Below are positions 1-38,941 of a DNA stretch of 38,941 nt, one piece after another. Position numbers and translations under genes: made by a program. Each line of letters begins with the position of its first letter. Positions within the stretch are counted from its first letter, which is position 1. The notes under the pieces were generated by a model. It did not search any database. It worked only from the letters and a program-made list of their open reading frames with translations, and was not told the DNA's origin. Source of the DNA: a virus (taxonomy: Duplodnaviria > Caudoviricetes); IMG/VR virus record IMGVR_UViG_3300043567_000557, positions 1 through 38,941 of that record; one strand, given 5' to 3'.

Positions 1-413
1 TTAGCATCGCTGTAACGGGCTTCTAAGGTGGCATATTGGTCAAGGGTTACATAGTTAGCAGATTCAGCCTGAGAGACCGCTGGAAGCAAATCTGCGAGGT
101 TTTGAGTGGTTCCTGCGACTGAGAGTGGCAGAGCAATTGCAAAAGAACGCCCACCAGCAAAGTTTTCCTCTAAGTTGTAGACGAAAGGCTCAGGAACTAC
201 ATCGGGGTCATTGGTTACTGGAACTGTAATACTGAAGGAGCCAGTAGCATCAAAAGTCTTTTGAATGATTACTGGGATAATAATTACATTCGCCGCTGTC
301 TCTTTGAGGATTGTTTGTGGGGTAAACGAAATAGACCCACGCACAGGGTTTCCACTTAAATCAACATAAGTACCTACAACCGTGCAGGTAGCCAGCGATG
401 CAGGTAAAGCCAT
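1..413 (-). CDS. Virion structural protein (minor tail/head-associated type), partial, runs off left end
   Basis: Not in ORF track; read manually from ATG at 413: MALPASLATCTVVGTYVDLSGNPVRGSISFTPQ...TNDPDVVPEPFVYNLEENFAGGRSFAIALP..., open to base 1; lies downstream of capsid genes. Confidence 0.6.
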   Translation of the reverse strand, partial: MALPASLATCTVVGTYVDLSGNPVRGSISFTPQTILKETAANVIIIPVIIQKTFDATGSFSITVPVTNDPDVVPEPFVYNLEENFAGGRSFAIALPLSVAGTTQNLADLLPAVSQAESANYVTLDQYATLEARYSDA

Positions 414-416
414 TTT

Positions 417-573
417 TTATACGCTTCCCTGACGAAGAATGTTTACTGTCTGAGTTCCGCTTGCAACGACTCCATAAAGTTTTTCGTCGTCGTCCAACTC
501 AATAGATAGGTTTAATCCTGCACCTAAAAGAAATCCATAACTTGTGGTTGTGACTTTGGTGTGTTACTGCCAT
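417..573 (-). pseudogene. Small structural-region gene disrupted by frameshift/internal deletion near 555
   Basis: AAGGAG RBS + ATG(573) gives MAVTHQ then stops after 24 codons; the +1 frame reads VTTTSYGFLLGAGLNLSIELDDDEKLYGVVASGTQTVNILRQGSV* and ends 3 nt before the next ATG. Confidence 0.55.
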
Positions 574-593
574 TTTGAACTCCTTGGGATAGA

Positions 594-625
594 AATGGGC
601 GGTTCATTTTATCGAACCGCCCATT
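594..625 (-). terminator. Intrinsic terminator-like hairpin
   Basis: 12-bp perfect stem AATGGGCGGTTC/GAACCGCCCATT, 8-nt loop, just after stop of 629..886; weak U tract. Confidence 0.6.
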
Positions 626-628
626 CGA

Positions 629-886
629 CTATTCGGTTGCTTTTACTTTTTTAGCCTTTGGCTTCTCTTCCACTACTGGAGTTTCTGCCACAACTTCTTC
701 AACCTTTGGTGCTTCAACCTTTGGGGCTTCAGCCTTCTTGATTGGAGTTGGCTCAACATCAAGAATCTTGATGTAGCGATTAGAATTAAGTGTCTTAGCA
801 TGACGCCAAGTTGAAACATCAACGATGTCTCCGACTTTAAGCATGACGCCTTGAGCGTTCAATGGTTTAAGAATTTGTGCTTTCAT
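629..886 (-). CDS. Small head-region protein with EAPKV repeats
   Basis: 85-aa ORF in structural operon with a low-complexity charged C-terminus. Confidence 0.6.
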   Translation of the reverse strand: MKAQILKPLNAQGVMLKVGDIVDVSTWRHAKTLNSNRYIKILDVEPTPIKKAEAPKVEAPKVEEVVAETPVVEEKPKAKKVKATE

Positions 887-890
887 TTGA

Positions 891-1361
891 CTACTTTCGG
901 TAGATAACTACTGCTGTTGCAGAAGCGATGCGAGCAACAAATGTAGCACTTGAAGCGGCCGCGATTGTTACTGAACCAACAAGAGTTGTTCCTGTGTTTA
1001 CTGTCAAAGTTAAAGCGTGTGTGCTTCCTGCAAGGTTAATGATTGTGAACTCGAAACCAAGACCTGTATCTGTTCCTGCATCAACAGCCGCGACAAGAGC
1101 CTCTGCTGTTGGAGCCTGAATGTTACGAGCCTCTGTTGGAGTTGCAACGATAATTCCACCAAGCAACTCAGCCGCGCTGATTGCCATTGAAGCGCCATCT
1201 GCCTCAGTTGTTACTGTGACTCCCTTACCAAATGCACCTGTAATGTAAGCGTCATCGCCAATATTTAGGTCATCGGTGGTTGTTACATCATCTGCTGTAA
1301 TTGCTGAATCAACTGTTAATGCGCCTACGAGAGCCTCGCCCTTAGTAAGTCTGTTTGCCAT
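891..1361 (-). CDS. Putative capsid decoration/head-fibre protein
   Basis: 156 aa, Ala/Thr/Gly-rich and beta-rich, directly after the major capsid gene, AAGGA RBS. Confidence 0.55.
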   Translation of the reverse strand: MANRLTKGEALVGALTVDSAITADDVTTTDDLNIGDDAYITGAFGKGVTVTTEADGASMAISAAELLGGIIVATPTEARNIQAPTAEALVAAVDAGTDTGLGFEFTIINLAGSTHALTLTVNTGTTLVGSVTIAAASSATFVARIASATAVVIYRK

Positions 1362-1381
1362 TTATTTTCCTTTTCTAAGAA

Positions 1382-1415
1382 AGAAGGGGAGAGTCAATTA
1401 AGACTCCCCCCTTCT
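1382..1415 (-). terminator. Intrinsic terminator after major capsid gene
   Basis: Minus strand AGAAGGGGGGAGTC-TTAATT-GACTCTCCCCTTCT followed by TTCTT; 14-bp stem with one G-U pair. Confidence 0.75.
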
Positions 1416-1425
1416 ATTAACTTAA

Positions 1426-2403
1426 TTACGCGACGATTGTGTTCCAGAAGTAACCGAGGTCTGACGCGATTACCTTGTTATCAAACGCCATTTCCGCTTC
1501 AATGCGGTCAGACTTGATTGATTCCATACGGAACTGTGATGTTCCGATAGTTGCACCTAGTCCGCCTGATACGCCAGTCCATGAGAATGTGTATCCAGCA
1601 GAAGGTGTCAATAGTCCAGGCTGAGGAGCAACATGGGTAAGCAAAGCGCCCTTGCCATAAGCAAAGCCGTATGCGCCTGTTGCGCCTTCGTTGTTTGTAG
1701 CCTTAACAGCCTTCGCAACCATGACGCGTGGGATGTCGAACATCGCCGCAATCATGTCTGTTGTGATTGTCTGTGAAGATGTGTACTTAATACGGTCTAC
1801 CAAGTCAGGGTGGTTCTTAAGTGACTTGAATGTGTCGTATCCGAGTACAAGAGTGTTTGCTTCCATTCCTGTGTTGCTAAGAATCTCAGCCTTACCCTCT
1901 TCAATATCAGAAATTGGGTCTGATGATGTGTAATCTGACCATTGAAGTGTCTGACCTGAAGTTGGTGATGAAGCAACGCCTGTTACATCGTTTGCCCATA
2001 CGCCTGTTGTGAAGAAATCAGAAACAAACTGAAGTTCACGACGAAGCATCAAACGACGAGTTACGAACTCTGTTGCCTCGCGTAGTGGGTTCAAAGGTGC
2101 ATCTGCGTTAGCAGTTGTTTGGTCGTCTACATCCTTGTGGAAAGCCCATACATCTGCTGAGTATGTGCCTGTTGATAGGTTGTATCCGCCACCAGCAGAT
2201 TCAGTTCCAGGCGCACGGCGTTGAGCCTCATCGCGGAACCAATCATTCTTGGTGTAAGTAAAGTACTTGTCAGACTTCTTATCCACAGGAATTACTGGGA
2301 ATACCTTGTCTGCAATGAAGTTGTCCTGATTTTGTAGATACGCAACTGAGATGTTTGTCAGAATCGCATCGACATGGACGCTATTGATGTTTGGCTGTGG
2401 CAT
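1426..2403 (-). CDS. Major capsid protein
   Basis: 325 aa; N-terminal VHVDAILTNISVAY...FIADKVFP pattern typical of this capsid family; follows scaffold and decoration genes and precedes a terminator. Confidence 0.85.
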   Translation of the reverse strand: MPQPNINSVHVDAILTNISVAYLQNQDNFIADKVFPVIPVDKKSDKYFTYTKNDWFRDEAQRRAPGTESAGGGYNLSTGTYSADVWAFHKDVDDQTTANADAPLNPLREATEFVTRRLMLRRELQFVSDFFTTGVWANDVTGVASSPTSGQTLQWSDYTSSDPISDIEEGKAEILSNTGMEANTLVLGYDTFKSLKNHPDLVDRIKYTSSQTITTDMIAAMFDIPRVMVAKAVKATNNEGATGAYGFAYGKGALLTHVAPQPGLLTPSAGYTFSWTGVSGGLGATIGTSQFRMESIKSDRIEAEMAFDNKVIASDLGYFWNTIVA

Positions 2404-2417
2404 TGTTCAGTTCCCCC

Positions 2418-2813
2418 TTATGCCGCACGGTGCGGATTCGCACAGTTGATTACAGCGGTAACGATGTTTCCATCTGCCGCAGATTCGGTTAGGAGAGTTC
2501 CAGCGACATACTTGGTTGTGTCAGTTCCAGCGGTAAGAGCAACTGCCTTACCTGTTGAACCTGTTCCAACCTGAGCGCCTTCGCCGATTGCCGCTCCTGC
2601 AACAATCTTTGTACCTCCGACAACAAGCACTTCTGCTTCCTGTCCTGAAGTTGGTGCGTTCTGAAGGACTCCGACAGGAATATCAGTTGCGGCCGCGCAA
2701 GCGACTGCCTGACCTGAAGAGTTAATCTTCACGAAGTTGTACTGCAACGCGGAAAGGTCGGCACCTGCAACGAGGGTGACCTTTACCGAGTAATTGGAGA
2801 TTTCGTATGCCAT
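2418..2813 (-). CDS. Capsid decoration/cement protein (DUF2190-like)
   Basis: AGADLS...PVGVLQNAP...AGAAI..G pattern; located between scaffold and capsid. Confidence 0.7.
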   Translation of the reverse strand: MAYEISNYSVKVTLVAGADLSALQYNFVKINSSGQAVACAAATDIPVGVLQNAPTSGQEAEVLVVGGTKIVAGAAIGEGAQVGTGSTGKAVALTAGTDTTKYVAGTLLTESAADGNIVTAVINCANPHRAA

Positions 2814-2816
2814 GTT

Positions 2817-3611
2817 TTAGGCACCTTTCTCGGATAGGTATTGGCTGTAAAGGTCAGGGTTTTTTGTAGCGACATCAGCGAGCGCTTGCTCGAATGACTT
2901 TGCTACACCCTCTTCAACGGCTGACTTAGCAAGCGTAGTCATACGCTCATAAGCATTGCCTGATTTGAAGTCCGCAGATTTGCCGATTTCTGCAAAAATA
3001 TGGGCTGATTCAGCCTGTGCATTAACTGAAGAAATAATTTCTTCGAGTGACTTGGCGAGGTCTGCATCTGTTGATGCCAAACGACGAAGCGCTGGTCCAA
3101 CTTTGTCTGCATCTAGGTTGAGGTTAGCCCAACCCTTCGCCTTTTCGATTGCTTCTGCATCTGCCTTGGCTTCGCGCTCTTTGCGAAGTTCTTCAGTTGC
3201 ATCAGCCGCTTGCTTACGCAAGTCCTCAATCATCTTGACTACTGGCTCAGGAGCGGACTTCAAGAAGTCCTCTTCTACGGTCTCTGACTTCGACATTTCC
3301 ATCTCTTCTTCTTTTGTATCATAAGAAGCGAGTTTGGATTCAAGGTCTGCAATTTTCTTCATTGCATCCTCTAGTGTCATTTCAGCCTTTTCGACTTCGA
3401 CCTGCTCATCAGTAGCCGTGGTAGTTACTTCATCCTGAGTTACTTCAGGCATGGATTCCTCCTCGGTGAGCGTTTCGTCCAAGACTCTCTGAACTTCAGA
3501 TTCGTCGGCTGATTTCATAACCAGCCAACCTTCGTGTAAGTGTGCGGGATGGTCTACGCCGCTTGTTTCTTCGATGGCTAGATTCACCATCTTGCGGGTT
3601 TTATTTGCCAA
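2817..3611 (-). CDS. Capsid scaffold protein
   Basis: N-terminal LAIEETSGVDHPAH (EvS.VD.PA motif associated with XkdF-type head proteins), acidic coiled coil, C-terminal NPDLYSQY; TTG at 3611 fits the AGGAG RBS better than GTG 3617. Confidence 0.7.
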   Translation of the reverse strand: MANKTRKMVNLAIEETSGVDHPAHLHEGWLVMKSADESEVQRVLDETLTEEESMPEVTQDEVTTTATDEQVEVEKAEMTLEDAMKKIADLESKLASYDTKEEEMEMSKSETVEEDFLKSAPEPVVKMIEDLRKQAADATEELRKEREAKADAEAIEKAKGWANLNLDADKVGPALRRLASTDADLAKSLEEIISSVNAQAESAHIFAEIGKSADFKSGNAYERMTTLAKSAVEEGVAKSFEQALADVATKNPDLYSQYLSEKGA

Positions 3612-3629
3612 TGTCACTCCTAACGAACA

Positions 3630-3670
3630 GAGGTAGCATTTTTAAGCATAGGGCTTAAAAAACTAACCTC
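3630..3670 (-). promoter_or_regulatory. Long hairpin in 5' leader of scaffold/capsid operon
   Basis: GAGGT..TTTTTAAGC-CCTAT-GCTTAAAAA..ACCTC, between a TGG-TATTCT -10-like element near 3690 and the RBS. Confidence 0.4.
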
Positions 3671-3716
3671 GGGTCTCGACACATGAAGAATACCATAGGT
3701 GTAATTCGCCGCTTTT

Positions 3717-3983
3717 TTAGAGATTAGTTAAAACCCTCGTTTTGTGAAGAGCATCAGGGAGGGTGTTTGAAACTGACATTGCAAAAGGATTGTCATTAGC
3801 CCAAAAGCGAGCAACTCTGAAATGGAAGTCATTATCGTCCATCTTTGACCACACAAAAAAGGCTTGGGAATCGTTGGGCAAGATTACTTGAATTCCAGCA
3901 AACCCAGGCGGGGTTGATACCTTGCTAGTCCTTAGATTCATACCGTTAAGAATCTCAACGGTGCAATCAATGATTGTTTTCAT
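3717..3983 (-). CDS. Hypothetical protein
   Basis: 88-aa ORF; its start overlaps (ATGA) the stop of the start-less frame 3980..4219. Confidence 0.6.
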   Translation of the reverse strand: MKTIIDCTVEILNGMNLRTSKVSTPPGFAGIQVILPNDSQAFFVWSKMDDNDFHFRVARFWANDNPFAMSVSNTLPDALHKTRVLTNL

Positions 3984-4219
3984 CGTTTGTTTCGGGCAGG
4001 TGGGCGAAGGATGTCCATGTCATCCATCCACTTTGGGTCATCGGCATTATTGTCGAACTCACCCTCGGTGTCGTTATCGTCGTACTTAATTTTAGGTTTT
4101 TTATCTTTGTAATTTTTTGGCTCTGAAGAATCTTCGCCCTCTGAGTCATCGGTGTTGTATTTTCCACCATGAACTTTTTGGTCGTGTTGGGCGCCTAGAT
4201 GCTTGTCTAGGCTTAGGCT
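3980..4219 (-). CDS. Start-less -1 frame extension of 4213..4617 carrying a KHxxxxHDQKxHG tag and acidic/basic tail
   Basis: SLSLDKHLGAQHDQKVHGGKYNTDDSEGED...PPARNKR*; no start codon after the upstream in-frame TAA; A7 slippery run plus hairpin at the junction; ATGA coupling to the next gene. Confidence 0.65.
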   Translation of the reverse strand, partial: SLSLDKHLGAQHDQKVHGGKYNTDDSEGEDSSEPKNYKDKKPKIKYDDNDTEGEFDNNADDPKWMDDMDILRPPARNKR

Positions 4220-4617
4220 TTTTTTAGTGTTGAAACCTTATGTCCAACTTTTGTTTCAGTTGGCTTTCCATCACGGTACAACTGAATGAGAGCCGCTGGG
4301 TCATCTTCAGTTCCTTCAATTGTAAAACTTGAATCAGGAACATTGATTTTACCTTCACGCACAATGCGGACAACTTTTCCTGATGCGGTGCCACCTGATG
4401 AATTCCAAGAAACCATGTCACCTGTTGATACTGAAAGAGCCTTTTTCATTGAATAAGCCATATCACGCATAGCCTTTTCAATCATAGACTTTGCATAGCC
4501 TTTTAGACCTGAAATTCCTTTGTCAGAAACTTCTTTCTCAATCATTGAGTATTCTTCGTCCTTCATATTTTTCATAGGACCAAGGCGAAGTTCTTTGAGG
4601 ATTTTCATGTCTTTCAT
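4213..4617 (-). CDS. Head-region protein with DUF2945/Hva1 Tudor-like domain
   Basis: GDMVSWNSSGGTASGKVVRI...EDDPA...KVGHKVSTL. Confidence 0.65.
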   Translation of the reverse strand: MKDMKILKELRLGPMKNMKDEEYSMIEKEVSDKGISGLKGYAKSMIEKAMRDMAYSMKKALSVSTGDMVSWNSSGGTASGKVVRIVREGKINVPDSSFTIEGTEDDPAALIQLYRDGKPTETKVGHKVSTLKKA

Positions 4618-5318
4618 TTGGTTTCCTTCTTCTTTTTCTTAGGTTTCATAATTGTATCAACATGAACATCGGTAACAGTTGGGTCGTTCTTTTCCATGTC
4701 CACATATAGGCGCTCTGCTCGTCCACCAATCGAATAGCCAAGAATCTCGCCTCGTTGAATCTTCTCCCATGCCCAATCCTCCCAAATAACACCAAGAAAA
4801 ACTGTGTGTGGAGGATAAGTATGATTCACTTCAATTCCACTAGGGGTAGTAATTGGAACTGTTAATTCATATGGGAATGACATAACTTCAACCCATTCAC
4901 CAGCAACAATCTCACGATTATGTTGCAATCGAATTCGTCGGTCATTAGTACGAACATAATCCCAAACTGCTCTTTGTAGTTCGTCCGCATCTGTCCACTC
5001 ACCATGAGCATCAATACGGTCAGGGATGTACATGGCTCCTAGTGTGTAGCGCTTATCGCCTTCAGCCTTTTGAACCTCGTAATTACCAATTGATTTTGCC
5101 AACTCTACAAACGCTTCAGGAAAGATTTGTTTAGCAATCTCGACTGTTATCTCATCGTAATCAGATGAGCCTTGGGTTAGTACCTCGACAATACGCTCTG
5201 AAGGCGTCCATGAGCCATTAGCCCATAACTGCTCAGATATTGTCTTGGGTGTTTCTAAATCAAGCCTGTAAAGGGCTACGGGCTGATTTTGGTTGTCCAC
5301 TCTTACGAAATAACGCAT
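4614..5318 (-). CDS. XkdF-type prohead serine protease with an extra ~70-aa N-terminal domain
   Basis: YIPDRIDAHGEW, RLQH, VEVM, WEKIQRGEILGYSIGG motifs; start re-assigned to MRYFV (ATG 5318, AGAGGAGG RBS). Confidence 0.8.
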   Translation of the reverse strand: MRYFVRVDNQNQPVALYRLDLETPKTISEQLWANGSWTPSERIVEVLTQGSSDYDEITVEIAKQIFPEAFVELAKSIGNYEVQKAEGDKRYTLGAMYIPDRIDAHGEWTDADELQRAVWDYVRTNDRRIRLQHNREIVAGEWVEVMSFPYELTVPITTPSGIEVNHTYPPHTVFLGVIWEDWAWEKIQRGEILGYSIGGRAERLYVDMEKNDPTVTDVHVDTIMKPKKKKKETK

Positions 5319-7537
5319 ACCGCAACTCCTCCTCTCATGAACCATAGTTTATCAACCCCAGTTGATTTAAGCAAGCCAGCCTGTTGAGCGGTCTCAAATT
5401 GCTGGACTACTAGGGTTCCGATGGTCAGCAACTTAGCGGTATTGGATGGACGAGGAATTGCTTTTGCAATATCAACCATCTTGTCCCATGAACTGCGTCG
5501 GACTGAATCATCCTTAGCCTCACGGTAAACCTGATACTCGTTATGTAGTTCTTTCTCTTTAACTGAGTGAGACTTTGGTGTGTGGACCTGAAGTTCGACT
5601 GTCACGCCGTCCTTTGTAGCCTTGATATTAGTTCCGTCGTAAGGGTCACCTGACTGCCAAAAGTTCTTAACGCGAAGTTGCCATCCAGTTGCTTCAAGAG
5701 CATTGACTGTACTTTCAAGACCCTGTGTGTAGTTTTCTTCTCCAACTGCCATGGTGTATCGAAGCGTATCTGAAACTGAAGCGCTCGCTTTTTCTTTATC
5801 GCCACCAAATTCTTTTTCTGCATCTGCATCAATTTTGCGAGCAAGCGAATCTGTTGATTTGACTCTTTGCTCAAGACCAATCAACTCTCCACCACTTTGA
5901 GCAACAAGACTCTTAACCAAGTTTGTAACTGTTGGCTCAACTGCAAGAGCGCGTTCACGAAGAGATGTAGCAAGTGCAACTGCTTCAGGTGAACGAGATG
6001 ACTTAGGCGCAACATCTTCAGCAAGACCAGTCGATACTGAGTTGTTAGCCCAACTTCCATGTGTTGCTTGGTCATGTGTGCCATGCTTTTCAAGTGGTTG
6101 CCATATCAAACTTTTCTTTGCTGGGGCATCGATAGCCTGACCTTCAAAACCATTTTTTGTAGCCCAGTCACGGGATACAGAAAGCGCCTCTTCTGCTGTT
6201 ACCGATAGACGGTAAACTGGTAACTTAGTCCCAGGATTATCAAAAGCAAAGCCGACTGATGCGCCCCATGTATGGTGACCATCAATAACAAAACCGTCGC
6301 TTGAAATCAAAATTCTTTCATCTTGAGGAATTCCACCCTCTTCACGGAATTTGTTGTAGATAGCACCTGAACGAGAAGATGAAATTTCTTTCTGAATAGG
6401 CTTGAGTTTTGTTGGGTCTACTTCTTCGGCGGTTGCAGTCACACCTTCAGATTTTTCAATCTCAGATAGAAAACGAGCGCGTTCTTTTCCAGGAATTTGT
6501 GGCATATCTTTTCGAGCAATACCCATTCCCTCATCACCAAATAAAAGTGTTCCATCAACACTCAACTCAGTAAGGTCAGGGTGGTCTGTTCGCTTTGCCG
6601 CGCCCATAAGAAATGCCGAAACATTCTCAGCCTCAACATGAGGATGCTTACCATCCAGCATTGCTTGAGCAATATCATCTGCCCAAGAGCCATGAGTTTT
6701 TTGGTCATGCTGACCTTGGTTATGTTTTGCAACTTCTTCTTTTTCAGCGCGAGCAACCATAGACTCAGCCCATGCGAATCCCGCATCTCCACCCCAAGCA
6801 TCCCAAGCAACTCGACCTGCGGATGGAAAACCTTTTTCGCCTTGGCTAAAACCAACTGCGTTCTTATCAACTTCGTGACGAGAGAAGAAAGACTTCATTC
6901 GTTTTAAGGTGTCTAGTGAAATGTTTTCACCTGATGCCAACTGTGATGCACGACGGCGACCAACTGAAGTAAATCCGCTTCCAGCCTTGCCATCTGCAAT
7001 CCAGTCAAGCGCACGACGCGCCGCATCTCGAACTGCCTTTGGAGGAGTGTTGTCTGCCTTTGAGAATCTTTCAATTTGTGCAAGACGCTCTTCAGCCTTT
7101 TTCTTTGAAGGATAGGTTCCGAACTTTCGTGTTCCCGTTGAATCGTAAACGGTGAACTTGCCATCCTCTTCACGAATCATCTTTTCCATAGGGTCAGACT
7201 CGACTGGCTCGATACGCATTTCATAGCCGTTTGAAGTTAGGAAAGTTTGGACATTGCCAATGTTTGTTCCAGCGGACTTAATAACATCATCAACCATTTC
7301 GGCTGGCAAGGATGAGCCAAGAGAAGTCAGGTCTACATCATTGATTGAATCAACAAGAATCTCGAACTTGTCCCATTCATCGACAGGGCGCTCCATCTTT
7401 CGTCGAGCCATCTCATTAAGAACTGTGTGGTGAACCTCGATAGTCGCTGGAGAGGCTTCAGATTTATGAATACGGTCATGAAGCGCTGTAAGTTGTTCAG
7501 CGCTGAGTGAGATTAACTTAGGAGCAATATCCGCCAT
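5303..7537 (-). CDS. Modular head-associated polyprotein: unknown domains + tagged ParB/Srx-like domain + tagged RelA/SpoT-type alarmone synthetase
   Basis: ParB-like LKPIQKEI...ISSDGFVIDGHHTW; SAS motifs RVKSTDSLARK, DTLRYT, YDGTN, VELQVHT; two HDQxTHGSW tags. Confidence 0.75.
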   Translation of the reverse strand: MADIAPKLISLSAEQLTALHDRIHKSEASPATIEVHHTVLNEMARRKMERPVDEWDKFEILVDSINDVDLTSLGSSLPAEMVDDVIKSAGTNIGNVQTFLTSNGYEMRIEPVESDPMEKMIREEDGKFTVYDSTGTRKFGTYPSKKKAEERLAQIERFSKADNTPPKAVRDAARRALDWIADGKAGSGFTSVGRRRASQLASGENISLDTLKRMKSFFSRHEVDKNAVGFSQGEKGFPSAGRVAWDAWGGDAGFAWAESMVARAEKEEVAKHNQGQHDQKTHGSWADDIAQAMLDGKHPHVEAENVSAFLMGAAKRTDHPDLTELSVDGTLLFGDEGMGIARKDMPQIPGKERARFLSEIEKSEGVTATAEEVDPTKLKPIQKEISSSRSGAIYNKFREEGGIPQDERILISSDGFVIDGHHTWGASVGFAFDNPGTKLPVYRLSVTAEEALSVSRDWATKNGFEGQAIDAPAKKSLIWQPLEKHGTHDQATHGSWANNSVSTGLAEDVAPKSSRSPEAVALATSLRERALAVEPTVTNLVKSLVAQSGGELIGLEQRVKSTDSLARKIDADAEKEFGGDKEKASASVSDTLRYTMAVGEENYTQGLESTVNALEATGWQLRVKNFWQSGDPYDGTNIKATKDGVTVELQVHTPKSHSVKEKELHNEYQVYREAKDDSVRRSSWDKMVDIAKAIPRPSNTAKLLTIGTLVVQQFETAQQAGLLKSTGVDKLWFMRGGVAVCVIS
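5346..5374 (-). promoter_or_regulatory. Internal sigma70-type promoter with AACCCCAGTT operator, driving the protease gene
   Basis: TTGCTT-17 nt-TAAACT; operator at 5354-5363 inside ATCAAC-N4-GTTGAT palindrome. Confidence 0.55.
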
Positions 7538-7568
7538 GTTGCAATGATAGCGGATTACTTTCTAACTG

Positions 7569-7715
7569 TTATTTAGTTTCCTCAACCGAGGTTAGATTCT
7601 CTGCAACAATCTTATCTAAAATAGCAATCTCTTGGTCGCTTGGGTTGCCCTCATAATCTGAAGGCATGGAAGCATCGATTCTTGCTATGGCTTGAAGTCT
7701 CTGCTCTCTGTTCAT
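7569..7715 (-). CDS. Small protein (48 aa), candidate partner/immunity of upstream GNAT module
   Basis: Manual: MNREQRLQAIARIDASMPSDYEGNPSDQEIAILDKIVAENLTSVEETK*; ATGA overlap with upstream stop. Confidence 0.55.
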   Translation of the reverse strand: MNREQRLQAIARIDASMPSDYEGNPSDQEIAILDKIVAENLTSVEETK

Positions 7716-9613
7716 GGTGATGAGTTTACCGTAGGAGCGGGCTTTTCGCGAGCGGTTCCGTCGTAGACCAATCCATCGCCATCTCGGTCAATTGGTCCCT
7801 GATTGATGGTTCGACCTTCTTGGGTTAGACCCTTGCGATACTTTAGGTTCAAATCGGCTAAAAGGTCTTTACCTGCCCATGTGTACTCGGGCTTACCTAA
7901 ATCGTTTGTTCCCGATTGAGTTCTGCGACCATAGCCAATCATCGCGAAATCGTTAGGAATTGGGAAATTATCTTCTCTGATTTCTTTTACTGATGAGTAG
8001 CGAATACCTGACTCAGTAGATTCATAGTCATTAACTGCCCTACTCATAACAGCATCGAATTCTTCGCGTTCAGGAGTACCAAACTTTGCCACATCATAAA
8101 CTCCCGAACTGACCCGTCGGGCTATTTCTCTAATACTGCCATCAAGATACTGAGGATTAAAGTCGAATCCCGCTCTAGCCCAATGTCGAGCGCCATCCCA
8201 TGCTGTTCCAACATTGATTGCATCAATTTCCTTAGACACATAATATGCCTCTTGCTGGGCAAGGAACTTGCCTCCAAAGCCTGAGCCACGGTATTCATCA
8301 GCCATGCGTAGTAAGTCATGTTCCACAACTAAAATTTCATTACCATCATCATTTGTTTCTTTGTAGAAACTTCTCTGAAACTCTCCAGCAAAATTACCAT
8401 CTGAGTCAGTAACTTGACCTTGAATTACCAAGCGCTCGCCATCTCTATAAATATTAGTTGTTGATGAATCAAGAGTGGTCGTTACATTTCCAGCATTATC
8501 GGTAACATCATGGCTCATTCCATAAACCTCATCAAAGAAGCCATGTAAATCTTCAGGGTTAAATTCACCCCCGCCATTCTCTTCTTGCCACAATTGAGCA
8601 AGAGTTCCATCATCGCCATCGATAAATTCTTGAATCATCTCATCTTGAATTTTTTCGTACAAACGATTTCTTAATTCTTCATTGGCTTTGGCGTTAGCCT
8701 CTGCATCCTCGTACTCATACTTTGCCTCTTGAAAAGCCTCTTCGACTCTTTCATCAATTCCCTCAGTTGCTTGGTCATAAAGCCCTGAATCATTATTGAC
8801 CATCATTTCTAAATCTGAAGTATCAGGCTGTTCAGCATCAACTAATGCGTTCAAAATATCTTCTTTAGATGGACCCATCGTACTCATTTGGTCAATGAGT
8901 GCTTCATCTTCAGCAGAGATTCCACGCGCCCAATTACCATGGGTTGCTTGGTCATGCGTACCGTGCTTCAAGACAGGGATTAACCCCGCCTCAAAACGAA
9001 TTACTTTGAGGGCTTTTCCAATTTTGCCCAAAGTTGCTGGGCGTATTGTTCGATTTCCTCGTCCGTCATCTTCGAGATGTCGGGTAGTTGTACTACCTCG
9101 AGTTTTTCCGACATTACCTGTTCCTCCTGTTTCTATCTCAGCAAAGTTAGCGACATCCCAAATTGAGATTTGGTCGCGTTGAGCGCCGAGAGTTCTAGCA
9201 GTATCTACATCCTGAATGTTTTCAGATATGTCGAGATACACCTGTCCGTCGTCCTTATTATGCCATAAACCGAGGTAGTTTTTCCCCGTTGCAAGGTCGG
9301 ACTTATTTTTCTTCATGTAATCAGCAAGAATCTTTGGACCCTTTACTGGGTCATAGAAATCAGCCTCGCTCGCGATTGAACCGTATTGTGAGCCTTTAGC
9401 GACCATATACCCGCTAGTAGGTTCAGACCCATCTACCATGTTCACCGAGAGTCCACCATTGGCTTTAACGCGCTCTAGGATGCTTGAGGCGACGCCTTCT
9501 CCCATGCTGGCTCCAGTAGCCCAATTGCCATGAGTCTTTTGGTCGTGAGTTCCATGCTTTTCGATGACAAGTGATAATCCTTTAGGGGAGTCGTAGACAA
9601 AATTCTCAATCAT
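7712..9613 (-). CDS. Modular head-associated polyprotein: tagged unknown domain + tagged GNAT acetyltransferase-like domain
   Basis: GNAT motif A EYRGSGFG and GARHWARAGFDF; two KHGTHDQxTHGNWA tags; start re-assigned to ATG 9613 (GGAGG RBS). Confidence 0.7.
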   Translation of the reverse strand: MIENFVYDSPKGLSLVIEKHGTHDQKTHGNWATGASMGEGVASSILERVKANGGLSVNMVDGSEPTSGYMVAKGSQYGSIASEADFYDPVKGPKILADYMKKNKSDLATGKNYLGLWHNKDDGQVYLDISENIQDVDTARTLGAQRDQISIWDVANFAEIETGGTGNVGKTRGSTTTRHLEDDGRGNRTIRPATLGKIGKALKVIRFEAGLIPVLKHGTHDQATHGNWARGISAEDEALIDQMSTMGPSKEDILNALVDAEQPDTSDLEMMVNNDSGLYDQATEGIDERVEEAFQEAKYEYEDAEANAKANEELRNRLYEKIQDEMIQEFIDGDDGTLAQLWQEENGGGEFNPEDLHGFFDEVYGMSHDVTDNAGNVTTTLDSSTTNIYRDGERLVIQGQVTDSDGNFAGEFQRSFYKETNDDGNEILVVEHDLLRMADEYRGSGFGGKFLAQQEAYYVSKEIDAINVGTAWDGARHWARAGFDFNPQYLDGSIREIARRVSSGVYDVAKFGTPEREEFDAVMSRAVNDYESTESGIRYSSVKEIREDNFPIPNDFAMIGYGRRTQSGTNDLGKPEYTWAGKDLLADLNLKYRKGLTQEGRTINQGPIDRDGDGLVYDGTAREKPAPTVNSSP

Positions 9614-10583
9614 TGACGACCTCCACATCCCATACTTTTCCGCGCTGAGCGACCACTCTGAATTTACTGTTACGACCCATTAAGAATTCCGCCTCAGTCG
9701 TATCAGGAGTCCATCCATTCAAAGGCTCATGGTAGCCAGCAGGAAAGATTCCCTTCGTGCCAGCGGGTAATTTCATACGAAATACTAAACCATCGTAATA
9801 TGGTTGTGAACCACCAAATTGCTGAGCAACCCCAGCATCAATAGTTGTCGATGTATAGCCTTTATCTTGCCATGTATCGCCGACTTTTAGTTTGTCAAAG
9901 AAATCTAAACCATTTCCCTTAACTCCTCTGTAAGCAACTAATTCTTCAGAAAGAGCAGGTGCGGTTTCTATTGCTTTATCAAGCGAATCAATTGTTCCTT
10001 TATATCCATCATCACTTATTTGAGGGTCTCTTAAAGCCTCATTCATGTGATAACCACCAGCACTCTGATAGAAACTTATTGCCTGTGTGAATTCAGGATG
10101 AGCCAACTCGGTAAAACCTTTTAACCGTTGGCTAAATAGTTTCTCCATGAAATAAACTTCTCGTTCGGTCTCAGAACCAAATACTTTTACTTCATCTTTG
10201 TACCAGTCAGAAAGATTCTCGTAATTGCCTGAAGCCCAGTTTCCGTGGGTCTTTTGGTCATGGGAGCCATGCTTCAAAACTTCTTCTTCATCGCGAACAA
10301 AAGGAACATCATTAAATAAATTATGGAAAACAACTCCTAGGTCAGCGCCTTTTCTAACCACATGAGGTTCTATCATTTTGACCTCAATGACTGTAAATGT
10401 TTTTGGCTCTTGTCTAACCCAAGAATTAACTGTGATGTCTTGACCATCTTTAACTCCACTAGGCTGACGGTCATTTGTGTACTTTAGCGTGGCAGTTTCG
10501 ATTTTAGCAAAATTTCCAGTATTGGCTCCGTTTTTGATTATGTCATAACGGGCTTTTCCCTTTGGGTATCTACGCTGTCCCAA
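9606..10583 (-). CDS. VIP2/Alt-like ADP-ribosyltransferase module (probably the 3' half of one gene 9606..11377)
   Basis: Y...GYHMNEALR, VAYRG, DKGYTSTT, EAEFLMGR (R-S-ExE); preceded by KHGSHDQKTHGNWA; TTG start lacks an RBS. Confidence 0.8.
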   Translation of the reverse strand: MGQRRYPKGKARYDIIKNGANTGNFAKIETATLKYTNDRQPSGVKDGQDITVNSWVRQEPKTFTVIEVKMIEPHVVRKGADLGVVFHNLFNDVPFVRDEEEVLKHGSHDQKTHGNWASGNYENLSDWYKDEVKVFGSETEREVYFMEKLFSQRLKGFTELAHPEFTQAISFYQSAGGYHMNEALRDPQISDDGYKGTIDSLDKAIETAPALSEELVAYRGVKGNGLDFFDKLKVGDTWQDKGYTSTTIDAGVAQQFGGSQPYYDGLVFRMKLPAGTKGIFPAGYHEPLNGWTPDTTEAEFLMGRNSKFRVVAQRGKVWDVEVVND

Positions 10584-11377
10584 CTTAAATCATTCGGGTC
10601 TTGAATTCTGTATCCAGTTTGTCCGTCCCTTGATTCAAAAGTTCGAGCGTGAGTTGCTCTCCTAGACCAATAAGGGACAGTTACTTCAGACTTTCCAACT
10701 ACCTCAAATTTACCGCTAGTAATAGTTTCAAAGTCTGATGGGTACCAACTTTTTTCAGGATTGACTGATACTCCCTTTGCGCCTTCTTGAATTTTAAGAA
10801 TTACTTTTGTGTCATTAGGAGCGTATGACCTATCAACTGCATACCATTGAGCAACTCCAAGGGAGCGAGTTGTTGAAACCATAGGCATATCAATTGTGTC
10901 GCCTTCTTCAAGATTTGTGAACTTTTCAAGAAGCGCTCTCGACTGCTCATCACTTGCCGCGATACCTCGATACAAAGTTGGTTGTGGTCGTCCATTGGCA
11001 ATTGCATTAAGAACTGCTTCAGTTTGTTTTCTTACCGTTTCAGTAGAAGAACCGCCGAATCCACGCTGAGTTAAATAATGCTCAGAGCCACCAACATCTT
11101 TGTCACTTTTGGGTACTGGTAAACCAAGCATCTCCCCTGCATATTGACGGTATAAATCTACAAATTGGTCGCCATCAACTCCATGTTCCCAGTTATCCCA
11201 AAACTTTTCAGTAGTTCCTGTTGCATTACGGGGAGCATCAGGAACTTTATCTTTTGGGTTCCAATTAGTTAATTCTGTTGTAACACCTTTTGCCCAATTG
11301 CCGTGACTAGATTGGTCGTGTTCTTGATGTTTTACAACAGGTCGAAGCCCAGCCTCAAATTTAATTGTCAGACTCAT
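10538..11377 (-). CDS. Divergent ADP-ribosyltransferase-fold module with N-terminal tag (5' half of split gene)
   Basis: TLYRG, MVSTTRS, ILKIQEGAKG, DFETITSGKFEV; KHQEHDQSSHGNWA at residues 15-28. Confidence 0.65.
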   Translation of the reverse strand: MSLTIKFEAGLRPVVKHQEHDQSSHGNWAKGVTTELTNWNPKDKVPDAPRNATGTTEKFWDNWEHGVDGDQFVDLYRQYAGEMLGLPVPKSDKDVGGSEHYLTQRGFGGSSTETVRKQTEAVLNAIANGRPQPTLYRGIAASDEQSRALLEKFTNLEEGDTIDMPMVSTTRSLGVAQWYAVDRSYAPNDTKVILKIQEGAKGVSVNPEKSWYPSDFETITSGKFEVVGKSEVTVPYWSRRATHARTFESRDGQTGYRIQDPNDLSWDSVDTQREKPVMT

Positions 11378-12381
11378 AATGTTCTCTCAGGTGGAACTAT
11401 GACCATCGCACAACGGCAGTTAGGGTGAACAACTGGTTTTTCAAGACCAATAGAAAATAAACCATTCCAAGGAACAATTTCACCATTCAAAGGAGCGCAT
11501 ATATCGCAAGTACGCTCATCTAGGGCTGTCACCCACATCTTCATTGCTTGAGGGTCTACAAATCCCGCTTCGTTGGCTTGCTTCCAGCCCTCGTAACGAC
11601 CTTCGTTCTGTGCAATCTGAATCTCTGTGCGAGCAATCATGGTTGCTCTTTTGCTCTTTAACTGGTCTGCATATCGTGATGCTCGAGCCTGTGCATTGCG
11701 TCGAGCAGTAGCCTCTTTTTGACCTGCTCGCATAAGACGGGCAATCTCAGCCTTTTCATACTTGATAACTGCATCTGCCCACTTTGGATGAAGTCCAACA
11801 ATATTTTTAATTCGCTGTGCTGTTGCTCGAACATCTATCTGCTCATTGAATGAATCGGTAATAATCTTTCGGATGGCGATACGAGTTAATTCATCAATGC
11901 TCTGAATCAACTCACCAGCGCGAGTAGATGCAAAGGCTAAAGAGTTTGGGTTTGTCTTATTAAAAGACATTGAGAAATCAACTTTGGCAGGTGTAGGTCT
12001 TGCCCAATTAGGAACTTGAGTAAAATCCATGTTCGCCATTGGAGACTTGTTTGTAATCTTTACTGGCTTAGGTATAAATGCAGGAAGGGCTAACTTCGGA
12101 GCAATAGATTGAATCTGTTGGATGGCTTCAGTACCACCCATATCAATTGACTCTAAAAGAGTTTGTTCGATATTACGGCGATTGCCACCAACTGAAATGG
12201 CATTGAGCAAACGGTTGAGAGAATCAGGGTCGAGGCGCTCGATGATACGAGCCAACTCTTCAACCTTAATCTTGTCTGTTGCTTTACGGATTGCATCATA
12301 AAGAACTCTCGCTAATGCTTGCTCTTCGGCTGTTAGCGGATTCCGACGAGGAGCATCTGCCTTTCGAAATTTGAATGGCAT
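11374..12381 (-). CDS. MuF-family head morphogenesis (minor capsid) protein
   Basis: MIARTE, KMWVTALDERTCDIC, HPNCRC motifs; immediately after portal. Confidence 0.9.
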   Translation of the reverse strand: MPFKFRKADAPRRNPLTAEEQALARVLYDAIRKATDKIKVEELARIIERLDPDSLNRLLNAISVGGNRRNIEQTLLESIDMGGTEAIQQIQSIAPKLALPAFIPKPVKITNKSPMANMDFTQVPNWARPTPAKVDFSMSFNKTNPNSLAFASTRAGELIQSIDELTRIAIRKIITDSFNEQIDVRATAQRIKNIVGLHPKWADAVIKYEKAEIARLMRAGQKEATARRNAQARASRYADQLKSKRATMIARTEIQIAQNEGRYEGWKQANEAGFVDPQAMKMWVTALDERTCDICAPLNGEIVPWNGLFSIGLEKPVVHPNCRCAMVIVPPERTL

Positions 12382-12384
12382 TGC

Positions 12385-13806
12385 TTACTCCTCATCGCCG
12401 ACAAACGGTTCCGTTCCTTCGGGAATATCTAATCCTAATTCGCCAGGCTCAAGAGGCTCTTCTGTACCTTGAGGCGCAACATCGCCTTCAGGCATTGGAG
12501 GCATACCGTAATTAGCACCATCGTGTTCAGCAGGTGGAAGTCCAGCCAACTCGCGTAGGTAATCTTCCAAGTTAGGGTCAGGCATCAAGACACCTGCTCC
12601 AGCCAACTTGCTTACGAAGTCTGAAATCTCGGTCAAATCAACATGGCTTACTTCACCATAAGTTAGATAAGGAGCGCGAGATGTATCCATGCCGTTTAAC
12701 TTTAATAGGCGAGGAATTGCGTACTGATTCATTACCTCGGCAATGTTTTTAGCAATTGAATCAACCGCCATTGACCATAAATCCATCTTTGATGTACCAA
12801 GTGCATATGAGCCAACTCGGTCTGAACCTAAAAGAATAAAGTCAGAAAGAATTGACATAGACATACGCTGGTCATAGCGCTGAATAATCTTGTCTGTGTC
12901 GAACTGGCGTGAACCGCCTGATGACATTAACTGAAGGTCGAATAACTTATGCCCTGCATCATCGTAGATAGATGGCATAACAATGCCCTCTTGCTCATTA
13001 CGCTTGATAGAGGTGACAATCTGTTGAATGGATGCAAGAACCGCTTGCTGTTCAGCGGTAGCCGCAGAAGATAAATACTCAGGTGGTACAAATGCAACTG
13101 GCAAACCTGCTAAGTCGCGCTCAATACCAATGGCTTCAATTTCTTCAATACGACGCTTGAAGTACCAAGGACGGTATGCGTTACGAAGAATTGAGCGACC
13201 TTCAGGGTTATTCTTTTGTGAAGATGTACGGAATAGCAAAGCCTTCTCAATTGGAATCTGATGGAATCCACCGTTTGATGGGTCCATCTGAGAGAAACCT
13301 TGAATACCGCCGTCCTCATCAAAACTCCATTGGAACAAAGTTTCTTGAGCGCGAATAGGCATCTTGCGCCAACCGATTTTTCCATCATTAAACTTAGAGC
13401 GGGTCTTAGCATCGTTAGTATCGCCACCACGCTTTTTGTAAACAATCTCATGGTATGAATAACCAAAGATAAGCATTGAAAGCATTTGAGATAAAGTTGA
13501 ATCCCAAGAATCTGACATATCATGCAAGCAAGACTCTACGAATTCAGCCGTCTCTTTATCTTGTGGAGTTACATCACCATCGGCAGAATTATCTGAATAT
13601 GGGTCTACACGCCATTCAAGACGAGTAACAACTTTTTCGATAGCAAAGAGCATTGAACCGATAGTTGGGTCATTGTCAGACATCTCGCGATAAATGCGAG
13701 CGCCTCTTTGACCACGAAGGTTCGTGAGAAATTCTTCATAAACTGTTCCACCCGAACGGCGTAAACCAGTAGAACCAAGTTCTTGAAGGTCAGGTCTTTC
13801 TGCCAT
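12385..13806 (-). CDS. Portal protein (DUF935/Mu gp29-like)
   Basis: 473 aa, NPEGRSILRNAY.PW..K, EAIGIERDLAGLP motifs; upstream of MuF. Confidence 0.85.
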   Translation of the reverse strand: MAERPDLQELGSTGLRRSGGTVYEEFLTNLRGQRGARIYREMSDNDPTIGSMLFAIEKVVTRLEWRVDPYSDNSADGDVTPQDKETAEFVESCLHDMSDSWDSTLSQMLSMLIFGYSYHEIVYKKRGGDTNDAKTRSKFNDGKIGWRKMPIRAQETLFQWSFDEDGGIQGFSQMDPSNGGFHQIPIEKALLFRTSSQKNNPEGRSILRNAYRPWYFKRRIEEIEAIGIERDLAGLPVAFVPPEYLSSAATAEQQAVLASIQQIVTSIKRNEQEGIVMPSIYDDAGHKLFDLQLMSSGGSRQFDTDKIIQRYDQRMSMSILSDFILLGSDRVGSYALGTSKMDLWSMAVDSIAKNIAEVMNQYAIPRLLKLNGMDTSRAPYLTYGEVSHVDLTEISDFVSKLAGAGVLMPDPNLEDYLRELAGLPPAEHDGANYGMPPMPEGDVAPQGTEEPLEPGELGLDIPEGTEPFVGDEE

Positions 13807-13819
13807 GTTTGCCTCTCAC

Positions 13820-13975
13820 TTACTCTTTGCTGGCTAATCCAACGACAATTCTAATTGCCTGTTCTTCATCGAAACCAGCCTTTTTCAACTCCATGAATAA
13901 TTCATGTGACTGAATAGCAAATGCTCCTAGAACAGACACGACTCCATCACCATTGGGAGTAAAGTCGTTATACAC
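13820..13975 (-). CDS. Small hypothetical protein (51 aa), probably leaderless
   Basis: Manual: GTG start 6 nt after TATAAT; MYNDFTPNGDGVVSVLGAFAIQSHELFMELKKAGFDEEQAIRIVVGLASKE*. Confidence 0.6.
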   Translation of the reverse strand: MYNDFTPNGDGVVSVLGAFAIQSHELFMELKKAGFDEEQAIRIVVGLASKE

Positions 13976-14008
13976 CCGATGATTATAGCGCGAGTGAAAT
14001 TTAGGCTT

Positions 14009-14308
14009 TTATTCTCCGTCTAGGACAAATTCAAAAGAGTTAAGACGGAAAGTTGCAGTTTCCATTGCAAACTTTCGAGCCAAGTCTTTTGTTCCAGCCT
14101 GTGCATACTCACGCTCTTCAAGTAATCCACCAATCGCATCGAAGCGCTTGAAGATAATTTTGAATGGTAATTCAGTCTCGCTAGTGGTCAAATGAATTTC
14201 CACATACTCTTTCGGAGCAATCTCCATAGAAACATATGGGCGACCTTCAGGTGACACAACAGTTTTACCGTTTGGCAATGTGCCAACGAAAAAATCAGTC
14301 CAAGCCAT
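14009..14308 (-). CDS. Hypothetical protein
   Basis: 99-aa ORF with AAGGGGG RBS. Confidence 0.6.
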   Translation of the reverse strand: MAWTDFFVGTLPNGKTVVSPEGRPYVSMEIAPKEYVEIHLTTSETELPFKIIFKRFDAIGGLLEEREYAQAGTKDLARKFAMETATFRLNSFEFVLDGE

Positions 14309-14355
14309 TTCTTACCCCCTTCAGGATAATATCAACCCCTAGCATACAACATGGG

Positions 14356-14802
14356 TTAGAAAGGTGGCGCATCTTGAGCAAGTGGCGCACTCCATGGGTC
14401 GAACTCTGATACAGCGCTTGGTGGGTTATATGAGGCATCTGAGCGCTCAATTACTGGCACCGAGTATGTGTGACGCTTGAGGTCTGCTCCGACATTCCAT
14501 GCAGTAACCGTAATCTTTGAGCGCTTTTGCCCTGTGTTCTTATCATCCCAAGACTCTTGAACTGCCGTCCCTGAGACGATTACTGCAACTCCCTTACGGA
14601 GTGAATCGGCGACATTCTCAGCGGTCTTACCCCATACCTTGATGTCCCAAAAAGTTGTATCTGTATTTTCCCAAGTTCCGTCAGGCTTCTTGGATGACTT
14701 TGATGAAACTACTGTGAAAGTTGCTAATGCCTTAGCGTTCTGTGTGAACTTAAGTTCAGGGTCAGCAACTAGGTTTCCTGTGATTGTGATTGGTGCGCTC
14801 AT
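14356..14802 (-). CDS. ssb: Single-stranded DNA-binding protein, actinobacterial type
   Basis: ITITGNLVADPELKFT, WGKTAENVADSL.KG, C-terminal DPW...APPF. Confidence 0.92.
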   Translation of the reverse strand: MSAPITITGNLVADPELKFTQNAKALATFTVVSSKSSKKPDGTWENTDTTFWDIKVWGKTAENVADSLRKGVAVIVSGTAVQESWDDKNTGQKRSKITVTAWNVGADLKRHTYSVPVIERSDASYNPPSAVSEFDPWSAPLAQDAPPF

Positions 14803-15062
14803 GCTATGTGTCTCTCATTCGTGATTGGTTTGGCTATTATGTTTAGTTGTTTTCTTATTCTTTCGCGTTCTTTAGTTGATGTTCCGCCCCAAATACCGCT
14901 TACTCTGTAATGTAGAGCATAGGTCAGACAATCTTGCTTAACTATGCACCCACTACAAATCTTTTTTGCCTTTTTGTTTTCCTCCGTTACTGTGTTTGCT
15001 TCAGGAAAGAAAAAATCTGTATCAATCCCCCAGCAACTCGCTCCCTCGAAAGTCCATGGCAT
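14799..15062 (-). CDS. whiB: WhiB-family Fe-S transcription factor
   Basis: C-x21-CSGC-x4-DC with GIWGG turn and basic tail; start re-assigned to MPWTF. Confidence 0.88.
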   Translation of the reverse strand: MPWTFEGASCWGIDTDFFFPEANTVTEENKKAKKICSGCIVKQDCLTYALHYRVSGIWGGTSTKERERIRKQLNIIAKPITNERHIA

Positions 15063-15330
15063 CTTCAATCTCATCGTCTCCAACTTTTAATTGATTAGGG
15101 AAAGCATGGATTAACTTAGCCAAAACTTTTCCGTTACGCCATACCTTGCCTCCGCAAACTCCATCGAAGAAACTGGCTCTTGGTGCTACCCACTCATCGC
15201 AATTAGTCCAAAATGGACAGGTCTTACAAATATCAAGTGCAGGTCGAGCAAGGTCAATTTGATGTTGGTCAAATAACCACGGGTCTGAATTGCGACACGG
15301 GGCTTCATCAAGAAATGACACTAAACTCAT
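15022..15330 (-). CDS. whiB: Second, divergent WhiB-family protein
   Basis: APCRNSDPWLF, CKTCPFWTNC, GVCGG in place of GVWGG. Confidence 0.7.
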   Translation of the reverse strand: MSLVSFLDEAPCRNSDPWLFDQHQIDLARPALDICKTCPFWTNCDEWVAPRASFFDGVCGGKVWRNGKVLAKLIHAFPNQLKVGDDEIEDAMDFRGSELLGD

Positions 15331-15347
15331 GTTGTAATTGTGACAGA

Positions 15348-15488
15348 CTATTTACGAGATTTAGGGTAATCGACTCTTTCGCGTGTCGGATTTCCAAATC
15401 GTTCTTCAAGCAGTTTTTTCAAAAGGTCTTGTCGGTCTTGCTCAATCTTTTGGTTTGTCTGAATTATCTTTGAATCCAATGTCATCAT
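15348..15488 (-). CDS. Small hypothetical protein (46 aa)
   Basis: Manual: GGGAGG RBS, MMTLDSKIIQTNQKIEQDRQDLLKKLLEERFGNPTRERVDYPKSRK*; fills the gap. Confidence 0.4.
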   Translation of the reverse strand: MMTLDSKIIQTNQKIEQDRQDLLKKLLEERFGNPTRERVDYPKSRK

Positions 15489-15711
15489 CTGCCTCCCATG
15501 TTGCTAACGCGTGATGAACTAATCCCTTATGTCTCCAGTCAGGGTTATCATCATCAGCAAGTGTGAGCGTCCAATACTCTTTGTCACCCTCGCCCATCCA
15601 TTCAGATACCAAAACCCATCCCGTGCATATTGCAGGGTCTTGAAAGGCGATGCGCCCGATTTCGGCGAGCGCATCGTCAATCAATGAAGGTTTCTTGTTT
15701 TCCTCACTCAT
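15442..15711 (-). CDS. Hypothetical protein
   Basis: 89 aa, CTGWVLVSEW...PDWRHKGL; leaderless-type start. Confidence 0.65.
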   Translation of the reverse strand: MSEENKKPSLIDDALAEIGRIAFQDPAICTGWVLVSEWMGEGDKEYWTLTLADDDNPDWRHKGLVHHALATWEADDDIGFKDNSDKPKD

Positions 15712-15720
15712 GCGGTGAGG

Positions 15721-16179
15721 TTAGTACCAAAAATTTCTTTCCCAAAAACGCCACGCCGAGCAAGGTGACCCGTATCGAGATTCGACATAGACCAAGCCTC
15801 TTTCAATCTGACGCTCCACAGAAATATCGGGGTCTAATCCGAGAATCTGAGGAATCCCTCCAGCATGGAGTTTTTCTCCATTTTGGTATACGGGAGTTTT
15901 ATTGTAAGCATTAGGACGCCAGTTTGATTCCTTTGTCCACAAATCAATCAGACATTCCCATTGAATAGGAGTGTCCCAACCGAATTTAGGCAATTGAGTT
16001 TTGGCATAAACCTTTGATGCTTCAGGTGTGCGCTCGACTAATACAGGCACTTCCACAACTACTTCAACCGCTTGAGCAACTGGGTCAGGCGGAATGTGGA
16101 ACGGATTCAAAATGATGAATCCTAAAACGAGGATTCCTACTGGAATCGGTTTGGATAGAACTTTTTCATAGAATCGCAT
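15721..16179 (-). CDS. Membrane-anchored lytic transglycosylase (SLT/lysozyme-like)
   Basis: N-terminal TM; CLIDLWTKESNW (catalytic Glu), AGGIPQ, QIERGL.Y..SRYGSPCSAW. Confidence 0.8.
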   Translation of the reverse strand: MRFYEKVLSKPIPVGILVLGFIILNPFHIPPDPVAQAVEVVVEVPVLVERTPEASKVYAKTQLPKFGWDTPIQWECLIDLWTKESNWRPNAYNKTPVYQNGEKLHAGGIPQILGLDPDISVERQIERGLVYVESRYGSPCSAWRFWERNFWY

Positions 16180-16184
16180 ATTCC

Positions 16185-16292
16185 TCCATTGTTCGGAGCG
16201 AACTATTCGTCACTACTGGATGTAGCGCTTCCCTGTTGTCAGTATCGGACTGACCTCGCTTTTGAGGTGTAGGTGTTTTGCGAACCTGCATT
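16185..16292 (-). ncRNA. Candidate structured 5' leader RNA of transglycosylase gene
   Basis: Five consecutive hairpins between a TTGACA/TACCTT promoter-like pair and the GGAGG RBS. Confidence 0.4.
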
Positions 16293-16348
16293 AAAGGTAG
16301 CAGACTCTTCTGAATGATTGTCAAGGATATTTTTAACTAGAGTTGGGC

Positions 16349-16512
16349 GTTCGGTGGCGGAGCAGATAAGTCACGCTAGAGAGAGGACGGACGCGCAACG
16401 AAGCATCAACGCCACCGAACTATGGGTACCCGATAGGAATGGTACCTCATATGTAGCAATTCACCCACCGAGGTTTCATGTCCTTGCGGAAGAAAGTCTT
16501 TCGGTGGGTGAA
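16349..16512. ncRNA. Candidate structured small RNA(s)
   Basis: 11-bp stem 16349-16359/16410-16420, GGTACC hairpin 16425-16446, 12-bp stem 16460-16471/16501-16512. Confidence 0.45.
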
Positions 16513-16518
16513 CTCTAT

Positions 16519-16929
16519 TTAATCGAGGCGACTGCCAGCGCTCGCTTCAATTCCGTACTTACCAAGTACCTCAGCGAAGGCTTGAGCGAAAGCATATTTA
16601 CGGTCTACGCTCTGTCCGAATTCTCGAACCCAAATCTCGTAGCCTCCGTAATAACCCTTGCTACCGACTTGGCGAGACTTTAGGTAATTCACAAACGCAC
16701 CTCGCGCTGGAGAAATGTTTACCCAAGCAAACCCGCACAATCCGTCAAGGATGTATGTTTTCTTATTGAAATCAATGTCGCTTCCAAGTGGAGTAGTTGG
16801 AGAACCAACTACAAACTTTGGAGTATCTGCATCTTTGCCAGCCGCAAGACCAGCCTCGTATGCTTCAACATAAATGTTGTGGCATTGATTCTTTGTTAGT
16901 GCCTTTTTCTTTTCTGCTACTTGAGCCAT
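16519..16929 (-). CDS. Conserved-looking phage hypothetical protein
   Basis: GLCGFAWV, QSVDRKYAFAQAFAEVL, SRLD; own promoter and AGAGAGGGG RBS. Confidence 0.7.
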   Translation of the reverse strand: MAQVAEKKKALTKNQCHNIYVEAYEAGLAAGKDADTPKFVVGSPTTPLGSDIDFNKKTYILDGLCGFAWVNISPARGAFVNYLKSRQVGSKGYYGGYEIWVREFGQSVDRKYAFAQAFAEVLGKYGIEASAGSRLD

Positions 16930-16958
16930 TTTGTATCCCCTCTCTTGGTTACATAGTA

Positions 16959-16987
16959 ATTATATCAAACTAGGGTTTAATAATCAA
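16959..16987 (-). promoter_or_regulatory. Sigma70-type promoter with AACCCTAGTT operator in spacer
   Basis: TTGATT-17 nt-TATAAT; operator 16968-16977. Confidence 0.75.
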
Positions 16988-17131
16988 ATCCATTCGAGCC
17001 TTGCGTCGAGCGTGTCGTTTGTCCGACTCTTCAGCGAGCAACTTCTCGCGCTCTAGCCTACGGATACGGGCTAGAGAGGCTTCAGAGACCTTTAGAGGCT
17101 CTTTGAACTTTGTCCATGATGGAATTAACAC
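16970..17131 (-). CDS. Small basic protein (53 aa)
   Basis: Manual: GGGAGG RBS, GTG start; MLIPSWTKFKEPLKVSEASLARIRRLEREKLLAEESDKRHARRKARMDLIIKP*. Confidence 0.5.
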   Translation of the reverse strand: MLIPSWTKFKEPLKVSEASLARIRRLEREKLLAEESDKRHARRKARMDLIIKP

Positions 17132-17280
17132 TAGAACCACCTCCCGCTCTCAATTGACCCCACAATGCCGAAAACAAGCAATATGCCTAGGGCAAATACC
17201 GCTCCCTCAAAATTGTCTGCCCAGCGTCGCCCCTTAGCGGTCAGGCGAATACCCTTTTTCGCTAATCTCTCTTCTATCAT
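17131..17280 (-). CDS. Small membrane protein
   Basis: MIEERLAKKGIRLTAKGRRW + TM segment; start re-assigned using AGAGGAG RBS. Confidence 0.6.
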   Translation of the reverse strand: MIEERLAKKGIRLTAKGRRWADNFEGAVFALGILLVFGIVGSIESGRWF

Positions 17281-17414
17281 TATGCGCTCCTCTCTTTCTT
17301 TGGTCGAACTATTCCGTACTGCTCCATTGAAGCATCTGCCTCGCATCTGAAGCAATATGTTTTGCCTTTAATCATTGTTAGTCGTAATTCGCTACCGCAG
17401 GTAAAACATTTCAT
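17280..17414 (-). CDS. Small zinc-ribbon protein (44 aa)
   Basis: Manual: MKCFTCGSELRLTMIKGKTYCFRCEADAS...; coupled to both neighbours. Confidence 0.6.
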   Translation of the reverse strand: MKCFTCGSELRLTMIKGKTYCFRCEADASMEQYGIVRPKKERSA

Positions 17415-18064
17415 TTCTTCACCTCACATATGACCTCGGATTCACCGCGACCTGTAAGAACTGCCACGATGTCATTCTTGGAAACCGTCCTCTCTAAGAT
17501 GATTCCCTTCTTGCCAAATCGATTGGCAAAAAACTGTGCCTTGGACTTATCTAAAGTCCATGACAATCCATCTTCGTTGATACCTTTTTGGCATCCGCGA
17601 TAGATAGTTACCTCTTGAGCAAGCGAGCGCAAGATGTTGTCCTCTTCTTCGGTCATCATGTAATGACGATTCGAACGCTTTGAAGCCAGTAACTTTTTCC
17701 ACTCTTTGATATATGCGTACTGATTCTCTGTATCAATCCACACATCGCTAAGAAGTTTCCAGTAATCGGTATCGCTCAACTTGTCAGCAATCTTGATGAA
17801 AGCCTCGACACGATAAGGACGCTCGAATAACCAAACGAATTGTTTGTAATTCTTATCCCCAGTTGCTTTTTCTACCGCTTTTCTTTTCTGCTCGTAGTAA
17901 GCATTAGCGCTACCGTTTGAGAAGAATGGAACTTGATAGACAAGTGGATGACGCAACATCATCCAGCCCTCGCTACTTTGTTCTAAGTATGGAACTAGGT
18001 CAGGATTAAGTTGCTCGTTCTGTTCGGCAATTATCTTTGCCATTAACTCTTCAACTTGTTTCAT
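17411..18064 (-). CDS. Protein with C-terminal ADP-ribosyltransferase-like fold
   Basis: TIYRG, GLSWT...AQFFA, RGESEVI (R-S-ExE order). Confidence 0.55.
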   Translation of the reverse strand: MKQVEELMAKIIAEQNEQLNPDLVPYLEQSSEGWMMLRHPLVYQVPFFSNGSANAYYEQKRKAVEKATGDKNYKQFVWLFERPYRVEAFIKIADKLSDTDYWKLLSDVWIDTENQYAYIKEWKKLLASKRSNRHYMMTEEEDNILRSLAQEVTIYRGCQKGINEDGLSWTLDKSKAQFFANRFGKKGIILERTVSKNDIVAVLTGRGESEVICEVKK

Positions 18065-18912
18065 GATTCCCTCCTCTTCTGATACTTATTATTCAGTATT
18101 TTCAACTGTTGGTCAAATGAAACGCCGTTCTTTTCTGCAAGATTTCTTGCAATCAAGTCAGCAATCTCTTGAGCAAACGCTATTTCATCCTTTTGCTTTT
18201 GGATGCTCTCTGCGCTGTGTGCCTCACCATTGAAGTAGTGGGTGACAACTTCTCTTTCAATTGTCCATTGAAGGTTGAACCATTCAGTAACCGCTGAACG
18301 CTCTGTCTTGATAACTCGGGTGTACTTACCCTCTTTGTAGGTTAAGAATTCGCCTGATGCTGTTGGAGCGTTTGCCTTTTCCTTCGCTAACTTTGCTTCA
18401 CGCTTTGCATCGCGCTCTGCCTTTGCTTGAGCCTTAGCAATCTTGTCCGCTGTGACGATTCGTGATGGACGATTTAAGACATCCGCTGGAGCGCTTGGGT
18501 AACAAATTGTGCAAGCATCTTTACCAGCATCCTCAACGATAGTTTTCTCATCGTCGTTGCTGTACTGGATTAACCATTGGTAACGAGTAGTTGAGAAGCA
18601 AGTCGAGCAATCCATTGAACTATGAACATGACCGTTGCTGTTGATGACCAAGAAAGCCCTTGTCCATGGGTCTTGGTTGTAAATCGCATTTAACTTAGAA
18701 ATCTCGATATTGACCTTGCCGATTTCTAACTTAATCTTTGCAATCTTTTGAATTGATTCTTCAATCTTTTCTACTGAAGTTGCATAATACTTTTCGTAGA
18801 ACTTTTTGGAATCTTCAGCGCTCTCTAACTTATTGACCAAATCCCAGCGCTTGTCGTACCAAGATGATAATTCTGTATCAATCTTGACCGCGAACTCTTT
18901 TGTCACGCTCAT
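18061..18912 (-). CDS. Hypothetical protein with Cys/His metal-binding motifs
   Basis: GHVHSSMDCSTC and ACTICYPSAP; start re-assigned to ATG 18912 (GAGAGGAG RBS). Confidence 0.65.
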   Translation of the reverse strand: MSVTKEFAVKIDTELSSWYDKRWDLVNKLESAEDSKKFYEKYYATSVEKIEESIQKIAKIKLEIGKVNIEISKLNAIYNQDPWTRAFLVINSNGHVHSSMDCSTCFSTTRYQWLIQYSNDDEKTIVEDAGKDACTICYPSAPADVLNRPSRIVTADKIAKAQAKAERDAKREAKLAKEKANAPTASGEFLTYKEGKYTRVIKTERSAVTEWFNLQWTIEREVVTHYFNGEAHSAESIQKQKDEIAFAQEIADLIARNLAEKNGVSFDQQLKILNNKYQKRRES

Positions 18913-18931
18913 TGGGTCTCCTCTCATTTAC

Positions 18932-18967
18932 AACCCCAGTTTAGCATGATTTAGCCAATTGGTACAA
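18932..18967 (-). promoter_or_regulatory. Promoter with operator overlapping -10/+1
   Basis: TTGTAC-18 nt-TAAACT (TGn extended); AACCCCAGTT at 18932-18941. Confidence 0.6.
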
Positions 18968-19012
18968 TAGGAGCCTGTCGTGTCCCCGTGACCCCAGTTA
19001 AAAGGGTCAAAA

Positions 19013-21259
19013 GTGCGTTTATTACGAATTGTCATAGTTTGCTTTTTGACCTTCGGCTGGCTCATGATTCCCTCAGATTCAGCGAGCGCCGAGGGTAACT
19101 GGCAATCCGTATCCAATGGCAATGTTTCGGGCGATTCGGTTCAGTTTGACTATCAGGGCGGTAGCGCCACCTATTCGACCAATGTTGCCGATGGCTCAAC
19201 CGTGACCGTGGCAATCAATAACACAATTGCTAACTGCATTGGAAGTTGTAGCCCTATTGCTGATAATTGGAGCGTTTCAATCAATGGGCAAAGTTTTAGT
19301 GGTAATGCGATAGAGCAAACCAGCGTAAGCGCTGTTGTTTCGGGTCAGGCGACAATAACGGTTTCAGGAATCGATAACGGTTTTTGGGCTGGATGGTACG
19401 GACCAATCTTTACTATTTCGGTGAGTTCTCCTGCCCCAGCACCCAGCCCCAGCCCTTCTTCAGAGCCGACTCCTTCGCCTTCTCCGACATCGGAGCCTTC
19501 TCCATCTCCGAGCGCCGAGCCAACACCGACTCCAACTGTTGAACCTTCACCTGTTCCCACACCAACTGAGACCGCAACTGCTCAACCTCAGCCTTCACCG
19601 ACTCCTGAGCCTCAGCCCTCAAGTAGTCCTTCTGAATCTCCGACGCCAACATCCAGCCCAACGCCAAGCCCATCACCAACACAAACACAAACAGAAACAT
19701 CTCCACCGATTTCTCCTTCACCAACTAATGTTGTAAATGGTACAGCCAGCGAAGGTAGCGCTTTAGAACTTTCTGCTCCGCTAGGAAAAATATTTACTGC
19801 TGTTCTTTTTGCAAGTTATGGAACACCTGAGAATTACACGATTAGTGCCTGTCATGCACCAAACTCAATTGAAAAAGTTGCTCAAATGTTTTTAGGAAAA
19901 GTAATTGCATCAATCATGGCAATAAATGATATTTTTGGTGACCCATGTGGAGGAACCTATAAGCGTCTTTCTGTAATTCTTGAATATGGAGATGCACCTA
20001 CTCCGACTCCATCACCTGAACCAACGGCGAGTCCTTCACCAACACCGACGGAACCAACTGCCACTCCTTCTCCGTCACCTCAACCAACATCGGAACCAAC
20101 GCCTTCAAGTTCTCCAACCCCTGAACCTTCGCCAACTCCGACTGCTCAACCTGAACCGACCCAGGCACCTGCGCCGTCCACACCTGAACCCACACCTGCG
20201 CCATCGCCTACCCCTTTACCTGATACCAATACAACAGAGCCAACACCGCTCCCGCAACCGCCAACCCAAGTTCCATCTCCTACCCCAATTCCAGTTCCGT
20301 TACCTGAACCAAGTCCCGAACCAATCCCTGTTCCGAATCCAGTCGATACCCCTTCGGTAGAGCCGACTCCCGCTCCAAGTCCTGAACCCACACCGAATCC
20401 GATTCCTCTACCTGAGCCAAGTCCAAGTCCCGTAGAGCCACCCGCACCACTCCCTGAACCTGAACCGCTCCCCGAGCCTGAGCCAACTCCTCAGCCCGTT
20501 GAAGAACCTCAGCCCGAACCGTCTGAACCCCCAGCGGAAACTGACCCGACAAATCCCACACCCGAACCGCTACCACCTACTGACCCCGAACCATCAGAAA
20601 CATTGCCACCAGTAGAAGAACCATCAGAACCTCAATCCCCCGAACCAGTCGAGCCACCTGCGGAGGAACAGGATTCGTCCGACCCAGCACCCGAAACATC
20701 ACAAGAACCAGCGCCAGTAGAGCCAACGCAAGAAAGTCCGTCCATAGAATCATTGCCTACCTCCGAAATTGTTGAGAACATCCTACAAGATGGAACTGTC
20801 ACCGCTTCAGAAGTTAGTGCCATCATTGAGAATGTTAATGCCGATGGTAAATTAACTGAAGAGGAAAAGGAAATTGTTGCTGTTGCGATTGTTGCTCAAT
20901 TTATTGATGCTCCAGCCGTACCTGCATCAGCCCTTGAGGAAGCGGGTCTTGATTTCTCTGACCTTCCAGCCGAAACTCCTGTTGATGTTCGAACAGATGA
21001 GAATGGAAATGCGGTCATTATTACCGCCGAAGTTGCAGATGCTTTAGAACTACTTGTTTCACCAACCGAGATTCTTTCTGCAATCTTTGAAAGCCCAGCA
21101 CAATTGCTTTTCGCTATTGGAAACCTTGGAGCGGATATGTCTCCTGAAGAACGCGAAGAAGCAAGTAAAACAATTATTGCCGCGACAATCGTTGGCAATA
21201 TCGCTACGACTACAATTGCTACCGCTGTTGGTGGTATTGGATATAGGAGACCAAATTGA
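19013..21259 (+). CDS. Exported Pro/Thr/Ser/Glu-rich surface protein with SUEL/galactose-binding lectin domain and C-terminal membrane anchor
   Basis: Signal peptide ending ASA; [23 protein letters not shown] lectin motifs; long PTPSPEP linkers; hydrophobic C-terminus followed by RRP. Confidence 0.75.
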
Positions 21260-21426
21260 AAGACTTTTTGAATGACATCATCGGACAAATATGGACGATG
21301 CTAGGAATGTTTGTTGCTTGGATTCTTGTTGATGGTGTTGCTAAAAATATTGTCGGCTATTCAATCCTAATTACTTTTGCCGTTTGGGTTTTGACTTACC
21401 CTCTTCGTCGTCAGAAGGAAGATTAA
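21256..21426 (+). CDS. Small two-TM membrane protein (56 aa) coupled to the surface protein
   Basis: Manual: AGGAGA RBS, TTG overlapping upstream stop; [56 protein letters not shown]. Confidence 0.65.
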
Positions 21427-21664
21427 CCTCTTCAGATTTAGCGAATGGACTGAACGCTCCATTGATTTCATCAAGTGTGAGTTTTCCATCGTCGAGATAT
21501 TCACGGGCTAGTCGCTCTGCAACTGAAGCGACAGCCAACAGCCCAGCCATTGATAGCGCTACCCATGTATCAACTCCCATGACAGCCCCAGCACCTAAAG
21601 TGCCTAAAGCGCCCACGGTGAAAACAGCCACCATGCGACTAAGGATGTCTTGAAGTTTCTTCAT
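21371..21664 (-). CDS. Two-TM membrane protein (holin-like topology)
   Basis: Two hydrophobic segments, DDGKLTLDEIN, charged tail; leaderless-type start. Confidence 0.55.
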   Translation of the reverse strand: MKKLQDILSRMVAVFTVGALGTLGAGAVMGVDTWVALSMAGLLAVASVAERLAREYLDDGKLTLDEINGAFSPFAKSEEVNLPSDDEEGKSKPKRQK

Positions 21665-21678
21665 GCCTGAAGTTTACC

Positions 21679-22209
21679 TTATGCAACATCCTTCAACTTT
21701 TGCTTGAGAATTGCTTGGCGTTGCTTTTCCGCTTTGAACCAATCAACCTGAGACTTTGGCAATCTTGCTTTTGCAAAGTTTCCATTGCTCCCCACTAATC
21801 GAACTCCCTGAAGATGGAATCCTGCTTGCAATTTATCGGCATCCTCTTTGCCCATGACATTGCGAACTAGGTCAAGTAAGCAAGTAGCGAACTTTGCTCC
21901 GTGGCTCCAGCGGTCATTGGATAAGTGATGCGCTAACTCATGCAAGATGACAAACTTATGTCTGCCCCACTTTGGCAAGAGAATCACATATTGACCATGG
22001 CGGAATGTCGCCCCAGCACTTCTACGACCTCTGCCATCTAAGACCACGATTGGTCGATTCCAGCCGTACTTGTCCTTGATGTACTTTCGAGCAAGAACTT
22101 TGTCCACAAACTTTTGGCACTCTTTCAAAGTGAACTCTTCGTTCATTGCCTTTAATCGAGTCTCACTTCGATAGACCCGAGTGGTTTGGTCTCTGTCTTG
22201 AAAAGCCAT
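21679..22209 (-). CDS. HExxH zinc metallopeptidase-like protein (SprT-like)
   Basis: VILHELAHHL...HGAKF. Confidence 0.7.
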   Translation of the reverse strand: MAFQDRDQTTRVYRSETRLKAMNEEFTLKECQKFVDKVLARKYIKDKYGWNRPIVVLDGRGRRSAGATFRHGQYVILLPKWGRHKFVILHELAHHLSNDRWSHGAKFATCLLDLVRNVMGKEDADKLQAGFHLQGVRLVGSNGNFAKARLPKSQVDWFKAEKQRQAILKQKLKDVA

Positions 22210-22230
22210 AGTTTCCCCCTCTCATAATCC

Positions 22231-22300
22231 ATTATACACGACGGGGGTTAGATAATCAAATTGAGCCTAGTTTGATTTACAACCCCAGTTATGTTACACT
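22231..22300. promoter_or_regulatory. Divergent promoter pair, each with operator in spacer
   Basis: Minus: TTGATT-17-TATAAT (22231-22259, variant AACCCCCGTC); plus: TTGATT-17-TACACT (22272-22300, AACCCCAGTT 22281-22290). Confidence 0.75.
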
Positions 22301-22325
22301 CGGTATGTAAGAGAGAGGAGACCCC

Positions 22326-22457
22326 ATGAAGTGCGTGAAGTGCGGAGTGGTCATTGGAAAGTTCGAAGTCTTTCCTGAACAAGTCTGCGTCAAGTGTTAT
22401 GCAGTCGAGTTTGAGAAAGAATTCCAAAGTGCATTAAAAGTAGAAAGGTTCAAGTAA
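22326..22457 (+). CDS. Small zinc-ribbon protein (43 aa)
   Basis: Manual: MKCVKCG...FPEQVCVKCY; GAGAGGAG RBS; TAATG coupling to next gene. Confidence 0.65.
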   Translation: MKCVKCGVVIGKFEVFPEQVCVKCYAVEFEKEFQSALKVERFK

Positions 22458-22771
22458 TGAGTCTTGATTACAAAGGATTTGAGTGGGGAAACAGAATTTC
22501 CTCCGATGAGGATTCAGTCGATAGATTCCTTCACGAAGGTTTGGTGCCTCAATCACCATCCGTAGGCGATTTACACAGCGCCGCGGAATGGTTGGCTACT
22601 TACGGCGCTGAAAACGCTGAAGATGCTCAAGGTTGGGCGAATGTTGTTGCCTTCTTAATCTTGACTGCTGAATCTAAGCAAAAGCGGTCAGCGGTTGCCA
22701 AGGCAAAAAGAGAGTTTGCCAAGGAAAAAGGAATTCCTGTTTCACAGGTTAGAATTAACAGGAATAACTAA
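22457..22771 (+). CDS. Hypothetical protein
   Basis: 104-aa ORF in coupled early operon. Confidence 0.65.
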   Translation: MSLDYKGFEWGNRISSDEDSVDRFLHEGLVPQSPSVGDLHSAAEWLATYGAENAEDAQGWANVVAFLILTAESKQKRSAVAKAKREFAKEKGIPVSQVRINRNN

Positions 22772-22789
22772 CCCTAGTTGTGATATAAT
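22761..22789 (+). promoter_or_regulatory. Extended -10 promoter with AACCCTAGTT operator
   Basis: Operator 22770-22779, TGA-TATAAT 22781-22789. Confidence 0.7.
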
Positions 22790-22814
22790 CATATTGTCTT
22801 AGAGAGGAGACATC

Positions 22815-23111
22815 ATGAAGAAAGTAAAAATCACTTGGAAGGCTTTTGGAGATAAGCCTGAAATTGGTCGCTTCGTAAGTTCTATCGAATTTAAGTTGCC
22901 AGTTTCAGACACAACAGATTTCGCAATATGCGAAGAGATTTACAAGCAAACAAACCTTTATCAAGGTACATGGTGGAGTTTACTTATAGAGCCACTACTT
23001 TCAGAAACTCGCACTCACACAGCGCTTTCAGTAGGCGATGAGGTCGAGATTGATGGCGTCGGTTATGTATGTGCCGACTTTGGATTTGAGAAGATTGGGG
23101 TGATTGCATAA
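22815..23111 (+). CDS. Hypothetical protein
   Basis: 98 aa, [16 protein letters not shown]; AGAGAGGAG RBS. Confidence 0.7.
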
Positions 23112-23425
23112 TGAGTCAAGAATCAATTTCATGGGGAGAGTTAGCAGAATTAACTCATGCCACACAGGTCGAGAAGTTTAATTTCTGCACCTGCGAAGAT
23201 AACGAAGGTCAGGAGAATCCTTACAAGGATTGCCCGACTCAAAAGCCTTATGACCGCGTAGGCGCGATTATCGCTTATGAGACAGGCGAACTTGATGGAG
23301 AAAAGACTGTTGAATTGTTCCAGCACCTAGTAGATACAGGGCTGGCATGGCAACTTCAAGGTCATTACGGACGCACCGCGTCAGCACTTATCGAAGCGGG
23401 CTTAATTAGCAAGGGAGGAAACTAA
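23111..23425 (+). CDS. Hypothetical protein
   Basis: 104 aa, [21 protein letters not shown]; TAATG coupling. Confidence 0.7.
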
Positions 23426-23739
23426 TGAAGGCTGTAAAAGAAAAGACTTACGGGCAAAAGGTTCTCGAGGTACTGCCTCGAAATACTGAGATTTATTCAA
23501 TCGTTCGCTCCGTGTCTGCTAGTGGATTATCAAGAACAATTGATTTCTATGTAATAGTAGATAACAAGCCAATATGGATAACTCCAGCAATTCGAGACAT
23601 TCTCGATTACAAGCAAGACGCTAAGACCAATGCCCTAAAAGTTAATGGCACAGGAATGGATATGTGTTTTCATGTTGTGAACTCTTTGGGTTACAAACTT
23701 CATGATGACGGATATTTCTTCAGAAGCGAGCGTTTGTAG
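23425..23739 (+). CDS. Hypothetical protein
   Basis: 104 aa, RSVSASGLSRTI...GTGMDM. Confidence 0.7.
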   Translation: MKAVKEKTYGQKVLEVLPRNTEIYSIVRSVSASGLSRTIDFYVIVDNKPIWITPAIRDILDYKQDAKTNALKVNGTGMDMCFHVVNSLGYKLHDDGYFFRSERL

Positions 23740-23768
23740 TTATAGTTAATTTACTATAAACTGGGGTT
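23734..23768 (+). promoter_or_regulatory. Promoter with inverted operator overlapping -10/+1
   Basis: TTGTAG-17-TAAACT; AACTGGGGTT at 23759-23768; same layout as 18932. Confidence 0.6.
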
Positions 23769-23788
23769 AATAATAGAGAGGATGAAAG

Positions 23789-23956
23789 ATGGACTTTAAC
23801 GAAGTAGAGACAAAAAACGATTTACAAAAGTGGATTGTGCAGTTCTTCCCTGAAGCAACTGTTCATCTTTCAGACGAAGGAATTGTTATCAAAACTGGAG
23901 CAGATGTCGCAATGGGTGGCTATCTTTATCCAATAAGTGAGAAAGAGGACGCCTAA
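23789..23956 (+). CDS. Small hypothetical protein (55 aa)
   Basis: Manual: AGAGAGGA RBS; MDFNEVETKNDLQKWIVQFFPEA...; TAATG coupling to the deacetylase. Confidence 0.6.
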   Translation: MDFNEVETKNDLQKWIVQFFPEATVHLSDEGIVIKTGADVAMGGYLYPISEKEDA

Positions 23957-24882
23957 TGGAACACGCAATTATTGTTCACTCGCCTGAATATGCGAACTGG
24001 ATATTCGATAAGTCGCACCCTACACAGGGACGACGATTCCTCCATGGTCGCAATCAGATTATCTTGGAGGCTCAAAAGCGCCATCTCAATGTAGATGAAT
24101 ACGAACCTGAGATGCCACACACCGATGACCTTCTATTGGTACATGACCCAATCTATGTTCACGATGTCACTATCAAGGGTGAATCAAGTGAATGGGATGG
24201 TCAGCGTCATGACCTTGGTGATTTAGCAAAGTTATTCGTAGGCGGTACTTTGACTGCTCTCGATACTTTACTCAACAAGAAAACACTTCTTGCTATTCAC
24301 CTCCCAGGCGCGAAGCATCATGCGATGCGTGATTACTCAAGTGGATTCTGTGTGTTTGCAGATTTCGCTATCGCCGCGACAAGGGCAACCGAACTTGGCG
24401 AGCGCGTTGCAATCTTTGACATTGATGCACACCATGGTGACGGCACCGAGATGTTGCTCAAGGCTAACAAGAATGTGATGACCTTCTCGGTTCATGAGTA
24501 TGGAATTTTTCCAGGCACGGGTTTAATCTCTGATTACAAAAACCGCGCTTATAACTTCCCGCTAACTCATGGTTCAGATGATGCAGATTTGATGTCTGCA
24601 ACTGAAGCCTTTTTTGAGGCTTGCGATGAATTCGAGCCTACGATGATTTTCGTAGCCTGTGGCGCCGATGGTCTGAAAGATGACCCTCTAAGCCAACTCG
24701 AATACACCTCAGCGGGTTATTGGAGGTCACTACGGGCTGTTAGAGAGCAATTCCCTAATATGCCTATCCTGTTAGGTGGTGCGGGTGGCTACCTGCCTGA
24801 TACGGGAACTCCCGAGGTTTGGCGCAACGCCATGCTCGCTTTAACGGCGGTCAATACCGAGGTTGTAATTCCCGACTTGTAG
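23956..24882 (+). CDS. Zn-dependent deacetylase, histone deacetylase/AcuC family
   Basis: HP, GAKHHA...SGFC, DIDAHHGDGT, SVH..GIFPGTG, GADGLKDDPLS, GGAGGY. Confidence 0.92.
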   Translation: MEHAIIVHSPEYANWIFDKSHPTQGRRFLHGRNQIILEAQKRHLNVDEYEPEMPHTDDLLLVHDPIYVHDVTIKGESSEWDGQRHDLGDLAKLFVGGTLTALDTLLNKKTLLAIHLPGAKHHAMRDYSSGFCVFADFAIAATRATELGERVAIFDIDAHHGDGTEMLLKANKNVMTFSVHEYGIFPGTGLISDYKNRAYNFPLTHGSDDADLMSATEAFFEACDEFEPTMIFVACGADGLKDDPLSQLEYTSAGYWRSLRAVREQFPNMPILLGGAGGYLPDTGTPEVWRNAMLALTAVNTEVVIPDL

Positions 24883-24891
24883 ACTTCAGGG

Positions 24892-25452
24892 ATGACCACA
24901 ATCATCGCCGTCCAGCATAAGGACAAAGTAACTCTCGGGGCAGATTCGCAAGTAACGGCTGGAAATGGTCGTACTGCGAATCATCCCTCGATGGTGAAAA
25001 TTACTGAACGCGGTGATTTCATTATTGCTGGAAGCGGTGAATGTGCGCCCTGCGATATTGCTCAACACATATGGAATCCACCTAAGCCAACTGCAAACGA
25101 TTACAAAGACTTGTATCACTTCATGATTGCAAAGGTAGTTCCATCGCTTAAGGCTTGCTTTAAGGAACAAGAATACAAATGGAATGAGGATGATGACGAA
25201 ACTAAATTCGCATTTCTGATTTCTATTGGTGGAGAAGTTTTTGAATTAAGTGATGATATGTCTATCTCACTTGATTCGAAAGGTTTCTACGGTGTTGGTT
25301 CAGGGTCAAGTTATGCCATTGGTGCGCTTCATGCAGGTGCAACCATGGAACAGGCTCTTGAGATTGCCAGCGCTAACGATTCCTACACTTCAGCCCCATT
25401 TATTTATTACACACAAAAGAAAAAGAAAGTTGCACCAACTAGGAATAAATAG
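24892..25452 (+). CDS. Ntn-hydrolase, proteasome beta/HslV-like protease
   Basis: MTTIIAV (N-terminal Thr), GADSQ, K, AGSG, GSGSSYAIGAL, D.YTS. Confidence 0.8.
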   Translation: MTTIIAVQHKDKVTLGADSQVTAGNGRTANHPSMVKITERGDFIIAGSGECAPCDIAQHIWNPPKPTANDYKDLYHFMIAKVVPSLKACFKEQEYKWNEDDDETKFAFLISIGGEVFELSDDMSISLDSKGFYGVGSGSSYAIGALHAGATMEQALEIASANDSYTSAPFIYYTQKKKKVAPTRNK

Positions 25453-25468
25453 TATCCTAACCCTAGTT
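25430..25468 (+). promoter_or_regulatory. Promoter with operator at +1 and variant in spacer
   Basis: TTGCAC-17-TATCCT then AACCCTAGTT 25459-25468; AACTAGGAAT in spacer. Confidence 0.55.
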
Positions 25469-25486
25469 GTATAAGAGGATACAACT

Positions 25487-25693
25487 ATGAGAGGAATACC
25501 TATGAACGAGCAAGATGTAAACCGTAAGTTCGATGACATCATTCAACCAAAAGTCATCAATCAAATCGTGAAGCAAAAGCGTCCACCTGCAAAGTTCCCT
25601 GAATTGCGTTATCTATGGGGAGTTACAGCGCTCGCTAGTTTTGCATTGTTAATGCTGTCAGCAATTGTCAGCACATTTCTTGAGGCGCTATAA
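25487..25693 (+). CDS. Small membrane protein
   Basis: C-terminal TM; alternative start at 25502 with GAGAGGA RBS. Confidence 0.6.
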   Translation: MRGIPMNEQDVNRKFDDIIQPKVINQIVKQKRPPAKFPELRYLWGVTALASFALLMLSAIVSTFLEAL

Positions 25694-25882
25694 CTTAAAT
25701 ATCTCTTCAGGGTCAAAGACCTCAAGGGCTTTCAACATAAGAGAGTCTTTGAGGTCTTTTGCATGATGTCCACAAAAATGTAACTCGCCTGATAAGAATG
25801 TTGCTCGGACTTTAGCCTTTGCAGAGCAACGGTCACACAATTGATTCGGCTGTATTGGCAGACGAATAATTGTCTCAGTCAT
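25688..25882 (-). CDS. Small zinc-finger protein
   Basis: CDRC...LHFCGHH. Confidence 0.7.
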   Translation of the reverse strand: MTETIIRLPIQPNQLCDRCSAKAKVRATFLSGELHFCGHHAKDLKDSLMLKALEVFDPEEIFKL

Positions 25883-26016
25883 TATTTATCTTTCTTAGGA
25901 TGCTTAGGCAGGTAAGGGTCAATCTTGGCAATAATGCGTCCATCTTTAGAAAGGCGAACAATCCAGCCATCCTTAATCTGCATTGGGTTAAATGCACCCG
26001 CTTTTTTCTTTGGCAT
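25882..26016 (-). CDS. Small basic protein (44 aa)
   Basis: Manual: MPKKKAGAFNPMQIKDGWIVRLSKDGRIIAKIDPYLPKHPKKDK*; TAATG coupling at both ends. Confidence 0.6.
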   Translation of the reverse strand: MPKKKAGAFNPMQIKDGWIVRLSKDGRIIAKIDPYLPKHPKKDK

Positions 26017-26435
26017 TATTTTTTTTTCTTATCCGTAATTGGTCCGCCGACAATCCATGCTCGACAGGTTCTCCGTGAAGCGCACTTGAAATCGAACGCC
26101 TCGCAATATCCCAACTCTCCAGCCTCGGTGACATCCCAAGCGTTTTCCTCTGAATCGCCTACGGACAATCCTCCCTCGATACATTCAAGCATCGCTGAGG
26201 TTTGGATGAACGCCGCACAATTGCCACAGCGCTGTTTCTTAGCCTGAATGACCCCTACATTCCATTCATCGGCAATTGCTTGCCAATACTCGGTATTCGC
26301 CTCGGAAGGGTTGAGAGGACCGTATGAGGCGTCATCGATGGCTTTCTTGCGGTTTTCAAGGTTGGCTCTTACATCCTGCGTTGCGGTTGGGCATGAAGCC
26401 TTCAAGAGTGCGGTAACTGCTGGTGTAAGAGACAT
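26016..26435 (-). CDS. Cys-rich protein (HiPIP-like Cys spacing)
   Basis: RCGNCAAF...GYCEAFDFKCASRRTCRAW; leaderless-type ATG at 26435. Confidence 0.65.
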   Translation of the reverse strand: MSLTPAVTALLKASCPTATQDVRANLENRKKAIDDASYGPLNPSEANTEYWQAIADEWNVGVIQAKKQRCGNCAAFIQTSAMLECIEGGLSVGDSEENAWDVTEAGELGYCEAFDFKCASRRTCRAWIVGGPITDKKKK

Positions 26436-26486
26436 GAGATAAGTGTATACGAACACCTGTTCGAAGAAATTATTTTGTGTTTTGGG

Positions 26487-26515
26487 ATGAATTTCAACCC
26501 CAGTTGTGTTATACT
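26487..26515 (+). promoter_or_regulatory. Extended -10 promoter with operator
   Basis: AACCCCAGTT 26496-26505, TGT-TATACT. Confidence 0.65.
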
Positions 26516-26542
26516 TAGTGTACGAGGTAGAGAGGAAATGAC

Positions 26543-26704
26543 ATGGCTAAGAAAGTCTATGAAGTAGAAATCAGAGGTCAAAAGCAAAAGTATGTTTTTG
26601 AATCAATCGGTGAAGCAAAGGCTTATGCGATAAGCGCTACTGCATGGGTAGGCGGTCAGTACAGAATCCAAGCAATTTTTATCAAGGAAGAGGTGGCTAA
26701 ATAA
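26543..26704 (+). CDS. Small hypothetical protein (53 aa)
   Basis: Manual: AGAGAGGA RBS; MAKKVYEVEIRGQKQKYVFESIGEAKAYA...; TAATG coupling. Confidence 0.65.
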   Translation: MAKKVYEVEIRGQKQKYVFESIGEAKAYAISATAWVGGQYRIQAIFIKEEVAK

Positions 26705-27120
26705 TGTCAGATAACATCGCAACAGTAGTCGCTATTGGTGACAAGCCAGTTGAGAACGGTCTTTGGGTAAAGCCAAAAGTAGGCGACATTCTTTACTCAT
26801 CATGGGGATACGACCAAACAAACATCGAGTTTTTCAAGGTGGTCAAGGTCAGCGAGTTCTCAGTATGGATTCAAAAGGTCGGCTCGAAGGTTGTCGAGGT
26901 AACAGGGTGGGCGCATCAAAATGTTGTTCCAACTGATTCTTCAGAGTATGAAGTTCGTGTCTCTGACTTTGATGAGCCAGCAGTTTACGAAACTCGCTCC
27001 TACGCAATCAGACGCCACAAAATTCAGCCATCGTATTCAGGATACGGCGTGAGTTTGAATTCTTACTCAGCCGCTTTCTTATGGGATGGAAAGCCAAAAG
27101 GTCAAAGTCAGACCTGCTAG
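26704..27120 (+). CDS. Hypothetical protein
   Basis: VGDILYSSWGYDQTNIEFFKVV motif, 138 aa. Confidence 0.7.
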   Translation: MSDNIATVVAIGDKPVENGLWVKPKVGDILYSSWGYDQTNIEFFKVVKVSEFSVWIQKVGSKVVEVTGWAHQNVVPTDSSEYEVRVSDFDEPAVYETRSYAIRRHKIQPSYSGYGVSLNSYSAAFLWDGKPKGQSQTC

Positions 27121-27146
27121 ATATTTAACCCCAGTTATGATATACT
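27118..27146 (+). promoter_or_regulatory. Extended -10 promoter with operator
   Basis: AACCCCAGTT 27127-27136, TGA-TATACT. Confidence 0.7.
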
Positions 27147-27173
27147 GGACTTGTTCTTAGAGAGGAGAACAAA

Positions 27174-27386
27174 ATGGCTCAGAAAGCACTTAAGAAGATT
27201 GGTCAATATCGCCTTTACAAAGTTGAAGGTTTCGGTGTCTACGAAATTTACTACGGCACAAAAGAAACTGGCGTTCATGTAGAAAACATCGCTAACAAAG
27301 AAAACTTTGAGTGGGCTGTCGGAGAAATCAAGAGAGCAACTCAACAGGCTGTCCGTGAAGAATTCGGAATCGGGGTGAGCAACTAA
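27174..27386 (+). CDS. Hypothetical protein
   Basis: 70 aa, AGAGAGGAG RBS. Confidence 0.7.
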   Translation: MAQKALKKIGQYRLYKVEGFGVYEIYYGTKETGVHVENIANKENFEWAVGEIKRATQQAVREEFGIGVSN

Positions 27387-27742
27387 TGGGATGGGATGTA
27401 ACTCCAGTAGGTACCAACATTACAACTCGAGCATTTATCGAGTATTACATCCGCCGTACTTACGACGGAATCTATGAAAGTGTCAAGGTTTTCGAGGGCA
27501 AGAATGAGCATGGTCAAAAGGCTTTCTATGTCGCTCTTAGAAAACTCGAAGATAACTCAATCATTGCGTGTGTCTTTTTGACCCGTCGTAATAATGGGCA
27601 AGTAGCACTCAAAGTATTAGGCGAATCAGAAGGTCCTTGCTACTACGAGGCTCCTGAATCGTTTATCAATGTCCTAACTCCAGCAAAGACTCTTGAGGGC
27701 GCTTGGTGGAGAAACCGTTGCTTAGAGAAGGAGGTCGTATAA
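27386..27742 (+). CDS. Hypothetical protein
   Basis: 118 aa, MGW...ESEGPCYYEAP...WWRNRC. Confidence 0.7.
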   Translation: MGWDVTPVGTNITTRAFIEYYIRRTYDGIYESVKVFEGKNEHGQKAFYVALRKLEDNSIIACVFLTRRNNGQVALKVLGESEGPCYYEAPESFINVLTPAKTLEGAWWRNRCLEKEVV

Positions 27743-28135
27743 ATGGGTTACACACATCATTGGACAATCAAGGAGCCAATCGACGCGGATGCGTTTAACA
27801 AACTCCAAGAGGGAATCAAGGCAATCATTGAAACTGCTCAAGATGCAGGAATCGCAATTGATGATGAATCAACTGACGGCACAATCGCCTTTAATGGTGT
27901 CGGTGCCAATGCTCATGAGACATTCGTGATTCAGGTAGGCGATACAGGCTATGACTTTTGCAAGACAGCCGAAAAGCCTTATGACGCCGTAGTTACAGCC
28001 TCGCTCATTCTGCTCAAGAAAGAACTTGGTGCTGAGGTCGAGATTACTTCAGATGGTGGCTGGCATCGCTGGGAAAGCGGACAACTGCTCTATGAGACAG
28101 TTTTCGACATCCAGCCTGAAAGCGTACTTTCATGA
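27743..28135 (+). CDS. Hypothetical protein
   Basis: MGYTHHW, AHETF, FCKTAEKPYD, SDG. Confidence 0.7.
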   Translation: MGYTHHWTIKEPIDADAFNKLQEGIKAIIETAQDAGIAIDDESTDGTIAFNGVGANAHETFVIQVGDTGYDFCKTAEKPYDAVVTASLILLKKELGAEVEITSDGGWHRWESGQLLYETVFDIQPESVLS

Positions 28136-28192
28136 AGTTCTTTATCTACCGAAAGCGTGGCAAGATTAGGGTCTCGAGAGTGAGGGTAGCCC

Positions 28193-28420
28193 GTGGCTGA
28201 AACACTAGAGGAGATGCGGAAGCGTAAACATCAAGCATGGATTCGCGACTGGTCAGATGGTCTTGCCTACTGCCGAGAGTGCGACCACGAATACACGAAC
28301 GCTCAAACCGTAGTTATTGACGAAGAGAAATCGTGTCCTAACTGCAAAAAGCCTGAAAACAAAACATACTATTACTGCCCCGAAGATGGGTCGAGAGGAT
28401 GTGAATGTAAATGGCATTGA
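28193..28420 (+). CDS. Zinc-finger protein
   Basis: CREC, CPNC, further Cys. Confidence 0.55.
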   Translation: MAETLEEMRKRKHQAWIRDWSDGLAYCRECDHEYTNAQTVVIDEEKSCPNCKKPENKTYYYCPEDGSRGCECKWH

Positions 28421-28578
28421 CTGAACGAGGCAGAATCGTCAAAGAAATTCAAGCGTTTGCTTCAGAGTACGGTCATCTCATGACAAAAGATGGCGTTACT
28501 CGAGATGTTGTTATTGTCGAACAATTGCTCGACTTTCTAACTCCTATTGACCCCTTGCCACCTGAAGTAAATCCGTAA
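28411..28578 (+). CDS. Small hypothetical protein (55 aa)
   Basis: Manual: MALTERGRIVKEIQAFASEYGHLMTKDG...; overlaps previous stop; converges on terminase operon. Confidence 0.4.
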   Translation: MALTERGRIVKEIQAFASEYGHLMTKDGVTRDVVIVEQLLDFLTPIDPLPPEVNP

Positions 28579-28930
28579 CCTTAATCAGAAAACCTTTTGA
28601 ATAGTTAGGCGGAATGGAACACTCAATTTTGTGTCCGTACTGCTCAACGGCTTTAATCAATAGGCTAACTGGTACCGTCACTACCAACTCTTCAAGCACG
28701 AATGACCAATGTGTTGCCTTGGTTGCCTGTAAGCCCGACGGATACCACTCTCGGTTATTCTCGCTCCAGCACCAAACCTCGATATAAAGGTTTCCTGTAT
28801 TTTTCCAACGCTTATCTCTCTTGACCTCAACTGTTTCAATAGGTGCGCTGAGTAAATTGTTTACATACACCTCGCCCTCTTGTCCATGGCGTAAATCTAA
28901 ATCAAAGTCTGAGCGCTTTACACCGTCCAT
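28544..28930 (-). CDS. PD-(D/E)xK nuclease-like protein
   Basis: GQEGE, VEVKRD, TGNLYIE, SGLQATKATHW. Confidence 0.6.
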   Translation of the reverse strand: MDGVKRSDFDLDLRHGQEGEVYVNNLLSAPIETVEVKRDKRWKNTGNLYIEVWCWSENNREWYPSGLQATKATHWSFVLEELVVTVPVSLLIKAVEQYGHKIECSIPPNYSKGFLIKVTDLLQVARGQ

Positions 28931-30516
28931 GGGTTTGACTGTCCAATCGAAATAGGAGCAAAAGCGGGAATAATATTTTTATTCTCGTAGATGGCTAAAA
29001 GTATCGCTTCAGCGCGGTCAGGTGAGTGAACGCCACGCTTTTTCATATCTGCCTTGGCTTCAATCTGAATTCGACCTGATGAATCTGACTTGAAGGTTGG
29101 TCCTGCTAACTGCGCTAAAACTGCTCTATCAACTTCAAGGCGTAACTCTTGCTTGTCATCTCTAGGTTGTAAAAGTGTACGAGCGTTCCACCACATCTCG
29201 GCTCTTTGATTCTTGAACTTGGCTTGGTCTTTTGGCTTCTCGGCTACATTGACTCCGACAATCTGCGCTCGCATCTGACGCTCTTTGACCCATCTATCCA
29301 ATAATGAGACGACACCCCAGCCAACGCCAATCGTGTCAATCTTGACCCGTACTAAATCAGAAATTCCACGCTCTTTGTGAATTGCAACTGCCTTCTCAAT
29401 TTCAGCAATAACAACACCCGCCACATCTACCGCGTTAGCGTTAGCCTTTCCTGAACTGCGATGCACAATCGATGCGACATAGCCATCTGCCTTTGCGATA
29501 ACGAATTCATCTCCACCATCGGATGCAATATCCACGCCCAATCGGATAGTTGAACTTTCAAGCATTTCTTCATTCTGTGTTGCCAACTCTGCCCATTGAT
29601 AAGGGATGACCTTGCCCGTTCCCGTTTGTGGAAATCGTGCGTGAACACGGGCTTCAACGAATGGAGAATCCTCACCAAATTCACTCATCACATCATTGAC
29701 CCAAGTTTCATCAACTAAATGCGTTGCAACTTGGTGAGCCTCAACATGAGGTGGACATGACCGACATTGACCAGTTTCCTCACCCGTAAAGTTTGGAGTG
29801 TCATAGGCGCTAATTGGCACGATGTTATAAAGCGGACTTGAGCAGATTCTCTCGAACCATGTTTGCTCTTGGTCTGTCGGTGGGTTACCCAATACTAAGA
29901 GGCGGGTGTGTCCACCCGTCATGAGCGCTTCAAGTGCGCCACCAATCTTGTCTGAAATACCACCCGCTTCATCGACCACAATCAAAAGATGCGGTGCGTG
30001 AATACCCTGAACTGCCGCTTCATTGTTATCGGCAGGACGAAATCCGTAGGCAACTACTGTGTCATCCATCTTCCATTCAGTAGTAAGAATTTCTCCAGGA
30101 AGGTCATGGGCTATATGAACTCTGCGAATCTGCGCCCACATAATGTTTCGAACCTGTTTGAAAGTCGATGCCGTAGTAATCGCAATTGCAGTCCCAGGCG
30201 GGTGAACTGCAATCCACCATGCAACGGCTCTCGCCGCTAAGTGAGATTTCCCAGGCGCGTGACAAGCGGGAACTGTTGTTCTCTTGTTATCTCGAATCGA
30301 CTCAAGAATCTCACGCTGTTTAGACCAAAGGGTTTCCCCTAGCCCTGTTTCAATAAAGCCAACAGGGTCATTCTCAAATCTTGCCCATGGGTTTTCTAAC
30401 TCAGCATCAAGAATGACCGATAAGGCGTACTTCTCATCATCTGTGAGCGATAGGTAAATCTTTGTTCGCTCTTCAGGTGTGGCATTGAGAACGAGGTCTA
30501 CGAGCCGTTCACCCAT
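28918..30516 (-). CDS. terL: Terminase large subunit
   Basis: Walker A ACHAPGKS, Walker B LIVVDEA, GNP, nuclease GVDIA and SPDRAEA. Confidence 0.93.
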   Translation of the reverse strand: MGERLVDLVLNATPEERTKIYLSLTDDEKYALSVILDAELENPWARFENDPVGFIETGLGETLWSKQREILESIRDNKRTTVPACHAPGKSHLAARAVAWWIAVHPPGTAIAITTASTFKQVRNIMWAQIRRVHIAHDLPGEILTTEWKMDDTVVAYGFRPADNNEAAVQGIHAPHLLIVVDEAGGISDKIGGALEALMTGGHTRLLVLGNPPTDQEQTWFERICSSPLYNIVPISAYDTPNFTGEETGQCRSCPPHVEAHQVATHLVDETWVNDVMSEFGEDSPFVEARVHARFPQTGTGKVIPYQWAELATQNEEMLESSTIRLGVDIASDGGDEFVIAKADGYVASIVHRSSGKANANAVDVAGVVIAEIEKAVAIHKERGISDLVRVKIDTIGVGWGVVSLLDRWVKERQMRAQIVGVNVAEKPKDQAKFKNQRAEMWWNARTLLQPRDDKQELRLEVDRAVLAQLAGPTFKSDSSGRIQIEAKADMKKRGVHSPDRAEAILLAIYENKNIIPAFAPISIGQSNPWTV

Positions 30517-30518
30517 TT

Positions 30519-31034
30519 TTACCTCTTACGAATCGCTAGAACTTTTGCAATCTTATCTTCAAGGTCGCCCATTTCAACCTGAACTTTAATTGCTTCGCCG
30601 TTGTTTCCACCAATTTCAAACTTCTCTGTCTTACCGAACTCTTCAGGCACCTGACGCTCAAGCCACCATGCGGCCGCTCTCCAGTCCCCCTCATTACCGC
30701 TCTTAGCAATAACAGCAACCTTTTTAGTAATTGCCTCTGCTCTAGCCTGTTCAACTTGCTGTAAAAATTGAAGAAATATAACTTCAGTAGGATTCTCTTT
30801 AGCGTTTGGCACCATTGATAGACGCTCTCGCTCTGCCATTCCTCGAGCCATCCAGTTATAGAAAGTCTTTTCAGATACGCCCGATGCTGTTACAGCCTTT
30901 CGAACAGGTGTTCCAATACGGATGTAATCAAGTAGCGTTTTTTCTCTTGTCTCATCAAGGAGCGCGGTCTTACGCCCAGCCGATTTTTTGGCAGGTGTCT
31001 TTGCTGGCTCTTTCTTTGCTACCGCTGTCGCCAT
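30519..31034 (-). CDS. terS: Terminase small subunit
   Basis: HTH (GVSEKTFYNW), DWRAAAWWLER; directly upstream of TerL; start MATAVAKK. Confidence 0.75.
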   Translation of the reverse strand: MATAVAKKEPAKTPAKKSAGRKTALLDETREKTLLDYIRIGTPVRKAVTASGVSEKTFYNWMARGMAERERLSMVPNAKENPTEVIFLQFLQQVEQARAEAITKKVAVIAKSGNEGDWRAAAWWLERQVPEEFGKTEKFEIGGNNGEAIKVQVEMGDLEDKIAKVLAIRKR

Positions 31035-31165
31035 TAGAAATCCTGTCCTATGTACCAAAACCCAAGGTCAATTGACCATCCACGCTTATTGAACTCGAAT
31101 CCGATTCCAAATCCGCTTTTTCGTCCGTAGTAGAACCAAGTCTTTCCTACTCTTTTCTCTGCCAT
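31034..31165 (-). CDS. Small aromatic/Gly-rich protein (43 aa)
   Basis: Manual: MAEKRVGKTWFYYGRKSGFGIGFEFNKRGWSIDLGFWYIGQDF*; TAATG coupling to terS. Confidence 0.55.
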   Translation of the reverse strand: MAEKRVGKTWFYYGRKSGFGIGFEFNKRGWSIDLGFWYIGQDF

Positions 31166-31169
31166 CTTA

Positions 31170-32317
31170 TTATTCTACCTCAGTTGTACACGCTTCGATT
31201 GGTAACTGTAATAACAGGGCAACATCTTTCCAGTTATAGACAGCATTTGCCCATTCATTCAAATCCTCGGTGTGAACTCGCATTGAGTGTTCGCCTACCT
31301 TGATAGTCGTCCGCCCTACTGGGATATGCCCAGGCTTGGATTTTCCTCCAGCGAGAATCTCGGCTACCTCTTCAGGTGTAAACCCTGTACCTTTGAATGA
31401 GGTTGAGGTTAAGAGTTTGTTCAACTCAGAGGGGTCATAGGTTGCCAAGTCGCTCGTTCTATTGTCCACAATAAGAATCTTGATTTCCTCGACATCATCA
31501 ACATCAATCCAATGCACGGCTATCTTCTCCCAGCCTAATTGAACTGCTCCCTGATAAGTGTGGTTTCCCGAGACTATGTGCTTGGTGCGCTTATTAGCCA
31601 CGATAGGTCGATATTGACCCATGTATGTCAGCGAGTCAATAATTGCCCCTATATCGCCCTCACGCGGGTTTAGAGGATGAACTTTGACCTCGTTGATGGC
31701 AACTGTTTCTACATCCTCAGCCGTCGTCTCGCTTCTCTCACCGTTAGGTTCAGGTTCAACTGGCTTACGCTCAGGAAATCCTAGGCGCTCCTTGATAAGT
31801 TTGATTGCCTTTTGTTTTGTCGGTGCCTCGCTGTATAACTGTTCCAAGCGCTAATCTTTACTTCAGGGTCGCTAGGTAAAGGCTTACCGTCGCCCATTGA
31901 ACTCTTCTCTTCACCGCTTGTCAGCCTATCTAAAGTATCAACCTCGGATTGAGTAAATCCCGTTCCCTCCAACTCAGGCAAGGCTTGAAGTAGATTCTTC
32001 AAAAGTGGCTCGTTATATGAGGCTAGGTCAGTTAAGCGATTATCGGCTAGAACTATTTTCCTAGCAGTCTGCTCATCCACCTCGATATAAGTGACCTTAA
32101 TCTTTTTCCAACCGAGTTTCTTTGCCGCTTTGTAGGTGTGATTGCCAGCAAGGATGTAATTCGTACCGTGCTGGACGACAATAGGGCGGTATTGCCCGTG
32201 CGCTTTAAGTGATTGTGCAATTGCGTCGATGTCTCCACGACGCGGATTTGTTGGGTATCCCTCGAGCGACGAAATAGCAACTGAATCAACCTGCCCTACC
32301 TTGATATTAGATTTCAC
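31170..32317 (-). CDS. Tandem ParB/Srx-domain protein, split by a frame disruption near 31845
   Basis: Two paralogous NPR.GD...GQYRPIV...GNHTY...DNR..DLA domains in overlapping frames; second half has a TTG start without RBS; GTG start at 32317 overlaps upstream stop. Confidence 0.7.
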
Positions 32318-32958
32318 TTGATATACAACCATGCTTCAAAGTTAAAGAATTTCCAAAACATCGTGCCAACTGTAAATCCTGCGTTCTCAGCCATAATCTG
32401 ATTTCTAAATGAAGTGTTCGGTTTCATCATGGAACGGATGTCTCGTTCTTTATTCAAGATTTGGTCAGCGCTAAATGCTTTGCGCTTAAAGTCGTAGTAA
32501 GCCATCGTCTGAATCTGCTCGAGTTCGCCTGATTCCTCTTGAACCTTCTCAGCCCATATAAAGGCTCCGCCTTCGGTAAGGGACTCATAGACAGTTTCCA
32601 AGATTGCGGGTCTGTCCTCATGTGGGAGGAACTGTAAAGTAAAGAGTGAGAGTATGAGTGAAGAGTGACCAAAGTTTTTGAACGCTCTTAAGTCTTTTTG
32701 AATGTAGGCAACATTGTCATGCGAATTAGGCAAAAGGTTCGCCGATACATCAATACCAATCTTGTCGCCCTCAAATGGGATGCGCTCTAAGAGTTTTCCT
32801 GTTGAGCAACCCAAATCAACTACCTGTGTATCCTTTTGTAGAAAAAATGTACTCAGGTCACAGATAGCATCTGAAAGCAAGTGATAGTTTGGGATTGATT
32901 GTGAGATGTGGTCATCAAAGTTTTCAATCGTGTCAAACGAGAATTTAGTAGAACTCAT
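32314..32958 (-). CDS. CmoA-like SAM-dependent enzyme (carboxy-SAM synthase-like)
   Basis: FSFD...FDDHISQSIPNY, DLGCSTG, LFTLQFL, AEK, FWKFFNF match the CmoA layout; start re-assigned to MSSTKF. Confidence 0.75.
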   Translation of the reverse strand: MSSTKFSFDTIENFDDHISQSIPNYHLLSDAICDLSTFFLQKDTQVVDLGCSTGKLLERIPFEGDKIGIDVSANLLPNSHDNVAYIQKDLRAFKNFGHSSLILSLFTLQFLPHEDRPAILETVYESLTEGGAFIWAEKVQEESGELEQIQTMAYYDFKRKAFSADQILNKERDIRSMMKPNTSFRNQIMAENAGFTVGTMFWKFFNFEAWLYIK

Positions 32959-34015
32959 GTAGTCTCCTACCAATTGCTTCCACAACTGGGATTGTAATTG
33001 TTCGTCCGCATCGTTCGTATCTTTCGGAGTCGGTGACTCGTTTTCCATCGTCATAGAATTCCGTCCATCCATCGGGAAATCCTTGAAGTCTTTCACACTC
33101 CATGGGAGTTAGTTTTCTAATAGCAAAGCCGTCCTCATCCCCAATTTGAACTCCGTGACGGTCTTGCGCTGTGATTGTGTACATCGGGTCGCCATCATTT
33201 TTAATCATGCGACCATTTGGTGATTTGTTTACTCGAGCAACATCGAGAACTGGTCTAACAAAAGGCACATTGCCTCCACCTGTTCCCATGTGTGCAAGAA
33301 GTGTTGGTGCAACATTCTCAAAAGTTCTTATTGAGTTGTCTCGTCGGATGAACTGCTCAACAACATATTGTCTTGCATTTCCTCCTTTGTAGTAGTGGGC
33401 GTCGATGGTCGGAGAAATGTCGGAGAAAAACCCCTGCCTTCCTCCTTGTTTTTCTTTGTACGCGACATCATCGCCTGAACCTGTTGCTCCGATAGGAAAT
33501 ACTTTTGGTCGGGGGTTTCCTCTAAGATGTCCGATAAGGAATACCCTTTCTCGGTGCTGTGGGACTCCGAAATTTTGGCTGTCAAGCAATTCCCATTGAC
33601 AGTCATACCCCATGCCATCCAAGACTTCGAGGATGATTTCGAATGTGCGTCCTCCGTCATGGTTAAGGAGTCCTTTGACATTCTCAAAGAGGAGGTACGG
33701 TATCCCTTTGTCGCGAGCGAGTCTAAACATTTCAAAAGCGAGCGTCCCTCGGGTGTCATCCAAGGAGAATCCAGTTCGCTTTCCTGCAACTGAAAAAGTT
33801 GCACAAGGGAATCCTCCAACGAGGAGGTCGGCGTCAGGAAGGTCTCCAGCGGAAACATCTCGAATGTCTCGTCCATCGGGTTGTTCTCCGAAATTTCGGG
33901 CATAGATTTTCCTCGGTCTCTCTAACCATTCGTTTGCCCATACACACTCATGACCTGTGTTTTCAAGTCCTAAGCGGAAGGCACCAATACCTGCAAAAAG
34001 TTCAATGAACTTCAT
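32945..34015 (-). CDS. C5 DNA-cytosine methyltransferase family (candidate carboxymethyltransferase)
   Basis: FAGIG, GGFPC, ENVKG, QHRERV, RKLTPMECERLQGFP; motif X reads CGRT instead of GN(S/A). Confidence 0.9.
   Translation of the reverse strand: MKFIELFAGIGAFRLGLENTGHECVWANEWLERPRKIYARNFGEQPDGRDIRDVSAGDLPDADLLVGGFPCATFSVAGKRTGFSLDDTRGTLAFEMFRLARDKGIPYLLFENVKGLLNHDGGRTFEIILEVLDGMGYDCQWELLDSQNFGVPQHRERVFLIGHLRGNPRPKVFPIGATGSGDDVAYKEKQGGRQGFFSDISPTIDAHYYKGGNARQYVVEQFIRRDNSIRTFENVAPTLLAHMGTGGGNVPFVRPVLDVARVNKSPNGRMIKNDGDPMYTITAQDRHGVQIGDEDGFAIRKLTPMECERLQGFPDGWTEFYDDGKRVTDSERYERCGRTITIPVVEAIGRRLHEFY
33328..33903 (-). CDS. Nested alternative-frame MTase subunit (M.EcoHK31I beta-like)
   Basis: 191-codon ORF inside the MTase gene containing WGMTVNGNCLT...SLSDILEETPDQKYFLS, an MTase segment absent from the main frame. 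Confidence 0.55.
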   Translation of the reverse strand: MPEISENNPMDETFEMFPLETFLTPTSSLEDSLVQLFQLQESELDSPWMTPEGRSLLKCLDSLATKGYRTSSLRMSKDSLTMTEDAHSKSSSKSWMAWGMTVNGNCLTAKISESHSTEKGYSLSDILEETPDQKYFLSEQQVQAMMSRTKKNKEEGRGFSPTFLRPSTPTTTKEEMQDNMLLSSSSDETTQ

Positions 34016-34314
34016 TATGCAAGAGGCTTCGCTGGGCGTCCTCGTCTACGAACAAGATTTCCTTGAGCATCGAACTCAGGTTCTCTTGAAATATCGTTGC
34101 GGATGATTTTGTAAATCAACTGCTCTGATACACCCATTGCTTCAGCAATCTCGCGATAGGTGATGCGTTGCTTACGAAGTCGAAGAATCAACTGTTTGCG
34201 TCGCTTACCCAAGTCCTGAATCTGTGACTGGTGTGTGCGAATAGCGTCAGTAAGAATCTTAACTTCATCAAGACCTTTGCCGTCTAACTCTGTTGCTTCC
34301 ATTACCGTTGTCAT
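34015..34314 (-). CDS. Helix-turn-helix DNA-binding protein
   Basis: ITYREIAEAMGVSEQLIYKII; C-terminal RRRGRP AT-hook-like motif. Confidence 0.8.
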   Translation of the reverse strand: MTTVMEATELDGKGLDEVKILTDAIRTHQSQIQDLGKRRKQLILRLRKQRITYREIAEAMGVSEQLIYKIIRNDISREPEFDAQGNLVRRRGRPAKPLA

Positions 34315-34517
34315 TCTGCTACTCCCTCTTCGAACAGGCGTTCGACTGCTTCATCAAATTGGACTTTCTTATGAATATGATTTGCCGTTGCAACGAACTC
34401 CAAATCAATCTTTGCTCTTGCTTTTACTGTTGCTAAGTACATTGCTAAATAAAACGGGGTAATAATTAGTCCAGCAAAAGCGAGCGCCATTGCTGTCCAA
34501 AAAACTTCTGTGTTCAT
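34311..34517 (-). CDS. Small membrane protein
   Basis: N-terminal TM; ATGA-coupled. Confidence 0.6.
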   Translation of the reverse strand: MNTEVFWTAMALAFAGLIITPFYLAMYLATVKARAKIDLEFVATANHIHKKVQFDEAVERLFEEGVAE

Positions 34518-34924
34518 CTTGTAATCCTCTCTTTGCTTGCTCCTCGTATGTAAAGAACCAATGAGTTCTTATCATTAACAGGCGGTAAGAAAATCAACGA
34601 GCGAACAAACTTTGAAGAATCATCGGGAAGAATTCCCGCGTCTACTAATCCGTCGATAGCCGCTTTTACCGCTGGGTTACACGCCCCTACATCCTGTAAG
34701 CGTCCGCCCTTCTGATGAGGCTCAACTGTGACGCTGACCCACTCCATAGGAGGTATCTTCTCATTTTTAGCCAAAAGTTCAAAAGCGGTACGCCAAGTCT
34801 TTGTAAGCGTGGCTCGTTCCCATCGGTTCCCAGCGCGTTCGGCGTTGGTCGTCCAAGGACGCTGTTCGAACTCAAGACGATAGATGACCTGTTCGGCGTC
34901 GTCTGCGTAACATAAGCAATACAT
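34514..34924 (-). CDS. rusA: RusA-like Holliday junction resolvase
   Basis: QDVG...KAAIDGLVDAGILPDDS. Confidence 0.7.
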   Translation of the reverse strand: MYCLCYADDAEQVIYRLEFEQRPWTTNAERAGNRWERATLTKTWRTAFELLAKNEKIPPMEWVSVTVEPHQKGGRLQDVGACNPAVKAAIDGLVDAGILPDDSSKFVRSLIFLPPVNDKNSLVLYIRGASKERITR

Positions 34925-34927
34925 AGG

Positions 34928-35314
34928 TTAAGCATCAAAGACTCCTCCGTTCGTGTCAAGTCGCTTTTTTGTGCCGTCGTTGTAGATATTCCACCAAACT
35001 CCTGCATCATCTTTGAATGGAATTAACTCAGCCGATTCAACTTTCTGAATCAGGTATCCCAGTTGTCTTGCCTCGGCTCTGTTGGACTCAACCCAACCGT
35101 GACATCCAGTAGTTCCTGAACCACATAAAGCAATTAAATTCGCTGACTTATGAAGTTCAAGATTTTTTGACCCGCCCATCATTCGAGGACGACGGTGATG
35201 AACTGAAACTCCCCATAAGAAATCATCTCCACATTTTTCGCATCGATAATATGCTCGGGCTAAGACTCCGAATCGGGTATCGTCATCAACTCGATTAGGT
35301 CGAGGCTTAGCCAT
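34928..35314 (-). CDS. HNH endonuclease
   Basis: CEKC, VHHRRPR, NLIALCGSGTTGCHGWVE; start MAKPRP. Confidence 0.8.
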   Translation of the reverse strand: MAKPRPNRVDDDTRFGVLARAYYRCEKCGDDFLWGVSVHHRRPRMMGGSKNLELHKSANLIALCGSGTTGCHGWVESNRAEARQLGYLIQKVESAELIPFKDDAGVWWNIYNDGTKKRLDTNGGVFDA

Positions 35315-35439
35315 TGAAGTCTCGCATCCGCGATGGAGTCCATGCAAGCAGGGCATACTTTTCCGCTCGTCTGCGTCGCCACTTGAATAACCATCCTACA
35401 AATCGCAATATCCTCATAGGTCAGATGCCACCTCTCCAT
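35260..35439 (-). CDS. Small Cys-containing hypothetical protein
   Basis: MERWHLTYEDIAICR...CPAC; bridges neighbouring genes. Confidence 0.45.
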   Translation of the reverse strand: MERWHLTYEDIAICRMVIQVATQTSGKVCPACMDSIADARLQWLSLDLIELMTIPDSES

Positions 35440-35806
35440 TATCAGTTTCCAGCGAAGCATCTTTTCCCCTATTCAGAATTCCACGAATCTCGTCCAAGTA
35501 CTTTTGGGCAACTTCGGGAGGCGCCGCTTTTTGTTCGGCTTCCCTCATCTGTTGAGCGATGAGTTCACCTCTTTGGCGTTCCTTTTCTGATGCAATCCTA
35601 ACCCTCCATTGTTTATTTAGATGGCTGGGATTGATAGCCTGTTCAGAGTTTGCGTAGTGAAACGAAACAATTTTCTTGGCTTCATCAAGTGTCATGTCTG
35701 AATCTAAAGATTCCGCCCAAGCGCGAACCTTTAATTCATCTACTTGAACTCTTAGGTCATAGATACCGACATAGCCAAGAAGCATCGCAATGTCAGATAG
35801 ATTCAT
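35414..35806 (-). CDS. Replication-associated protein (helicase loader/inhibitor-like)
   Basis: D.R......AWAESL...EAKKIV..HY...INP pattern; follows initiator. Confidence 0.55.
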   Translation of the reverse strand: MNLSDIAMLLGYVGIYDLRVQVDELKVRAWAESLDSDMTLDEAKKIVSFHYANSEQAINPSHLNKQWRVRIASEKERQRGELIAQQMREAEQKAAPPEVAQKYLDEIRGILNRGKDASLETDNGEVASDL

Positions 35807-36509
35807 TCCTGAACTTTTCTGCCAACTCGATTGCCTTGATTGCTCCAGTCTCATGCTTGGTCTTAACTCCTACTCCCCTAAGTACTAAATCCATTTGACG
35901 CATTGTGGGAACCGTCCCGATGTAATCAAGAGCCAACTCAATCTGCTGTTCAGAGTAACCGCGAGCCTCAGCCGCTTTAGTTATCTGAAGTAAGGAGTGC
36001 CATGCTCCCTTGCCTAAAGGTTTGACTCTTTGCTTCTCCCACCATCTCCTAGCAACTAACTCTGAGGGCGCGATAACTGCGATAGCAGTTTCGTCGCTCT
36101 TTGTTGTAGATAGGACGGATGTATAGGACGGATGTTGCGGAGTGGAGTTGGGGAGTGAGACCTCCAAAGTTGGGGAGTGGGGGGTATCTGAGTTGGGGAG
36201 TTCGTCATCTTCTATTGGTAAAGCCTCCCCAACAGAGTTGGGTAGTTTCTTCCACAATAATTGATAGGTCGTCGCCTTACCTCGAGAGTTTCCCTTACTG
36301 ATTATCTTGATATGTCCCTCTTCGACCATCTGATTGATGACCTTTCGGACATATTCGATAGAACAGCGTCCCTTTTGAGCCAGCATCTTTTGAGATGCAA
36401 AGAATCGTCCATCGTCATGAGATATATCTGCAAGTGCAAGGTGAATCAAAAGTCGAGTCCCGTCATAAGGCGAGTCAGACCAAACTTTTGTTATCCACCG
36501 AATACTCAC
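35793..36509 (-). CDS. Replication initiator with N-terminal winged HTH
   Basis: LLIHLALAD...FASQKMLA...VRKVINQMVEEGHI...YQL; internal repeats. Confidence 0.75.
   Translation of the reverse strand: MSIRWITKVWSDSPYDGTRLLIHLALADISHDDGRFFASQKMLAQKGRCSIEYVRKVINQMVEEGHIKIISKGNSRGKATTYQLLWKKLPNSVGEALPIEDDELPNSDTPHSPTLEVSLPNSTPQHPSYTSVLSTTKSDETAIAVIAPSELVARRWWEKQRVKPLGKGAWHSLLQITKAAEARGYSEQQIELALDYIGTVPTMRQMDLVLRGVGVKTKHETGAIKAIELAEKFRNESI
36110..36246. repeat. Iteron array, probable replication origin
   Basis: AGTTGGGGAGT at 36146, 36168, 36191; AGTTGGGTAGT at 36236; inverted CTCCCCAAC 36225; tandem ATAGGACGGATGT x2 at 36110-36135. Confidence 0.7.
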
Positions 36510-36865
36510 AAATTACCTCCGCAATGTGGGCAACATTTATTGCGCCCTTGTTTTTCAATGACCCGATTCTCAACCCAATTCAATCCAACATAAACTTTAC
36601 AGCCGTTGCGAGATTCTTTGAGTCTTGCAATGCGACCCGCTTTATGGAGGACGGACAATACACCTGAAGCGGTGCCATGGTGAAGTCCAGTTATTTGACT
36701 GAACTCCTTCCATGTCAATCCACTCTTGCCCATTTGATTGAGCAACTCAAGTGCTTGAGCCTGACGCATTGCGGTCTTTCCTGACCTATCTGCGTGTACT
36801 GCTCGAGCCTTTGATGTGTCCGTTCCGCTATGCCCTGAAGTTTCGTTATAGGGCAACTCAGGCAT
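36506..36865 (-). CDS. Winged-helix DNA-binding protein with C-terminal Cys knuckle
   Basis: GLTWKEFSQITGLHHGTASGVLSVLHKAGRI; CPHCG; start MPELP. Confidence 0.65.
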   Translation of the reverse strand: MPELPYNETSGHSGTDTSKARAVHADRSGKTAMRQAQALELLNQMGKSGLTWKEFSQITGLHHGTASGVLSVLHKAGRIARLKESRNGCKVYVGLNWVENRVIEKQGRNKCCPHCGGNL

Positions 36866-37538
36866 CGACAGTAGTGACTGGCTCCTCTGTTGTTGTCTCA
36901 TTGGTGTCCTCTTCCAATTTCGGTGGCTGTAATTTTGTTTGTTGTTCCTTGAACTTCAATCTGAACTGCTCTAACAATTCAGGGTTATAGCCGTTTTTGT
37001 TGGCTGTGATGTACTGACCAATTTCTGCAAGCGCATCAATCTGAGTTGCTTGAGCAATCTTTGTAAGAATCGCACTTGGCGCCATTACATCGTTTGCACT
37101 TGAACGCTCGTAACTTGTTGAGTCAGGGTCAGGTTCATCCGTTGGGAGTGAGAGCGCTTGGAGTAATGCAGTTCGAAAAGCCACAGACATCGCCTTAGCG
37201 GTTGCCTTGTCTCCTGAGTCCATTGCCTCACCTACAACCGTGGCTTTAATTGCATCGCCGTTTGCACCAATGAATGTGTAAGTGACTTTTACTTTCACAT
37301 GACCCATTGCTGTTCGATTGCGTCCGATTTCAACTGTTGCATACTCGTAATCCTCAACTGACGGGACGACGATTACGCCATGCTTTTGAAGTGCTGGAGA
37401 TACTGCATTGACAACTGAATCAATTCCACGGAAATTAAATCCCTGAGCCTGATTCTTGTCTTTCTTTGCGATGGCTCCAACTTCCTTCATAATTGCGCTC
37501 ATTGCTTGAGCAATTGGAAGTGCTGTTGTGTCTGTCAT
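36858..37538 (-). CDS. erf: ERF-family single-strand annealing recombinase
   Basis: K..N..QGFNFRGIDSV, GEAMDSGDKATAKAMS.A.RTAL, DPD. Confidence 0.85.
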   Translation of the reverse strand: MTDTTALPIAQAMSAIMKEVGAIAKKDKNQAQGFNFRGIDSVVNAVSPALQKHGVIVVPSVEDYEYATVEIGRNRTAMGHVKVKVTYTFIGANGDAIKATVVGEAMDSGDKATAKAMSVAFRTALLQALSLPTDEPDPDSTSYERSSANDVMAPSAILTKIAQATQIDALAEIGQYITANKNGYNPELLEQFRLKFKEQQTKLQPPKLEEDTNETTTEEPVTTVDA

Positions 37539-37549
37539 GAGTTCCTCTC

Positions 37550-38083
37550 TCATTCTGCGATTACGAATGAAACTGAAGTTTCGGCTGGAGTTACTCGAAC
37601 CGATGGAACAATTTCACCTTGGGTTGATATTACATCACCTGAGTCGGTAAGTAAAGTATTCAGAACCTTCTTGTCGATTTCTTTTTTGACGCGAATCAAC
37701 TCAGGCTCACTCTTTTCAGCCCAAGCCAAGAACTCAACTTCGTTCTCAATTTCAATCTTTGGACGACCTGCGGTGGTTTTTATCGTGCCGTGGGGCAGAA
37801 CTACCGATTTACGCCCATTAGAGCGCTCTGTGAGGGCATAAGGCTTGAGGTTCGACTCAAACCATTCAGCATCTCTTTCGAGGTCTGTATTGACCTTCTC
37901 GAGCCATTCTGCGACTCTCTGAACTTCTCGGTCATAGATGGCTTTATTGTCGGCTTGCTTACGCCGAATTGATGCGAGTTTCCGCATAGCCCAATCAGCC
38001 TTTGAATCGTCATCGATTACAAAAGCCTCACGGGTTGGTTCTTCGATGATTTCAAAATCATCAATTGGTTGTATATCTGACAT
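37550..38083 (-). CDS. gam: Mu Gam-like host-nuclease inhibitor
   Basis: ADWAMRKL, KSVVLPHGTIK, IRVKKEIDKK; next to ERF; start MSDIQ. Confidence 0.75.
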   Translation of the reverse strand: MSDIQPIDDFEIIEEPTREAFVIDDDSKADWAMRKLASIRRKQADNKAIYDREVQRVAEWLEKVNTDLERDAEWFESNLKPYALTERSNGRKSVVLPHGTIKTTAGRPKIEIENEVEFLAWAEKSEPELIRVKKEIDKKVLNTLLTDSGDVISTQGEIVPSVRVTPAETSVSFVIAE

Positions 38084-38105
38084 GGTTGTTCTCCTCTCAT
38101 CCGAG

Positions 38106-38135
38106 AGGGTACACAACCCCTGTTGGTTATGTCAA
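38106..38135 (-). promoter_or_regulatory. Promoter of recombination/replication operon with operator variant
   Basis: TTGACA-18-TACCCT; AACCCCTGTT at 38115-38124. Confidence 0.65.
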
Positions 38136-38138
38136 ATC

Positions 38139-38420
38139 TCAGATGCCGATTATTTGTCCAACATACATTGAGGCACCGACAACTGTGGCAATCATGAGCG
38201 CCCCGACAGTACGAACCACCCATTCAGAGCGTGATTCCATCTTTTCGAGACGGTCTGTTATGTGTTCCATGGCTTGAGAAATCCGCTCGGTATCAGACTC
38301 GTAAACATCCTTACGAAGATAGGTCTGACTGATATTTAGGTTCATCTGTTTGACCTCGATTGTTAGGTCATCGAGGCGACGCATGACTTCTCCTAAAGTT
38401 GGTTGGATTTCTTCTGCCAT
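38139..38420 (-). CDS. Coiled-coil membrane protein of lysis cassette
   Basis: PTLGEVMRRL, coiled coil, C-terminal TM; follows endolysin. Confidence 0.6.
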   Translation of the reverse strand: MAEEIQPTLGEVMRRLDDLTIEVKQMNLNISQTYLRKDVYESDTERISQAMEHITDRLEKMESRSEWVVRTVGALMIATVVGASMYVGQIIGI

Positions 38421-38422
38421 GA

Positions 38423-38941
38423 TTATGCCTTTGCTCTCGCTTCGTCAGCGGACTTAGCCAAAGCCTCAAATTTTGGACGACCAAAGCCAACAATGGCAAC
38501 TGGCATATTTGGCTTGAATTTATTTCTGTTCTTTTTCTTGTATGCGCGAATCTTGAGACAAACTTCTCCACCGTTGCGTTGGTCACCCTTTTTATCTGAA
38601 CTCGTATTTCCTTCGATGCAAGTAACAGTTCCATCATTGTTATCTTTGACAACAATTCCAACATGACTGATACGGTCCACACCGTCTGCGGGGAAATCAA
38701 AGAAAACGATGTCCCCAGGAAGAGGCATGGCATTTTCACCCTCATGCCAACGCTTCATTTTCTTAAAAGCATCTGCACCTGCTGGAGTGTAAACAGTATT
38801 AGGAATTTCAACTGAAGCCTTTTTCCCGCACCAATTTACGAAGGCTCCGCACCAAGGTTGATTAGCCTTTTGGTACTTTGTCTTATTCTCGGGAACTGCC
38901 TCCTCGATATAGCCAATTTCTTTTGTGGCTATTTCAATGAG
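38423..38941 (-). CDS. CHAP-domain endolysin, partial (5' end outside window)
   Basis: Frame open to window end: ...EIGY.E...NQPWCGAFVNW...PGDIVFFD...SHVGIV...IEGNT. Confidence 0.85.
   Translation of the reverse strand, partial: LIEIATKEIGYIEEAVPENKTKYQKANQPWCGAFVNWCGKKASVEIPNTVYTPAGADAFKKMKRWHEGENAMPLPGDIVFFDFPADGVDRISHVGIVVKDNNDGTVTCIEGNTSSDKKGDQRNGGEVCLKIRAYKKKNRNKFKPNMPVAIVGFGRPKFEALAKSADEARAKA

Follow-up and report, generated by a model that had tools for sequence, protein, structure and literature searches.

A cut-and-keep cargo system, in which enzyme modules are each opened by a His tag standing behind a [VILM]-x-K site, is the explanation that we somewhat favour for the head-gene region of a lake phage whose host, judged from WhiB, lies in the Actinomycetota. 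Precursors would be taken into the prohead, where the prohead protease would cleave behind the Lys of [VILM]-x-K; the enzymes set free in this way would retain the tag, now N-terminal, as a handle. A phage-encoded head part would then likely read the tag, hold the enzyme and send it out with the DNA, and the leader peptide or small domain before the site, which tracks the preceding enzyme, may be an inhibitor shed during maturation. The window is the whole stretch of 38,941 nucleotides that was analysed (IMG/VR record IMGVR_UViG_3300043567_000557), and the features concerned, all on the minus strand, are the following.

12385..13806, minus: portal (Pfam Portal_Mu, E 4e-44)
11374..12381, minus: MuF, short form, no fused effector (Pfam Phage_Mu_F, E 1e-15; TIGR01641)
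11330..11365, minus: leader IKFEAGLRPVVK with a predicted cut site at its end (FxxGLxP leader class)
11291..11332, minus: tag 1, K-HQEHDQSSHGNWA (motif and profile search)
10275..11290, minus: module 1, R-S-E type ADP-ribosyltransferase-like domain with insertion (relatives compared)
10233..10274, minus: tag 2, K-HGSHDQKTHGNWA (motif and profile search)
9606..10232, minus: module 2, Alt/VIP2-family ADP-ribosyltransferase (Pfam PF03496, ADPrib_exo_Tox, E 2e-13; PHROG 3895, 802)
9518..9559, minus: tag 3, K-HGTHDQKTHGNWA, behind an 18-residue leader from ATG 9613 (motif)
9113..9505, minus: module 3, folded domain of ~130 aa (predicted structure, viral structure matches)
8966..9001, minus: leader IRFEAGLIPVLK with a predicted cut site at its end (sequence)
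8927..8968, minus: tag 4, K-HGTHDQATHGNWA (motif and profile search)
7712..8926, minus: module 4, acidic helical region and GNAT-like domain (weak GNAT match)
7569..7715, minus: 48-aa ORF after the GNAT module, candidate partner (junctions in relatives)
6728..7537, minus: N-terminal part of a 744-aa precursor, untagged, with further [VILM]xK sites (site scan)
6680..6727, minus: tag 5, K-HNQGQHDQKTHGSWA (motif and profile search)
6089..6679, minus: module 5, ParB/Srx-like domain with DGHH motif, weak call (weak match)
6047..6088, minus: tag 6, K-HGTHDQATHGSWA (motif and profile search)
5303..6046, minus: module 6, RelA/SpoT-like small alarmone synthetase domain (SaSAS 8vx3, E 1e-23)
5100..5318, minus: ~70-aa domain at the protease N-terminus, candidate inhibitor of module 6 (co-occurrence)
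4614..5066, minus: XkdF-type (S78_2) prohead protease, starting after EVQK (Pfam PF14550, E 2e-13)
4213..4617, minus: Hva1/Tudor-domain protein (Pfam PF11160, E 4e-9)
4218..4225, minus: A7-G run, likely -1 recoding site (frames in relatives, no indel between runs)
4157..4204, minus: tag 7, K-HLGAQHDQKVHG, without W (motif and profile search)
3980..4156, minus: module 7, short acidic tail (sequence)
2817..3617, minus: likely scaffold, with eight [VILM]-x-K-[AS] sites (role read from position; PHROG 13547, a family without an assigned function)
1426..2403, minus: major capsid protein (PHROG 1005, E 1e-103)

The first-pass annotation had listed seven copies of K-H-x(2-4)-H-D-Q-x-x-H-G, all of which are found on this strand where it placed them; a profile search of the contig returns exactly these and none besides, with a chance expectation of 1.5e-5 (residue frequencies, six frames) and no match in 200 shuffles. 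Six of the seven end in H-G-[NS]-W and tag 7 in H-G-G-K, and the longer leader I(K/R)FEAGLxPV(V/L)K is present twice (11330-11365 and 8966-9001), as had been described. Codons differ among the seven copies, which puts conservation at the protein level, also as claimed. Across 617 tag contexts the alternative third-position bases occur about equally often in the codons for K, Q and the three His, and such near-random synonymous sites beside fixed residues rule out a DNA-level repeat as the nature of the tag. An obligatory set of three His, in turn, did not survive comparison: among profile hits there is hardly any change at the first His, the last His, Q or G, the middle His and Asp vary, and 21 of 480 hits have G, E, D or Y in place of the middle His, with natural variants in addition. 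The tag is neutral to acidic. The search with curated models did not place it inside one annotated domain, as Pfam (including DUF7211) matched 83 His-tag stretches with only four families of one member each, at a best E of 0.08. The tag stretch has no sequence match in the PDB, no Rfam or PADLOC match was obtained, and AlphaFold2 run on the 32-residue stretch alone gave no secondary structure (pTM 0.17).

Of 329 contexts, recovered with a scan pattern that contained no K, 324 have a Lys right before the first His, and in 271 of these P3 is V, L, I or M. The scaffold of the window holds eight [VILM]-x-K sites against 1.2 expected from shuffles (0 of 2000 shuffles reach eight) and 21 scaffolds pooled hold 131 against 23.6 expected, an enrichment somewhat inflated by the choice of the P1' set [ASH] after the sequences had been viewed; counts in portal and MuF are near expectation (ratios 1.2 and 1.3). 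The protease domain starts after EVQK, a Lys site of the same type. Since the Lys before the tag belongs to the site type that studs the scaffold, cleavage after it by the prohead protease is likely, and would leave the tag at a new N-terminus. The tag never occurs at a start codon; each of the 184 leaders (median length 22 residues) has K as its last residue, and 30 of them are of the FxxGLxP class. The points at which modules are shuffled coincide with the tag, and in 16 of 18 leader clusters the leader tracks the module before it. Junction motifs of the VENN type, in CdiA and related polymorphic toxins, are likewise short peptides at the swap point before a variable enzyme, which is then followed by a partner, but they belong to bacterial secretion systems and provide one junction per protein.

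Comparison with relatives bears out two further proposals, that the tagged modules are joined as polyproteins and that conflict-type enzymes stand behind the tags. The 768 tagged modules (median 220 aa) fall into 203 clusters, most of them without a Pfam family; the Pfam matches are to ARTs, GNATs, zeta kinase, Macro, Nudix, zincins and CCA/HD, and single-domain modules opened by the tag also include RelA/SpoT-like and ParB-like ones. In the window, module 1 has no Pfam match, and the R, S-T and E of R-S-E type ARTs are invariant in its 11 relatives. Two separate ART genes were considered and rejected here: there is one gene, its frame broken near 10,566 in this assembly, where contigs from two of four runs differ by an indel; L014, L064 and L219 read through the ART frame intact. 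Module 3, predicted with pLDDT mostly above 80, has 23 viral structure matches at E<=0.001 and is thus common in phages. Its comparison with the SAM lyase Svi3-3 (6zm9, PII-like fold) gives Z 2.7, rmsd 3.0 and 64 aligned residues at rank 18, among unrelated rows, and Foldseek returned no match to SAM lyase. The invariant residues of module 3 are G-x-W, D and Q; by position, G86, D99 and Q119 stand against G56, E69 and Q104 of SAM lyase (PMC7877911), with a different Gln spacing, and a SAM lyase identity may be taken as a weak lead.

The GNAT call for module 4 is weak (best E 0.008, plus an RGSGFG motif), the untagged N-terminal part of the 744-aa protein has unnamed look-alikes only, and the ParB-like call is also weak, one tagged library protein matching Pfam ParB_N at E 1e-4. 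Module 6 matches, besides SaSAS, the C-terminal region of XopAD, and its homologues are fused to MuF in streptococcal phages. Small candidate partners recur beside both enzymes: ORFs related to the 48-aa ORF follow the GNAT module in 35 of 37 junctions, and the ~70-aa domain on the protease is present in all 19 loci that have module 6 upstream and in none of the 6 that do not. The latter domain has one homologue of 36-118 residues, unnamed. Tag 7 is reached by a -1 shift at the A7-G run, the junction being in the -1 frame in 12 of 15 distinct junctions and in frame in three; a sequencing error is ruled out by the lack of an indel in four of four runs and by the -1 frame in relatives, and the run is likely a -1 recoding site.

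Beyond the window, the tag occurs in 881 protein clusters with up to 20 copies per protein. It is widespread and lies within head modules in every case whose context is legible: a head gene is present in 54 of the 65 locus groups with the tag and in 24 of the 28 metagenome groups, context being unread for locus groups L287 and L491 and one metagenome group. The proposed confinement of the tags between MuF and the scaffold holds in the window and its clade but not generally, as tags also lie at MuF and protease C-termini and on stand-alone ORFs after the capsid gene. Similarly, a MuF without toxin fusion is the state in the window, where MuF ends right behind an HPNCRC motif, and in the clade, but fusions exist in relatives L209, L246 and L262. 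The tag is found with unrelated portals, unrelated capsid proteins and both S78 protease types (XkdF-type and HK97-type), and 5 of 18 spanning loci with the tag give no MuF match; MuF was rejected as a universal reader on account of such loci, in which a distant MuF could be missed. Among close relatives no module has lost its tag: clade modules without the strict motif carry a His variant or, in one polyprotein, another opener, truncated or mis-anchored rows excepted.

A scan of a genome collection gave seven stretches in six loci with the tag pattern, of which L225 and L228 (head modules) and L230, all actinobacterial MAG contigs, carry real tags; L226, L227 and L229, which resemble chance matches, were left out. 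The tag turned up in no cultured phage, whether by tblastn of the His-tag stretch and of the second opener against 50,697 records of cultured phages, for which queries of 23-32 residues are insensitive, or in stretches of four cultured phages. These four share the capsid type and the site-rich scaffold and have no tag in the stretches compared, which makes the tag an accessory. A literature search with literal motif strings found no description of it, although supplements of Aravind-group papers may list it.

The idea of a single shared tag had to be given up, as the polyproteins use at least two interchangeable openers. In L253, L254, L491, P0061 and P0110 the His tag alternates with K-[YF]-x-x-DQ-x-RD-x-x-GR-[WF] (K-YSxDQxRDxxGR[WF]), for which no family name was found (Pfam against 12 stretches: one match, E 0.17). 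Both have the [VILM]-x-K site, DQ and G-x-W/F, and share 43 of 117 module families, whereas the second opener starts with Tyr or Phe, has an RD insertion and contains at most one His. Their placement suggests a common origin, the openers being too short for statistics.

The variable residues of the His tag agree at 0.545 between unrelated modules of one genome and at 0.339 between genomes (316 tags, the pairs not being independent); the value is 0.397 for distant homologues in other genomes and 0.77 for close ones, a permutation gives 0.35 +/- 0.01, and synonymous sites agree at 0.57 vs 0.52. Tag variants thus follow the genome and not the module, which points to a phage-encoded reader, whose existence we consider rather probable. 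Old gene conversion followed by synonymous drift could produce the same dialect, and unrelated portals, capsids and proteases together with MuF-less loci are hard to square with one protein pocket.

Among known systems, the internal proteins and Alt of T4 come closest in form. According to the available part of PMC9026906, gp21 cuts after L/I-x-E and trims these proteins, and both phages have a short peptide on unrelated head cargo, an ART among the cargo and a prohead protease site of the form hydrophobic-x-P1, with P1 predicted to be Lys here. In the same account the T4 peptide lies before the cut and is removed, whereas the window tag lies after the predicted cut and would be kept; a removed N-terminal propeptide of T4 type is not what is found, and the window cargo, unlike that of T4, is strung as polyproteins in which each module has its own tag. 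Polyvalent proteins of phage type, and effectors fused to MuF, portal or protease, as presented in the portions available of Iyer et al. (2017, PMC5512222; 2022, PMC9503650) and Zhang et al. (2012, PMC3482391), are also multi-enzyme products of head operons with ART, GNAT, zincin, RelA/SpoT, zeta, Nudix and Macro domains, for which packaging and injection have been proposed and processing by an assemblin-like peptidase suggested. The window has two of the defining traits, two or more conflict enzyme domains per polypeptide and a place alongside virion and packaging genes, and the cargo set largely matches that repertoire as given there (PMC5512222, PMC9503650); those portions, supplements aside, note no linker tag or site, whereas the window junction is a defined site-plus-tag. 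In MuF polymorphic toxins such as Apk2 with IapK (Jamet et al. 2017, PMC5576092; PMC12226406, both in part), a cassette adjoining muf likewise has a homologous RelA/SpoT-like domain, and a small linked partner follows it, for which the window has a candidate, but the toxin domain is fused C-terminally to MuF; in the window MuF is short, the effectors are separate and several, and the candidate partner is fused to the protease.

Several other readings of the tag deserve consideration. A loading address only, by which the tag attaches to the prohead as it assembles, with avidity from several tags and no role once the cut is made, fits the stand-alone tagged ORFs after the capsid gene and in loci without MuF, the genome-specific variants, which would suit a capsid-side partner, and the 10-residue targeting peptide of T4 (PMC9026906, in part). 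This reading is unlikely, and the pure address of the first-pass annotation sits poorly with the data, because one tag per precursor would do and yet each internal module has its own, modules fused to MuF or protease and in the head anyway are still tagged, and the T4 address, in that partial account, precedes the cut. The fixed register to the Lys, and a dialect that could co-vary with the protease, would also suit a tag that is the prime-side half of the protease site, aiding the cut near folded domains and doing nothing else; this is decidedly unlikely, as A or S, and no tag, comes after the sites in scaffold and protease, the same tag goes with XkdF-type and HK97-type proteases, and 12-14 residues make a long prime side.

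An autonomous metal- or DNA-binding mini-motif, freed by the cut and tying cargo to DNA or other cargo with no protein reader, would explain how the tag works across unrelated head chassis and why its first and last His, Q and G hardly vary. A free N-terminal His can also bind metal. This reading is nonetheless quite unlikely: the middle His and Asp vary, the second opener often has one His or none, the tag is not basic but neutral to acidic, and a genome dialect needs a partner or conversion. Very unlikely is that the tag is mainly a recombination junction for cassette swaps, the enzymes acting in the infected cell or on grazing protists. The precise shuffling, the leader following its preceding module and an ERF recombinase encoded by the phage speak for it, and the ARTs of freshwater actinophages have been read as Trojan-horse toxins against grazing protists (PMC6802176), but the tag residues are fixed with synonymous sites near random, the Lys site is that of the scaffold, and the cargo is mostly bacterial-target enzymes in late head operons.

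Under the cut-and-keep reading, judged from the genes, the tagged modules are very probably present in the virion, and on balance the tag acts after the cut and not in loading alone; metal binding via its first and last His is conceivable, if doubtful. A bolder version is a portable virion secretion signal, namely an N-terminal peptide that the protease unmasks and that exists in two or more interchangeable versions, with a lineage-matched head reader and stripped cognate inhibitors, such that the peptide would suffice for any folded domain to travel in the capsid and reach the host cell together with the DNA; this we regard as speculative and rather doubtful. Were the tag portable, it would serve as a handle for protein delivery, and Arthrobacter phages in culture, which share the capsid type and Lys sites but have no tags, offer a test bed.

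How phages choose, load and release injected proteins is largely open beyond T4. With a fixed site-plus-tag, domain borders can be read from sequence by rule and candidate injected proteins listed (203 module clusters), which opens a direct route to anti-defence and host-takeover enzymes. In freshwater actinophages, the VIP2-like ARTs that were described in print as anti-grazer toxins may alternatively be head cargo aimed at the bacterial host.

The His tag (K-H-x(2-4)-H-D-Q-x-x-H-G) is real, widespread and well delimited. All seven copies listed by the first-pass annotation were found in place in the window, six of them continuing as [NS]-W-A; a profile search of the contig returned none beyond these seven, and the chance expectation for the tag in the window is 1.5e-5. 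Pattern scans recovered at least 238 (spacer 2) and at least 226 (spacer 4) stretches in IMG/VR, at least 234 in metagenomes and at least 7 in genomes. The profile scan proposed earlier, built from 83 tags, gathered 881 clusters at 50% identity, with a maximum of 20 tags per protein. Among the matches listed, a head gene, recognized by our own markers, accompanies the tag in 54 of 65 locus groups with a length of 2.5 kb or more. The other 11 comprise three short cassette contigs, three likely chance matches in bacterial records, three groups with head-type PHROG matches and two in none of these classes. In the metagenome set, where 61 of 227 loci had sufficient length, 24 of the 28 groups among the matches listed carry a head gene, three a cassette gene and one neither. 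Pfam holds no model for the tag or for the second opener, an alternative peptide at the same site.

In close relatives the modules are reshuffled within a constant order of portal-MuF-tagged block-protease-scaffold-capsid. The earlier statement that all tags lie between an unfused MuF and the scaffold stands for the window and this clade but not beyond it, where tags occur at the C-termini of MuF and protease, between portal and protease, and after capsid and adaptor genes; there the portal, capsid and protease families differ. Of the 18 groups that reach from portal to capsid, 5 gave no MuF match. Among individual arrangements, locus L046 (6447-12101) encodes after its capsid gene a giant polyprotein of 1,885 aa that bears 8 tags and consists mostly of ART modules, library protein P0001 reaches 7,059 aa with 20 tags, 16 of which lack the middle His, and locus L252 (213-12036), from a 172-kb phage, has a series of individual genes with one tag each (Macro, CCA/HD and others), adjoining a minor head/DNA pilot-like gene.

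The window record (38.9 kb, estimated completeness about 64%) contains two WhiB genes, described as a marker of actinophages (PMC6802176), and its best holders come from lake metagenomes. The minus strand encodes portal and MuF, then the tagged block, followed by a prohead protease of XkdF type and a protein with a Tudor domain; next come a likely scaffold, a likely decoration protein and the capsid protein. About 15 kb (13806-28918) separate portal and terminase and hold SSB, the two WhiB genes, a transglycosylase-like gene and the first three features below.

19013-21259, plus strand: lectin-like protein of 748 aa
23956-24882, plus strand: histone deacetylase-family gene
24892-25452, plus strand: proteasome-subunit-like gene
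3717-3983, minus strand: conserved 88-aa ORF of no family, behind the acidic tail in relatives
5100-5318, minus strand: small domain on the prohead protease N-terminus, strictly co-occurring with the RelA/SpoT-like module

The seven tags are distributed over four precursors. The first holds two ARTs, its reading frame broken near 10,566; contigs from two of the four runs differ at this point and the frame is open in three relatives, and the break is a rare variant or a fault of the assembly. The second combines a folded unknown domain with an acidic GNAT-like module, and the third (744 aa) ParB-like and RelA/SpoT-like modules. The untagged N-terminal domains of the latter (6728-7537, minus strand) recur in part, with a Tudor domain, on capsid-protease fusions of unrelated phages (loci L001 and L003). 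The fourth is the Tudor protein, lengthened through a shift into the -1 frame at an A7-G run. The placement of the seventh tag on a frameshift tail is borne out: the A7-G run is identical in all four runs, and tail and Tudor protein are joined in the -1 frame at 12 of 15 junctions and in frame at three. At 4218-4225 (minus strand) a conserved A7-A9 run is seen, where the -1 extension, by either ribosomal or transcriptional slippage, adds the tagged acidic tail.

Although the first pattern scan did not require it, K directly precedes the first His in 324 of 329 contexts, with V, L, I or M two residues before it in 271 of the 324 (both among the matches listed). All 184 leaders end in K and no tag starts an ORF, and therefore a His N-terminus could arise only by a cut; this Lys is likely the cut site. 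The window scaffold has 8 [VILM]-x-K-[ASH] sites against 1.2 expected, and 21 scaffolds together 131 against 23.6, the P1' set [ASH] having been picked after inspection of the sequences. Two such sites precede the protease domain, and counts in portal and MuF are near expectation. The same capsid type and a site-rich scaffold occur in four cultured phages, Ottawa, Laroye, ValentiniPuff and RDJL Phi 1, with no tag in the genome stretches examined. T4 gp21 is described as cleaving after L/I-x-E with removal of the targeting peptide (PMC9026906), and giant-phage proteases as cutting many head proteins as well (PMC10052503).

Four positions hardly vary over 480 profile matches: the first His is kept in 475, Q in 477, the last His in 479 and G in 472. 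W is frequently absent or exchanged for basic residues. The proposed three-His character applies to the outer two, the middle one being present in 459 and replaced by Gly in 16; in modules of the clade that depart from the strict motif, the middle His or the Asp is changed. The second opener, K-[YF]-x-x-D-Q-x-R-D-x-x-G-R-[WF], stands behind the same Lys site, alternates with the His tag within five polyproteins and belongs to a head module at 61 of 80 loci; in 43 of 117 cases the module behind it is homologous to a tagged one. Given the variable middle His and this second peptide, metal binding by the His tag is possible, but it cannot be the principle common to both openers, unless they would act differently.

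A loading address alone, with no role after the cut, is the less favoured reading, because the tag is retained on every internal module, even on fusions to MuF or protease. We favour instead that the tag would serve each module individually once it has been cut free, by holding or ejecting the enzyme. Its variable positions form a genome dialect: in comparisons whose tag pairs are not independent of one another, they agree at 0.56 inside a genome group and at 0.37 across the 53 groups (permutation 0.35 ± 0.01), synonymous sites at 0.59 and 0.53, and unrelated modules of one genome at 0.545 versus 0.397 for distant homologous modules of different genomes. This fits a tag tuned to a partner that the phage encodes; an alternative origin of the dialect is old gene conversion. 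Taken as a whole, the explanation that the protease would cut after Lys and leave the tag on the enzyme as a handle, a mechanism we infer, has a somewhat better than even chance of being correct.

The 768 distinct modules (median 220 residues) form 203 clusters. A domain scan covered 82 of the 83 representatives taken from loci and 54 of the 150 library proteins, and most had no domain match. The matches are ARTs of four kinds and PARP-like, GNAT, zeta kinase, Macro, Nudix, zincin and CCA/HD domains; for the most part this is the set that PMC5512222, PMC9503650 and PMC3482391 assign to polyvalent proteins carried in the virion. Module 3, the folded domain at 9113-9505 (minus strand), has an invariant G-x-W, Asp and Gln resembling phage SAM lyases and a weak structural match to Svi3-3 (Z 2.7); its fold also occurs in uncharacterized proteins of cultured Gordonia, Mycobacterium, Microbacterium and Rhodococcus phages.

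In 16 of 18 leader clusters (three or more members each) the sequence before the tag goes with the module that precedes it, to which fixed gene order contributes. The clearest example is the ~70-residue domain on the protease: all 19 loci that have the RelA/SpoT-like module upstream carry it, and none of the 6 that lack the module do. Therefore, the exchanged unit would consist of tag, enzyme and candidate partner, with the exchange point at the tag. The 5100-5318 domain, a candidate inhibitor of the RelA/SpoT-like module, occupies the same place as IapK behind Apk2 in the description of PMC12226406; the partner would likely be shed by the protease.

Searches that included literal motif strings, with supplements and subscription papers outside their reach, found no published description of the tag. 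As read from the sequences, the system resembles T4 internal-protein cargo and polyvalent proteins in its working mode. Unlike in T4, the shared peptide would remain on the cargo; nor is the system a MuF fusion toxin of the kind described in PMC5576092.
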